DNA from: an uncultured delta proteobacterium
GTDB taxonomy: Bacteria > Desulfobacterota > Binatia > UBA9968
Assembly: GCA_963745035.1 (NCBI GenBank)
Contig: CAVUVW010000014.1
Location: forward strand, 384,001 to 448,000
Direction: 5' to 3'
DNA length: 64,000 nt
The notes below the pieces were generated by a model. It was not told where the DNA came from, ran no database searches, and saw nothing but the letters and a program-made list of their open reading frames with translations. Of the stretch, positions 1-64,000 are shown in pieces (position 1 is the first letter of the stretch; each line of letters begins with the position of its first letter). Both the position numbers and the translations under genes were made by a program.

Positions 1-88
1 AGGAAATCTCATTATGAAACGCTCCGAAACTCCGCGCACTCCGCGCCTCCGCGGTCGATCGTATTTAGCTCAATCGTTGGCCGCATCA

Positions 89-583
89 TCATTTATTTTT
101 GAAAGACTCAGGATCGAATGGCGCGCCATTCAAGCGGTACTCGCTTTTCACTTCGGTCGGTTGGCGAATGGTCTGGATCACGTAACATCCCGCTTCGGCG
201 TTGCGCACCACCTTGGCGATCTTCTCCGGCGGCTCGCTTGAAGCGATCTCGCAGCGGGTCTCCACGCCCAGTCCCTGCGCCTGCACGGTTTCCCGCAATA
301 CCGAGCCTTCGTTCTTGAAGCGGGCCGTCACAAAAATCTTCGCCTTATCGATGTGGGTTTTGAGCATTTCCCCGTACCGGGAAATTTGCGTGAGCAGTCA
401 AAACCCGACCGATAGCCCGAAGTACGCGAGCGGCGGCGGCGCGGTGTTGTCGCCACCGATACGCTCCCCCTCGTCACAATAAACCGTGAAACCGCGCGCG
501 TGCCCTTCCTTGCGCATCCGTTCCAGGGTCTCGGCGTCGGCTTCCAAAACAATTTCGCGCTTGATCTCCAAGTCATCCGCCAT
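89..583 (-). CDS. OsmC-like peroxiredoxin, probable selenoprotein (in-frame UGA at 398-400)
   Basis: ORFs 398..583 and 89..367 are in the same frame, separated only by TGA. Read-through gives DEGERIGGDNTAPPPLAYFGLSVGF-U-LLTQ...AEAGCYV, and the UGA sits at the conserved first Cys position of the OsmC/Ohr family. Confidence 0.8.
361..397 (-). promoter_or_regulatory. Putative bacterial SECIS hairpin
   Basis: The mRNA 3' of the UGA reads CUGCUCACGCAAAUUUCCCG-GUA-CGGGGAAAUGC. This forms a stem with a G-initiated apical loop about 20 nt after the UGA. Confidence 0.6.
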
Positions 584-649
584 AAATTGCTCCTAGTTGT
601 GGGCCGCCGCTGCTATCAATATAAGAATAATCCCGTGCCCTTGCCAACC

Positions 650-1735
650 TCAGTCGAGTGAAATTTTGTTATCTTGCTCAGGCTGTCGATACTCCTCCGA
701 ATAGAGATCCAGCAAGGCTCTGAGCAAGGCGAAGATCACCGGACCGAGGACGATGCCGACCGCTCCGAACAGCGCCAGGCCGCCGAGGATGCCGAAGAAA
801 AGGAAGAGCACCGGCAATCCGAGCCGGTTGCCGATGATCAACGGCTTGAGGACGTTATCCACCGTGCCGACGATTCCGAGCGACCACGCCAGCAGCAGGA
901 AGGCCCTGAGGGTTTCGCCCTGGAGAAACAAATAAATCGTCGCCGGGATCGAAACCAAGGTCGAGCCGCCCACCGGCAGGAGCGCGACGAATCCCGTGAC
1001 CACGCCCCACAATACGGCGAACGGCACGCCCAAAAAATAATAGGCGAAGCCAGCGAGAAGCCCCTGGACCATCCCGACCACTAGCGAGCCATGCACGACG
1101 GCCAAGACCGCATCGACGATATTCTTGAACAAGCGTTGTTGATGTTCCCGATCCATCGGCACCAGCCGCTGCAGCTTGGAAAAAAATTCCTTGCCGTCGC
1201 GCAGCAGAAAAAACAACGTGATCAGCGTAATGATGACGTTGACGGTAAAAAGCAATACATTTTGGGCGATACCGGTGGCGCGCTCGACCAGGACCTTGGA
1301 AGACGATTGCGCTCCCTGGGCGAGCAACTCTTTCCAGTTGATGTTGAAGTCCATCAAACGGAACGAGACCAGGTTCCACCAACCCACGAGCTGCTGCACC
1401 CAGGGCTTGGCCAGCCACTCTTGCTTGCCGTCTTCTTCCAGCAGGGAGCGAAACGATTGAACCAACAGAACCGCCTCTTCGGTCAAAAACTTGCCGAGCT
1501 CGATCCCCGGCGCAATGATGATCAGGGCGATGGCGGCGATCACCGTGATCGCCGCGAGCGTCGTCCGCCCGCGAAAACGCTGCAGCAGCCAAATGTAGAA
1601 GGGATACACCAGGATGGCGAGGATCGCCGCCCAGGTGATCGCGGTCAAAAACGGCGTCAAGACCAAGAACGCGCCGTAGAGAATCAGGCTAAATAGCGCG
1701 AAAAAAAAAGCCGTCACGAGCCAAGTTTGGTTCAC
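650..1735 (-). CDS. AI-2E family (UPF0118) transporter
   Basis: 361 aa polytopic membrane protein with LFFLLRDG, ALLPVGG, DNVLKPLIIG and GIVLGPVI motifs. Confidence 0.9.
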   Translation of the reverse strand: MNQTWLVTAFFFALFSLILYGAFLVLTPFLTAITWAAILAILVYPFYIWLLQRFRGRTTLAAITVIAAIALIIIAPGIELGKFLTEEAVLLVQSFRSLLEEDGKQEWLAKPWVQQLVGWWNLVSFRLMDFNINWKELLAQGAQSSSKVLVERATGIAQNVLLFTVNVIITLITLFFLLRDGKEFFSKLQRLVPMDREHQQRLFKNIVDAVLAVVHGSLVVGMVQGLLAGFAYYFLGVPFAVLWGVVTGFVALLPVGGSTLVSIPATIYLFLQGETLRAFLLLAWSLGIVGTVDNVLKPLIIGNRLGLPVLFLFFGILGGLALFGAVGIVLGPVIFALLRALLDLYSEEYRQPEQDNKISLD

Positions 1736-2087
1736 CGATCGTTCTCCATTTGCGATAGCTCCAAAACTCTACGCATAAGCTACCCGACCTTCAAGCGCTC
1801 GGCTCATTGGACTGGTTTTGAAGCGCAGCAAGCTTGCTACAGGGATATATCAAAACGACTACGCTCGCCTCGACTCGGCAGGCGCTGCGCTCCCCGCCCG
1901 CGAAAATAGCCCTGTAGGTCAAGAGCTTGCCACGGAAAGAATTGATCTGGCGCTTGGTACGCCACTTGCGCTATGAACCGTGGTCGAACCGGATACATCG
2001 CTTGCCGGACCGTTCGCCTCGATCAACGTCCAAAACTCTGGCTGCCTAATCCCCATGCAGTCCTGCCGGAAGGCTACGCAAAATTTT

Positions 2088-3059
2088 ATGACGAGACAAA
2101 TTTTTCTGTTGCTGGCTTCTTTGTTTGTGCTGGCGCCTCGGTTGGCTATCGGGCAGGCGACAAAACCGCACCGCGTCGGAGTGATTCATCCCGGCGGCTC
2201 ACAGTACGAGACCCTCGACGGTTTGCGCCAGGGGCTCAAGGAACTCGGCTTAGAGGAAGGTCGACAAATTGTCCTGGATATTCGCGATCTCAAGGGCGAT
2301 GCGTCCGCCGCGGACAAGGAAGCCGCCTCGTTGGAGAAGGAAAATGTCAGCTTGATCTACGCGTTGACGACAACGGTGATCAGCAAGGCGAAGGCGGCGA
2401 CCAGCAAAGTCCCCATTGTATTCGCCATCGGCAGCGATCCGGTTACCGGCGGATTGGTGGACAGCTTCGCCAGGCCCGGCGGCCGGCTGACCGGCGTTCA
2501 TTATCTGGTGCGCGATCTTACGGGTAAACGGCTCGAGATCTTGAAAGAGATCTTGCCCAAGATCAACCGTGTCCTCACCTTCTACGATCCCACCAGTCGC
2601 GTCGCCATTGAGGGGGCAAGCTTGGCGCGCGAAGACGCCAAGCGGCTCGGCATCAAGCTTATCGAACGGCATGTCCGCTCCGTTGAGGAAGTGAAAGCCG
2701 AGATCCAAAAGCTCAAGACTGGCGACGCCGATGCGTTTCTTTTCTCGCCAGACCCAATGGTCGGCAGCCAATCGCAGCTCATCATCGATGTCGCAAAAGC
2801 GAAAAAGCTCCCCACAATGTTTCAAGAGCAAGGCATGGTCGGAAAAGGAGCGCTCGCTGCTTACGGGCAGAATTATCAGGAGATCGGCTGGGTCTCGGCC
2901 AAGTACGTGCAGCAGATTCTCAACGGCGCCAATCCGAGAGACATGAAAATCGAAACCGTGGACAGCGTCGAGCTGGCGATCAATCTACAGACCGCCAAGC
3001 AACTCGGCGTGGCGATTCCACCGCAGGTCCTGGCGCGGGCGAAGAAAGTGATCCGGTGA
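2088..3059 (+). CDS. ABC_sub_bind (PF04392) substrate-binding protein, array copy 1
   Basis: Signal peptide MTRQIFLLLASLFVLAP, plus DPV..GLVDSFARPGGRLTG, GKRLEILKE and the tail INLQTAKQLGVAIPPQVLARAKKVIR. Confidence 0.9.
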   Translation: MTRQIFLLLASLFVLAPRLAIGQATKPHRVGVIHPGGSQYETLDGLRQGLKELGLEEGRQIVLDIRDLKGDASAADKEAASLEKENVSLIYALTTTVISKAKAATSKVPIVFAIGSDPVTGGLVDSFARPGGRLTGVHYLVRDLTGKRLEILKEILPKINRVLTFYDPTSRVAIEGASLAREDAKRLGIKLIERHVRSVEEVKAEIQKLKTGDADAFLFSPDPMVGSQSQLIIDVAKAKKLPTMFQEQGMVGKGALAAYGQNYQEIGWVSAKYVQQILNGANPRDMKIETVDSVELAINLQTAKQLGVAIPPQVLARAKKVIR

Positions 3060-4063
3060 TGCGATTTTGGATTAGCGGATCGAGGGCGCGACCGCTAATG
3101 GTCACCCTTTGCGCGTTGCTCCTTCTTTTCTCGGTCCGACTCCAGGCGCAGCAAACCGGCAAAGTTTATCAGCTCGGTTTTCTCTCGCCGGCAACCCCAC
3201 AACCGTCGATCCCTTCCGCTTTAAATCTGGTGCCGAAGCTGCTGCAGGATTCTGGTTACATAGAGGGCCGAAACCTGGAGGTTCATCGGCGCTTCGCGGA
3301 AGGCAAACTCGAGCGGCTCCCGCAACTGGCCAAGGAGTTGGTCGATTTGCGAATGGATGTGATCGTTGCCGTCAGCCCTACCGCCATCAAGCCGGCACAA
3401 GACGCGACGAAGTCCATTCCGATCGTCATGGGCTTCGGCAAAGACCCGGTCAGGGACGGCTTCATCGCCAGCTTCGCCAAGCCCGGCGGCAATATCACCG
3501 GCGTCGTTGTGGCGCCCGAGGATGTGCTTTCCGGCAAGAGATTGGAACTACTCACGGAAGCGGTTCCCCGCGCCAGAACCATCGCTGTGCTCGCGACCGG
3601 AGAAGCCAGCTCTAAGCTGCAAATCGCGGAAGTGCAAAAAATTGCGCCGCAGCTCGAAGTAAAACTGGTCATCGTCGAGCTGCAGAAAACGGATTACGAA
3701 CATGCCTTCGCAACCCTCGCGGCCGCGAAAGCCAATGCGCTTTTTGTTCTAGCCAGTCCTATCCTCAACGCCGGCCGCGACAAGATCATACAACTCGCCG
3801 CCAAGCATAGCCTCCCGACAATCTACGAATGGCCCGAGCAAGCCGAAGTAGGTGGCATGATGGCCTACGGCAGTAGCCTGGCGGGATTATCCGGGCGCGT
3901 CGCGTGGTATGTCGAGCGAATCTTCAAAGGCGCCAAGCCCACCGATTTGCCCGTCGAGCAACCGACCAAGTTCGAGCTGGTGATCAATCTCAAAACCGCC
4001 AAACAAATCGGCCTTACCATTCCCCCGAATGTGCTGGCGCGGGCCGATCGGGTAATTCGGTGA
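3056..4063 (+). CDS. ABC_sub_bind SBP, array copy 2
   Basis: Signal peptide, ASFAKPGGNITG and the conserved tail [41 protein letters not shown] overlap with copy 1. Confidence 0.9.
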   Translation: MMRFWISGSRARPLMVTLCALLLLFSVRLQAQQTGKVYQLGFLSPATPQPSIPSALNLVPKLLQDSGYIEGRNLEVHRRFAEGKLERLPQLAKELVDLRMDVIVAVSPTAIKPAQDATKSIPIVMGFGKDPVRDGFIASFAKPGGNITGVVVAPEDVLSGKRLELLTEAVPRARTIAVLATGEASSKLQIAEVQKIAPQLEVKLVIVELQKTDYEHAFATLAAAKANALFVLASPILNAGRDKIIQLAAKHSLPTIYEWPEQAEVGGMMAYGSSLAGLSGRVAWYVERIFKGAKPTDLPVEQPTKFELVINLKTAKQIGLTIPPNVLARADRVIR

Positions 4064-4144
4064 TCTGGCAACGATACAAAATGCGAATGGATCGATTCGT
4101 TCGATACAGAGAATGCAAGTGAAGGTTGGCGCGCCTATCGCGCG

Positions 4145-4495
4145 CTAGCCGACAAACCCGTCGACGGGAACCAATCGCTTGGCGACAGGATCGACGGCGA
4201 GGAAAAGACTTTCGAGAGCCACGGCGCCGAGCAGCGCCGGACCGTCGGGTGCGATGAAGCATGGAGTCGTAACTTCAACACCGTTCAGAGACAAACGCGC
4301 TTCGGCCACCGGCCAGACATCTCGCTGCCCGCCTGCGATTACGACTCTCTGAGAACGGACAGCTTTCAGTTCAAGCCTTTCCGCAAGCGATCGGGGTACC
4401 ACACTAAGCGTGGCGCCAGTGTCCACCAGAAGCTCTATGTCTTCAGCACGACCTGTTGGACCGGTGAGATAAGCCTTTACGTGAAATAGTCCCAT
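4145..4495 (-). CDS. Retropepsin-like (clan AA) aspartyl protease
   Basis: 116 aa with the LVDTGAT catalytic motif and C-terminal LLGAVALE. Confidence 0.85.
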   Translation of the reverse strand: MGLFHVKAYLTGPTGRAEDIELLVDTGATLSVVPRSLAERLELKAVRSQRVVIAGGQRDVWPVAEARLSLNGVEVTTPCFIAPDGPALLGAVALESLFLAVDPVAKRLVPVDGFVG

Positions 4496-4646
4496 ATGAG
4501 GGCCCTCAGAAAATTACGGCCATTCTAACGCAGCCGGCAAACAACGCAATATCACTGTGCGCTAGCATGCGGCACACTGTTGGCGCGTTTGGATCAGTAG
4601 TCAAACGACAGCGAGCAGAGCACATTGACAGGCTAAGGAGTCGGTC

Positions 4647-5618
4647 ATGAGAAAACCATTTGTCAGTTTCCTGCTGTGCTCGGCGCTCCTGGCGTCCTGC
4701 CTGCCAGCTTACGCTCAAAAAATTCCCCGCGTCGGTATTCTTCGGGCCGGTACGCCGCTTCCGGCTGGCGAACCGGATGCAGTCTTACAGGCGCTCCGCA
4801 GCCTGGGTTATGTTGAAACGAAGAATATTATCGTGGACATCCGCTATGCCGAGGGTAATCGGAATCGTCTACGTGAATTGGCGATTGAGCTAGTCCAATC
4901 GAAAGTGGACGCGATCTACACTGGCTCCAGTCCAGCCATCTTCGCTCTCAAGCAGGCGACCCAGAGTATTCCCATCATTATCGTTAGCTCTACCGATCCG
5001 GTTCGGTCAGGTATCGTCGCCAGTCTCGCCAACCCCGGCGGCAATATCACAGGCATGTCCCTGATTTCCGCCGACCTGTGGCCTAAACGCCTGGAGATGA
5101 TCAAGGAGATTTTGCCGAAGGCTTCACGCGTGGCCATTTTTTGGAACAAGAGCAACACCGGCATGGCGATCGAAGCCAAAGCGACGCAAGACGCGGCCGT
5201 TCCCATGGGCATAACGTTGCAAGATCGCGGGGTGAAAGATGCGAGCGAGATGGAGGTGGTTTTCGATGCGATGAGCAAAGAGCGCCCGGATGCGTTCCTC
5301 GCCCTCATGGATATCACCCTTGGCGCTCACCGGAAACGCATTTTAGATTTCCTGGCGAAGGATCGAGTTCCGGCCATTTTTGAAAGTAAGGACTGGGTGC
5401 AAGCGGGCGGGCTTATATCCTACGGGCCGGACGGCGCCGATGTCACGCGTCGGGCCGTCATTCAATTGGACAAGATTCTCAAAGGCGCCAGGCCTTCCGA
5501 CATACCCGTCGAACAGCCGACCAAATTCGAGATGGTGATCAACCTCAAGACCGCGCAGCAAATCGGCCTGACGATTCCGCCGAACGTGTTAGCGAGAGCA
5601 GATCGCGTCATCCGGTGA
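4647..5618 (+). CDS. ABC_sub_bind SBP, array copy 3
   Basis: AAGGAG RBS, signal peptide, ASLANPGGNITG and conserved tail. Confidence 0.9.
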   Translation: MRKPFVSFLLCSALLASCLPAYAQKIPRVGILRAGTPLPAGEPDAVLQALRSLGYVETKNIIVDIRYAEGNRNRLRELAIELVQSKVDAIYTGSSPAIFALKQATQSIPIIIVSSTDPVRSGIVASLANPGGNITGMSLISADLWPKRLEMIKEILPKASRVAIFWNKSNTGMAIEAKATQDAAVPMGITLQDRGVKDASEMEVVFDAMSKERPDAFLALMDITLGAHRKRILDFLAKDRVPAIFESKDWVQAGGLISYGPDGADVTRRAVIQLDKILKGARPSDIPVEQPTKFEMVINLKTAQQIGLTIPPNVLARADRVIR

Positions 5619-6671
5619 CAGAAGTTACAGGTCCGCAGTCAGAAATCACACGTCCGGCGGAGCGAAGGGAAAATGACGCTGAGTGTTCCCACGAGACAAG
5701 CTAGGTGATCAAGCGAACGAATTGTGCGGACGGTCACTTCGCGGAGGCAAGCATGAATAAATGCATTCTTGTCATCGTTGCGGCGCTTCTAAGTTCCGCG
5801 CACATGGCCTTGGCGCAAAGCCTCGGCAAAATTCCGCGTATCGGCTTTCTCGCCCTGGAAAATCGGCCGTCCGGCCAGGTCGAAGCCTTTCGTCAGGGAC
5901 TTCGCGATCTGGGCTACATAGAGGGACGGACTATCAAAATCGAGTACCGGGCGCATGAGGACCGCGCACAGCTTGGCGCGCTCGCCAGTGAGCTGGTCCG
6001 GGAAAAAGTTGATGTTATCGTCACGCGTGGCGCCGCAAGCCGAGCCGCCCAGACGGTGAAAACGGTGCCGGTTGTGTTCGGTTTCAGTGGCGATCCGGTC
6101 GAAGCGGGGCTCGTGAAGAGCCTGGCGCGACCGGAAGCAAACATGACCGGTATCACTATGTTGGCTTTCGAGTTGGTCGGGAAACGCCTGGAGGTTTTAA
6201 AAGAAAGCGTCCCGAAAGTTTCTCGCGTTGCCGTGCTTTCCAGTCCAGCCCACCCAGGCGAGCAGCGCGAGCTGGCTGAAACTCAGAAGACCGCGCGAAA
6301 TCTCGGCATTATACTTCTCTACCATCAGCTTAATAGCGGGGCTGACGTTAACGCGGCGATTGACGCAACCATTAAGGACAACGCACACGCGCTCCTTGCG
6401 TTTCCGGACCCGGTAACGAACGCGCATCGCGGGCAGATCATGGATTTTGCGATCAAGCATCGACTTCCGAGCGTCTTCGGAACGGGCGAGTTTGTCGAGG
6501 CGGGAGGTCTTATGTCCTATGGCCCAGACCATAATGCATTATGGAGACGGCTCGCCGTGTACGTGGACAAGATCCTCAAGGGCGCCAAACCCGCGGATCT
6601 CCCCGTCGAACAGCCGACGAAGTTCGAGCTGGTGATCAATCTCAAAACCGCGAAGCAGATCGGATTAGCTA

Positions 6672-8141
6672 GTTCTCACTGAAAAAGTAGGGTTGAGACT
6701 GGATTGGAGATCATCAGCGACTGAATCGGTTTTTCAAATGGGAACAATCTTTAGAGTTGATCATCACTCAGGTTCTTTGCCACAGGTTGTAAGAGAAGAT
6801 CGCCCATCCTGTCCAGATAGCCGTTCCTGCAGAGCCCTTGGCCAGCACTCGACCCAAGCCGAACTTGCGTTTCAGCATACTGATGGAGGCTTCTATGCCG
6901 CAGCGAAACCGTTGCAATTGTCTGAACCACTTCTTTCTTTGATGAGTCTTTTCACGGCTGCTCAAGCGGCCCACTTTCGGGATGCCGATTTTCTCAATCC
7001 CGGCCTGGCTGAGTTTCAGCACGTTATCGCAACTGTAGTAACCTCGATCCGCGGCCAGTTCCTTAGGTTTTATCCCCACAGCGGTTTTTGCCTGTCGCAG
7101 TACCGAAAGCAGTTCGGTCCTGTCGCTGGGGTTGCCCCTGTGAACCTCGTAGTGAACGATGACTCCACAACTGTCCTGCACCAACTGCAGCGTGCGCCCA
7201 AACTCCACCGCCTTATTAAGTTTCCCTTTGCGAATCGGCCGCACCTCAGGGTCGTGGAAGGAAACGATCCGCTGCGGGATCGATTTTTGTCCCTCAAGCT
7301 TTTGCTCGGTCTGGCTCAGAATAGTTTGGGCCCGCTCGATTTGCTCCAAAAACTTCCCCTTGAGCTTAGCACACTGATCCGACACCGATGGAAACGCTTG
7401 GCGGCTCTGTCGAACGGTGTGTTGGCAAGCTTGGCCACTTTCTTGAGGATTTTTTTTCCCTTCCTTTGACGCTCTTTGGGCTTGCCCTTGGCCGACTGAC
7501 TCCAGCTAAAAAGCGCCCGCTTGGTGGCCCGCACGTGGCTGGTGATCTTTTGACCCAAAGAGCGCGCCGTACGGGTAAGCGTTTTGATCGCCTGGTGCAT
7601 CACTCCAACATCGTTGGGGTAGCTGATGTGAGCCTCCAGGGTGGTGGAGTCGATCCGAATCCGGCGCGGCTTAATCGATCGACTCTTGATCAACTGCTTG
7701 ACCAAATGCTTGTTGAGACCGCTGATCCGATCTTGGCCAAATCTTTGATTGAGCTTGATCAAAGTCGTAGCGTCGGGGACGGGATCCATCAGGGAAAGAT
7801 GGCAAAAATACCGCCACGGCAGCCTCTCTCGGACTTCCCGCTCCACTTCTTCGTAGCTCAAGCCCCAGCGAAATTTCAGGTACATCATCCGCAGATAGAT
7901 CCCCACCGCCGTGCCGGGACGGCCCAGACTCGGATCGAAAACCTCTTCAAAGGGTCTCAGCAACGGCGCATTGGACAAAAGCTCATCGACCTTTTTAAGC
8001 TCTTCATCCAATTCGTAGAGCGAGGCATCGATAAAACCATCGCCAAAACTCATTTGCTGAGATATGGGTCTGCGCATGATTTACTCTTTACACGATACTA
8101 CTGCTCAGACCCAAGAAAATTTGTACTTTTTCAGTGAGAAC
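6672..8141 (-). mobile_element. Insertion sequence (IS5/ISNCY-like DDE), 1470 bp
   Basis: Perfect 18-bp terminal inverted repeats GTTCTCACTGAAAAAGTA (6672-6689) and TACTTTTTCAGTGAGAAC (8124-8141), with 6-bp target duplication TAGCTA (6666-6671 and 8142-8147). Confidence 0.92.
6768..8077 (-). CDS. DDE transposase, split by one frameshift near 7385
   Basis: N-half has GRP, LSYEEV, VPDATTL and RIDST. C-half has RIVSFHDPEVRPIRKGK, ADRGY and RCGIEASISMLKRKFGL. Confidence 0.88.
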
Positions 8142-8196
8142 TAGCTATTCCGCCGAATGTGTTGGCGAGGGCGGACAGGGTGATCAAGTAAATCTG

Positions 8197-9175
8197 ATGA
8201 AACGACTGGCTAGCTTGGTACTGGCCGTTCTTCTTTTTCCCTTCGGCTCAGTCGATGCGCAGCAGCCGAAGAAGGTCTCTCGCATAGGTTATCTATCGTC
8301 GGGCTCCACTTCCGGCAGCGTAGCCAGCCTCGAAGCTTTCCACCAAGGTTTACGAGAGTCCGGTTACGTCGAGCGAAAAAATATTATCATCGAGTACAGA
8401 TGGGCCGAGGGTAAACTTGACCGGCTTCCCGAACTTGCAACCGAACTGGTCAACCTTGGCGTGGATATCATCGTGACGGTGGGCACGCCGCCGGTTCTCG
8501 CTGCCAAGCGCGCGACCAACACGATCCCCATCATCGCCGCCAATGCAGATAATCTTGTCGAGTTGGGTGTTGTCGCAAGCCTCGCTCGACCCGGTGGAAA
8601 CGTCACGGGATCGACGAGAGTTGACGCGGATTTCAGCGCAAAGCGGCTGGAACTCCTAAAGGAAACTCTCCCCAAGCTCTCTCGTGTAGCTGTGCTTTCC
8701 CATGGAGCGCTCGGCGCAGATCAGGAGGAATTGAAAGAGATCCAGGCGGCAGCCCGACCTTTAGGAATTCAGATTCATTCCTTCACGACGCAAGAGCCTG
8801 GGCATTTCCTGGCCGCCTATGCTGAAATGCTCAAGCGACGTGCCGATGCTCTTATTGTTTTTACCAGCGCCTTCACCTCGTTCCATCGCAGTCACCTCGT
8901 AGAGCTTGCCGTCAAGAACCGGGCTGCCGACGATGTGTGGCGGAGCTAACTGGACCGACGTTGGTTGCGTCATGTCCTATGGGCCAAACGTACTAGAACT
9001 GTCCCGGCGCGCCGCCGTTTTTGTGGACAAGATTTTGAAAGGAACAAAGCCAGCCGACATTCCAGTCGAGCAGCCGACGAAGTTCGAGTTCATCATCAAC
9101 CTCAAAGCAGCCAAGCAGATCGGCCTGACGATTCCGCCGAACGTGCTAGCGCGGGCGGACAAAGTGATTCGGTGA
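8197..9175 (+). CDS. ABC_sub_bind SBP, array copy 5 (frameshift ~8920)
   Basis: ORFs 8134..8949 and 8906..9175 join into one full-length paralog. Confidence 0.85.
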
Positions 9176-10206
9176 TTCCATTTTGGATTTTAGATTTTGC
9201 ACTTTCGATTAGCGGAGCGAGAGCGCGACTTCCGTTGGTTTTGCTTTGCGCCTTGCTCGTTGCGTTTAGCGTGCCCGGCGAAGCTCAGCAATCATTGGGC
9301 AAACTCCCACGAATAGGATTCATCTCAGGGAGCGGCGATCCGTCCAATCCCGCCGTCTCAGAAAGAGCGTTTCGCCAAGCTCTGAGAGATCTCGCCTATG
9401 TCGAAGGCAGAAACCTGGTCCTTGACGTCCGCTATGCCGAGGGAGACCGAAATCGTATTCCAAGCATTGTGGCAGAACTGGTCCAGCTAAGAGTCGATGC
9501 GATCGTCACGGGCAATCTAACCGCCGTCCGCGCAGCCAAACATGCGACCCAGACGATTCCGATCGTAATGGTCACCAACGCCGATCCGGTTGCAACACAA
9601 CTCATCGACAGTCTGGCGCGTCCCGGCGGAAATATCACCGGCCTCACGAATCTCAGTCGAGACTTGAGCGCGAAGCGCCTCGAGCTGCTCAAAGAGATCG
9701 TCCCGAACCTTTCGCGTGTTGCCATTCTCTGGGACGATTCTAATGAAGGCTCTGTCATCGGCTTCAAGGAGTATGAAGCGGCTGCGCGTCCTTTGAAGCT
9801 GCACATTGAATCGCTGGCCGTGCGTGGTGCCGAGCCGGATATTGAGCTCGCGGTTGCATCCGTGAAAGGCCGAGCTAACGGCTTTATTCCCATCAGAAGC
9901 GCCGTAATCCTCCGCTATCCCGCCAGGATCGCTCGGCTCGCGTTGACTCACCGGCTGCCTTCGATTCACGACGGAAGTAACTACGTCGAGGCTGGCGGAT
10001 TGGCATCCTATTCATCGAATGATGCTGACCTTTTCAGACGAGCCGCCGTATTTGTAGATAGAATTCTAAAAGGCACAAAACCTTCCGACTTGCCGGTAGA
10101 ACAACCGACGAAGTTTGAGCTGGTGATCAATCTTAAAACCGCCAAGCAAATCGGCCTCACTATTCCGCCGAACGTGCTGGCCAGAGCGGATAGAGTCATC
10201 CGATGA
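9172..10206 (+). CDS. ABC_sub_bind SBP, array copy 6
   Basis: GTGA overlap with copy 5 (start uncertain), [12 protein letters not shown] and conserved tail. Confidence 0.88.
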   Translation: MIPFWILDFALSISGARARLPLVLLCALLVAFSVPGEAQQSLGKLPRIGFISGSGDPSNPAVSERAFRQALRDLAYVEGRNLVLDVRYAEGDRNRIPSIVAELVQLRVDAIVTGNLTAVRAAKHATQTIPIVMVTNADPVATQLIDSLARPGGNITGLTNLSRDLSAKRLELLKEIVPNLSRVAILWDDSNEGSVIGFKEYEAAARPLKLHIESLAVRGAEPDIELAVASVKGRANGFIPIRSAVILRYPARIARLALTHRLPSIHDGSNYVEAGGLASYSSNDADLFRRAAVFVDRILKGTKPSDLPVEQPTKFELVINLKTAKQIGLTIPPNVLARADRVIR

Positions 10207-10542
10207 CCGACAATCCAAACACAGCAATCCAAAATCGAAGATCTAAAATCGTCATGGTTCCGCCCAATGTTTTGGCTAGGACGAACTGAGTTATCGATCA
10301 TCCGAGCAATCGCTGAGCGCCGCTGAAATATCCAAGCGGAACCGGCGAAATTTGATGTTTATAGTATGCAAGCGCAGCGCGTCCAGTTGACCCGACTAAA
10401 TTGACACACGACAACTTTGATGTATATCGTCTGCCCGGTAATAGGATCCTTTACGCCGCTTCGACCAGGGCAAACGAGCTGAATCCAGAAGAGTTTGGCT
10501 GTGTTGCCGTAGCAAGGCAGCCGAGACCCTGAAGGAGGACCG

Positions 10543-11520
10543 ATGAAACATCTGCTCGCAGCACTTGCCAGCCTCGCAATGGCCGCGTGCGGCGCCACCA
10601 ATCTGAGCAACACCAGTGGAGTCGTGAAAATCACCGGGCTCGGTAGCCATGACGGCGAGCTCTGTTCCTTCGATCGCGCGATCATTTTCGAGGACCCCGA
10701 CGGCACGCGAATCCTTTATGATGTCGGCCGCACGGTGCGCGGCGGCAACGATCCGCGGCTGGGCAAAATCGACGCGGTGCTCCTTACCCATGTGCATGGC
10801 GATCATATCGGTGACTCGCACCAGCCCTCCGCGAACGCCGGCAGTTGCCCAAAACCCGACGTGTCGGTCAATGCTGCGCCCAACTCCAACACCGTGAATG
10901 TCGTACTTGCCAAGCAGGCGCCTCTGATCGTAGGCGGCGAAATGCACTTTTTCTTCTCGGCGAAACTCAAGTCCCTCGGCGGGGACCCGGCCAGGCTGGT
11001 GCGGTTGGTGCGCTTCGGCGCGACCACTTCGATCGGAAAGGTCGTGGTCGCGGGCGTTCCCGCCTCTCACACCAACGGCCTCCCGCCGGCCTTCCTCCCC
11101 AAGGAGCAACAGCAGCTCTTAGCGGCGAGCGGCCTTACCGCCTACGTCGGACCGCCGGGCGGATTCGTTCTGCGCTTCAGCAACGGCCTCGTCGCTTACC
11201 TGTCCGGCGATACGGGCATTACTGCCGAGCAGGAGCTTGTGGTACGCCGGCACCATGGTGCCAACGTCGTGGTGATGAGCGTCGCTGGCGCTCCCAATAT
11301 GACCGGGCCGAGCGAGGCGGCATTCGTCGTAAACGATCTGGTTCGGCCGAACTCGGTCATCGTCACGCATGTCAACGAGGCAGCGACGGTGAACGGCAAA
11401 GTGGTTCCGACAAGCAAGACCGCCGCCTTTCAGAAGGCGGTCACAGTGCCGGTGCACGTGCCGCTCAGCGGCAAGACAATGGAATTCGACGGCAGCGGGC
11501 GCTGCTCCTCGAATTGCTGA
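10543..11520 (+). CDS. Metallo-beta-lactamase-fold hydrolase, probable lipoprotein
   Basis: AGGAGG RBS, lipobox-like LAMAAC, THVHGDH motif and YLSGDTG. Confidence 0.85.
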   Translation: MKHLLAALASLAMAACGATNLSNTSGVVKITGLGSHDGELCSFDRAIIFEDPDGTRILYDVGRTVRGGNDPRLGKIDAVLLTHVHGDHIGDSHQPSANAGSCPKPDVSVNAAPNSNTVNVVLAKQAPLIVGGEMHFFFSAKLKSLGGDPARLVRLVRFGATTSIGKVVVAGVPASHTNGLPPAFLPKEQQQLLAASGLTAYVGPPGGFVLRFSNGLVAYLSGDTGITAEQELVVRRHHGANVVVMSVAGAPNMTGPSEAAFVVNDLVRPNSVIVTHVNEAATVNGKVVPTSKTAAFQKAVTVPVHVPLSGKTMEFDGSGRCSSNC

Positions 11521-11648
11521 AAACCCTTATGCCATCCACCAAATCCTCGCTGCGACATAATCCCGACAACACAGGCGCGTCGAAGATGAACGGCAGCGGG
11601 TTTATGGCGAAACATTCCGGACGCGTGGGCATGCCGAGATTTCTTTTT

Positions 11649-11945
11649 ATGAACCGCTTTCGTTCAATCCTTCTTGCCATCCTGCCAATCGTGGTGACTG
11701 CCTGCGCCATGGGCGAATTTCATGAGACGGCTCTATACACACAAGAAACCAATGATGGTGACGGCTACTGCCACAAGGTATTTCAACCCATAGGTCCCAC
11801 AGATCTGATAAGGCCGACGCAAAGCCGCGCAGGCGACTACATCAATTACTCCGGTCCGTGCGACGGCCTCACAGTCGAGGAACAGGCCAGAAAGCAAAGA
11901 CGTTTCGAGCAATTTCGCTTCGGCAGAGACTTCATGCCCGGGTGA
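11649..11945 (+). CDS. Small hypothetical lipoprotein (YCH...GPC family, copy A)
   Basis: MNRFRSILLAILPIVVTAC lipobox, and a close paralog at ~23191-23485. Confidence 0.75.
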   Translation: MNRFRSILLAILPIVVTACAMGEFHETALYTQETNDGDGYCHKVFQPIGPTDLIRPTQSRAGDYINYSGPCDGLTVEEQARKQRRFEQFRFGRDFMPG

Positions 11946-12060
11946 CGCATTCCTCTTCATCATAGCCGATTCCCGTTTTTCGCAAAGATCGAGATCCCAC
12001 CGCGGGAGGCAGAGACCACTAAATTGTTGGAAAGCACCTTCGCGTCCGCGGAGAAAAGCC

Positions 12061-13044
12061 ATGAAAAGAATTTTCATCGCCCTCGCTCTTCTCATCATGC
12101 TCCCTGGCTTTGCTGTCATCGCTCAGGCTCAGCAAACGGCAAGACTCCCGCGCGTCGCGCGCCTTTCACCGAGCACTGCGAACGCGGATGAGATCATGCT
12201 GGCGGGGTTTCGGCAGGGACTGAAAGAGCACGGCTGGATAGAGAACAAGAATATCGCGCTCGAATACCGATTCGCGGACGGCAAAACCGATCGGCTGAAC
12301 GACCTTGCGGCAGAACTTGTCCGGCTTAAAGTCGACGTTATCCTCTCCGGAGCGACCGTAGGCGCGCAGGCTGCCAAACGCGCGACCAGTACGATTCCGA
12401 TCGTGCTGGTAACAACCGGCGATCCCGTCGCTGCCGGTCTGGTCGCAAGTTTGGCGCGGCCCGGCGGCAATTTAACCGGAGTGACGGCGCTCGGCCAGGA
12501 ACTGAGCGGCAAGCGGCTCCAGCTTCTCAAAGAAGCTTTGCCCGGTATCAATCACGTAGCGGTATTGTCGAATCCGACCAATCCCGACAGCAAATTCTCC
12601 GTGAAAGAGGTTGAAGCCGCGGCCAATGACCTCGGGGTACGGATCAAAGTGCATGAAGCCGCCGATCCGAGCAGGTTTGAAGGGGCGTTTCGGGCCATGA
12701 CCGCCGAGCGTGCCGGCGCGGTCCTAGTGCTCACGGATTCCATGCTTTTCACGTACCGCAAACGGATCGTAGAACTCGCGGCACAAAGTCGTTTGCCCGC
12801 GATGTATCCCATCAGCGAATACGCGAACGTCGGCGGGCTGATGTTTTACGGCGCGAACTTTCCCGACATGTACCGCCAGGCCGCGGCCTTCGTGGACAAG
12901 ATTCTCAGAGGCACCAGGCCGGCCGATCTTCCGGTCGAGCAAGCGAAGAAATTCGAATTGATTATCAATCTCAATGCCGCCAAGCAGATCGGCCTGACCA
13001 TTCCGCCGAACGTGCTGGCGCGGGCGGACAAGGTGATCAAATGA
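12061..13044 (+). CDS. ABC_sub_bind SBP, array copy 7
   Basis: Signal peptide, [12 protein letters not shown] and conserved tail. Confidence 0.9.
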   Translation: MKRIFIALALLIMLPGFAVIAQAQQTARLPRVARLSPSTANADEIMLAGFRQGLKEHGWIENKNIALEYRFADGKTDRLNDLAAELVRLKVDVILSGATVGAQAAKRATSTIPIVLVTTGDPVAAGLVASLARPGGNLTGVTALGQELSGKRLQLLKEALPGINHVAVLSNPTNPDSKFSVKEVEAAANDLGVRIKVHEAADPSRFEGAFRAMTAERAGAVLVLTDSMLFTYRKRIVELAAQSRLPAMYPISEYANVGGLMFYGANFPDMYRQAAAFVDKILRGTRPADLPVEQAKKFELIINLNAAKQIGLTIPPNVLARADKVIK

Positions 13045-14069
13045 CAGTCGTCAGTAGTCAGTGGTCAGTAGTCAGCAAAAAAGCAGGTCTTTTCTGGTTA
13101 CTGATCACTGTCTTGCTGATTACTGTTTCTCCCGCCACGGCGCAGCAGCCAGCGAAAGTCTCCCGGTTAGGGTATCTATCAAATACCGATCCAGCTACTG
13201 ACTCCGCCCGTGCCGAAGGAATTCGGCTAGCTCTGCGCGAGCTTGGCTACATAGAAGGACAGAACATCGCCATCGAGTACCGATATGCGGAGGGGAGGCC
13301 CGAGCGGGATCCTGGGCTTGCGGCCGAGCTGGTGCGTCTCAAGGTTGATATCATCGTGGTAGCGTCAGGGGACGTGACGATCCGGGCGGCCAAGAATGCA
13401 ACCAAGACGATTCCCATCGTCATGACGGGCCTTGGGTCCGATCCTGTTAGGGCAGGTTTCGTTGAAAGCCTTGCTCGTCCCGGCGGCAATGTCACCGGCC
13501 TCACAGCCCTTAACAGGGAACTAGGCGGGAAGCGGCTGGAGCTGCTCAAAGAAGCGGTTCCCAAACTTTCCTTTGTCGCGGTTCTCTACGATCCGGCCAA
13601 TCCGCCCAGTTTACACGAGATGAAAGAGCTTCTCCCGGTCGACGCGCATGCACTAAAGTTGACTATTCAACCTTGGGAGATACGAGCGGTGGACGACTTC
13701 GAGAAGGTCTTTGCTGCGCTAAACAAGCAGCGCCCGGATGGACTCTACCCGTTCGGCGCGGGCGGGATAATGCGTCCTAACCGAAAACGAATCGTGGACT
13801 TTGCGTTAAAGAGCCGGCTACCGTCGATGTACTCCAGCAGAGAAGCTGTAGAGGCTGGTGGCCTCATGTCCTACGCCGCGGACGTCGCAGACAGTTACCG
13901 GCGCGTAGCTATCTACGTGGACAAAATCCTGAAGGGAGCCAAACCTGCCGATCTCCCTGTCGAACAGCCGACGAAATTTGAGCTGGTGATCAACTTGAAG
14001 ACGGCAAAGCAGATTGGCGTCACCATTTCCCAGAAAGTGCTGGCGCGAGCGGATAAAGTGATCCGATAG
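13041..14069 (+). CDS. ABC_sub_bind SBP, array copy 8
   Basis: ATGA overlap with copy 7 and [12 protein letters not shown]. Very similar to copy 15. Confidence 0.9.
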   Translation: MTVVSSQWSVVSKKAGLFWLLITVLLITVSPATAQQPAKVSRLGYLSNTDPATDSARAEGIRLALRELGYIEGQNIAIEYRYAEGRPERDPGLAAELVRLKVDIIVVASGDVTIRAAKNATKTIPIVMTGLGSDPVRAGFVESLARPGGNVTGLTALNRELGGKRLELLKEAVPKLSFVAVLYDPANPPSLHEMKELLPVDAHALKLTIQPWEIRAVDDFEKVFAALNKQRPDGLYPFGAGGIMRPNRKRIVDFALKSRLPSMYSSREAVEAGGLMSYAADVADSYRRVAIYVDKILKGAKPADLPVEQPTKFELVINLKTAKQIGVTISQKVLARADKVIR

Positions 14070-14111
14070 ACACGGATCGGGGATGTGGCAGGGTTGATTT
14101 GGTGCGCCGGT

Positions 14112-14525
14112 TTAAGGGACGATCTGGAAAGCGCGATTTCGATTCATTCGGTAGCTGGAAAACCCGCGGCGATCAAGAGTGAAAACCCAGTCGGTTTCCA
14201 ATTCTTCTCCCAACACGACAAGGGTGGCATCGGCAAAGTCCATGGGCACATTGCGGTATCTTTCCATCAGTACCGCCACCCGTTGCAAGCTCTTCGCCGA
14301 AGACGGAACCAAGTGAAAAGCCCCTCGGAGAACAAATTCGAGACAAGCTTTCTGCGCGCGCCACTGGGGTCCGACCAAGTGAAGCGTTTCGGTCAAAACG
14401 GCTTCGGTGGTGACGACGGGCCCGGTCCATTTCTCCAACGCCGCCACGCAATCACCATGCAGCTTTTCGTCTCGGTCCACCAGCGCCACGAACGCGCCGG
14501 TATCCAACAAGAGATCATCGGCCAC
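14112..14525 (-). CDS. vapC: PIN-domain (VapC family) toxin
   Basis: LLLDTGAFVAL, TEAVLTE, MDFADA and TLDRRGF acidic PIN motifs. Confidence 0.88.
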   Translation of the reverse strand: MADDLLLDTGAFVALVDRDEKLHGDCVAALEKWTGPVVTTEAVLTETLHLVGPQWRAQKACLEFVLRGAFHLVPSSAKSLQRVAVLMERYRNVPMDFADATLVVLGEELETDWVFTLDRRGFSSYRMNRNRAFQIVP

Positions 14526-14763
14526 GGCGTAATCGACGGATCAGATAGTCGCGGTGGCGCTGCCCGAGATCGGACCGGCCGCTGGCGACGCTGCCGAGAA
14601 GATCACGCACCCGTTCGATGGGGCGCACTTCCGGCTGGGTGTCCAGATATTGCTCCAACGCCTCGCGCACCACTTCCGAGCGCTTGCGTTTCAAGCGCTT
14701 GGCCGACTGCTCCAGCTTTGTGGCCAAATCCGCGGGCAGCCGCATGCTCAATTGCCGTTCCAT
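14515..14763 (-). CDS. Ribbon-helix-helix antitoxin
   Basis: MERQLSMRLPADL...RSEVVREALEQYL, overlapping the PIN gene start. Confidence 0.85.
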   Translation of the reverse strand: MERQLSMRLPADLATKLEQSAKRLKRKRSEVVREALEQYLDTQPEVRPIERVRDLLGSVASGRSDLGQRHRDYLIRRLRRGR

Positions 14764-14884
14764 TGGCTTTGCCTCCCGATGCAATACAATGTAATGCATA
14801 GCGGTACAAATGTCCAATCGTCCGTCAGCAACTCGATGGCGCGTCCCCACAATTGGCTATGCAGTCTTGGGGGCTTCGAGCTGT

Positions 14885-15052
14885 GGACGCCGCAACCTAC
14901 ATGCACAAAATTCTTAAAGGCACCAAGCGCACCGACTCCCTGTCGAGTGGCCAACCAAGTTCGAGTTCGTAACTAATTTGAAAACCGTCAAACACACCGG
15001 TTTAATCATTCCGCCGCATGGCTTGGGGAGAGTCGATAACATCATACGGTGA
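14885..15052 (+). pseudogene. Orphan, degenerate 3' tail of an ABC_sub_bind gene
   Basis: Translates with an indel as AATYMHKILKGTKRTD.PVEWPTKFEFVTNLKTVKHTGLIIPPHGLGRVDNIIR*. No 5' part is present upstream. Confidence 0.8.
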
Positions 15053-15126
15053 GTCGGAAGCGTGATCGATTCGAGTAATCGATTCAGGCAAGATCGGCCA
15101 AATTGGTTAGGACAGGAGGATGTGCC

Positions 15127-16106
15127 ATGAAAACGAAATCCTCTCGCTGGTGGTGCGCCGTCATCCTGCTTGCGACATCCTTTTCAGGCTTCCGCGTCGA
15201 GGCGGCGCAGAAAGACCTGCAAAAACTCACCGTCGGCTACACGCCGATCTCCGGCGCGGCTTTGCCGTTCTTCATCGCCGTGGAAGAAAAACTATTTCAG
15301 AAGCACGGCTTCGAGGTTTCTCCAGTATTCATGGGCGGCTCGCCGCTGATCAATTCGGCGATACTCGCCGGCGAATTTCCCATCGGTTACACCGGCGGCG
15401 GCGCGATCATCTCGAGCCGGCTCGCGGGAAGCGATCTGATCGCGATCGCCTCTCCGCTGTCCGTGCTTACCATCGACGCCTGGGCAAAGCCGGAAATCAA
15501 ATCGGTCAGCGATCTGCGCGGCAAGAGAATCGGCGTCACCCGCTTCGGCGCCTCGACCCATTTCGCCGGCCTGTCGATGTTGGACTCGGCGGGCATCAAG
15601 CCGAACGAGGTTGTTTTCATCCAAAACGGCGGCGTCGGCGAATCGCTCGCCGCTTTGATCGGCGGCCGGGTGGACGCATCGATGATCGGATATCCGTTCG
15701 GCCTTAGAGCGAAAAGCGCCGGCTTTCCTCTCCTCTTCCGGCCGATGGATAGCGATTATGGGCTCTTCCCGACCGCCGTCATTGCGGCGCGAGAGTCCTG
15801 GTTAAAGGATCCGAAGAATCGCAAGGTCGCCGTCGATTTTTTGCGGGCGACTCAACGAGGGACTCCTGCTCACGCGAGAAAGTCCCAACACAGTCAAGCG
15901 AGCGCTGCGAAAATATACTCGCGTCGACGATGAGGCCTTGTTGCAAGGCAGCGTCGAATATTTCCGAGATGCTTTCCCGAAGACGCTTCAGAACCCCGGA
16001 GAAGGCGATGACCAATGCGCTCAAGTTCATCGACCATCCCAAAGCCAAGTCGTACGACGTGACGCAATCTTTCGACAACAGCTTGGTCAACGAAGCGGCC
16101 AAATAG
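15127..16106 (+). CDS. NMT1/SsuA/TauA-type SBP, copy A (frameshifts ~15850-16000)
   Basis: AGGAGG RBS and DLRGKRIGVTRFGAST. Colinear with the intact paralog at 19236..20216. Confidence 0.85.
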
Positions 16107-16138
16107 TCGCAAGCACCAGGCCAATAATAAGAATGCGC

Positions 16139-17113
16139 ATGTCTAGAAAAATTATTCCCTTTTTAGTTTACGCCTTGCTCTTTGCAATTTGCGGCTCTGC
16201 CAATGCGCAGCAAAAGAAAGTCCCCCGAATAGGATACCTGAGCGCTTCCTCGGCTTCCGAGGCGTCAGTAAGGACAAATGCGTTCCGTCAAGGGCTGGAA
16301 GAGCTTGGTTATGTCGAAGGGAAGAATCTTATCCTGGAGTTTCGCTATGCCGAGGGAAAATTCGATCGGCTTTCCCCCCTCGCTGCCGAACTCGTGCGGC
16401 TCAATGTAGACGCTATCGTCACCGCGGGCCCGTCGGTCACCCGCCCCGCGAAGGAAGCGACCGCTGCTATTCCTATCGTCATGACGAACGATAGCGATCC
16501 TATCGGCAGTGGCTTTATCGCCAGTCTGGCGCGGCCCGGAGGGAACGTTACCGGACTATCGAGCCTAGCCCGGGAGTTAAGCGGCAAACGGGTGGAGCTT
16601 CTAAAAGAGATCCTTCCCAATCTTTCTCGCCTCGCGATTTTGGGCACTTTCGATATTCCTGGAAACGCACAAGCTAGCCGAGAGACCGAACAGGCCGCGG
16701 CCGCTTTTAACCTGCAAACGCAATATTTTGACATACAAAGTGCGAAGGATGTCGACGCCGTATTCCGGGCCGCGAACAAATGGCGCGCCGATGCAGGCGT
16801 CGTGCTGAACGGCCCGCCTCATATTCAGCGACTGATTCCCGGCGCCGCAGTAAAGAGCCGGCTCCCCGCTATCTACTCCAATTTGGCAATCATGGACGAT
16901 GCGGGGCTGATGAGCTACGGCACGAATCTCAGCGACCTGGACCGGCGCGCCGCGATTTACGTCGATCGAATTCTCAAAGGGGCCAAGCCAGCCGATCTTC
17001 CCGTCGAGCAGCCGACCAAGTTCGATCTCGTGATCAATTTGAAAGCCGCCAAGCAGATCGGTCTGACGATTCCGCCGAATGTGTTGGCAAGAGCAGATCG
17101 AGTTATCCGATGA
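16139..17113 (+). CDS. ABC_sub_bind SBP, array copy 9
   Basis: Signal peptide and family motifs. Sister of copy 10 (shared LNGPPHIQRLIP). Confidence 0.9.
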   Translation: MSRKIIPFLVYALLFAICGSANAQQKKVPRIGYLSASSASEASVRTNAFRQGLEELGYVEGKNLILEFRYAEGKFDRLSPLAAELVRLNVDAIVTAGPSVTRPAKEATAAIPIVMTNDSDPIGSGFIASLARPGGNVTGLSSLARELSGKRVELLKEILPNLSRLAILGTFDIPGNAQASRETEQAAAAFNLQTQYFDIQSAKDVDAVFRAANKWRADAGVVLNGPPHIQRLIPGAAVKSRLPAIYSNLAIMDDAGLMSYGTNLSDLDRRAAIYVDRILKGAKPADLPVEQPTKFDLVINLKAAKQIGLTIPPNVLARADRVIR

Positions 17114-17148
17114 TTCCAGAATCGAAAGTCCCAATCGTGTAGTGAGCG

Positions 17149-18138
17149 ATGGCGAAGCATCGAAAACGGGCCGAGCTTTTTGCAATCGTTGTCGCGCTCA
17201 CGGTGGGCTGGGCGACGGTTGAGGCGCAGCAGCCGAAGAAAATTCCGCGCATCGGATATCTAAGCGCTTCCTCGGCTGCCGAGGTTTCGCCCCGAACCGA
17301 GGCGTTCCGGCAGGGGTTGCGCGAGCTTGGCTATGTGGAAGGCAAAAGCCTCGTCATTGAGTTTCGCTATGCGGAGGGAAAATTCGACAATCTCGCCGAT
17401 CTCGCAGCCGAACTGGTGCGTCTCAACGTCGACGTAATCGTCACGGCCGGTCCCTCGGTAACCCGTCCCGCCAAGGAAGCTACCGCTACAATCCCCATTG
17501 TCATGACCAACGATACCGATCCGGTTGCGAGCGGATTCGTCGCCAGTCTTGCGCGTCCGGGCGCAAATATTACGGGACTGACCAATCTTGCCCAGGAGTT
17601 AAGTGGAAAACGGCTGGAGCTTCTCAAGGACATTCTTCCCAAGCTCTCGCGCGTCGCCGTACTCGGAACTTCGGATATCCCCAGAAATGCGCAGGCGTTG
17701 AGAGAGACGGAACTAGCCGCAGGCGCGCTCGGTGTCCAGATTCAGTACTTAGACATCCGCACTGCGAAGGATATCGAATCTGCATTTGGAGCTGCGCGCA
17801 AATGGCGCGCTGATGCAGTCTCCGTACTGAACGGCCCGCCCCACATTCAGCGACTGATTCCGGCGATCGCAGCGAAAAGTCGAATGCCTGCTATGTATTT
17901 CAACCCGGCGCTCATCGAACGCGACGAGGGATTAATAAGCTACGGTACGAATCTCAACGATTTGGACAGGCGCGCCGCCGCTTACGTCGACAAAATTCTC
18001 AAAGGCGCGAAGCCCGCCGATTTGCCCGTGGAGCAACCGACCAAATTTGAATTGGTCATCAATCTCAAAACCGCCAAGCAGATCGGCCTGACGATTCCAC
18101 CGAATGTTTTAGCCAGAGCCGACCGGGTGATTAAGTAG
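17149..18138 (+). CDS. ABC_sub_bind SBP, array copy 10
   Basis: Family motifs and conserved tail. Confidence 0.9.
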   Translation: MAKHRKRAELFAIVVALTVGWATVEAQQPKKIPRIGYLSASSAAEVSPRTEAFRQGLRELGYVEGKSLVIEFRYAEGKFDNLADLAAELVRLNVDVIVTAGPSVTRPAKEATATIPIVMTNDTDPVASGFVASLARPGANITGLTNLAQELSGKRLELLKDILPKLSRVAVLGTSDIPRNAQALRETELAAGALGVQIQYLDIRTAKDIESAFGAARKWRADAVSVLNGPPHIQRLIPAIAAKSRMPAMYFNPALIERDEGLISYGTNLNDLDRRAAAYVDKILKGAKPADLPVEQPTKFELVINLKTAKQIGLTIPPNVLARADRVIK

Positions 18139-18174
18139 GCAATAGGCACGAGGCAACAGGCAACAGTGAGGAAC

Positions 18175-19142
18175 ATGAACAAAAGAATTTACAGCTTTGC
18201 TCTTGCCGCTTTGCTCTTCGCGATAAACTCGCCGGCCGAGGCGCAGGTCAAAGGGAAGCCCAAGGTGGGCGTACTCACGCCTGCCGAGCGGCAGTGGGAG
18301 GGCGCGGCGTTCCGTGAGGCATTGCGCGGCCTTGGTTATATTGAAGGATCGAATATTCGATCGATGTTCGCTCGGCGGAAGGCAAGCTGGAGCGCATGCC
18401 GGAGTTGGCGGCGGCGCTCGTCAACTCCGATGTCGATGTGATCCTTTCCGTAAACACGCCGGGGGCGCGCGCAGCCATCGAAGCGACCAAGACGGTTCCC
18501 ATCGTCATGACTGCCATAGGCGACCCGGTCGGCTTGGGCTTGGTGACGAGTCTGGCCCGACCGGGAGGCAATGTTACGGGCCTTTCGAACATGAGCGGGG
18601 ATTTGGCCGGGAAGCGTCTTGAGCTGCTCAAAGAAGCCGTTCCGGCGGCAAGGCGCATCGCCGTGATGATGCATCCCGATGAGCCGATCGTGCCGATTCA
18701 AGTCAAAGACATCAACGCGACGGCCGCTCGTATGGGAGTGGAGTTGGAAATTATTCCGTTGCGCCACACCCACGAGCTCGAGCGGGCTTTTCAAAGAGCT
18801 CTTCAATGGCGCGCGCAAGGATTGTTGCGCTTGGCAGGACAAGCGACGGTGATCGGCCCGCCGACGGCTGAGCTGGCTTTGAAACACCGGATGCCCGCCA
18901 TGCTGCTGCTCAGACAGGACGTCGAGGCCGGCGCGCTTATGTCGTACTTTACCGATCATCCAGCGATGTTTCGGCGCGCCGCCGCGTACGTCGATAAGAT
19001 CTTGAAAGGAAGCAAAGTAGGCGAGCTTCCCGTCGAGCAGCCTTCACGATTCGAATTTTACGTAAATTTGAAGACGGCGAAGCAAATCGGCTTGACGATT
19101 CCACCGAACCTGCTAGCGCGAGCAGACAAAGTAATCAGATAG
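18175..19142 (+). CDS. ABC_sub_bind SBP, array copy 11 (frameshift ~18360)
   Basis: ORFs 18166..18441 and 18396..19142 join into one paralog. Confidence 0.85.
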
Positions 19143-19235
19143 GCAACAGGCACGAGGCAACAGGCAACAGAAAGAAAGCTGAAAAATCTAAAATCAAAAA
19201 TCGCAAATCGAAAATACTAAGAGGGGAGGATTACC

Positions 19236-20216
19236 ATGAAAGCGAGAGACCCGCGTTGGTGGTTTATAACCTTCCTGACTACGGCATCGTTGCTGAGCGT
19301 CTGCGCGCATGCGGCGCAAAGGGATTTGCAAAAGCTCACGGTCGGCTACACGCCGATCGGCGGCGCGGCGATCCCGCTATATATCGCCGTGGAAGAGAAA
19401 ATCTTTCAGAAGAATGGCTACGATATTTTCCCCGTGTTCATGGGCGGCTCGCCGCTGATCAATTCGGCGATCCTCGCGGGTGAATTCCCCATCGGCTACA
19501 CCGGAGGCGGCGCGATCATCGCCAGCCGGCTAAGCGGCAGCGACCTGATCGCCATCGCCTCTCCCCTGCCCGTGCTTACTATCGACGGCTGGTCCAAGCC
19601 CGAGATCAAATCCATCGGCGATGTCAAAGGCAAAAGAATCGGGGTTACGCGCTTCGGCGCATCGAGCTACTTCTCGGCCCTCTCCATGTTGGAGTCGGGC
19701 GGCGTGAAGCCGACCGAAGTAACGTTCATTCAGAATGGCGGCGTCGGCGAATCCTACGCCGCCCTCGTCGGCGGTCGCGTCGATGTGTGCATGATCGGCT
19801 ATCCTTTCGGGCTCAGCGCCAAGAACGCCGGATTCAATCTGCTGTTCCGGCCTTTGCAGAGTGAATACGGGCTCTTTCCAACCGCGGTGATTGGAGCGCG
19901 CGAGTCCTGGCTCAAGGAACCGAAGAATCGCAAGGTCGCCGTCGAGTTTCTCCGCGCCCTCCACGCAGGCCAACAGTTGGCCAGGGAAAACGCCGCGGTG
20001 ACCAAGCGCGCGCTGCGTAAATTCACCCGCACCGAAGATGACGCATTACTGCAAGGCACTTTCGAGTTCTACAAGGACGCCTTCCCGAGCTCGCTTCGGG
20101 TCAACGAAAAAGCGATGGCGAACGCGCTCAAGTTCGTCGAACATCCGAAAGCCAAGCAGTTCGACGTGCGCCAGTCCTTCGACAACAGCTTCGTCGATGA
20201 GGCAATGAGGCAGTAG
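19236..20216 (+). CDS. NMT1/SsuA/TauA-type SBP, copy B
   Basis: GGAGG RBS, signal peptide and DVKGKRIGVTRFGASS. Confidence 0.88.
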   Translation: MKARDPRWWFITFLTTASLLSVCAHAAQRDLQKLTVGYTPIGGAAIPLYIAVEEKIFQKNGYDIFPVFMGGSPLINSAILAGEFPIGYTGGGAIIASRLSGSDLIAIASPLPVLTIDGWSKPEIKSIGDVKGKRIGVTRFGASSYFSALSMLESGGVKPTEVTFIQNGGVGESYAALVGGRVDVCMIGYPFGLSAKNAGFNLLFRPLQSEYGLFPTAVIGARESWLKEPKNRKVAVEFLRALHAGQQLARENAAVTKRALRKFTRTEDDALLQGTFEFYKDAFPSSLRVNEKAMANALKFVEHPKAKQFDVRQSFDNSFVDEAMRQ

Positions 20217-20301
20217 GTGAGAGGCATGAGGCACGAGCAACAGGCATGAGGCGTAGATCAACCGTCAGCGTGGAACGATTTTGAATTGCAGGAGAAAATT
20301 A

Positions 20302-20652
20302 ATGAGACGAAAGCGTTTTGCTGAATTTAGGAATCTCCAGTCCGGCAATCTGAGCGCTCTTATCGCTATGCTGTTTGTGTTTGAAACTCTGCTGCCGATC
20401 CCGCTACTCTGGGCGGCGGAAGGCGTTATCTACAAAGTTTCCGATTCGACCGGCACATACTGTCATCTCAAGTTTCCGGCGATCACCAGGAACACGCTTT
20501 TTTCAGATCGGCCGGTTCTGAAGGACCCGAGCGAAGGCGATATTCGAGATTTCTATGGACGCTGCGATTACGATCCGCTGGGTGCAGAGGAAATTCGCCG
20601 CCAACGGGTCGAGCACCAGCGTCAGCGCCGCCGGATTCTCAGCAGAGATTGA
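20302..20652 (+). CDS. Small secreted hypothetical protein (distant YCH...GxC family member)
   Basis: Hydrophobic leader, then GTYCHLKF...GDIRDFYGRCDYDPLGAEEIRRQR. Confidence 0.7.
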   Translation: MRRKRFAEFRNLQSGNLSALIAMLFVFETLLPIPLLWAAEGVIYKVSDSTGTYCHLKFPAITRNTLFSDRPVLKDPSEGDIRDFYGRCDYDPLGAEEIRRQRVEHQRQRRRILSRD

Positions 20653-20762
20653 CGGATCTCCTGCTTGAACATTCCAAGGGTAGCTATGATCAGCAAAGCC
20701 TACGCACTGGCTTGAGGCGTGAGCCGTGAGGCGTCAGGCGTGAGAATACTGAGAATACAAGG

Positions 20763-21749
20763 ATGAATCAAAACATTTTTCGTTTCATGCTTTGCGGAAT
20801 GCTCTTGGCGTTTTGCCTCCCCGCCGAGGCGCAGCAGACAGGAAAAATCTTCCGCATCGGTTACCTGGATACCAGCACTGCTTCCGGTAGCGCAGTCCAC
20901 ATTGATGCCTTCCGCCAGGAGATGCGCAAGCTTGGATGGATCGAGGGAAAGAATATCACTATCGAGTATCGGTTTGCCGAGCAAAAAAATGAGCGCTTGC
21001 CCGAGCTTGCGGCGGACTTGGTTCGTCTTAAGGTTGATCTGATTGTGGTCGTGGGGACGCAAGCGTCTTTGGCGGCAAAGCGAGCAACTGCGACCATCCC
21101 CATCGTGATGGCGAGCGTTGCGGACCCTGTGGCGGCGGGCCTGGTTGCCAGTCTGGCGCGGCCGGGAGGCAATGTGACCGGGACTATCGGGTTTATCGCC
21201 TGAGCTAAATACCAAAAGGTTGGAGATACTTAAGGACGCGGTCCCCAAGCTCGTCCGTGTTGGACTTTTTGGCTGTCGGGACGCGGCATAGGACAAGAAC
21301 TCCAAATGAAAGAGCTTAGGCCTGCGGCTCTGGCACTGAAGCTAAATTGGAGGAGATCGAGACTCAACCCGACGCCAAAGGTTTAGAGAGCGCCTTTCAA
21401 ACCGCCAAGCAGAAGCAAGTCAACGCGATTATGACGACCACCGGTACTTCCTTTTTCGCTGAAAGAAAGCGGATCGTCGAGCTTGCCGCCAAATACCGGC
21501 TGCCTGCTATTTACACACAGAAGGAGTTTGTCGTTGCGGGCGGTCTCATTCCTATGGGGTGGATCTCTTGAGCTCTGCCGACGCGCGGCGGGTTACGTGG
21601 ACAAAATCTTGAAAGGCGCCAAACCGGCTGATTTGCCGGTGCAGCAGGCAACCAAGTTTGAATTCATCATCAACCTGAACGCGGCAAAGCAAATCGGTCT
21701 GACAATTCCAGCGCGCGTGCTCGAGCGGGCGAATCAGGTGATTAAATAG
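20763..21749 (+). CDS. ABC_sub_bind SBP, array copy 12 (several frameshifts)
   Basis: Fragments 20763..21203, 21347..21571 and 21483..21749 reconstruct a full paralog. Confidence 0.8.
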
Positions 21750-21978
21750 GCAATAGGCATGAGACAACAGTAAGAAAGTTGAATCGGGCAATAGGTAAAA
21801 CATTTGTAGTGAGCTGTGTCGAAACCATTAAAAATCTCAAATCGGAAGATTCTGCCCAACGTACAGGCGTAATCAGATAGAAGTTGGAGTTATGGAATAT
21901 TTGGGCAGCCGGGAAAAAGCATTACTTCGGTACTCCAATACTCCAGTACTCCAACGAAGCTGAGTTAGGAGAGCCAAC

Positions 21979-22962
21979 ATGCAGAAGACGTTTTTGCCCT
22001 GGGTCCTGCTAACCGCATTTCTGACAATCGTTTCTCCCGCGTCAGCGCAGCAGACGGAGAAGACTTGGAAGATCGGCGTGCTGGTTTCCGGCACGGCCTC
22101 GATCAACGCGCCGCGCGATGAAGCGCTGCGCCGCGGGCTCCGCGATTTCGGTTACGAAGAGGGCAAGAATATTGTGTTCGCCTACAGGTATGCCGAAGGC
22201 AAAACCGATCGCTTGCCAAAACTCGCCAAAGAACTGATCGCGGAAAAGCCCGATGTGGTGGTCGTCGGCGGCACCGCCGTCGCCGTCGCGGCGAAAAACG
22301 CCACCAGCACGATCCCGATCGTCGTCGCGGGAGCGGGCGACCTCGTCGAAGCCGGACTCATCAAAAGCTTCATGTATCCCGGCGGCAATGTGACCGGCGT
22401 GGCGCGGCTATCGGCCGATTTCTTCGGCGACCGGCTCAAGCTTATTAAGGAAGTAGTGCCAAAGGCAGCCCAAGTAACGGCGCTTTCAAATCCGAACAAT
22501 TCCGGCCATGGCCGCAGCCTCAAAGACGCCGAGTTGGGCGCGCGTTCGTCGGCCATGACCTTCGGAAACGTCAGCGCGCGATCAGCCGATGAGCTGGATA
22601 AAGCGATCGCCGCTGCCGCGCAAGGCGGCGCCAGCGCGCTCTTTCTGATGACCGATGCCATGTTCAACTCCAACCTGGCGCGGATCGCGCAACTTGCGCT
22701 CAAGCACCGACTACCGTCGGTTTACGATCGCACCGAGTATGTCGAGGCCGGCGGGCTGATGAGCAATGGCGTGAATCTCTCCGATCTCTCGCGCCGCGCC
22801 GCCGAGTACGTTCACCAAATTCTCAAAGGCACCAAGCCGGGCGACCTCACTCTCGTCCAGCCGACCAAATTCGATCTGGCGGTGAATCTCAAGACCGCTC
22901 AGCAGATCGGATTAACTATTCCGCCGAATGTTTTGGCGAGAGCGGACAAAGTAATTAAGTAA
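21979..22962 (+). CDS. ABC_sub_bind SBP, array copy 13 (divergent)
   Basis: AGGAG RBS, KSFMYPGGNVTG and conserved tail. Confidence 0.9.
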   Translation: MQKTFLPWVLLTAFLTIVSPASAQQTEKTWKIGVLVSGTASINAPRDEALRRGLRDFGYEEGKNIVFAYRYAEGKTDRLPKLAKELIAEKPDVVVVGGTAVAVAAKNATSTIPIVVAGAGDLVEAGLIKSFMYPGGNVTGVARLSADFFGDRLKLIKEVVPKAAQVTALSNPNNSGHGRSLKDAELGARSSAMTFGNVSARSADELDKAIAAAAQGGASALFLMTDAMFNSNLARIAQLALKHRLPSVYDRTEYVEAGGLMSNGVNLSDLSRRAAEYVHQILKGTKPGDLTLVQPTKFDLAVNLKTAQQIGLTIPPNVLARADKVIK

Positions 22963-23190
22963 GGAGTAAGTGGTGAGAAGTGAGGCGAAACAGAAATTTT
23001 GGATTTTGGATTGTCTATTTTGGATCAACGGTGCACGAAATATTTCGGACTCAATCCTCGATGCTCGCTCCGACAGTCGGGAAAAAACAGCAGGGAATGA
23101 TCCGATGAACCAGGCGACAGCCGCAAGCCAATGGGCTAGAGTCAGCCGATCTAGGATCACGCAAATCTGATTACAGATGAGGACATTTGA

Positions 23191-23485
23191 ATGAATGGAT
23201 TTCGCCTATAAATATCCTGCTTTCTATCTTGCTAGTCTTTTTCGTTGGCTTTGCTACCGGCGATTTCGATCAAGCAACCCGTACGAGCAAGAGATAGCTA
23301 AGGGCTACTGCCACAGGATATTGCAACCCGTGGGTCCCACCGAGATCATAAGACCGACGCAAAGCCGGTCCGGCGATTACATCAGCTACTACGGCCCCTG
23401 CGAGGGACCCTCCGCTGAGGAGCAGGCCAGAAAACAAAGACGTTTTGAGCGCTACCGCTTCGGCAGAGACTTCATGCCCGGATGA
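23191..23485 (+). CDS. Small secreted hypothetical protein (YCH...GPC family, copy B; 5' frameshifts)
   Basis: GYCHRILQPVGPTEIIRPTQSRSGDYISYYGPCEGPSAEEQARKQRRFERYRFGRDFMPG matches copy A. The hydrophobic leader ILLSILLVFFVG is in another frame. Confidence 0.75.
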
Positions 23486-23560
23486 GCACGGATTGAATGG
23501 AGTGAGCGCAACATTCCTTTGCACATCGCTTCGCTTGCCTGCATGAAATATTTGCCCGGG

Positions 23561-23665
23561 CAACCGACGAAGTTTGAGTTCGTGGTCAATCTCAAAACAG
23601 CGAAGCAAATCGGCCTGACGATTCCGCCGAACGTGCTGGCGCGGGCGGACCGGGTAATTCGGTGA
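23561..23665 (+). pseudogene. Orphan, well-conserved 3' tail of an ABC_sub_bind gene
   Basis: [34 protein letters not shown] with unrelated sequence upstream. Confidence 0.88.
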
Positions 23666-23696
23666 AGTGAAGGGTGAGGAGTAAGGCGAATCCAAA

Positions 23697-24687
23697 ATGA
23701 AAATCCAAAATCCACAATGGCTGGGGGCTTTTACATTCGCCTTCGCGCTAGTCGGGGCCGCGGTTCAGGCTCAGCAGCCGACTAAAATCCCCCGGATCGG
23801 GTATCTCATCACTTCGTCGCCTGCGGCGATCGCGCCGCGCATGGAAGCATTTCAGCAAGGGCTGCGTGATCTCGGCTATGTCGAGGGGAAAAATATTGTC
23901 ATCGAGCACCGCTATGCAAACGGACGATCCGATCAACTCCGTGTGCTCGCCGCCGAACTGGTGCAACTGAACGTAGACATCATCGTTTCCAGCGGTCCGA
24001 CGGCGACGCGCCCCGCTAAGGAAGCAACCTCCAAAATCCCTATTGTCATGACCTTCGATGATGATCCAATCGGCAGCGGCTTCGTCGCCAGTCTCGCCCG
24101 GCCGGGTGGGAACGTCACCGGTTTGTCGACGCTTTCACCGGAGATCAGCGGAAAGCAACTGGAGCTGTTGAAAGAGATCGTGCCCAAGATCACTCGAGTA
24201 GCTGTGCTGGGAACTTTGACGAGGGAAGGCACCGCGCAGAATCTAAAAGAGATGGAACTCGCCGCTGGAGCATTCGGACTGAAGCTTAAATATTTGGACA
24301 CGCAAAATGTCAAGGACATCGAGGGTAGCTTCGAAAACGCGAGTAAAGGGCGCGCCGAGGCCGTCCTCATATTGCAGAGCCCGGTGTTCAATTCGCAACG
24401 ACCACAGATCGCGGAGCTCGCGCTAAAGAGGCGGCTTCCCGCGATCTATCCGCGACGAGAATTCGTCGAAGACGGCGGTCTGATGAGCTACGGCGTGAGC
24501 ATTCTCGATTTGGACCGCCGCGCCGCGATTTACGTGGACAAGATCCTCAAGGGTGCCAAGCCCGCCGATCTCCCAGTCGAGCAGCCGAACCAAGTTTGAG
24601 CTGATGATCAATCTAAAAGCCGCCAAGCAAATCGGCCTGATCATTCCTCCCAACGTCCTGGCGCGTGCGGACAAAGTAATACGGTAA
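23697..24687 (+). CDS. ABC_sub_bind SBP, array copy 14 (frameshift ~24590)
   Basis: Family motifs. The tail continues in another frame to TAA at 24687. Confidence 0.87.
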
Positions 24688-24806
24688 GGAGTAAGTGGTG
24701 AGGAGTGAGGCGAAAAACAAATTTTGGATTTTCGATTGAAACCCAAGAGAACAAACCGATGAACGCAATGCCTTCGAAGTCTCTTTCCGACAATCCAAAA
24801 CCTGTC

Positions 24807-24847
24807 CCTTCGATAAACTCAGGGCAGGCTCTGAGCCATGCCGAAGG
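24807..24847. repeat. REP-like imperfect palindrome
   Basis: CCTTCGATAAACTCAG-GGCAGGCT-CTGAGCCATGCCGAAGG, flanked by heptamer repeats. Confidence 0.6.
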
Positions 24848-24869
24848 ATCGGCAATCGAAAATCGAAAA

Positions 24870-25859
24870 TTGGTGGGGATTGTTGCTCTCGCTGTCGCAT
24901 TCATAACGTGTGGGGCCTTGGCCACGGCGCAGCAGCCGAAGAAAGTCTCCCGAATAGGGTATCTTTCGAATACCGATGCAGCTACTGACTCCGCCCGCGC
25001 CGAGGGAATTCGGCTGGCTCTGCGCGAGCTTGGCTACATAGAAGGACAGAACATCGCCATCGAGTACCGATATGCGGAGGGGAAGGTCGATCGGGCTCCT
25101 GAGCATGCGGCGGAGCTTGTGCGTCTGAAGGTTGATATCATCGTGGTAGCGTCAGGGGACCCGTGGATCCGGGCGGCCAAGAATGCAACCAAGACGATTC
25201 CCATCGTCATGATGGGCCATAGGGTCCGATCCTGTTAGGGCAGGCTTCGTTGAAAGCCTTGCTCGTCCCGGCGGCAATGTCACCGGCCTCACAGCCCTTA
25301 CCAGAGAACTAGGCGGGAAGCGGCTGGAGCTGCTCAAAGAAGCGGTACCCAAACTTGCCCGTGTCGCGGTTCTCTACGATCCGGCCAATCCGCCCAGTGT
25401 ACGCGAGGTGAAAGAGGTTCTCCCAGTCGCGGCGCGTGCGCTGGGGTTGACTATTCAACCTTGGGAGGTACGAGCTGCGGGCGGTTTCGAGAGGGTATTT
25501 GCTGCGATAAACAAGGAGCGCCCGGATGGACTCTACTCGTTCGCCGCGGGCCCGGTAATGCGTCCTAACCAAAAACGAATCGTGGGCTTTGCGTTAAAGA
25601 GCCGGTTACCGTCGGTGTACAGCAGCAGAGAAGCTGTAGAGGCCGGCGGGCTCATGTCCTACGGCCGGGACCTCGCGGACAGCTACCGGCGCGTAGCCAC
25701 CTACGTGGACAAGATTCTGAAAGGCGCCAAGCCCGGCCGACCTGCCGGTGGAGCAGCCGACCAAGTTCGAGTTGGTGATCAATCTGAAAACAGCGAAGCA
25801 GATCGGCGCTGACGATTCCGCCGAACGTGCTGGCGAGGGCGGATAGGGTGATTCGCTAA
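24870..25859 (+). CDS. ABC_sub_bind SBP, array copy 15 (frameshifts; start uncertain)
   Basis: [41 protein letters not shown], nearly identical to copy 8. Confidence 0.85.
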
Positions 25860-25892
25860 GCAGTGAAGGAGATGAAGAGATGATCGCAAGCA

Positions 25893-26345
25893 TTACGGAC
25901 CAGAAGGCGAACTGAGCTTGGCCTCGAGGGTGGCGACTTCTTTTACGACGAGCCAGTCCTCCGGATTAAGCACGCTTACCTGAGAACTATTAAAGTCCTT
26001 TGTGTTTCGAGTAATGAGATGATTCACGGAGACAGATTCAGCACTGGCGAGTTGAATGTTATCCTCGAAGTCGGTCCCGGCAGAGGTGAGCGCGCGGTCG
26101 AGAATGATTGGAGTCAGTGGAACCAGCTGAAGCCCTTTCAAGATCTCCCGCGCATCGGCGCGAGCAGTATTCTCATCGACGACGCGTCGCCTAAAGAAGT
26201 AGATCAAGGGGAGAGTAAGCGCCGAAGACCAACTCTCGATTTCTTGCGATCGGCGGGCCAAGTTAAGCACCCGGAGACTTTGGCTCCAACCGTTTCGTTT
26301 CGTCATCACGTCAATGAAGACATTAACGTCGATGAAGATTTTCAA
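25893..26345 (-). CDS. PIN-domain toxin (PIN_3-like)
   Basis: IFIDVNVFID, DFEDNIQ and LITRNTKDF. Confidence 0.88.
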   Translation of the reverse strand: MKIFIDVNVFIDVMTKRNGWSQSLRVLNLARRSQEIESWSSALTLPLIYFFRRRVVDENTARADAREILKGLQLVPLTPIILDRALTSAGTDFEDNIQLASAESVSVNHLITRNTKDFNSSQVSVLNPEDWLVVKEVATLEAKLSSPSGP

Positions 26346-26632
26346 TCCGTCAATCTCCGGGCGATGGACTCGCTAATAAGGGCTTTATCGTCTTGGACGG
26401 GATTTTCCGGATGGATTCCAACAAGCTTAAGAAGTTCGGGATCAATGGGCACATTGGGGCATTGCTTAGATACGGCGTCTCGGTCTGCTTTGGTTTGTCG
26501 CTGCTTTGCCTCATCCCGCTCTTTTTCTTCAAGCAGTGAGCGCAGTTGTCGTTCAAGGGCTCGCAGGGTGGCGACATCCTCGTCTCTCACAAGTTTAAGC
26601 AACTGGTCCAGTTCTTCCGCTGTCTTCCCCAT
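26342..26632 (-). CDS. Putative antitoxin
   Basis: Small charged helical protein that overlaps the PIN start by 4 nt. Confidence 0.65.
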   Translation of the reverse strand: MGKTAEELDQLLKLVRDEDVATLRALERQLRSLLEEKERDEAKQRQTKADRDAVSKQCPNVPIDPELLKLVGIHPENPVQDDKALISESIARRLTD

Positions 26633-26702
26633 GATAAGTGGAATTATAGACAGTGGCGCGAGCAATGGTCAAGCCAATCGGCGACGATCACCGCAGATCG
26701 CC

Positions 26703-26777
26703 CTGAAAACAGTGAAGCAGATCGAACTTGCAATCCCGCCGAATGTGCTGGCTCGGGCGGATAAGGTGATCAAGTGA
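26703..26777 (+). pseudogene. Orphan 3' tail of an ABC_sub_bind gene
   Basis: [24 protein letters not shown] directly after the TA promoter region. Confidence 0.85.
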
Positions 26778-26820
26778 CACCAACGCAACAGGCATTAGAC
26801 ACTAGACAATAGAAAAAGAC

Positions 26821-27799
26821 ATGAAGAGAAAAATTATCGTCCTTGCGCTTTGCGCCGTGCTGTCATCGCTTGGCTTGTCCGCTGAGGCACAGCAGTCCGT
26901 GACGGTCCCCCGGATTGGGTTTCAATCCGCAGGTAGCAGGGAGGCCTGTTAGGAAGGAGTTTGTCCGTGGACTCCGTGATTTGGGATATGTGGAAGGACA
27001 AAACATCCTTATCGAGTGGCGATTTGCGGAAGGGAAACTCGATCAGGTCCCGCGCAACGCGGCGGAGCTAGTCCGCGCAAAGGTCGAAGTCATTGTTACT
27101 GGTGGTTCGACGGATACCCGTGCTGCCAAGGAAGCAACCAACACGATTCCCATTGTGATGGTCCAGGATAACGATCCTGTTGGGAGCGGGTTCGTCGCCA
27201 GCCTGGCGCGACCCGGCGGAAACATCACGGGATTGTCCACCCTTCGTGCGGAGACTAGTGGAAAACGGCTGGAGCTTTTGAAGGAGATTGTTCCTAAGCT
27301 TTCGCGCGTGGCGATTCTCGGGGACCTCAAGCAATCCAGGCAACGCCCAAGGACTAAAAGAGACGGAACTCGCTGCTTCAGCGTTCAAAATACAACTTCA
27401 ATACCTGAACGTACAAAAGTCTCAAGGATTTAGAGAGTGCATTTCGAGAGGTGCGCAAGGGAGCTGCTGACGCGGTTCTCGATCTGGGAGGCCCGGTATT
27501 AACCGTTCAGCGAAGAGCGCTTGTAGACCTCGCGGCAAAGAGCCGGCTCCCGATGATGTACGTCAGGCGAAGTTTGTCGAAGCGGGCGGCCTTATCAGCT
27601 ATGGCGTGAACCTTTCCGACCTACAGCGGCGCGCCGCTACCTATGTGGACAAGATTTTGAAAGGCGCCAAGCCCTGCTGAATTGCCAGTAGAGCAGCCGA
27701 CCAAGTTCGAGCTGTTCATTAATCTCAAAGACAGCGAAGCAGATCGGTCTGACGATTCCGCCGAATGTGCTGTCGCGGGCGGATCGGGTGATCAAATAA
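26821..27799 (+). CDS. ABC_sub_bind SBP, array copy 16 (several frameshifts)
   Basis: [14 protein letters not shown] leader, [12 protein letters not shown] and tail ending at TAA 27799. Confidence 0.8.
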
Positions 27800-27850
27800 A
27801 CAGTGATCTGTGGTCAGTCGCCAGCGCTCAGCAAAAACATCGAACAAATC

Positions 27851-28834
27851 ATGAATAGAAAAATCTTTGGTACTTCACTGTGCGCTCTGCTCTTTGTGTT
27901 TAGCCCCTCAGTTGATGCGCAGCAGCCAGTCAAGGTCCCCCGAATAGGATTCCTGGGTTTTCCCTCCCCTTCCGCTAACGCGGCACGTAACGAAGCATTC
28001 CGTCAGGGTCTCCGCGAGCTCGGGTACGTGGAGGGGAAGAACATTGTCATTGAGTGGCGCTTTGCAGAAGGAAAACTGGATCGCGTTTCGGCTCTCGCGG
28101 CCGAGCTAGTCCGTCTCAAGGTAGATGTCATCGTCACCGGTGGTGCGGGTTCAACGCGTCCTGCCAACGAAGCGACGAATACGATTCCTATCGTAATGGC
28201 GCAGGATCCCGATCCGGTCGGAAATGGTTTCGTCGCCAGTCTTGCACGACCCGGCCGGAACATTACCGGATTGTCGACCCTTGCGCCGGAGCTAAGCGGC
28301 AAACAACTGGAGCTTCTGAAGGAGATCGCTGCAAAGCTCTCGCGCGTGGCCGTCCTTGGGACTTCAACCAGCCCGGCCAACGCACAATCGTTAAGAGAAG
28401 TGGAACTCGCCGCAGGCGCATTAAATGTGCAGCTGCAGTACCTAGACATACGAAGTCCGAATGATATTGAGCTCGCATTCCAGGAGGCGCGCAAGACGCG
28501 CGTTGACGCATTCCTCGCACTAATCGGACCTGTGCTTGCCAATCAGCGAACACAAATTGCGGACCTTGCGGTAAAGAGCCGGCTCCCGGCGATATATGGC
28601 CAGCCAGAATATGTGGAAGCCGGGGGACTCATGAGCTACGCCGTAAGCTTTACCGACTTGCACCGGCGCGCTGCCACGTATGTGGACAAGATTTTGAAGG
28701 GCGCCAAGCCCGCCGATCTCCCGGTGGAGCAGCCCACGAAATTCGAGTTGATCATCAATCTGAAAACCGCCAAGCAGATCGGACTCACCATTTCGCCGAA
28801 CTTGCTGGCGCGAGCGGACAGGGTGATCAAGTGA
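27851..28834 (+). CDS. ABC_sub_bind SBP, array copy 17
   Basis: Signal peptide, family motifs and conserved tail. Confidence 0.9.
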   Translation: MNRKIFGTSLCALLFVFSPSVDAQQPVKVPRIGFLGFPSPSANAARNEAFRQGLRELGYVEGKNIVIEWRFAEGKLDRVSALAAELVRLKVDVIVTGGAGSTRPANEATNTIPIVMAQDPDPVGNGFVASLARPGRNITGLSTLAPELSGKQLELLKEIAAKLSRVAVLGTSTSPANAQSLREVELAAGALNVQLQYLDIRSPNDIELAFQEARKTRVDAFLALIGPVLANQRTQIADLAVKSRLPAIYGQPEYVEAGGLMSYAVSFTDLHRRAATYVDKILKGAKPADLPVEQPTKFELIINLKTAKQIGLTISPNLLARADRVIK

Positions 28835-29874
28835 CAGCAGTCATTGGTCAGCTATCAGCGGTCAGCAACTTACCGGAGACAAAACCCACGAACGAAATCT
28901 ATTCTTGTCTGGCTCCTGGCAACTATCTCTTCTGGCGACTGGCTCTTGTCGCCGAGGCGCAGCAGCCAACGAAAGTCCCGCGGATAGGATTTCTAGGCGC
29001 GTCCTCCGCCGCCGTTCTCGCGGCCCGCACCGAGGCATTCCGGCAAGGTCTGCGCGAGATTGGTTACGTGGAGGGAAAAAACATTATCATTGAGTGGCGA
29101 TCTGCTGAAGGGAAAACGGATCGTCTGCCTACGCTCGCGGCCGAGCTAGTGCGCCTCAAGGTAGACGTCATCGTGACAACTGGTCCGGCACCAACCCGTC
29201 CCGCCAAGGAAGCAACTTCCACGATTCCCATTGTCATGGCGTTTGATAATGACCCGGTTGGAAACGGGTTCGTCGCCAGCCTCGCGCGACCGGGAGGAAA
29301 CATTACTGGATTGTCCACCCTTGCCCCGGAGATAAGCGGAAAACAACTGGAGCTTCTGAAGGAGATCGTTCCTAGACTCTCCCGCGTGGCCGTCCTAGGG
29401 TCTTCGACCACCCCAGGCAACGCACAATCGTTAAAGGAAACAGAACTCGCCGCCGTGGCGCTCGCGGTACAGCTTCAATACGTAGACGTACGAGATCCCA
29501 AGGATATTGAGACTGCATTCCGAGCCGCAGGCAAGGCGCGTGCTGACTCTATCCTGGTGCTGACGAGCCCTGTCGTCAATCCTTATCGAAGAGAGATTGC
29601 AGGCCTCGCGGTAAAGAACCGGTTACCGGCGATATACTCGACCCCTGAATTTGTGAAAGACGGCGGGCTTATGACCTACGGCGTCAGCCTTACCGACTTG
29701 TACCGCCGTGCCGCTATCTATGTAGACAAAATTTTGAAAGGCGCTAAACCCGCGGATCTTCCCGTCGAGCAACCAACTAAGTTCGAACTCATCGTTAATC
29801 TGAAAGCGGCAAAGCAGATCGGCCTCACGATTCCGCCGAGCGTGCTCGCAAGAGCGGACAAAGTAATCAAATGA
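28831..29874 (+). CDS. ABC_sub_bind SBP, array copy 18 (leader probably affected by indels)
   Basis: Family motifs and conserved tail. GTGA overlap with copy 17. Confidence 0.88.
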   Translation: MTAVIGQLSAVSNLPETKPTNEIYSCLAPGNYLFWRLALVAEAQQPTKVPRIGFLGASSAAVLAARTEAFRQGLREIGYVEGKNIIIEWRSAEGKTDRLPTLAAELVRLKVDVIVTTGPAPTRPAKEATSTIPIVMAFDNDPVGNGFVASLARPGGNITGLSTLAPEISGKQLELLKEIVPRLSRVAVLGSSTTPGNAQSLKETELAAVALAVQLQYVDVRDPKDIETAFRAAGKARADSILVLTSPVVNPYRREIAGLAVKNRLPAIYSTPEFVKDGGLMTYGVSLTDLYRRAAIYVDKILKGAKPADLPVEQPTKFELIVNLKAAKQIGLTIPPSVLARADKVIK

Positions 29875-29984
29875 CTATAGGCGTGAGGACTCAGGTGATA
29901 GGCGACCTTACGGATGTCCATCAAAACGACCGTTAGTAGAATCGGCAGCATAGCGGCAAAGATGATAAGGTAGCAGCGTTCACT

Positions 29985-32928
29985 ATGCCCAACTGGAAAG
30001 ACAAAATTCGCAACTTCTTCTCATTGCGCAAAACCGGGGCGCGCCGGCGCGAGCGGTTGGTGCGCGAGTACTTTTTGATCTCCGTGGCGCTGATCGGCGG
30101 AGGATTGATCACGAGCGGGCTGATCGAGATCTACTACCGCTACCACGAGAGCCGCGATCAGCTCGCGCGCTTGCAAAAAGAGATCGCCGCGGGCGCTGCC
30201 TACAAGATCGAGCACTTCGTTCAAGAGATTCACAACATTCTCAAAGGCGCCACGAAAAGCCGCGACATCGCGCCAAAGGGTCTCACCGCCGATTTCCGCT
30301 TCGAGCTGGAAAAGCTGTTGTTGATCGCGCCGGCGGTCACCGAAGCGGTGGCGCTCAATGAAAACGGTTTGATCCAAGTTCAAGCTTCGCGCCTGCGCAC
30401 GGTATTGCCGGACGCTAAAAAAGATCTTTCAACCTCGGCGCCGTTTCAGCGCGCGCGGCAAGGCAAGTCCTTCTACGGGCCGGTCTATTTCGTGCGCGGC
30501 TCGGAACCCTACATGACGATCGCCGTCCCCATCGAGCGTTTTGCCGGCGACGTCATCGGCGTGCTGCAGGCGGAAGTGAATCTCAAATACATCGGCGACG
30601 TGGTTTCGAGCATCAGCATCGGCAAAGCGGGCTATGCCTATGCCGTGACCCGAGGGGGCGAGCTCATCGCCCACCCCGATATCAGCTTGGTCTTGCAGCG
30701 CCGCAGCGTCAGCCCGCTTCAGGTCGTAAAAGCCGCTTTCGAAAGCGCTCCCGGTCCCAACGCCCAAAACGCCATCGTCGCGGCGAATATTCAAGGGAAA
30801 GAGGTTCTGAGCTCCTTCGCGCTCATAAAAGACCTGGACTGGGCAGTCATCGTCGACCTGCCCGTCGAAGAAGCCTACGAAGCGCTCTACGCCTCCATCA
30901 TGCGCACCTCTACTTTGTTCTTGATCGGCCTCGGCATGTCGCTGATCGCGAGTTTTTTCCTCGCGCGCCGGGTCGTGCAACCGATGCGGGTCTTGCGCGA
31001 GGGCGTGGAGCGCATCGGCACCGGCGATCTCGGCTATCGTCTCGATCTCAAGACCGGCGATGAAATCGAAGTGCTGGCGGATGAGTTCAACAAGATGACC
31101 TCGCAGCTCCAGGAGTCCTACATAAACCTGGAGCAGAAAGTCGAAGACCGCACCCGTGAGCTGACCGAGTCTCTCGAGCAACAGACGGCCACGAGCGAGA
31201 TTTTAGGCGTCATCGCCAGCTCGCCCACCGACGTGCAGCCGGTCTTGGCGGTGGTCGCCGAAAACGCGGCGCGCTTGTGCGATGCCAGCGATGCACAGAT
31301 ACGTCTGGTCGAGAATGATGGGACGAAATTGGTCGCTTCGTTCGGTTCGACTCCGGCACCTGACTTTCGTCCGACCAACCCGCGCCACCCGTCTGGCCGC
31401 GCGATATTGGAACGACGAACGGTTCATGTCGAAGACCTCGCCGAAGCGGCAAAGACCGAGTTTGCAGACAGCCAGGAATTGCAGCAGCGCACGGGCACGC
31501 GAACCTTTCTTAGCACGCCGATGCTCAGGGAAGGAAACCCAATCGGTCTAATAAACATCCGGCGTACCGAAGTTCGGCCGTTCTCGGACAAACAAATCGC
31601 GCTGCTAAAAACCTTTGCCGATCAGGCGGTTATCGCCATCGAAAATGTGCGTCTGTTCCAGGAGATCCAGGATAAGAACCGCGAGCTCACAGAGTCATTG
31701 GAGCAGCAAACTGCAACGAGCCAGGTTTTGGGCGTTATCAGCAGCTCGCCGCGAGACCTGCAACCGGTGTTCGAAAGCCATGCTCGCCAACGCGACACGA
31801 TTGGGCAGCTCCGATTACGGCGCGATTTTTAGATTTGATGGGGAGGTTTTCAGCCTGACCACGGCTCAATATGTTTCGCCGCACATGACGGTATTGGCAG
31901 ACCGAACCTTTCCGCCGGATTCGACAACCGCCGTGGGCCGCGTCGGCCTGGAAAAAAAGATCGTGCACATCCCCGATGTTAGCGCCGATCCGAATTGGAA
32001 CCCGCCGGAAGAATACCGCAAAGAAGGTATACGGACCGTTCTGGCCGTTCCCATGCTCAAGGAAAATAATCTGGTCGGCGCCATCGTGGTTTACCGCAGG
32101 GAAATTCGGCCGTTCACGGACAGCCAAATCGCGCTGCTAAAAACCTTCGCCGACCAGGCCGTGATCGCGATTGAAAACGTACGTTTGTTTCAAGAACTCG
32201 AAGACAAAAACGCGCAGCTCGAGACCGCCAATCGCCACAAATCGCAGTTTCTCGCCAACGTCAGCCATGAGCTGCGCACGCCGCTCAACTCGATCATCGG
32301 CTTTACGAGAATTGTTTTGCGCCGCACCGAGGGGAAACTCGAACCCCTGCAAAAAGAAAACTTGCAGAAAGTTTTGATCAGCTCGGACCATTTGCTGAAC
32401 TTGATCAACGAACTGCTCGATCTGGCGAAGATCGAGGCCGGGCGCATGGAGGCCTTCGCCGAGACTTTCAAACTCGACGACATCGTCCGCATGGCGACAA
32501 CCACAGTGGAACCGCTGCTTAGAAATGGCCGGGTCAAATTGCTCACCGACATCGCGCCGGACATCCCGCCGCTCAAAACCGACCGCGACAAGCTCAAACA
32601 ATCCGTGATCAATCTGCTGAGCAACGCCGTCAAGTTCACCGAAAAGGGCGAGGTCAAAGTCGCCGCCTGGCGCGACAACGGCTTCGTGAAGCTCACCGTG
32701 TCGGACACCGGCATCGGCATGAGCCAGGAAGCGCTGCAATACATCTTCGACGAGTTTCGCCAGGCCGACATGTCGAGCACGCGCAAATACGGCGGCACCG
32801 GGCTGGGTCTGGCCATCGTGAAGAAGTTCATCAATCTCATGGGCGGCGAGATCGTGGTCGAGAGCGAAGAAGGCAAAGGATCGAAGTTTACGATCACTTT
32901 GCCGATGGAACTGAAAATTCAAGCGTAA
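29985..32928 (+). CDS. Sensor histidine kinase: dCache-HAMP-GAF-GAF-HisKA-HATPase (frameshift ~31780)
   Basis: Two TMs flank a Cache region ([16 protein letters not shown]). HAMP ([14 protein letters not shown]), two GAFs ending [20 protein letters not shown]-box SHELRTPL, and N/G boxes. Confidence 0.9.
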
Positions 32929-33005
32929 GGGGTAAGACGTGAGGAGTTAGGCGCGGGATCGGGTGAATACTGGCCGCTGGTGGCTAATCACTTGAGAGAG
33001 AGCCC

Positions 33006-34029
33006 ATGAGTAATCAACACAATGATCGCTGTAGCCGCCGAGAGTTTCTAGCCAACCTTGGAATCGTGGGAAGCGCGGCGCTGCTGGGCTTCCCGTCCGT
33101 GTCAGCCGCCACTGAATCACCACCCGAAACGAAGCGGCTCAGGATCCCGCAACTTCCCAGCACATGCCGCAGCCCGGAGTGGATCGCCGAAGAGCTGCTG
33201 CGCACCGAGGGCTTCAGCGATGTCCAATACCTTCCGGTACAGGGGACCCAAGGCGTCGAGCGCGCGCTCGCCTCGGGCGAAGCGGACCTCGGCGGGCACT
33301 TCGCGGCGCCGGTTATTCTGCGGCTGCGAAGCCGGTGACCCCGTCGTCATGTTGGGCGGGGAGCATATCGGCTGCTTCGAGCTTTTGGGCAGCGAGCGCA
33401 TTCGGACGATACGCGACCTCAAAGGACGAGCGGTGGCGATTCCAGCTCTAGATCCAGCTCCCTACGCCTTCCTCGCGAGCATGGTGTCGTACGTCGGTCT
33501 AAATCCGAACAAGGACATCAACTGGGTCAAACATCGGGCCGGCGAAGCGATGCAGCTCCTCGCGGACGGCAAGATCGACGCCTATCTCGGCTTCCCCACC
33601 GAGCCGCAGGAGTTTCGCGCGAAGAAAATCGGACGGGTCGTCGTCAACAGCGCGGTGGACCGGCCCTGGTCCCAATATTTCTGCTGCATGTTGGTGGGCA
33701 ATCGGGAATTCGTTCGCAAAAACCCCGTCGCGACCAAGCGGGCGATGCGCGCGATTCTCAAATCGGCCGAGATCTGTGCCGTCGCGCCTGAGAGCGTAGC
33801 CAAATCCATCGTCGCCAAAGGCATCGCCAAAAACTATGACTACGCCCTCGAGGCGATCAAAAGTCTCCCCTACGGACGCTGGCGTGAGTACGACGCCGAA
33901 GACACCGTCAGGTTCTGGTCGCTGCGTTTGCACGAAGCCGGCATGATCAAGTCGAGCCCGCAGAAGATCATCGCGCAGGGAACCGATTGGCGGTTTTTGA
34001 AAGAGCTGAAGAAAGAGTTGAAGGCGTGA
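33006..34029 (+). CDS. Tat-exported NMT1/TauA-like SBP, copy 1 (frameshift ~33325)
   Basis: SRREFL Tat motif, DLKGRAVA and DRPWSQYFCC. Confidence 0.85.
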
Positions 34030-34098
34030 AATCGTGATCGTGTTCGTGTCTCGTGCTCGTCATGGACACGATTCACGCCCGCGCTAAAGGAGAATCAC

Positions 34099-35116
34099 TT
34101 GAGTAAACGACACAACGACCAGTGGAACCGACGAGAATTCTTAACCACCGCGGCGCTCGCCGGAACCGGAGCGGTTTTGGGATTGCGTTCTGATGCGCTC
34201 GCCGCTGAGCCACCGCCTGAGACCACGAAGATCCGGTTGATACGCAGTGCGCCGATCTGTCAAGCCCCACAGTATGCATCTGAAGACTTGCTGCGGAGCG
34301 AGGGCTTCACTGACGTGCAGGAGATTAGGGTAGGAGCAGATATTCCTGAGCGCATTCAAGCCCTGGGTTCGGGGCAAGGCGACATCTTGAGCACGTACGC
34401 CGGACCCCTCATCGAGAGCATAGACGCCGGAGGTCGAATCGTCATTATCGCGGTCTCCACGTTGGCTGCTTCGAACTCTTCGGAACCGACCGAATACGCT
34501 CGATCCGAGACCTTAAAGGGAAAACCGTCGCCTTGACATCCAGCGTCGCCCAATTCTTCCTCACCAGCGTTGTGTCGTATGTCGGCTTGAATCCCCGTAA
34601 GGACATCAAATGGGCCACCTATTCCTCAAGCGATGCGGCCAACCTTATGGCGCAGGGCAAGATCGACGCGTACATGGCCCTTCCACCGGAACCGCAGGAA
34701 CTCCGGGCAAAAAAAATTGGTCACGTGTTGGTTAACAGCGCCACAGATCGACCGTGGTCGCAGTATTTCTGCTGCATGGTCGCGGCCAATCGCGAGTTTA
34801 TCCGGAAGAACCCGGTGGCCACCAAACGAGCGCTTCGGGCGATTCTCAAGCAGCGGATATGTGCGCAGTAGAGCCGGAACGAACAGCTCGATTCCTAGTG
34901 GATAAAGGTTACACCAAGAACTACGAATACGCCCTAGGCACTCTCAAAGAAATCCCTTACGGCAAGTGGCGCGAGTACGATCCCGAGGACACGTTGCGCT
35001 TTTACGCCTTGCGCCTGCATGAAGCAGCGATGATCAAAACCAGCCCGCAGAAAATCCTTGCTCAGGGCACCGACTGGCGGTTTCTGAGAGACCTGAAGAA
35101 GGAGTTGAAAACTTAG
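34099..35116 (+). CDS. Tat-exported NMT1/TauA-like SBP, copy 2 (frameshifts)
   Basis: AAGGAG RBS, NRREFL Tat motif and DRPWSQYFCC. C-terminus matches copy 1. Confidence 0.82.
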
Positions 35117-35118
35117 CG

Positions 35119-35730
35119 ATGTCGGGTTTCGGGTCTCAGGTGTCAGCCGTGAATACAAGAATTCTTACCGGCGTAGCAATTATTTTCTCGTTTGCTGTTA
35201 CGCTCAGCGCTGCAGACGGAGAGAGTCTGCCGAAGATCAAGCCGGCGCCCGAGTTCACGCTGACGAATCAAGACGGCAAGCGGCTTGCTCTCAAGGAACT
35301 CCGCGGCAAGGTGCTCGCGATCACGTTCATCTTCGCAAGCTGCGTCGACACCTGTCCCCTGCTCACGGCAAAGATGGCCGGCATCCAGAACCGGCTTGGC
35401 AACGGACTTCGGCCGACAGGTCAATTTCGTTTCCATCACCGTGGACCCGGAGCGGGATACGCCGGACGATCCTCAAGCGCTATGCCGAAGGCACAGGCGA
35501 ATTCCGCCGGCTGGGCGTTTCTCACCGGCACATCCGCCGAGATCCGCGAGGTCGCCAAACGCTATGGCATCTATTACAAGAAGACGCCGCGCGGCGACGT
35601 GGACCATACTTTTCTCACTTCGCTCGTGGACCAAAGCGGCACCCTCCGCGTCCAGTACATGGGAGTCAAGTTCGATCCGGACGAGATGCTGCGGGATCAT
35701 TCAGCTCGTTGCACGGGAGCGGAAATAATT
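35119..35730 (+). CDS. SCO1/SenC family protein (frameshifts; 3' end approximate)
   Basis: APEFTLTNQDGK, CVDTCP (CxxxC), SITVDPERDTP in the alternate frame, and VDHT. Confidence 0.85.
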
Positions 35731-35775
35731 TTGGACCGGGAAACGGAAGAATATTCACCCGAAGAACCTCTGTCT

Positions 35776-35845
35776 CACCGCGGAGGCACGGAGAACGCGG
35801 AGAAGAGAAAATTGATAATCTCTGAGAACTCTGCGTCTCTGCAGT
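35776..35845. repeat. Intergenic imperfect palindrome (ACCGCGGAGGCACGGAG...CTCTGCGTCTCTGCAGT)
   Basis: Self-complementary arms. A related arm, CTCCGCGCACTCCGCGCCTCCGCGGT, occurs at ~30-55. Confidence 0.55.
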
Positions 35846-35854
35846 AAAATTCAT

Positions 35855-37929
35855 ATGGCTAGAGGCTCTCTACTACAGATATTGCCGCGAATCGTCGCGC
35901 GCGTGCCGGCTAAGGTCCACGCCAAGTTACTTATCGCGTTCCTCGCTATTACAGTGCTGCTAATCGCGCTCGGCGCCGTCGGTCTCCAGGCGCTGAACGA
36001 TACCAACCGGCGCGCCAAGGATCTGGTAGAGCTGCAGCGCAAAATCGCCGCTTACCGCCAACTGCAGCACGACACCACGGCGCAACTCTACAGCGTCGCC
36101 TCCGCTCTTTTGGTCCACGACGAGCGCACGTTGACGCCACGCTGCGCCAGCTCAATCAATTCGGCTACGACCTCGACCGGCTTCAGTTCGTAGCAAAGGA
36201 TGAAGTTGAGCTGCTCGCTCAGGTGCGTAAGGAGTACGATCAGTTCATCAAGGTGGTGAGCCAGTCCGTCGAGTTAATCCGCGCCGGCAAGATCGAGGCA
36301 GGAAATCAATTGCAAATCGCTCAAGCCAATCCATTGGCTGAACGGCTCGAGCGCCTGATGAACCAACTCGTCAATCGCGCCGAAGCCGACATGGTCGCCA
36401 GCATCGAAGCGAGCGACGCGGCATACATTCACTCGCGACGGATCGTGATCGGCTTTGCCGTGGGAAGCATCGCGCTGGCTCTTCTCCTCGGTTACGCCAT
36501 CTCCTGGTCCGTTGTCGGCCCCGTCGAGCTGATGGATGCGCGCTTTCGAGGAAATCGCCTCAGGTAACTTCTCCCAGCGCATCGAAGTTCCCAACCGAGA
36601 CGAGCTCGGGACCCTGGCGGACAACCTGAATCGGATGAGCGAGAAACTGGACCGCTTATATCAGCAGATTGAAACTCGCAATCGCGACCTGAGCGAATCA
36701 TTGGAGCAACAGACTGTAACCAGCGAGATCCTACAGGTTATCGCAAGCTCACCCACCGACATTCAGCCGGTCTTGGATGTGGTGGCTGCAAACGCGGCGC
36801 GTCTATGTGACTCCCAGGATGCTCAGATCTATCGTGTCGAAGGCGACCTCGTGCGGAAAGTGGCAAGCCATGGCGAGTATCCCTGTCGCCCTTGCGGTGC
36901 GGAGAGACCCGTCCGATCAGGCGCGGTTCCGCAATCGGACGGGCCATTCTCGACCGGCAGACAATCCACGTTCACGACATTACGGCCGAGCGCAAAGAAA
37001 ACTACGCGGACATTCAGCACGCCGTCGAGTTGGATATTCGAACGGAGCTCGCCACTCCGTTGCTCCGCGAGGGCATCCCGATCGGAGTCATTCTGATTCG
37101 CCGCACAGAAGTTCGTCCTTTCACACACAAACAGATCGCTCTCCTTAAGACCTTCGCCGACCAGGCAGTGATCGCCATCGAGAACGTTCGTCTGTTTCAC
37201 GAAATCGAAGAGAAGAGCAGACAGCTCGAAGCCGCCAACAGCACAAATCGGATTTTCTCGCGCGCGTCAGCCACGATCTGCGCACGCCGCTCAATGCGAT
37301 CATGGGTTTCACACGCATCGTGCTGCGCCGGCTGGGCGGCCAGATCCCTGATTTGCAGAAGGAGAATTTACAGAAAGTCCTGATCAGCGCCGAGCATCTG
37401 CTCAGCCTGATCAATACCCTGCTTGACCTCGCCAAGATCGACGCAGGCAAAATGGAAGCGGTCGCCGAGACTTTCCGCGTCGAGGACGTCATCCACATGA
37501 CGACGGCTACGGTCGAGCCGCTGCTCAAAGACGGGCGCGTGCGGATCGTCAGGGACATCCCTCCGGATCTGCCGCCGCTCAAAACCGACCGTGACAAGCT
37601 CAAACAGATTCTTTTCAATCTGTTGAGCAACGCGGCCAAGTTTACCGAGCAGGGCGAGATCAAGGTTTCCGCCGCGCGCGAAAACGGCAACCTGAAGCTG
37701 GCGGTCGCCGACAGCGGCATCGGCATGACACCGGCGGCGCTGGAGCATATATTCGAAGAATTTCAGCAAGCGGAGAAAACCACCGCCAGCAAATACGGCG
37801 GCACCGGCCTGGGATTAGCAATCGTAAAAAAATTCGTCAACTCTCATGGGCGGCGACATCGCCGTCGAGAGCGAGGAAGGCAAAGGATCGAAGTTTACGA
37901 TCACATTGCCGATGGAACTGAAACAATGA
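35855..37929 (+). CDS. Sensor histidine kinase: 4-helix-bundle sensor-HAMP-GAF-HisKA-HATPase (several frameshifts)
   Basis: TM-helical periplasmic region-TM, NRDELGTLADNLNRM, GAF, SHDLRTPL, NLLSNAAKFT and GGTGLGL. Kinase core is very similar to 29985..32928. Confidence 0.85.
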
Positions 37930-37976
37930 GAACAATTTTGGATTTTCGATTTTGGACGTTTAAGACTTTTAAAATT

Positions 37977-38009
37977 CCCTCTCCCACCGGGAGAGGGCAA
38001 GGGTGAGGG
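37977..38009. repeat. REP-like palindrome, left arm flanking DUF559
   Basis: CCCTCTCCCACCGGGAGAGGGCAAGGGTGAGGG. Confidence 0.8.
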
Positions 38010-38023
38010 CCAACCTGTACAAA

Positions 38024-38407
38024 ATGGATGCTAAGGTACCTATGCTGCGCGATCGCGCACGACAGCTACGCCGCAATCAAACCGACGTGGAAGGCAAATT
38101 GTGGTCCCGGCTGCGTGCGCGCCAACTCTCTGGTGCCAAGTTCCGCCGTCAATATCCTATCGGAGCGTTTATCGTCGACTTCTGCTGCTACGAACGACGC
38201 TTAGTGATCGAACTCGATGGCGGTCATCACGCTCAGCACATGGATGCTGATCAAAGTCGGACTGATTTCTTCGTTTCCCAAGGTTACCGAGTTCTACGCT
38301 TCTGGAACAATGAAGTCGTAGAAAACATCGACGGAGTATTGGAACAAATTGCGCACACCCTCACCCTGTCCCTCTCCCAGAGGGCGAGGGTTGGGAAAGA
38401 GAGTTAG
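38024..38407 (+). CDS. DUF559 (Vsr-like) endonuclease domain protein
   Basis: ARQLRRNQTDVEGKLW, KFRRQYPIG, IVDF, IELDGGHH and GYRVLRFWN. Confidence 0.9.
   Translation: MDAKVPMLRDRARQLRRNQTDVEGKLWSRLRARQLSGAKFRRQYPIGAFIVDFCCYERRLVIELDGGHHAQHMDADQSRTDFFVSQGYRVLRFWNNEVVENIDGVLEQIAHTLTLSLSQRARVGKES
38358..38390. repeat. REP-like palindrome, right arm (inverted copy of 37977-38009)
   Basis: CCCTCACCCTGTCCCTCTCCCAGAGGGCGAGGG. Confidence 0.8.
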
Positions 38408-38420
38408 GAGCGTAGAGAAA

Positions 38421-38786
38421 ATGGACAAAAAAACAATCCTCGTTGTCGATGACACCGACTGGAATCGCGATCTGCTCGTGCAACTGCTCGAAGAGGACTA
38501 CACGGTGCTCCAAGCCGTGGACGGCGACCAAGGCGTGAAGATGACGCAAGAGGAAAAGCCCGACCTTATCCTCATGGATCTCGGCATGCCGGTGATGGAT
38601 GGCTGGGAAGCGACGCGGCGTATCAAAGCCAACGCTGCGCTTAAACAAATTCCGATCATCGCCGTCACTTCTCACGCCATGGTGGGCGACGAAATCGAGG
38701 CGCGCAAGGCGGGCTGCGACGATTACCTGCCCAAGCCGATTGATGAAGACTTGCTGCTGCAAAAGATCAGAAAGTTCCTCGCATGA
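38421..38786 (+). CDS. Single-domain response regulator (DivK-like)
   Basis: ILVVDD, LILMDLGMPVMDG, IIAVTSHAM and DDYLPKP. Confidence 0.92.
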   Translation: MDKKTILVVDDTDWNRDLLVQLLEEDYTVLQAVDGDQGVKMTQEEKPDLILMDLGMPVMDGWEATRRIKANAALKQIPIIAVTSHAMVGDEIEARKAGCDDYLPKPIDEDLLLQKIRKFLA

Positions 38787-38862
38787 TCAGGCATGGAGTC
38801 ATTTCAGCCTGATCCCGGGCGGCAATCGAAAATCTAAAATCCAAAATCGAAAATGGTGGGCC

Positions 38863-39945
38863 ATGCCGAATAAGATTCTTATCGTCGACGACGAGCCTTT
38901 CAATCTCGACCTCTTGGAACAGGAGTTGATGGAGTTCAACTATGAGATCGAGAGAGCCAACGACGGCGTGGAAGCCCTGGAGAAAACCCGCAGCTTCAAC
39001 CCCGATGTTATCCTGCTCGATTTCATGATGCCGCGGATGAACGGTCTGGAAGTGGTCAAGCGGCTGAGGGGAGACCAAGAGCACAGAGGCATCCCGGTCA
39101 TCCTGCTGACCGCGAAAGCGACCCAGGAGGATAAAGTCGCCGGGCTCGACGCCGGCGCGGACGACTACGTCACCAAGCCCTTCGACGCCATCGAGCTGCT
39201 CGCGCGGGTACGCGCGATGATGCGCCTCAAGGAGATGCACGACACACTCCAGGAGTGGAACCGCTCCCTCGCCGATACGGTAAAAAAACAGGTGGCCGAT
39301 TTGGAGCGCATGGCCCGCCTCAAGCGCTATCTCGCGCCGCAGATCGCCGAGACGATCCTCGGCGAAGACAACGACCTGTTCAAGACCCACCGCAGAGAAA
39401 TTACCATCCTCTTTCTCGATCTGCGCGGTTTTACCGCATTCTCCGATAACGCCGAGCCGGAAGAGGTGATGGAATTCCTGCGCCATTATCACAGTGAGAT
39501 GGGCCAGTTGATCTTCAAGTACGAGGGTACCTTGGAGCGTTTTATGGGCGACGGGATTGTGGTAATTTTCAACGACCCGATTCTCTGCGAGCGCCACGCC
39601 CACAAGGCGATTGAGATGGCCATCGAGATGCGTGATCGGGTAAAAGAGTTGCGGACAACTTGGCGAAAAAAAGGGTATGATCTCGACCTGGGCGTCGGCG
39701 TTTCCTCCGGCTATGCCACTCTCGGCACGATGGGCTTTGAAGGACGCATGGACTACGGTACCGTCGGCAACCTGCCGAACCTGGCGTCGAGGCTGTGCGC
39801 CGAAGCCAAGGGCGGACAGATTTTAACCGACCAAAAAACCATGAGCCGGCTGGAGGACGCTTTCGAGGCGGAAGCGATCGAAGAACTCAATCTCAAGGGA
39901 ATCCATCGGCCGGTGGCGGCTTTCAACATTATTGGCATCAAGTGA
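38863..39945 (+). CDS. REC domain + class III nucleotidyl cyclase
   Basis: Receiver motifs, then FLDLRGFT, FMGDG and GNLPNLASRL. Confidence 0.92.
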   Translation: MPNKILIVDDEPFNLDLLEQELMEFNYEIERANDGVEALEKTRSFNPDVILLDFMMPRMNGLEVVKRLRGDQEHRGIPVILLTAKATQEDKVAGLDAGADDYVTKPFDAIELLARVRAMMRLKEMHDTLQEWNRSLADTVKKQVADLERMARLKRYLAPQIAETILGEDNDLFKTHRREITILFLDLRGFTAFSDNAEPEEVMEFLRHYHSEMGQLIFKYEGTLERFMGDGIVVIFNDPILCERHAHKAIEMAIEMRDRVKELRTTWRKKGYDLDLGVGVSSGYATLGTMGFEGRMDYGTVGNLPNLASRLCAEAKGGQILTDQKTMSRLEDAFEAEAIEELNLKGIHRPVAAFNIIGIK

Positions 39946-39952
39946 CGATTCG

Positions 39953-40888
39953 ATGAACGAACCGATTGCACGCGGCGCCAAGGGAGCCGCGCGATTCAGA
40001 ATCAAATTTTGGGGCGTGCGCGGCAGTTATCCGACGGTAGATCCGGCAACCCTTGCGGTCGGGGGCAATACTTCCTGCGTGGAAGCCGAGGTCGACGGGC
40101 GCCGCTTGATCTTCGATGCCGGCACGGGAATCATTCGGCTCGGAAAGGAACTGTGCAACGGCGCATCATCCCCTCCCGCCGCGTATGTTTTTTTGAGCCA
40201 CACTCATATCGACCATGTTTTGGGACTTTGCTTTTTCGAGCCCCTCCTGACGGCCACAGGGCGGACTTTTATTCTCGGTCCCGGCGCAACCCGTGGGGCG
40301 TTGACACGGAGCTTGCGCCACCTGACAAACAGCCATTTGTTTCCCGTTTCTCTCGACGAGCTCAAAGGAAAGAAAGAAATTTTCTCACTCTCAGGCGGTG
40401 AGGTGATTTCCTTCGGATCGTCGGGCACCCGACCTAAGATCGAGGAACCGCGAGCCGCCGAGGGCTTCGAAGCTGGGGAACTGAGAATAACGACTTTGAA
40501 GAGCGCCGCGCATCCGTTAAACGGCGTCATGCTGTACCGGGTTCATTACCAGAACAAGAGTTTCGTTTTCGCCACGGATATCGAGCAACAGGAAGGCGGC
40601 TATCCCGAAATCATCGAGTTTGCCCGTGGCGCGGACCTATTGATCCATGACGCCCAGTATCTTCAGGACGAATACTTTTCACGCACCAAACCGCGCAAGG
40701 GCTGGGGTCACAGCACCATCGACATGGCGGTCGATGTGGCGCAAAAAGCCGGTGTCAAACGCCTCGCGCTCTTCCATCACGAACCGACTCATGACGACAA
40801 AACGATGAATAGCATTCAGAAGCAGGCCAAAGCACTTTTTCGCTCGACCATCGTTGCCCATGAAGGGATGGTCATCAATCTTCTCTAG
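39953..40888 (+). CDS. MBL-fold metallo-hydrolase (RNase Z/cNMP phosphodiesterase-like)
   Basis: FWGVRGS, GGNTSC, SHTHIDH, LIHDAQY, GWGHS and FHHEP. Confidence 0.88.
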   Translation: MNEPIARGAKGAARFRIKFWGVRGSYPTVDPATLAVGGNTSCVEAEVDGRRLIFDAGTGIIRLGKELCNGASSPPAAYVFLSHTHIDHVLGLCFFEPLLTATGRTFILGPGATRGALTRSLRHLTNSHLFPVSLDELKGKKEIFSLSGGEVISFGSSGTRPKIEEPRAAEGFEAGELRITTLKSAAHPLNGVMLYRVHYQNKSFVFATDIEQQEGGYPEIIEFARGADLLIHDAQYLQDEYFSRTKPRKGWGHSTIDMAVDVAQKAGVKRLALFHHEPTHDDKTMNSIQKQAKALFRSTIVAHEGMVINLL

Positions 40889-40962
40889 TAGTGAGTAGTG
40901 CAGTTGACGTGAACAATCATCTAAACCGCAAAACTCGCCGCGAACGCGATAGTCGACCGAAC

Positions 40963-41928
40963 ATGTTCCTGACTTTCACCGCCTTGATGCTCTTCCTTGG
41001 CGCTCCGGTTCTCGCGCTGGCGCAATCGCCGGCTCGAGTGGGGATACTGGTCCAGGAGATGGAACGTGCCCAGGCACAGGCTATCAAAGGCCTTGGCGAG
41101 GGACTCAAACATCTCGGTTATCAGGAGCGAAAGAATCTTTTTTTTGAAACGCGCAACGTCAAAGGCAATCGCGCCGCGCTGCAGCCGGCGGCCAGCGAGC
41201 TTCTGGCGCGCAACGTTACCGTCATTTTTACGACCGGGACCAGCGCGACACGCGCGGCAATGGCGGCCACCCGCGAAGTTCCGGTCGTATTCATTCATCC
41301 CGGCGACCCCGTTGCCGCCGGTTTGGTCAAAAGCACCGCGGAGCGCGAGAAAAATCTGACCGGCGTAGCGGCCTATGCTTCGTCGCTAATCGAACAGCGT
41401 GTCGTGCTTTTTAAAGAAATCTTCCCCGAGCTGCGCAAGATTCTGGTCTTCTACGACGCCAACAACAATTTTTCGCGCGCCAACTTCGCCGTTACCGAAG
41501 CTGCAGCAAAAAAATCCGGCTTGGAAGTTGTCGGTTACGGCATCAAGTCAGCCGACGAACTGAAAAACACGCTCGGCAGTTTACGGAGCGAACCTGGCTC
41601 GGGGCTTTTCCAATTCGCGGACGATCTGTTCGAAAGCGAGCCTGAGTTTATTTTCACCACTGCGCGCGAAAAGAAGCTGCCCACGATGTTTAATGAGGAA
41701 GCATGGGCGATTCGCGGCGCGCTAGCCGCCTACGGGCCGAGCTATTTCGAAATGGGCCGCCAGGGCGCCCGGCTCATCGACAAGATCATCAAGGGCGAGA
41801 AGCCGGCATCCTTGCCGATCGAGCCGGCGTCTAAGTTCGATCTCACGCTCAATTACCGAACCGCTACCTTTATCGGCCTTCATTTCTCGCGGGCAATGTT
41901 GAAAAAGGCGGACAAAGTCATTCGATAG
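40963..41928 (+). CDS. ABC_sub_bind SBP, divergent 19th paralog
   Basis: GDPVAAGLV, NLTGV and the tail KFDLTLNYRTATFIGL...KADKVIR. Confidence 0.88.
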   Translation: MFLTFTALMLFLGAPVLALAQSPARVGILVQEMERAQAQAIKGLGEGLKHLGYQERKNLFFETRNVKGNRAALQPAASELLARNVTVIFTTGTSATRAAMAATREVPVVFIHPGDPVAAGLVKSTAEREKNLTGVAAYASSLIEQRVVLFKEIFPELRKILVFYDANNNFSRANFAVTEAAAKKSGLEVVGYGIKSADELKNTLGSLRSEPGSGLFQFADDLFESEPEFIFTTAREKKLPTMFNEEAWAIRGALAAYGPSYFEMGRQGARLIDKIIKGEKPASLPIEPASKFDLTLNYRTATFIGLHFSRAMLKKADKVIR

Positions 41929-41939
41929 CGCGCATCGCC

Positions 41940-44600
41940 ATGGAGCAGCTTGCCGATACGATCCGCAGTATCCCGATCTTCTCCGGGCTTTCGCGCGAGG
42001 ATATCGCCAAGATCCTCGGCAAAATGGAAGAGACATCGTGCGGCGCCGGAGTGACGATATTTTCTCAAGGCGAGCAAGGCGACGCGTTCTATCTGATTCA
42101 ATCCGGCGCGGTGCAGGTCGTGTTGGAAGGTGCCGGGGGGAAATCGGAGGTCGTAGCCATTCTTGGACCGCGGGACTGGTTCGGCGAAATGGCTTTGCTC
42201 TCGGGCGAACCTCGCTCGGCAACGATCGATACGGTCAAGGAAACCGTTCTTTGGCGTCTCCGGCGCGAGGACTGGGACGAATTGATCGAAAAGCACCCGA
42301 CCTGGTTACTGCAGTTTTGCACCACGCTCAGCAAACGGCTTTCCCATGTCGATCGGCAATATTCGACCGGTCGCGAGGCTTTTAATTCGCTCGCCGAGGA
42401 GTTTTACGCATCGCTATCACCGGACGAGCAGTCGTTTTTTCGTCAAGTATCGCTGCTCGGACCGGTTGATAAAGATACTTTAACGGCGCTGGTGCAAAAC
42501 CACGCGCTGAGCAAGCTCGTGACCGAGTTCGGCTACAGCCAATCCCCGCTGATTCGTCGCTTGGAAAATGGCAAGTACGAACTGCACAGTTTCTTTAAAG
42601 ATTTTTTGCGCGAAAAGTTGGTGGCGCTCGATGGCGCGGAGACCCAGCAGAGACTTCACGCCGAGTTTGCCGAACGGTACGAAGCTCTCGGCGAACTGCG
42701 CGAGGCGATTTATCACGCGCTGCAAATCCAAGATTGGCCAACCGTCATCCGGCTCTTCAGCGAGGAAAAAGAGCACCTCCTCGCCGAATCACCGCTCTTT
42801 GTTAAGAATACTCTGGAGAGTTTTCCTCCGGAGCAACTTCTGGCCGATCCGCGGCTGGTCACCCTCCGGGGGAATGCATTGATTCAGCTGGGCGACTTCG
42901 CCGGAGCCTATCGCGCTTATCGTGAGGTGCTGGTCCAGAAGTCACCGGGAGCGGTCGCGGCCGATGCCGTCGCGGGTTACCGTCGAATGGCGGAGAACTT
43001 CGCGCAACGAAAGGATTATGCGCAGGCGATCAATCAACTGCGCAGCGCGCTAACCCTGATCGGCCAGGAAGCGGCCGCCGCCGATGGTTTTCGAGACAAT
43101 GCTCAAAAAATGAGCTGGCCGAGTTTTTCTGCCCTTCCTGCTTTGGAAAGCGGCGCGGCGGCGCAGCCGCGAAGTCGCCTGAGAGCGTGGACCTCGATCC
43201 TCGGTCCGTCGCCGAGTAAATGGCTGGGCGCGCTGCTCGGACTTGGTTTGGGCGGTTACCTTTGGTTTGGCCAACCGGATATCGGGCTAGACCCGTCGGC
43301 AAATAAGTTGCTCGGCCTCATTTCATTGACGTTAGCCTTCTGGGTTTTTCGCGTCCTTCCGGATTACGGCGTGGCCCTCGTGTTTGCCATGGTAATCATC
43401 CTAACCAAACTGGAATCGGCCCAGACCGTTATGGGAGGCTTCGCCAGTACCACTTGGTTCATGACCCTGGGTGTACTCGGACTCGGTGCCGCGATCACCG
43501 GCTCCGGATTATTTTACCGCCTCTCGCTGCATCTCGTCCGCATGTTTCCGCTCAGCTACTATTGGCAGATTGTCGCCACCGGCATCATGGGCGTCGTCGT
43601 GATGGCGTTGATTCCGCAGCAAACCGCGCGCACGGTGATCACCAGCCAGATGCTGGTCAATCTCTCCGAAAGCCTGGGCTACAAGACTCCATCGAAAGCG
43701 TCGACCGGCTTATTCGTCGCCAGCTTCCTCGGCCTGGGCCAATTGGGGTTTCTCTTCTTGACCGGATCGACGACCAGCTTGATCGCCTGGGGCTTGTTAC
43801 CCGACGACGTGCGCGCGCAATTTACCTGGGGTTACTGGTTCCTCGCCGCCTTGCCGCCGACTCTCGTTGTATTCATCATCATCCTCTTGTGCACGATATT
43901 TATCTATCGGCCCGAGACTCAACCGAAGATTTCTTACACTCTGGTGCGAACGCAGCTTAGTATTCTCGGACAGTTGTCGCATAAAGAGTGGATCAGTCAG
44001 GGCGTGCTGCTTTTCACCGTCGGGGGCTGGCTTAGCGCGCCGTACCACGGGATCGACGGCGCGTGGATCGCGATCATCGCCTTTGCGACGCTGATCAATA
44101 CCGGCGTCATAGACTGGAACATGCTCCGCAAGGGCATCGACTGGGAATTGCTCATTTACATGGGCGTTACCTTGAGCATTCCGACGCTTTTAAGACAGGC
44201 AAAGATCGATCAATGGCTGGTCGATGCGATCTCGCCGTTGATTCTTCCCTTCATCGACAGCCCGGCCTGGTTTTTCGTGGTGATCGCTCTATTGACCTAT
44301 GCCCTCAAGCTCATTTTTACGAGCTTCCTTGCGGTGGTGACGCTCTGCGTCGCATTGCTGCCGCTGTCGATCGACGTCGGCATGAGTCCGTGGATCATTG
44401 CGATGATCATTTTAATCGCCTCGGAAGTCTGGTTTTTCCCCTATCAAGTCGACTGGCATATGCTCGCCTACTCGACCACCGACGGCAAAGGATTCTCCTA
44501 TCCGCTGATGCTGTGGATCAACCCGCTCTACGCCTTCGCTTATCTTGTAGCCCTCATTGCAGCTATTCCGTACTGGAGGTACTTGGGACTGATCGGCTAA
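41940..44600 (+). CDS. Fusion of cNMP-binding domain, MalT-like helical/TPR region and DASS/SLC13 transporter
   Basis: IFSQGEQGDAFYLIQSG...FGEMALLSGEPRSATI, then YELHSFFKDFL and TPR-like helices, then a multi-TM region with GFAS and IPQQTAR (DASS hairpin-like). Confidence 0.85.
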   Translation: MEQLADTIRSIPIFSGLSREDIAKILGKMEETSCGAGVTIFSQGEQGDAFYLIQSGAVQVVLEGAGGKSEVVAILGPRDWFGEMALLSGEPRSATIDTVKETVLWRLRREDWDELIEKHPTWLLQFCTTLSKRLSHVDRQYSTGREAFNSLAEEFYASLSPDEQSFFRQVSLLGPVDKDTLTALVQNHALSKLVTEFGYSQSPLIRRLENGKYELHSFFKDFLREKLVALDGAETQQRLHAEFAERYEALGELREAIYHALQIQDWPTVIRLFSEEKEHLLAESPLFVKNTLESFPPEQLLADPRLVTLRGNALIQLGDFAGAYRAYREVLVQKSPGAVAADAVAGYRRMAENFAQRKDYAQAINQLRSALTLIGQEAAAADGFRDNAQKMSWPSFSALPALESGAAAQPRSRLRAWTSILGPSPSKWLGALLGLGLGGYLWFGQPDIGLDPSANKLLGLISLTLAFWVFRVLPDYGVALVFAMVIILTKLESAQTVMGGFASTTWFMTLGVLGLGAAITGSGLFYRLSLHLVRMFPLSYYWQIVATGIMGVVVMALIPQQTARTVITSQMLVNLSESLGYKTPSKASTGLFVASFLGLGQLGFLFLTGSTTSLIAWGLLPDDVRAQFTWGYWFLAALPPTLVVFIIILLCTIFIYRPETQPKISYTLVRTQLSILGQLSHKEWISQGVLLFTVGGWLSAPYHGIDGAWIAIIAFATLINTGVIDWNMLRKGIDWELLIYMGVTLSIPTLLRQAKIDQWLVDAISPLILPFIDSPAWFFVVIALLTYALKLIFTSFLAVVTLCVALLPLSIDVGMSPWIIAMIILIASEVWFFPYQVDWHMLAYSTTDGKGFSYPLMLWINPLYAFAYLVALIAAIPYWRYLGLIG

Positions 44601-45068
44601 AGCTTCATTGGCATGCCTTTCTGATTCAGCGTGTCACTTCGCAAGTTTCACGCATTCACTCCTGGCCCGGACCGAACGCGCCTTCAATCAATTCCCTCAG
44701 CCCAATCTTGCAAGCCGCGAGTGGGGACAGTGGCGATCATGACCCCGCTGTCGGCTAGATCAAGATGCCACGGAATCATGGGACGGCATGATCGTACTGA
44801 GGAAAAATACACTGAGTACTTTGTTCACACCCATGTATCCAAAAGTTTACGCCGGCGTAACCAAGTTTACAGCGGGTTAAGCTAATCCGTCCATCATGCG
44901 GAGCGAGACAATGGACTAGCATGTTGCTGAAAGACTTCCCTTATCCTGCGAGAGCCTCGGATGAGAAGTTGAAATGATTGACAATGTCCAGTTGTTGGTG
45001 AGCCTGCCGAAACATTCCCACTTTTTTTCAGCACAAAGTAGTCTCAAGGTTGTTTAGCAATGACACGA

Positions 45069-45084
45069 TGGCATGCTCCGTGCT
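45069..45084 (+). promoter_or_regulatory. Possible sigma-54 promoter
   Basis: TGGCATGCTCCGTGCT has GG-N10-GC spacing and lies in the long intergenic region before 45416. Confidence 0.3.
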
Positions 45085-45415
45085 CTTTTGTGCTCGCATT
45101 CGTCAGCGATTCCTAAACCATCGCTGATTTTCATTTTTCGTGGTGACAAGTTCGGGTCGTCTCTGGGCTATTTGGCGCATTTTGATCGGACTTGACAAGG
45201 AGGTTCGACTCTGCTTAGCTAGCGCACTTTCGCGCCTCGCCCTCTGGGAAAAGTTGTTGAACGAAGGAGAAACGAGCTTCTGGTTTCTCTCGTTTGGACG
45301 GCGATCGCTACGAAGTTGGTCCTAGTCAAACGCGCGGGGACGCGCAGTCTCAACGGGTTAAAACAGCCAGCTCTGTTTCGCTCACACGAGCTGCAACAAA
45401 AAGAGGAGGCATAAA

Positions 45416-46790
45416 ATGAAAAAGCTATTGTCCTGGTTGCCGAGCAGTCGGTCGTTCACAAGATTACTTTCGATCAGTGGCTGTTGCGGTCGTGGCCTTC
45501 GCGGCGCTGGAGTTGTTGGCCGTCCAGCAGGCGCTCGCGGGCAAGTGCTGTGTGCTGGTCACGAATCAGCTGCGAAGCACACGACTGCCTCTGCGATTCT
45601 TCAACTTCATGCAATATCACCAGGAACGGCAAGTTCACGGTGACCGCGAGTTCGACGGTCTTAGGACCTGTTGGAACTTCCGAAGTAGTTACGGTGCGGC
45701 CAGCCAACATCACATCCACGATCACTTGCGAGAACGCTCGACGGAACCGGCGAACATCACCGACCTCTGGACCCACAAGTTTCACACAAAGTGCACTACT
45801 GCAATGTCGAAGTACACCGAGTTGCGTAACATAATGACGCTGGCCTCTGTCAATTCGACCTCAAGTATTCTCGGTCTGATCCCAGCGAGTCTCAACGACG
45901 TGCAAACTCCCTGCCGCGGACGACACATCTAAGCTACTTATGCAGGCATCCTGCAGCGAGGCCAGCGGCGGTAACCCGGAACACTGGCGGTAACGGGCAC
46001 GCTCAAGTGTCCTGCAAGCTTGCAACCCACAGAACAGTCGGCGTGCGCATCCACTGGGGAGTTTGGCAGCTCCCCTTGGCTGTGGGCTGCCGTCGCGACG
46101 GCAACCAGGACTGTATCCTGAACTTGGGCATCGCTGGAGTGTCTTCAGGGCAATGTCCCACGTCTTTCCGGCCGGTACCGCGCTGGTTCCGCAGGTCCCG
46201 GACTCTCGCAGGGCAAGTGCTGAGCTTTTCCCAAACAGTACGAGGGTCTAGCCTGCGGCCCGGACAACCCAAGTACTTGCATTTGGCTCACTAGAGGCGA
46301 CTCGGTACTGCAGCGCGGGACTCTTTGCTAACGCTCCCGGCCTTCCCGTAGATTGCACACCGAATCAGGGACCGAACCGCTCACCGGACTCGGAACCGCG
46401 ACAGGCTGCTGTTCAGTTCGACGTCACCTTCTCTCCGACGACCCTTAACATCAACTGCGGCACTAACAACAACGACACCTGGCACTTTACGATCACTGGC
46501 AACCAGCACTTGACGGACTAACACGGATCGTTACGACATCGTCCCTGGCGGTCGAAGGCGTAGCTGGGTCAGGTCACCTGCGAACTGCTTACAAATCGGC
46601 GGCAAACACACTGACTTGCCACATAAACGCGTGTAACCAAATCAGGGCAACTGGATCTAGGGTCAGTTGTTTGTGCAAACAGGAACCCCAACGGGACGGT
46701 GGACCTCACGGTAACGGGAACGATCTTTGAGCGGAACAGACCGCGATCATCGGCGAGGATCTAAAGCCACAAAACGTCGGGAACGTGTAC
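45416..46790 (+). CDS. Secreted Cys/Thr-rich hypothetical protein (heavily frameshifted; end approximate)
   Basis: GAGGAGG RBS and leader ...VAFAALELLAVQQALA. Cys-rich beta-like segments occur across frames, e.g. QDCILNLGIAG, VQFDVTFSPTTLNINCG and TVDLTVTGT. Confidence 0.55.
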
Positions 46791-46875
46791 TTTGCAGGCT
46801 GGCAGGTGATCGCCGCGCTGCCTACCGCCAACAGGCGGTGGGGCAGCGCTATCTGCTGCGACAGAGGGCTCATTC

Positions 46876-49800
46876 ATGTCTAGGTCACGGTGGCACGTGC
46901 GCGCCCTCGTGCTTGGCGCTGCGCTTTACGCGTTCGGCGCGGTCGTGTCCCTCACGGCTATGCGCAGGTCGCCACGGCGATCACGTCCGATGGCACGCTC
47001 GGTACCACGGTAGCGCCGATCCGGCAACCTGTATAACATCAACGGCGGGACGATCAAGGGAACCAATCAATTCCACAGTTTCGGCCAGTTCAGCGTTGGC
47101 ACGGGCGATATCGCGAGTTTCAATGGTCCCGCCGCACGATCCAGAACATTCTGAGTCGCGTGACCGGGGGAACTCGCTCTGAGATCGACGGCACGCTGCG
47201 ATCCACGATATCCGGTGCCAACCTGTTCTTGATGAATCCCAGCGGTATCCTGTTCGGGCCCAATGCGCAGCTCGACGTGAGCGGGTCGTTTCACGCAACG
47301 ACGGCAGACTATATCGGCCTTGCGGATGGGGTGCGCTTCAACGCGGTTCCGTCATCAGCCGACAACCTGCTCACCACCGCGCCCCCGGCGGCCTTTGGCT
47401 TTCTCACCTCGAACCCCGCGCCTATCGACGTGCAGACCGGCGCGTTCGACTCGACGTCTCTGGGTTAAAGAACGTACTGCAAGTACCGGCCGGAAAGACG
47501 TTATCCTTTGTTGGGGGACCCATCAACATTGGGCGCGGCGCCCGGGGCCTTCGCTGGCGGCTTCGTGTTCGCGCCCGGAGGCCGCATCAACCTCGTGAGC
47601 GTCGCCTCGCCGGGCGAGGCCAGATTCGACGGCACTGGCTTCAGCGTGGATACCTTTGCACGGCTCGGTGATATCAGCATCAAGGGAAACAGCGTCATCG
47701 ACGGGAAGGAGGTGTTCATACGCGGTGGGCGGCTCGTGATCGAGCAGGCGATTATCTATGCCCGGCTTTTTCTTTCAATTCGGCGTGCCTGTCGACCCCC
47801 CCGACGGCGGCGAGGTCAACATTCAGGTCTCTGATAGCGTCAACATCAAGGGGCCGCCGCCGGTCTTCAATGAATTCTCCGGCATCCTGACCTTTGCCGG
47901 CCTCCCGTTCCCTGGCGACGTGCCCCATATCAGTATCAAGGCGTCCTCCATATCCCTATCCGAGGGCGCGAGTAGTTCAGACCGTTAGACAAGGCCCTGG
48001 AAATCCGGCGAATATATCAATCGAGGCCGATACCGTGGAGGTACGAAGCGGAGCGTCCATAGCCGCCATGAATGTTTTCGAGGGGCCGGGCGGCACGCTT
48101 ACCGTAAACGCTCGAAATGTGACGCTGGACTCGGCAGGGCAGTGACCAGTTCACCGGGCTCTCGGCGCAGGCCGATTTCCATCCGGACTACGGTTCACTG
48201 ATTTTGAGACGGGATCATTTGCGGGGGCATTTTCGCCGTCTCTTGCAGTTGGCGGATAGCGGATCGATCACGGTCAACGCCACCGGCACGCTAACGATGC
48301 GCGGCAGCGCCCAGATCAGTACGGACAACTTTGCGTTTGGCAAAAGTGGCAATGTCACCGTCAACGCCGGAGACATGCTCCTGGTAGGCGCCGGGACCAA
48401 CACGGGGTTGATCTCTGCTCAAAGCAGGCTCGCCGGACGGTCAGGGGACGTTACGATCAACGCGACCGGAAGTATCGACATGCAAAACGGGTTCCGGATC
48501 AGCGCCAATACACTGGGCAGCGATGACGCGGGCCAGGTGAACGTACGCGCCGGTCGGTCTATCACCATGACCGGCAACTCAACCTTCATATCGAGCGTGA
48601 CGGGTCAGCCTGTGGATAGTGAGCTCGACAGCTTCGCACAGCTGTTTGCCCGTTCTTCGGACGCGTGGAATGATTCTCGACTACCCCTCACTGCGCGCGA
48701 CGCTCGGAGTAGCGCCGGGTCCGAATGACCTCATGAACGTGCTTGCCGCGCTGAGCACGATCTCGGACGGGGCCGGCAATCCCTTGGTGGCCGTCACCGA
48801 CTTCACGCCGGGTGCAGGGGGCAAAGTATCGATAACGGCACCGGTGTTGGCTGTTAACGACGGTGCACATATAGAGACCTCCACCGTCTGGGACGGCAAC
48901 GCCGGCGCGATCGCGCTCAACGTTGGCTCCCTGACCCTGCGCGATGGAGCTATCATCGGCAGCCGCAGCGGCGCTGTGCGTCCGGACCGCGGATTTACCG
49001 TCGGTACGGGCAATGCCGGCACGGTAGACATCGCCGCCACGGGTACCGTCGAGATCTCCGGGCGTTCGCCGACCTCGGGAGAGGGCAGCATCGTAACCAC
49101 TAACACCTTTGGCGATGGCAATGCGGGCAATATTTCCCTGAGCGCCAATCAGGTCAACGTTCAGAATGGTGGCATAGTTACCTCCGCAAGTGGCGGAACG
49201 GTTGACGGTCAGTTGTTCGTCGGGCGCCGGGAATGCCGGGCAGATCAATGTGTCTACACCGACGTTAACAATGGCTGATGGGACGATATCGGTTGCGACA
49301 TCGGGAGCGGGAAGTGCAGGGAGCATTTTGCTGAATGGTAACACTCTTAGCCTCACCGGTGGGTCGCAGGTTGTGAGCAGCACGACTGGCGCTGGTCAAG
49401 GTGGGAGCGTGGCAGCCACAGCGGGAGAATCGATCTTTATTTCTGGGAGTGGGAGTGGGTTACTCAGCACGGCCTCTAGCACCGGCAATGCCGGTCAGAT
49501 TACTGTTTCCACGCCGACGTTGACGATGGCAGAGAGTGGCACGATCTCGGTGGCTACTTCTGGCGCCGGAAATGCCGGCAACATCTCGCTTAACGTCGGC
49601 GACTTTACACAGACAGGTGGAGCGCAGGTTGTGAGCAGCACGACCAGCACGGGCCAGGGTGGGAATCTGACAGTCACTGCGGCAACCGAGTCGGCCTCGA
49701 TCTCTGGGCTGGGAAGCGGGCTATTCAGCACGGCATCGAGCACAGGGAATGCGGGAGAGATTACTGTTTCCACTCCGACCTTGACGATGGCGGACAGCGG

Positions 49801-52355
49801 CACGATCTCGGTGGCTACTTCTGGCGCCGGAAATGCCGGCAACATCTCGCTTAACGTCGGCGACTTTACACAGACAGGTGGAGCGCAGGTTGTGAGCAGC
49901 ACGACCAGCACGGGCCAGGGTGGGAATCTGACGCTTGCGGCAACCGAGTCGGCCTCGTTCTCTGGTTTAGGAAGTGGGCTCTTCAGCACGGCGTCGAGCA
50001 CGGGGAACGCGGGAGAGGTTACTGTTTCCACGCCGACCTTGGCTATGAACAACGGAGCGATCTCGGTGGCGACTTCTGGTGCTGGAAGTGCCGGCAACAT
50101 CTCGCTCAATGTCGGCAACTTTACACAGACAGGTGGAGCTCAAGTCGTGAGCAGCACGACCGGCACCGGCACCGGCGGCGCTATAACAGTCACCGCGACC
50201 GATGCAGCCTCCATCGCCGGGCCGGGCGGCGGACTATTCAGCACGGCATCGAGCACAGGAAATGCCGGTCAGGTGACCGTAACTGCACCGGCATTGGCCA
50301 TGGACAATGGCGGAACGATATCGGTGGCCACCGAAGGGGTCGGAGCCGCCGGCAATGTCTCGCTTAGCGTCAGCGAGTTGACTCTTGGCAGTGGGGCGCA
50401 GATCAGTAGCAGCACCAGCGGTGGTGGAGCAGGTGGGACGCTGGCGGTCGCTGCCGGCGAGTTGGTTTCCATTTCAGGTGCAGGGAGCGGATTATTCAGC
50501 ACGGCATCGAGCACGGGAAATGCGGGAGAGATTGCTGTCTCTGCGCCGGCATTGACCATGGCTGACGGCGGCGAGAATCTCGGTGGCCACTGAGGGTGCG
50601 GGCAACGCCGGTAACATCGCACTGAACGTAAGCAACTTTACACAGACAGGTGGAGCTCAAGTCGTGAGCAGCACGACCGGCACCGGCACCGGCGGCGCCA
50701 TAACAGTCACCGCGACCGATGCAGCCTCCATCGCCGGGCCGGGCGGCGGACTATTCAGCACGGCATCGAGCACAGGAAATGCCGGTCAGGTCACCGTAAC
50801 TGCACCGGCATTGGCCATGGACAATGGTGGAACGATATCTGTGGCCACCGAAGGGGTCGGAGCCGCCGGCAATGTCTCGCTTAGCGTCAGCGAGTTGACT
50901 CTTGGCAGTGGGGCGCAGATCAGTAGCAGCACCAGCGGTGGTGGAGCAGGTGGGACGCTGGCGGTCGCTGCCGGCGAGTTGGTTTCCATTTCAGGTGCAG
51001 GGAGCGGATTATTCAGCACGGCATCGAGCACCGGCAATGCGGGGCAGATTACCGTAGCCGCGCCGTCATTAGCGCCCGTGCCGACGTTGGCTCTGGCAGA
51101 GGGCGGGACAATATCGGTTGCGACATCGGGAGCTGGAAGCGCCGGGAGCATTTTGCTGAACGCGAACAATCTTAGCCTCACAGGTGGGGCACAGGTCGTA
51201 AGCAGCACGACCGGGGCCGGTCAGGGCGGAAGCGTGACGGCCAACGCTACCATCTCGGGTTCACTCTCCGGTCAGGGTACGGGTTTGTTCAGCACGGCAT
51301 CGAGCACGGGAAATGCGGGAGAGATTGCTGTCTCCACGCCGACCTTGACAATCGCTGACGCCGCAAGAATCTCGGTGGCCACTGAGGGTGCGGGCAATGC
51401 CGGCAACATCGCACTGAACGTAAGCAGCTTCACACAAACGGGCGGCGCTCGGGTTGACAGCAGTACAAGCGGCATTGGGTCGGGAGGAGATATAGCTATC
51501 GTGGCAGCTAACTCGACCTCCATCTCCGGTCCAGGAACCGGGCTGTTCAGCACGGCATCGAACTCCGGGGCCGGGGGCGATATCAATGTACAAGCGCCGC
51601 AGCTTAAGATCCTCGACGGCGCGACGATGTCGGCGAACAGCACCGGTACCGCGACGGCCACGGCCGGAAATGTCAACATCGTCACCAGCGACCTCGCCAT
51701 GCAGAGCGGTAGCATCACGACGCAGTCCACGCTAGCGGATGGCGGTAATATCTCGATCACCACCACGGGATCAACGAGCAATCTGACCAACAGCCAAATC
51801 ACCACCAGCGTGGCAAGCGGCACCGGTTCAGGAGGCAACATCACGATTGGTTCCGGGGCTCAGCCGTTTGATTTTATTCTTTTGAATGATAGTGAGATCC
51901 GCGCCGATGCCTTCGGCGGACCAGGCGGTAACATCAACATATTTGCCAATGTCTTTCTTCCTTCCGATAGCATCGTCAGCGCTTCTTCGGCTCTGAGCAC
52001 TCCCGGAGTCATCGACATCCAGGCGGTGTTTACTGATGTCAGCGGCAATGTGGCACCATTGCCGGAGGCGCCGCTTCAGGCGACAGAGCTTCTGCGCGCA
52101 TCTTGCGCAGCCCGCTTTGCGGGCGGGAAAGCGAGCAGCTTGGTGGCCGGCGGTCGCGATGGTGTCCCCATCCAACCGGGTGGACTCCTACCAAGTCCGT
52201 TTTATTCGGCAAGCGGGGCTGGCACTTCCGTTACAGGCATAAAAACATCCGACAACGATCTGCCCGCGCGATTCAGTCTGCTTGGGCCTGCTGATTCAAT
52301 GAATCGACGTTTGATTCAATATAGCCTGTTGCCAAACGTTAAATGCGCCTTCTAA
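46876..52355 (+). CDS. Filamentous haemagglutinin-like TpsA exoprotein (several frameshifts)
   Basis: TPS domain (NQFHSFGQFS, NILSRVTGG, NLFLMNPSGILFGPNAQLDVSGSFHATTAD), then GNAGxIxV beta-helix repeats and a C-terminal LLRASCA...GRDGVP. Confidence 0.88.
49240..51580 (+). repeat. About 9 tandem ~258-261 bp coding repeats inside TpsA
   Basis: Equivalent positions at 49501, 49762 and 50020. Segments 50115-50514 and 50632-51031 are nearly identical. Confidence 0.85.
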
Positions 52356-52487
52356 GCGGTGACAGGGCGCAGATCTGAAAATATCCGGTTCCGCGCTTCG
52401 ATTCGCCATTCCTGTGCGAGGGAACGCGGCGATTCGTCCAGTCAACCTAGCCGCCCTGCGTTTTTCTGTCCCAAAGAAACCGAGAGA

Positions 52488-54287
52488 ATGATAGGACTAG
52501 TGAACCTAGCGAGCACTGCGGTTGTAAAAAGAAACTTGGCATCGGGGTTCAACGTGAATTGGCCTATTGTTCGAGCGCTGTTTCTGATCGCGATTATTTG
52601 CTTCCCGGCTGGAGCGCGGGCTGCCGTCGTCGACCCAACCGGCCGATCGGGAGAGGCTCCCACTCTGCCACAGGACTTTCAGCCGCCGAAACCTCAGCCA
52701 GGGACACTCTTGCCGCCTGCGCCACTGGCGCCCACAGGCGATCCCATTCCGGGTTTGCGTGTCTTCGTGCGCGAGATCAAGGTTACCGGTAGCACGGTAT
52801 TTTCGGCGGACGAGCTGGGAAAACTAACGGCTCCTTATTTGAACCGCGAGGTCACGTCGGAGGATCTCGAAGCGCTGCGAGTCGCCTTGACGCTGCTCTA
52901 CGTCAACAATGGCTACGTCAATTCGGGGGCGATTCTGCCGGACCAGAAGGTTGCCGACGGCGTGCTGAATTATCAAATCATCGAGGGCAGCTTGACCGGG
53001 ATTGATGTGCGGGGTAACCGCTGGTTTCGCTCGAGTTACTTTCAAAAGCGTTTTTTACTCGACGCCGGCCCTCCGCTTAACGTCAACGCGTTGCAGCAGC
53101 GCTTACAGCTCATGCTCGAGGACTCCCGCATTCAACGCCTGAATGCGGAATTGCGACCGGGAGTCGCTCGCGGTGAGGGCATTTTGGATGTTCGGGTCGA
53201 GGAGCCGCGTCCCTACCGACTTTCGTTCGAATACAACAATTATCAGTCCCCTTCCGTTGGCGAGGACCGTGGCATCGTCGCCTTAGAACACCGAAACGTC
53301 ACCGGCAACGGGGATGTATTCACCGGGCAGTATGGGAGATCGCGAGGGCTCGATCCCCTGCTCGATTTTAAGTACTCATTCCCGGTGACGGCCCGTGACA
53401 CGATCCTCAGCTATCAGTACCGTAGAAATACCTTCTCTGTGATCGAGCAGCCGTTCGAGGATCTCGACATCGAAAGCAAATCGGACGTCTATACTTTGTC
53501 CGTGCGGCATCCGATTTATCGCACGCTCAATAATGAGATAGCTCTTGACCTCACTGGCGAGCGCCTGTCGCACAAAACGACTCTGTTGGGTGAAAAGTTT
53601 TCATTGGAGCCGGGAGCACGAAACGGCCGCACCGCGGTTACCGCCTTGCGGCCGGGTCTCGAGTGGGTGTACAAGTCGCAGAACCAGGTGATCGCCGCGC
53701 GTTCCCGCTTCTCGTTCGGAATTGATGCGATAGATGCAACGGTTAATGATAATGGCTTGCCCGATGGTAAGTTCTTCGCCTGGCTGGGCCAGTTCCAATG
53801 GGTCCGCCGCCTCGGTGTCTTGGACAGCTATTTTATCTTTAGAAGCGATGTTCAACTCGCTAATGATCCGCTTTTATCGCTCGAACAAATCTCCGTCGGT
53901 GGCCGCTACAGCGTCAGAGGATATCGAGAGAACACCCTGTTGAGAGACAGGGCGCTGATCACTTCTTTTGAGACGCGCCTGCCTTTGATCCCGCTGATGA
54001 GAAATTTCTTCGGGGTCGATTTGAATAGCTACGGCTTTCAATACTTAGAACTGGCGCCGTTCTACGATTTCGGACGGGGTTGGAACAAAGAGCTAAAGAC
54101 TCCCCAACCGCAAGACATTTCAAGTGTCGGCGTCGGTCTTCGATGGGCGGTTGCATATCCCTGGCTTGTGACTATTCGGCCTCAGTTCGAAGTATATTGG
54201 GGCCATCGGTTGAGAAAGGTTTTCAATCCGAGAGACTCTCTCCAGGACAACGGGGTCCACCTGCAATTTGTACTCGGATTCTTCTAG
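52488..54287 (+). CDS. ShlB/FhaC/HecB family TpsB outer-membrane transporter
   Basis: POTRA (IKVTGSTVFS, YVNNGYVNS), GGRYSVRGYREN and a terminal aromatic residue. Start is uncertain. Confidence 0.92.
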   Translation: MIGLVNLASTAVVKRNLASGFNVNWPIVRALFLIAIICFPAGARAAVVDPTGRSGEAPTLPQDFQPPKPQPGTLLPPAPLAPTGDPIPGLRVFVREIKVTGSTVFSADELGKLTAPYLNREVTSEDLEALRVALTLLYVNNGYVNSGAILPDQKVADGVLNYQIIEGSLTGIDVRGNRWFRSSYFQKRFLLDAGPPLNVNALQQRLQLMLEDSRIQRLNAELRPGVARGEGILDVRVEEPRPYRLSFEYNNYQSPSVGEDRGIVALEHRNVTGNGDVFTGQYGRSRGLDPLLDFKYSFPVTARDTILSYQYRRNTFSVIEQPFEDLDIESKSDVYTLSVRHPIYRTLNNEIALDLTGERLSHKTTLLGEKFSLEPGARNGRTAVTALRPGLEWVYKSQNQVIAARSRFSFGIDAIDATVNDNGLPDGKFFAWLGQFQWVRRLGVLDSYFIFRSDVQLANDPLLSLEQISVGGRYSVRGYRENTLLRDRALITSFETRLPLIPLMRNFFGVDLNSYGFQYLELAPFYDFGRGWNKELKTPQPQDISSVGVGLRWAVAYPWLVTIRPQFEVYWGHRLRKVFNPRDSLQDNGVHLQFVLGFF

Positions 54288-54619
54288 CGCAGAGCCTACG
54301 CGATCAATACCTTATCGGTTGTCGTTCTGAGGCGCAGCCGGAAAATCTGCTTATTGTGTCCATCGGAAAAGCAGATGCTTCGCGGAGTTTACCCTGACTT
54401 TGATCCGAAGGACTCAGCATGACATCCACAGGATTCGTCGCGATCGCTTTTCCTCTGTGGGCGAGCGTAAGATCAGAACTCGCTTGGTGGTGAATAGGAA
54501 AACGTCGATCGAGCGCCGAAGAATTAAGGGCACACAAGTCGTAGCGCGGGAGCTAAAAAAAGAGCCTCGGTGGCTGGCAGGGGAATATTCCACCCGCCTA
54601 ACCGCTTAAATGCCGATCA

Positions 54620-55294
54620 TCACTCGTTGGTGGAAGGCAATCCAACCTGAGTCAGCAGAGCTGCCCGCTGCTTGTGCAGTTCTACGTTCTGCGGCGCGGC
54701 GTCGATCAGATCCGAGATCGACTGCAAGGCGTCGTACCAAATTCCAGCTTCAGCATAGATGAAGGGCTTCTCGTTGTTGGCCGATTGCGCTAGCTTGGCT
54801 TTGAGCGGTTCCGGCATGTCGACCCGCTCAATGATACCGCCGGCCAGTATGTCTTTAGAGCGCCGGTCGGCATCGGGAACCACCGCGACAAACCATCGAT
54901 ACGCCATGCCCGGCTTGAGATGAATTTTATAGTCAACGAGTCGAACCTGCTGAATTCCCGACTTAACAGGAGCAGGAAGCCGTGTTTCCAGGATCGGTTG
55001 AATGCCCTGCGGCTCCATCACGGTCAGTTCGATCGGCAGGGAGGTCACGTTGGAGATGAACCAGTAAAGGGACGGTTGTTCGCTGGTCGTGAACCCACTG
55101 TGATCCGGCGCCAAAACCGAAAGAACGAAAACGTTCTTGTCACCTCTAGTGCCGCCGCCGACGCGGCCCCCGGGTGCTCCCCGGGGCGGAAGTTTATAAA
55201 CCGGAACTGTCGCATCCGCCGCTAACAAAGGTAACACCGTCGCTAGAATGAAAATCGCAGCTGAACAGCAAACCATCGGCCTTAGGTACTTCAT
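54620..55294 (-). CDS. DUF928 domain protein (exported)
   Basis: Signal peptide, PPRGAPGGRVGGGTRG, PSLYWF and YAEAGIWYDAL. Confidence 0.88.
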   Translation of the reverse strand: MKYLRPMVCCSAAIFILATVLPLLAADATVPVYKLPPRGAPGGRVGGGTRGDKNVFVLSVLAPDHSGFTTSEQPSLYWFISNVTSLPIELTVMEPQGIQPILETRLPAPVKSGIQQVRLVDYKIHLKPGMAYRWFVAVVPDADRRSKDILAGGIIERVDMPEPLKAKLAQSANNEKPFIYAEAGIWYDALQSISDLIDAAPQNVELHKQRAALLTQVGLPSTNE

Positions 55295-55646
55295 GATTCT
55301 TTCCTCCTTCGCATACGACGCGTAACATCGCGCCAGCCGCCGGCAGGAACTCGCATCTGCCCGAGAGCGTAGCCTCCCAATTTATCCCGACTCTATTCTA
55401 TAATTTCCCTTTTAGCTATCTATGTTCCGCGTACCGCAACTCACGTTTACCGTCAATGCCATGCACCGGCTCTTTCGTAGCTTAGCGAAAACGTCCCATC
55501 GGATAAAATCTTTTCGGCGAAGCAGTGAGATCAGGATAAAAGCGATTGGCGAGTTTGAGACATGACACACGCCCACGCGATGCTTTCGGCAAAACGGGGT
55601 GATGCTCGTCAAGTCGCATATTGTCGCGGGATTCTGCTGGCTTTTG

Positions 55647-57956
55647 TTAGAGCCAATTATTGATCATCAGGAACGCAGACCAATATCCTGGGTGTTCATA
55701 ACGCGGATTTTCAATCAATTTCAGTTGCGCCCGCTGCAGAGCGACCGCTCTCGATATCGCCGGGTTCTTAACTTCGCGGTAAAAGTCCAGAACCAAGCCC
55801 ACTGTCGCTTCGTCGTTGATGTTCCATAAAGTCGCGAGGGCGCTTCTGGCCCCTGCCTTAATCGCCATTCCCGCCAGGCCCAAAGCAGCTCGGTCATCGC
55901 CGGCCGCGGTGTCGCACGCGCTCAAGGTGAGTAGCTCTAACGGATCATCACGAAATCTGAAGACTCCGACCATCTGATTGAGTCGGTCCAACGACAACTT
56001 GTCATCGAAAGTGAGCAGGAAAGTGTTTTCGACATCGTTCCCAAACTCTCCATGCGAAGCGACATGGACGATGGTGAATTCCTCGTCCTTCAACTTCTTT
56101 TCCAAATTGGCCGCGAGAAACTCGCGGTTGACAAGGTTCTGACTTCCCAGAAGAGTGTGCATTTGTTGCAGCTCCGCCGCGACATTAGGCAATGCCGGAA
56201 ACCCCTGCACCGCCTCCGTCACGCCGACAGCCAACACCTTCATATTTTCTCGCTTGAGTGGGCGAGGATCGCTGAGATTCAAGCTGGGAGTGATCCCTAC
56301 GGCGTATTTGGCGATCAAAAACTGCTTCCCGTCATGCAGGGCCGTCATCGGAATCGTTCGGAGCGCTCCGTCAGGGACGAAAACCAGGGTATCGATGGGC
56401 GACGCCGCAAGGTCCGCCTCCAACGGTCGGATCAGCCAATCATAGAGTTTTTGCGCGTGAGGCAGGTACTCCCGCGTCGTTCGTTTTTCCAGCCTGCGGC
56501 GCAATTGGCGCACCTCCTCTGTGAGCGTCGCCGCGCCGACGGGAACCGATACTCGTTTTAGCCCGCTCGGCAAGCTTAGGAGCAGCTCGGTTCGATCTGC
56601 CAGGAGGATCGGGTAGATGACAACCGCTGTCTGGGCCACGACATCGAGCGTGGTGATTTTCGATAGGGCAGTATCGACGCAATCGTCACGGAAGTAATCG
56701 CGCAATTCGGCCGCCTTAAACAATTCGATAGTCTCGCGCGCTTCGATCAGGTAGGGCCCGACTTGGTCGCGGTCCTGCAGCGACGCTGCGCGTTGCAGCA
56801 GCAGATCCACCAACTCAAAATACACGGGTCCCATACTCTCTCGGAACGAAGTTTGTGGAGCTCCATAGCTGACCGACAGCTCGGGTCGAATCGATTGAAG
56901 CGTTCGCACGGCGCGGCGGTAGGCTCCAATCGCGTCGTCGATCGTTCCGATTTTCCGTAGTAGACGTCCCGTTTGCCATTCCCAGCGATAAAGCGATTCA
57001 GGCGCATTGACTTGCTGGGCTGCGAACGTCGCCCTGCGAGTCAACTGCAAAGCCTCTTGGTAGCGCTGTTCGTCTTCGTACAAACTGCCGAGATGGCCCC
57101 AAGCGTAGGACGACATGCGGCGGTCTCCGATACTCTCGGCCGTCGTGGCCGCTTCACTAAGCGCCTTATGCGCAAGCAGTAAAAGAGACTCTTTTGCGTC
57201 CGGTAAATTTGGACGCAGATCGAAATAGCCCAGCCCGATGTTAACTAAGCCCGCTGCTTTGTCGTGTGATGGTTCCAAGGCAGCCATTTGATCCAACGCC
57301 TTGTCGAGCAGCGCTTTAGCCTCCTTATGTTGGTTGATATTTGTTGACGCGGTTGCGGCATTGACCAGCGCGGTTGCAACCAGCGAGTGGTTATTGCCCA
57401 CGGATGCGAGAGACACACTCTCCTTGTAGGCGGCGAGGGCTTCGGTGTATTTTTTTTGTTGTGTTAGAAGATTTCCGAGGTTGTTCAGGATGATTGCGGA
57501 TACATCCTGGTTCTTCAGTTCTCTTGCCAAGCGAAGCCCTTCATCAAGGTGTTTTCGAGCTGTTTCCAAAGGGCCGGTGGCAATATAAACGTTGCCCAAG
57601 GTTGCTCGCGCAATAGCAAGCTGCGTTCTATCATTCGACTTATCAGCGAGCGCCAGAGCCGACTCGAGATTTTGTAAGGCGTCCCTATAGTGACCAAGCG
57701 CCTGGTATGCTTGAGCGAGGTGAATGAGCGCGCTACTCTGTTCGCTGAACTTTTGCTCTGCTTCGTACAATCGCGCGGCTTCTCGCCAACTCAATGTTGC
57801 CTGCTCGAAATCACCGTGCTGCGATAGGCGCAAGCCCTCTTTCATACGTTGCTCCGCCGAAGGAGATGCCGAGGCGGGCAAAGTGGCGGCTAACGAGACT
57901 GGAAGATTTCCAACAGAAGTGAGAATGGCGAGTGCTAGAATTCGCCCAGTACACAT
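55647..57956 (-). CDS. Exported TPR + CHAT (caspase-like) protease
   Basis: Signal-like N-terminus and TPRs, then FVPDGAL, HVASHG (His), LSACDTA (Cys), LATLWNI and HPGYWSAF. Confidence 0.92.
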   Translation of the reverse strand: MCTGRILALAILTSVGNLPVSLAATLPASASPSAEQRMKEGLRLSQHGDFEQATLSWREAARLYEAEQKFSEQSSALIHLAQAYQALGHYRDALQNLESALALADKSNDRTQLAIARATLGNVYIATGPLETARKHLDEGLRLARELKNQDVSAIILNNLGNLLTQQKKYTEALAAYKESVSLASVGNNHSLVATALVNAATASTNINQHKEAKALLDKALDQMAALEPSHDKAAGLVNIGLGYFDLRPNLPDAKESLLLLAHKALSEAATTAESIGDRRMSSYAWGHLGSLYEDEQRYQEALQLTRRATFAAQQVNAPESLYRWEWQTGRLLRKIGTIDDAIGAYRRAVRTLQSIRPELSVSYGAPQTSFRESMGPVYFELVDLLLQRAASLQDRDQVGPYLIEARETIELFKAAELRDYFRDDCVDTALSKITTLDVVAQTAVVIYPILLADRTELLLSLPSGLKRVSVPVGAATLTEEVRQLRRRLEKRTTREYLPHAQKLYDWLIRPLEADLAASPIDTLVFVPDGALRTIPMTALHDGKQFLIAKYAVGITPSLNLSDPRPLKRENMKVLAVGVTEAVQGFPALPNVAAELQQMHTLLGSQNLVNREFLAANLEKKLKDEEFTIVHVASHGEFGNDVENTFLLTFDDKLSLDRLNQMVGVFRFRDDPLELLTLSACDTAAGDDRAALGLAGMAIKAGARSALATLWNINDEATVGLVLDFYREVKNPAISRAVALQRAQLKLIENPRYEHPGYWSAFLMINNWL

Positions 57957-58323
57957 AACCGGAAAGAAAAGCGACGTATTGCCTGAACAGCACGATTCAA
58001 TAACATAACTTTTTACGTCTCGTCAGTTACTTGAAAGGCGCCCGATCTATATCGCGGAATCTTCTCTTAATCAATCTCTGCCGATGCCCAGGATTTTCTC
58101 TCGGGTGTTAAGAGTTTTAGTCGGGTTTAGAGGGGCGGAGTCAGCCGTTATGCCGTGCAATCAGGCCGCCTTGGGTCGAAGAGCTGAAATGTGGCCGTAG
58201 TCGACTGAAATGGCACTATCATGAGACAGTGAAGGAACATGGGGCAATATTGGGTTTCAGTGTTCAGGTTTCAGGATTAAAAGTTTCTTGACATCGATAC
58301 CTCAAACCTGAAGGAGAAACACA

Positions 58324-58844
58324 ATGAAGTTTCATTTCGTGAAAACAAGTATGAGCGTTGCCCTAGCGACGGTAGTCTCGGCAGTCGTGATAGTGGCTTG
58401 CGGCCCAGCGAGCACATCAAGAGATACCGCCGGTAGCAGGGAAATTGTCACGGCTCGCAGACAGCTCGATGATCACATGGCGGAATGTACCAAACGCTAC
58501 GGTTATGATCCCGAAGCTGGCTCCAAACTTGGGGCAAATGTCCTTGGGCCAGGTGAGCGAGAATGGCGGGGCTGCGTCTATCAGGGAATCGAAAAGTACT
58601 TGATCCCGAGAACGCTGAGCCCCGAAGTCATACCGACGCGCGATTGCCGAGGACCGCAAGATGACCGACAGCCATCGCCAAAGGCGAGATGACCCGCGCG
58701 CAGCGTCAGGCTCGTGTCCAACAGATGCTTGAAGAGATCGACCGGATAGAGGAAGCAAACCGGGCTAAGCAAGACATCGATCGCTTGGAGATGGAGATGC
58801 GACAGGACATGATGCGGCGGTCGCTCAGTCCGCTTGTGCGTTGA
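58324..58844 (+). CDS. Hypothetical lipoprotein (frameshift ~58630)
   Basis: AAGGAG RBS, lipobox VIVAC, two further Cys and a helical C-terminus in the alternate frame. Confidence 0.7.
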
Positions 58845-59062
58845 GGCGGCGTCCACAGCATGGACGGCTTTGGTAAGCAGAATTAGCGCAGTCAGCGGCG
58901 ATTGGAGAACTGCCCCATGCAATAAATAACTCAGTTATCGCTTGACCTCCCGACTAAAGCGCTTTCGCTTGGTCATCGAACAGGTTTCTTGTCCCCTATT
59001 TCGGTGTCCGTTTCACCCGGGCGAGGTCAATCGAATCTTCTTTCGAGGTTAAAAAATTTTCA

Positions 59063-61198
59063 TCATTTCTCCTGCATGACCACCAGGACTCCGTTTTCGC
59101 CCGCCGCCAGCCGCCAGGCATGAAACGCCGCGGGCGCGTCGGCCGGAAAATCGCGGTGCAGCGCAGCGAAAAGTTCCGCGGCTTCAGGTTTTTCCTGGCT
59201 TAGCGCAGCATAGGCTTCGGCGTAGCGCGCCAGCAGCGCCGGCGGGTCGGCCGGAGAGACCGGCGCCAGGATAGGGTACGGCATTCTTTCGGCCTTTCAC
59301 GATTATGTCACCAACCGGACGAAACGCTATGGCGCCGGCACTGCGCGGCGGTCTCGCCGGTCACCGCTACATGGCTGCCGATATACTTGTTCAGCCCCTC
59401 CACGCGGGAGGCGGTGTTCAGCGTATCGCCCAGCGCGCCGTATTTCAGCTTGCCGTGCGTGCCGATATTGCCGACCAGCGCCATGCCGGTATGCACGCCG
59501 ATGCGGGTATGGCCCCACTCGATGCCGCGCGCCGCAAGCTCGGCACTGAAAGCGCTGGCCGCGCTTGTCCATCGCCAGAGCGGCGGCCACGGCGCGGTCA
59601 GCGTGGTCTGCCTGGTGCATCGGCGCACCGAACAGCACCACCAGGCCGTCGCCGATGAAGTCGTTTACCAGGCCGCCATTTTGCACCACCACATCTGTCA
59701 GCACGCCGAAATAGTCGCCTAGCAGCGCGGCCACGGTGGCAGCGTCCAAGTTCTCGGCCGTGGTGGTGAAGCCGGCGATATCGGTGAAGATAGCGGTGAC
59801 CTCGCGGTGCTCGCCACCAAAGCTCGGCAGGGTGTCGCCCTGCATCATCTGGCTGATGATGCGCGGGTCGAGGTAGCTCTCGAAGCTGCGGCGTAGTTGG
59901 GCACGTTCCCGCAGCCCGACCGAGTGCATGACGAAGTTGCAACCTGCCGCGCTCAGTACCCAGGCCAGCGCCACCGGCACGCCTGGCAACAACACTCCAG
60001 CCTCGAAGCCCCAGGCGGTGGCGCCAGCCACCAATCCAAGGGCTAGCAGCAGCGCCACCAACACCACCAGCACACGCCAGACCAGCAGCGCCAGCACCGC
60101 GCCGGCCATGGCCGCGGCCCAGATGGCGACATGGTCCAGCACGCGCGGCAACGGTACCGGGTTGCGCGCTTCGCCATTGGCTAGGCGGATCAGCTGGTCA
60201 GCGGTGTGCGCATGCAGTGCAATCCCGATAAGCGCTCCCTCGCCGCTCCAGCCTGTACTCAACGGGGTGGCGAAACTATCCTTGATGGAAAGCGCCGCGG
60301 TGCCGACCAGCACAATGCGGTCGCGCAGCGTCTCCGCCAGCTCCGGCCGGTCGATGATCTCGGCGAAGCTGATCTGGCGGAAGCGCCGGTGGCCGCCGCG
60401 AAAATCCAATAGCATCTGGTAGCCAGCGGCATCCACCCGTGCATAGGGACCATAGGGCTGGTTCAGCAGCGGGATGCGGCCTTGGCCTAGCGCCAGGTCA
60501 TCGTCCATCGGGCGCAGTTGCTGGCCGGTGTAACGTTCGGCCAGAGAGACGCCCATGGTGCGCCAGTTTGTACCGGTGCGTTCATCGGCGGCGAAAAGCA
60601 GTGCCCGGCGCACCACACCGCCGGCATCCGTCACGTGGTCGGCCAGTACCTCGCGGCCAGTCCCTCGCAGTACCGGCGGCGGCGGAACACCGGTATTGCC
60701 CTCGTCCGGCAGCTTGAAGACCCAATAAAGGTTGTCCTGCGCCCGCTGGATGGCTTGCAACGCCTCGTTGCCCGGCGGCATGGGCAAGTCGCGGTACAGA
60801 TCCACGCCCACCGCCTTCGGCCCGCCGGCGAAGACGCGTGCCAGCACGGCAGAAAGGTCGTTGTCGCGGATGGGATAACCGAAGCGGTTAATATCCGCTT
60901 CGGTGGTGACCACCAGCACCACGCGGTCGCTTTCCTGTGACCCGGCAAAGAAGGTCACCAGCCTGTCGTACGACGAAAGCTCCAACCCTTGCAGCCAGCC
61001 GGCTTCCCGCAGCGGCACCAGTAGCAGGGCCACCAGGCTTGCCACCATCAGCGCCTTGACGAAACGCCGGCGCAGCAGGGCGGCCAGCCAATGCCGCGTT
61101 CGTGCTGGCGCGCCTTGCGCCGCCTGGCCTGCGCCGCCATCGATCTTAACGTCGCGGGATCTTTGACCAACTCCTAAAGTCGGTTGGGTTCCGGGCAT
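59063..61198 (-). CDS. CHASE2 + TM + class III nucleotidyl cyclase (frameshifts ~59570 and ~59330)
   Basis: LELSSYD, AVGVDLYRD, DAGGVVRR, RIVLVG and GIALHA, then three TMs, FTDIAGFT, FIGDG and GDTLNTASRVEGLNK. Confidence 0.9.
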
Positions 61199-61588
61199 GC
61201 CTTATTGATATTCTCGCGACTCTTCACAGCGATCGCGTAGAGAGGTTGGGAGTTTGTCTTTTAACAGCGCCTCATGGGGTTCCCCCATAAAGTTCTGATC
61301 CACACTTTTCGCATTTTCTTTCATTGAATGCGTCCAACAGGTTCTCAAAATAAACCGCAACACGCCCTAGTTTCGGCGGATAGGCTGTAACTACGAACAC
61401 ATTCTGAAGTCGAACATTTCCTTAACTTCCGGTACGGGATATCCGCATGGCGTTTTCTGAAACGAACTTTCCCATCTTCTCGCTCGCAAATACAAACTTC
61501 AGGCGAGAATCCTAATGTGGCCATAATGATGTGTCAATCATTGGAAGGGAAGGGGGATAAAGACATGGGTAACAGAGGATTTTCTCCC

Positions 61589-61751
61589 ATGACGACTCTT
61601 TGTATTTTTCTGTTCTATTATTGGCAGGGCTCGGATTCCCCTTCACGGCTCATGCGACCGACGAACCGCTGGCCGTAGTCGACGGGGTACGATTGGCTCC
61701 GAGAAGTTTGAAGACAGTCTGGCGGGGCAGTTACATCAACTCCAGACTTGA
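61589..61751 (+). pseudogene. Truncated paralogous fragment of the downstream DsbA-family N-terminus
   Basis: LLLAGLGFPFTAHATDEPLAVVDGV aligns with LILVCLGYPHTAQAAGDTLAEVDGV. Confidence 0.65.
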
Positions 61752-61830
61752 CCTGATCGCCCCATCTTGCGGATTGAAACACGGTGGTGTAAGGCTCTAG
61801 TCCTCAAACCATACAATAAAGGACGATTCC

Positions 61831-62853
61831 ATGAGGGCTTTTGCGACGTTACTGATACTGGTATGCCTCGGATATCCACATACAGCTCAAGCGGCAGGCG
61901 ATACGCTAGCCGAGGTCGACGGCGTTCCGATCACCTCCGAGGAAGTTGAGAAGCCTCTGGCGTCGCAGCTGAGCAAGCTCGAAGAGCAAATTTACAACAT
62001 GAAGCGCCAACGTGTTGAGGCGCTTATCAATGAGAAACTTCTTGCTAAAGAGGCAGCGAAAAGAAGCCTCTCGGTTCCGGCGCTTCTCGATGCCGAAGTC
62101 ACCTCGAAAGTCGGTCTAGTCACAGAGCAGGAGATTGAAAAATTTTACGAGCAAAACAAAGCCCAGCTGAAAGGCGAAAAGAGCAGTCTGCGGGAACAAA
62201 TCAGGCCTCACCTGCAAAATCAGAAACTAGCTGCGAAGCGAGAAGAATTTCTAAAATCGCTCCGCTCGCAAGCCAAAATCGTAGTTAACCTGAAGCCGCC
62301 GCACGTCCCTCGGGTCGAAGTGGCGGTGGAGGGAGCACCTTTTAAAGGACCTGAGAAAGCGCCGGTTACCATAGTTGAGTTTTCGGACTTTCACTGCCCG
62401 TTTTGCCAGCAGGTTCTCCCCACTCTCGCTCAAATCGAATCGCAGTACGGCGACAAAATAAAGCTTGTCTTTCGTGACTTTCCGATCGAGGGCATACATC
62501 CGGGAGCGAGCAAGGCCCACGAGGCGGCGCGCTGCGCACACGAACAGGGCAAATTTTGGGCTTATCACGATAAGTTATTTGCTAGTCCGCCGAAGTCCAG
62601 CCCGGAAATCTTCAAAGCGATCGCCAAGGAGCTCGCGCTCGACATGACTCGCTTTGGGACCTGTTTCGATAGCGGGAGGTATCAGGCCATCGTCAAGAAA
62701 GACGTCGAGGAAGGGAATCGCCTAGGCGTAACGGGCACTCCCGGCTTCTTCATCAACGGCCGCAGTGTTTCAGGCGCGCAGCCGCTGGAGGCTTTCACGC
62801 GCATTATCGATGACGAACTGTCCCGCGGTGCTATCCAGAGCGGTACTCGTTAG
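61831..62853 (+). CDS. DsbA-family thioredoxin-fold protein with SurA-like N-terminal helical domain
   Basis: APVTIVEFSDFHCPFC, FRDFP and GVTGTPGFFING. Confidence 0.9.
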   Translation: MRAFATLLILVCLGYPHTAQAAGDTLAEVDGVPITSEEVEKPLASQLSKLEEQIYNMKRQRVEALINEKLLAKEAAKRSLSVPALLDAEVTSKVGLVTEQEIEKFYEQNKAQLKGEKSSLREQIRPHLQNQKLAAKREEFLKSLRSQAKIVVNLKPPHVPRVEVAVEGAPFKGPEKAPVTIVEFSDFHCPFCQQVLPTLAQIESQYGDKIKLVFRDFPIEGIHPGASKAHEAARCAHEQGKFWAYHDKLFASPPKSSPEIFKAIAKELALDMTRFGTCFDSGRYQAIVKKDVEEGNRLGVTGTPGFFINGRSVSGAQPLEAFTRIIDDELSRGAIQSGTR

Positions 62854-62895
62854 CTTCGGAAGATTTGGCCTATTGTTTGAGTTAGGTTAAGTTGG

Positions 62896-62933
62896 AAAGG
62901 GGGAAAGGTTCTAGAACCTTTCCCCCTTTTGTT
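62896..62933. terminator. Intrinsic terminator (perfect palindrome, probably bidirectional)
   Basis: AAAGGGGGAAAGGTTCT|AGAACCTTTCCCCCTTT followed by TGTTT, 42 nt after the DsbA stop. Confidence 0.8.
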
Positions 62934-63065
62934 TCGTCTATGTCGCAGTAGCGAAGACGGAAACCATTAATTCCGGCACGAAGCCAAGTTTAAATCGATT
63001 CATTGTTGACCGCTGTTGACAAACTCAGCTATAGACTGCTCGACACCTTCAGAACCTTAAGCCGA

Positions 63066-64000
63066 ATGATTTTGCGCGCTCTTAAATTAACCGTTTTCCT
63101 GGCTTGCAGCCTGCCGGCCATCGGGCTTGCCGACAAGCTCGTATTGATCTCGCCGCACTGGGAGGGCATTCGGTATGAATTCGAGCGTGCGTTTAAAGCG
63201 CGCTATCAGAAGGAAACCGGTCGAACCGTAGAGTTGGAGTGGATTGACGTCGGCGGCTCATCGGAAACCCTGCGCTTTCTGCAATCGGAATTCAAGAACA
63301 AGCCGGCGGGAATCGGCATCGATGTTTTTTTCGGGGGAGGACTCGAGCCTTACCTGGCGTTAAAAACCGAGCGCCTCCTTGATGCTTACCCTCTGCCCAA
63401 GCCGCTGCTTGAAAAGATACCGGCGACCTTGGCAGGGGTGCCGCTGTATGATCCTGACTATTCCTGGTACGGCGCTACCTTGGCGGGCTTCGGCATCGTT
63501 TATAATAAAGTCGTACTGAATCTTATAAAACTTCCGGTGATCACGACCTGGGATGATTTGGCGTCGGCGAAAGCGTTCGGCTGGGTTGGATCTTCGGACC
63601 CGCGCAAGAGCGGCAGTGTCCACATGGTCTACGAGATTATCCTGCAGGCGTATGGCTGGGAAAGAGGCTGGCGGATCATTACGGGACTGGGAGCCAACGT
63701 ACGGAATTTTACGAATGCGGCGAGTCAAATTCCGAAAGACGTCGCGATCGGAGAAGTAGCGTATGGTTTGGCGATCGATTTTTACGCCTGGGCCCAAGTC
63801 AAAGAAGCAGGCGCCGATAAGATCGGGTTCGTCATGCCCGACAATCTAACGATTATCACTCCCGATGGCATCGGCATCCTGAAAGGCGCAGCCAACCTCG
63901 ATGTGGCGAAGGCGTTCGTCCGTTTCGTGATGTCTGAGGAGGGGCAAAAGCTATGGTTGCTGACCGAGAAGGCAGCGGACGGGCCGCAGCGTTTCCAACT
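63066..64000 (+). CDS. ABC transporter SBP, Fe(III)/AfuA-like family (runs off the window)
   Basis: Translated by hand: MILRALKLTVFLACSLPAIGLADKLVLISPHWEG...IDVFFGGG...ITTWDDL...DPRKSGS. Confidence 0.82.
   Translation, partial: MILRALKLTVFLACSLPAIGLADKLVLISPHWEGIRYEFERAFKARYQKETGRTVELEWIDVGGSSETLRFLQSEFKNKPAGIGIDVFFGGGLEPYLALKTERLLDAYPLPKPLLEKIPATLAGVPLYDPDYSWYGATLAGFGIVYNKVVLNLIKLPVITTWDDLASAKAFGWVGSSDPRKSGSVHMVYEIILQAYGWERGWRIITGLGANVRNFTNAASQIPKDVAIGEVAYGLAIDFYAWAQVKEAGADKIGFVMPDNLTIITPDGIGILKGAANLDVAKAFVRFVMSEEGQKLWLLTEKAADGPQRFQ

Follow-up and report, generated by a model that had tools for sequence, protein, structure and literature searches.

Toxin–antitoxin cassettes and orphan gene tails in a tandem array of substrate-binding-protein genes from a Candidatus Binatia-type genome

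Some genomic islands integrate at the 3′ end of tRNA or protein genes, duplicating that end. Integron cassette arrays are organized around IntI, attI and attC, and sedentary chromosomal integrons hold toxin–antitoxin (TA) cassettes, as described in PMC13108822 and PMC4889954. In effector–immunity displacement arrays, according to the account in PMC5361080, modules are displaced by anchored illegitimate recombination with 3′ ends left behind, a process that its authors themselves liken to integrons; orphan 3′ regions of Rhs/CDI systems are a related case (PMC3967940). TA islets are described as spreading by homologous recombination at flanking core genes (PMC13617665), and homologous recombination between tandem paralogues is the subject of PMC9484751. 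Here we describe an array of substrate-binding-protein (SBP) genes in which TA cassettes are followed by isolated SBP 3′ ends. These orphan tails look like the outcome of ordinary recombination and gene decay rather than a new integron-like machine.

The window, the whole 64,000-nt stretch of DNA that was analysed, contains part of a large tandem PF04392 SBP array in a Candidatus Binatia-type genome:

2100–29874, forward strand: tandem array of about 21 PF04392 SBP paralogs, several of them frameshifted in this assembly (tblastn and HMM maps, Pfam, tail copies)

The repeated gene encodes an ABC substrate-binding protein (Pfam PF04392, ABC_sub_bind; 154.8 bits, profile positions 15–293 of 293), and the match reaches the last profile position, so the conserved tail belongs to the domain. 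A nucleotide profile built from the last 243 nt of 45 intact SBP genes finds 21 tail copies running to the stop codon inside the array, the number given by an earlier sequence-only reading of this DNA, and a 22nd at 41686–41927. Genome-wide, about 107 SBP loci of about 1 kb in 7.4 Mb give the arrays a share of roughly 1.4% by our estimate. The tails are diverged, with a mean pairwise identity of 0.75 and a maximum of 0.89 over 820 pairs; pairs share a longest identical run of 14 nt at the median, only 4% of them reach 25 nt, and RecA-type exchange must therefore be rare. Tails of neighbouring genes are no more similar than those of non-neighbours, and the 820 pairs show no sign of recent gene conversion or homogenisation.

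Three sites in the array carry non-SBP cargo followed by an isolated SBP tail:

13041–14069, forward strand: intact SBP gene 5′ of TA1; the usual heptamer-repeat spacer is absent after its stop (ORF, Pfam)
14112–14525, reverse strand: TA1 toxin, PIN domain, VapC-like (Pfam PF01850, 43 bits)
14515–14850, reverse strand: TA1 antitoxin, RHH/CopG (Pfam PF01402)
14888–15052, forward strand: orphan tail 1, SBP 3′ remnant, model nt 78–243, TGA end (nucleotide profile)
21979–22962, forward strand: intact SBP gene 5′ of the small-ORF cargo; heptamer-repeat spacer kept (ORF)
23195–23485, forward strand: 96-aa ORF, the ‘small protein’ cargo, no Pfam family (ORF, Pfam search)
23550–23665, forward strand: orphan tail 2, well preserved, model nt 125–243, TGA end (nucleotide profile)
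24882–25859, forward strand: SBP gene 5′ of TA2, in four frame pieces here (tblastn and HMM maps)
25893–26345, reverse strand: TA2 toxin, PIN_3 domain (Pfam PF13470, 49 bits)
26342–26665, reverse strand: TA2 partner, 107 aa, putative antitoxin, no Pfam family (ORF, Pfam search)
26702–26777, forward strand: orphan tail 3, model nt 168–243, TGA end (nucleotide profile)

This architecture, including the end of all three remnants at the normal stop codon, had been proposed by the sequence-only reading and is borne out by the nucleotide profile and Pfam, with orphan coordinates shifted by a few bases only. Orphan tail 1, which could possibly start as early as about 14850, is also degenerate and frameshifted, a state that had gone unremarked, and is followed by an NMT1-type gene. 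After orphan tail 2 come a normal spacer and then an SBP gene; after orphan tail 3, a heptamer spacer and then an SBP gene that is broken. Relatives of the TA1 antitoxin align from query residues 15–30, placing its true start likely near 14763; promoter scans give a promoter-like site for this gene at 14816–14788 and a strong one for the TA2 partner at 26672–26643. The 96-aa ORF has a paralog ending at 11945, and none of its homologs in related genomes adjoins a tail.

Assembly error in a repeat-rich metagenome-assembled genome might be suspected here, since many SBP genes are frameshifted and some frameshifts coincide with 1-nt differences in other data. In the SBP gene at 24882–25859, metagenome contigs differ by 1 nt at 25220, 25732/25735 and 25808/25809, and some of its frameshifts may be assembly errors. 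An artefactual origin of the layout itself is hardly credible: independent contigs from three other studies span cargo and orphan at all three sites (X1, 13968–15316; X6, 22752–23626; X5, 26212–26902), and the layout is also found in independently assembled genomes.

Further features of the array are:

10252–10295, forward strand: mini-orphan tail of 44 nt, model nt 194–237, after the spacer of the SBP gene at 9238–10203 and 5′ of a cargo of MBL plus small ORF (tail profile)
6671–8140, reverse strand: IS element (terminal inverted repeats, CTAG duplication) inside the tail of the SBP gene at 5705–6682, with the remainder of the split tail at 8141–8190
4145–4495, reverse strand: Asp_protease_2 gene, antisense, a TA-like cassette with an SBP gene on either side and no orphan tail

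The mini-orphan and the split tail were absent from the sequence-only reading. No orphan tail follows the two NMT1-type genes and the MBL gene of this array.

Across the arrays of the host genome, all nine Pfam-recognisable TA or TA-like cassettes lie antisense to the SBP genes. Their types are PIN+RHH, PIN_3+107 aa, ParE+PF09720, PemK+101 aa, PemK+RHH, DUF4258+DUF2283, a solitary FitA-like RHH, and Asp_protease_2 plus a small partner, this last being no more than TA-like. By gene layout and domain content, this cargo fits type II TA operons, with two small adjacent or overlapping genes, one encoding a known toxin domain and the other a small partner that is DNA-binding or an antitoxin. An orphan follows five of the nine cassettes, a mini-orphan precedes two, and two have neither. 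In four of the five cassettes followed by an orphan, the heptamer spacer is absent after the upstream SBP gene, the exception being a PemK cassette on contig C2, whereas the orphans retain their own spacers, as expected if a spacer plus a gene body had been replaced.

Orphans are strongly biased to the 3′ end of the gene. The whole genome contains about 16 short orphans of the 3′ end, none longer than 171 nt, and one short non-tail fragment, so that fragments of other gene regions, which would have pointed to random deletion, are not equally common. The bias is not due to detection, because 35-aa pieces from anywhere in the SBP gene are recovered at a mean rate of 0.80. The 5′ boundaries of the orphans vary widely (model nt 73, 78, 105, 114, 123, 125, 141, 145, 147, 148, 162, 168, 186 and 194–216) and differ even within the TA1 family.

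Such remnants could arise by erosion alone, with TA cassettes inserted in spacers of a dispensable array, redundant SBP genes cut back to their extreme ends by one deletion after another and the tail playing no role in recombination; differing flanks among genomes would then reflect independent insertions and ordinary array turnover. Every intermediate state is present after TA cassettes, from a full SBP gene (two cases) through broken SBP genes and long orphans to mini-orphans of 36–50 nt. Orphans without cargo occur on contigs C13 (1123594 and 1120469), C2 (11416) and C17 (189817), and at least four orphans sit in stretches too short for a gene, so deletion alone suffices to make them. Decay is visible in several orphans, namely orphan 1 and those of genomes G004, G027, G041 and G007, and the lack of homogenisation among tails also agrees with erosion. 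It does not account, however, for the tight TA-to-orphan junctions, which measure about 25–90 nt and hold no recognisable spacer or gene-start remains.

Other Candidatus Binatia-type genomes show the same arrangement beside different SBP paralogs. Among 25 TA1 loci with at least 70% amino-acid identity, a tail lies no more than 200 nt from the toxin end in 13, which erosion alone does not explain, given that arrays make up about 1.4% of the genome, and an orphan flanks the antitoxin in 10; among 48 more distant TA1 loci, none has an SBP hit. TA1 identity across genomes is 0.72–0.85 and that of the flanking SBPs mostly 0.45–0.62, the SBP paralogs next to TA1 changing from genome to genome. In seven TA1 loci the junction between TA and orphan is similar (model nt 163–187) but the downstream SBPs differ, and in genome G004 two cassettes stand with a tail between them, in the order SBP, PIN/MazE cassette, orphan, TA1. 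Orthology of the flanking genes is hard to judge among so many SBP paralogs, and orphan detection in relatives favours well-preserved copies.

The arrangement SBP–TA2–orphan is found in three genomes in three different contexts. Genomes G041 and G007 share a unit comprising the spacer, TA2 and the first ~55 nt of the orphan: identity rises from ~0.65 to 0.85–1.0 at the SBP stop codon and drops again ~55 nt inside the orphan. In its 3′ part, the G041 orphan matches the upstream tail of the same genome (~88% identity, counted by eye), an indication of recombination within tails. Both this chimeric orphan and the sharp identity breaks at tails are left unexplained by erosion alone, which we consider possible at well below even chances. 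G041 and G007 are the only clean mosaic pair found; in this pair identity breaks within the anchor as the module changes context, and the TA1 loci lend indirect support. No clear empty site was found in the relatives.

We favour, at about an even chance, a reading in which TA islets displaced or outlived neighbouring SBP genes, and general or homology-facilitated recombination occasionally used the tail as passive homology. On this view, selfish type II TA operons and TA-like ones, all of them small, would colonise the SBP array, always antisense, and each orphan tail would be the surviving 3′ end of an SBP gene whose 5′ part was displaced when the cassette entered or was whittled off later by deletions. 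These deletions would be bounded by an addictive TA on one side and the next gene on the other. The tail would recur through conservation of the protein end, without being a dedicated DNA site, and its ~75%-identical segment of ~130–240 nt could act as passive flanking homology. Rare RecA-type or homology-facilitated illegitimate recombination may then place TA plus tail beside different SBP paralogs, both within and between related genomes. Comparable reasoning has been published for other loci (PMC13617665 and PMC5361080). The data show directly the architecture, its recurrence, the bias in orientation, the variable boundaries and one mosaic pair; how recombination proceeds, in which direction and when, and whether addiction helps to retain the cassettes, we infer.

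The sequence-only reading had gone further, proposing that units of gene plus tail are inserted, excised and shuffled by recombination at the tail, driven by RecA or by a recombinase in trans, with the tail functionally like attC but embedded in coding sequence. In its active form, such an integron analogue would release the units as circles that could re-enter at any tail. Part of this stands. Direct tail repeats do bracket the cargo, the layout recurs, tail breakpoints are seen between G041 and G007, and both the two-cassette array of G004 and the seven TA1 loci with a similar junction and different downstream SBPs speak for it. The genome also encodes an integron integrase, although the only one above cut-off (TIGR02249, 445 bits) lies on another contig (C6:42134–43036). 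The repeats that flank cargo are, however, only 65–78% identical and no closer to each other than to random tails (ranks 52, 65, 8, 55 and 67 of 78), which is too diverged for efficient excision, and the 15 joints listed from metagenome contigs include none that is circular, lacks cargo or marks an excision. No recombinase gene adjoins the arrays: as that reading had noted for the window, a PF00589 search finds no tyrosine recombinase inside or beside the arrays on C2, C14 and C17. Orphans are also absent at non-TA cargo and at two TA cassettes, and elsewhere they arise without any cargo through simple internal deletion.

The likeness to attC is not supported. Over ten folds, covering each strand of three intact tails and of two orphans, tails fold no better than shuffled sequences (z from −1.81 to +0.60) and share no common hairpin, and a search against Rfam finds no match. 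Identical codons are more frequent in the tail (0.48) than elsewhere (0.38), and synonymous-site conservation, observed over expected, is 1.36 compared with 1.17–1.19; the excess is modest, with most third positions varying freely, and suggests that the tail is conserved mainly as protein. Together with the variable orphan boundaries, these results make excision and reinsertion of circles quite unlikely. An integron/attC cassette array was likewise rejected as a class, as there is no adjoining intI, no attC-like fold and no precise conserved boundary.

Remnants of site-specific integrative elements at the SBP 3′ end, with the intact tail as attL and the orphan as attR, would give the matching topology of intact target, cargo and 5′-truncated copy running through the stop codon into native DNA. 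We find this very improbable, and the corresponding island class was rejected: the cargo of 600–870 nt has no integrase, and the repeats, at 65–78% identity, are not near-identical. No common core is apparent at the junctions, the left ones lying 24–137 nt past the stop codon in relatives and 42 nt past it in the window, and boundaries differ even among TA1 loci.

If TA islets did displace or outlive SBP genes at these tails, the array would offer a testable example of how such islets spread without mobility genes: paralogs present in many copies and sharing one highly conserved segment would provide about 100 landing pads per genome, and a truncated gene end would be the diagnostic scar. The uniformly antisense orientation (9/9) and the TA density suggest that repeat arrays and addiction modules interact, in a way comparable to TA cassettes in chromosomal integrons but lacking the integron machinery. 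A bolder version, which we regard as unlikely, is that SBP 3′ ends are portable sites at which Binatia capture, stockpile and exchange antisense TA (possibly defence) cassettes, forming an integrase-free analogue of the integron in which TA modules guard the array from collapse. For annotation, short ORFs ending in the C-terminal motif of the SBP family are better treated as remnants than as genes, and for method the lesson is that a coding repeat can mimic a recombination site.

Like genomic islands at gene 3′ ends, the locus has an intact target on one side and a 5′-truncated 3′ copy on the other, but it has no integrase, very small cargo and diverged repeats. It resembles integron arrays, as described in PMC13108822 and PMC4889954, in its small cassettes, many of them TA modules with their own promoters, and in the repeat copy after each; as in chromosomal integrons, the TA modules could plausibly help to stabilise an array of repeats. 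Unlike in integrons, the repeat is the end of a protein-coding gene, conserved mainly at the amino-acid level, the 5′ boundaries vary, the cassettes are antisense, the repeats are 65–78% identical, and there is neither an attC-like fold nor an adjoining integrase. The tandem paralogues of PMC9484751 share with our locus an array evolving by recombination among copies, but the turnover described there is of the paralogs themselves, whereas here foreign cassettes are flanked by truncated copies. The TA islets of PMC13617665, as portrayed there, are likewise compact, patchy TA-only loci without mobile-element genes that move by flanking homology and then erode; here the homology is a multi-copy paralog repeat with many landing sites, and a diagnostic truncated copy is left. 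As in the displacement arrays of PMC5361080, entry is beside a conserved coding anchor, a truncated remnant lies beyond the module, and homologous or homology-facilitated illegitimate recombination without an integrase is proposed. Those arrays are anchored in the constant 5′ part of a single toxin gene and leave immunity genes or variable 3′ regions as remnants, whereas our locus is anchored in a conserved 3′ end shared by about 100 SBP paralogs, with unrelated antisense TA operons as the incoming modules.

The window belongs to a 7.43-Mb genome in 28 contigs (58% GC), whose PF04392 ABC substrate-binding protein (SBP) family numbers 107 loci on a six-frame HMM map, concentrated in arrays on three contigs: C2, C14, which carries the window at 384001-448000, and C17. 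Conservation is highest in the C-terminal ~44 residues of the protein, where amino-acid identity between paralogs is 0.77-0.87 as against 0.2-0.66 elsewhere. Scored with a 243-nt nucleotide profile (positions hereafter designated 'model nt'), this 3′ tail occurs genome-wide in 98 copies that reach a stop codon, 21 of them in the window array. Over 820 pairs, tail identity averages 0.75, with identical runs of at least 25 nt in 4% of pairs, and the tails of neighbouring SBP genes are no more similar than others.

Features of the SBP array in the window
2100-29874, all genes in one orientation: SBP array, ~21 genes of ~325 aa, with the PF04392 (ABC_sub_bind) match running through the last profile position
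6671-8140, minus strand: IS element inside the tail of SBP 5705-6682, transposase as two overlapping ORFs, ~17-nt terminal inverted repeats, CTAG target duplication
13045-13075, 18137-18166, 19141-19215, 20197-20252, 20709-20744, 22996-23025, 23689-23718 and 26796-26821: heptamer-type spacers

Most SBP stop codons genome-wide are followed by a spacer in which a unit of 7-8 nt is repeated 2-8 times in tandem. The units belong to a small number of families (such as AGGCAAC, GGCGTGA, CAGTAGT, and ATTTTGG with its complement), and some of these spacers reach into the beginning of the following gene. They resemble the heptamer tandem repeats of cyanobacteria. Solitary SBP genes carry a different conserved motif of ~27 nt 3′ of their TAA stop instead. 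Immediately 3′ of the array, 29985-32928 holds a HAMP/GAF-type sensor ORF and a histidine kinase ORF, apparently overlapping in different frames, which may be a single gene split by a frameshift. Within the array, contigs of other metagenomes show 1-base indels at 21343, 21709/21713, 25220, 25732/25735 and 25808/25809, at or near frame changes of SBP genes 20781-21746 and 24882-25856; assembly errors may lie behind many of the 'broken' SBP genes, and strain differences behind some.

Three times in the window, as the sequence-only reading had noticed, an isolated 5′-truncated tail, or orphan, stands after cargo and ends at a stop codon. All three cargo-orphan junctions are bridged by contigs from soil and rhizosphere metagenomes of other studies, so this layout is not a misassembly.

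Orphan tails in the window
14888-15052: model nt 78-243 of 243, ending TGA, frameshifted and degenerate; cargo in front, PIN + RHH operon (TA1, minus strand)
23550-23665: model nt 125-243, ending TGA; cargo in front, a 96-aa ORF of no known family
26702-26777: model nt 168-243, ending TGA; cargo in front, PIN_3 + 107-aa operon (TA2, minus strand)

Across the genome, ~16 orphans of at most 171 nt run to a stop codon, compared with a single short SBP fragment from outside the tail (C26 83491-83583) and a few partial genes of greater length; random deletion leaving orphans equally often from other gene regions is clearly not what we find. When 41 intact genes were cut up and searched at the same threshold, pieces of 35 residues were recovered at a mean rate of 0.80 and pieces of 45 residues at 0.95, rates that are somewhat optimistic because these genes also trained the profile. 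The 3′ bias of short SBP fragments is not a detection artefact. Every stage of decay is present, from the full gene down to a 36-nt stub. At least four orphans lie in stretches too short for a gene: at C13 1123594 and C2 11416 a spacer alone separates the orphan from the upstream gene, and both look like internal SBP gene deletions; the orphan at C13 1120469 comes after another orphan; the fourth is a mini-orphan at C17 189817-189862. Heptamer repeats in inverted orientation flank the stretch between this mini-orphan and the SBP stop (C17 189862-190018; ~1046-1200 of extracted locus L004), which could fold into an extended hairpin resembling a miniature inverted-repeat element. We rejected the possibility that orphans in this genome are recent copies of the upstream tail, which ranked 52, 65, 8, 55 and 67 of 78; C13 1123594 was left out of this test because its 240-nt extract contained the upstream gene's own tail, making its 100% value artefactual.

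We took a census of cargo in every array gap of at least 300 nt, naming ORFs by Pfam. Nine cassettes hold a toxin-antitoxin (TA) or TA-like family, and all nine are antisense to the SBP genes.

TA and TA-like cassettes of the arrays
Window: PIN + RHH (TA1), orphan after
Window: PIN_3 + partner (TA2), orphan after
C17: ParE + PF09720, orphan after
C2: PemK + 101 aa, 36-nt mini-orphan after
C2: Asp_protease_2 + 76 aa, orphan after
C2: DUF4258 + DUF2283, mini-orphan before
C2: solitary FitA-like RHH, mini-orphan before
C17: RHH + PemK, no orphan
Window, 4145-4495: Asp_protease_2, no orphan

An orphan follows five of the nine cassettes and one copy of the small ORF. None follows the other non-TA cargo, namely two NMT1-type genes, a serpin, DUF4440, a 23S_rRNA_IVP protein and an MBL gene with a small ORF. 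A DUF6036 pair on C11 is co-oriented with its SBP genes. The small ORF has three copies in the genome (window 11600-11945 and 23195-23485; C2:200691-200798), conserved in their C-terminal half and matching no Pfam family; its second copy is the sole non-TA cargo followed by an orphan in the arrays of this genome. Homologs are present in 6 of the genus's 30 genomes, and the copy at C2:200691 is another; none of these is close to a tail, so small-ORF cargo is not generally tail-linked. In a relative (G011:C204, locus L108, 730-1134), an NMT1-type gene is followed by two orphans ~240 nt apart and then an SBP gene, and non-TA cargo elsewhere can therefore also precede orphans. We rejected the tail as a promoter of the downstream gene or TA operon: a scan for one promoter type found no sigma-70-like site recurring in tails, and TA1 and TA2 have promoter-like sites of their own within the cassettes. 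A diversity-generating retroelement, with template and variable repeat, was also considered; the cargo ORFs include no visible reverse transcriptase.

The sequence-only reading had proposed that [gene + tail] units are shuffled in integron-like fashion, with the tail as an attC-like coding repeat. In paralog pairs of less than 65% identity, positions with the same residue also share the codon at a rate of 0.48 in the tail versus 0.38 elsewhere, which after correction for amino-acid composition becomes a ratio of 1.36 versus 1.17-1.19, so that synonymous divergence is nearly equal in tail and gene body; at most tail codons, three or four synonyms alternate freely. The tail repeat would therefore result mainly from conservation of the protein. 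The attC-like site is not supported: neither strand of tails or orphans folds better than shuffled DNA (z from -1.81 to +0.60), Rfam at gathering threshold has no match in the window, orphan 5′ boundaries are scattered over model nt 73-216, and the tail repeats that flank cargo are 65-78% identical and not mutual nearest tails. The IS element lies at model nt 193, near a common mini-orphan boundary at 194-198; we take this as chance, the CTAG duplication being specific to that gene's sequence. No integrase or recombinase adjoins the SBP arrays; the sequence-only reading had likewise seen no integrase in the window. A true integron integrase lies on C6 (42134-43036; ~635-1537 of locus L097, minus strand; TIGR02249, 445 bits, cut-off 265), and a brief look at 18.5 kb beside it found large ORFs, with no family of repeats that would suggest a cassette array. 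Among the 15 joints listed (339 more exist), none is a tail-to-orphan excision or empty-site joint, in contig data that are uninformative on absence, and many of the 15 have short sides, typical of paralog cross-matches. An active cassette system is quite improbable.

Relatives do not keep an identical gene order. Around SBP 13041 and the NMT1 gene, a full SBP gene precedes the NMT1 gene in G003, G011 and G012 and a longer 5′-truncated one in G004; the spacers do not align, and the orphan at 14888-15052 might descend from that gene. The unpublished genome G005 counts in the genus tallies and supplies locus L014 to this comparison; no claim depends on it otherwise. Kin genomes, here and below, are non-independent, and SBP paralogy blurs orthology. 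Of 30 other genomes of the genus, two carry TA2, each time as SBP, antisense TA2 and orphan, in different surroundings: enoyl-CoA hydratase genes flank it in G041, and in G007 it precedes a convergent NMT1-type gene. Between these two genomes the SBP tails share ~0.65-0.75 identity. From the stop codon onward identity is abruptly 0.85-1.0, a level that holds across TA2 and ~55 nt into the orphan before dropping sharply; beyond that point, the rest of the G041 orphan shares an unusual 3′ ending with the SBP gene upstream of it in G041. This apparently chimeric orphan is the best single sign of crossover or conversion within a tail. Erosion alone, in which orphans would be no more than leftovers of decaying genes, would suit the deletion-like orphans and the graded series of remnants; beside this chimera we regard it as possible but doubtful.

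TA1 was found at 73 loci in a scan of genome collections. Of these, 25 reach 70% residue identity or more; among them, an SBP tail lies within 200 nt of the toxin end in 13 and an orphan on the antitoxin side in 10, a count biased to preserved copies, and 10 lack both, in some cases because little flanking sequence is available or for other reasons. The other 48 loci, which are more distant, gave no SBP match at all. Seven antitoxin-side orphans have their 5′ boundary within model nt 163-187. Between loci, TA1 is 0.72-0.85 identical at the nucleotide level, versus mostly 0.45-0.62 for flanking SBP genes (a few pairs at 0.68-0.75 are possibly orthologous), and the homology block ends at the toxin stop codon and ~55-90 nt upstream of the antitoxin. 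In G004 (locus L015; G004:C1, 1726-3423), antisense PIN + MazE-type and PIN + RHH operons follow a broken SBP gene back to back, with only a 95-nt orphan tail in between.

The reading we prefer, at about an even chance, is a composite of TA cassettes, gene decay and rare tail-anchored recombination. TA operons would be selfish and hard to delete, and a dispensable array of ~100 paralogs would tolerate them. For four of the five orphan-followed TA cassettes the upstream gene lacks its usual heptamer spacer, and the orphans keep theirs; the SBP gene upstream of the C2 PemK cassette keeps its spacer. This pattern suggests that the spacer and most of the next SBP gene were replaced or later deleted. 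With deletions blocked on one side by the TA operon and on the other by the next gene, the last remnant of a dead SBP gene would be its extreme 3′ end. The tail is the sole sequence common to all array members and related genomes, and rare homologous or homology-facilitated illegitimate exchange anchored in it could move a TA + tail unit to another paralog, which would account for the G041-G007 mosaic, the chimera in the G041 orphan, the variety of flanking genes and the strong enrichment of TA1 beside tails. Our guess for the uniform antisense orientation is that an autoregulated operon is selected to avoid read-through from array genes.

Literature searches returned nothing on PF04392 arrays or on Binatota with toxin-antitoxin systems, and only general works on TA with direct repeats. 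A flanking-homology logic has already been proposed for TA islets at other loci (excerpts of PMC13617665), and the same logic for effector-immunity and Rhs arrays, in which displaced 3′ ends accumulate (excerpts of PMC5361080). The arrangement is no new class of recombination system; we file it as a displacement and homology-arm array, which differs from the effector-immunity and Rhs arrays in its new gene family, the SBPs, and in having TA operons as the incoming modules.
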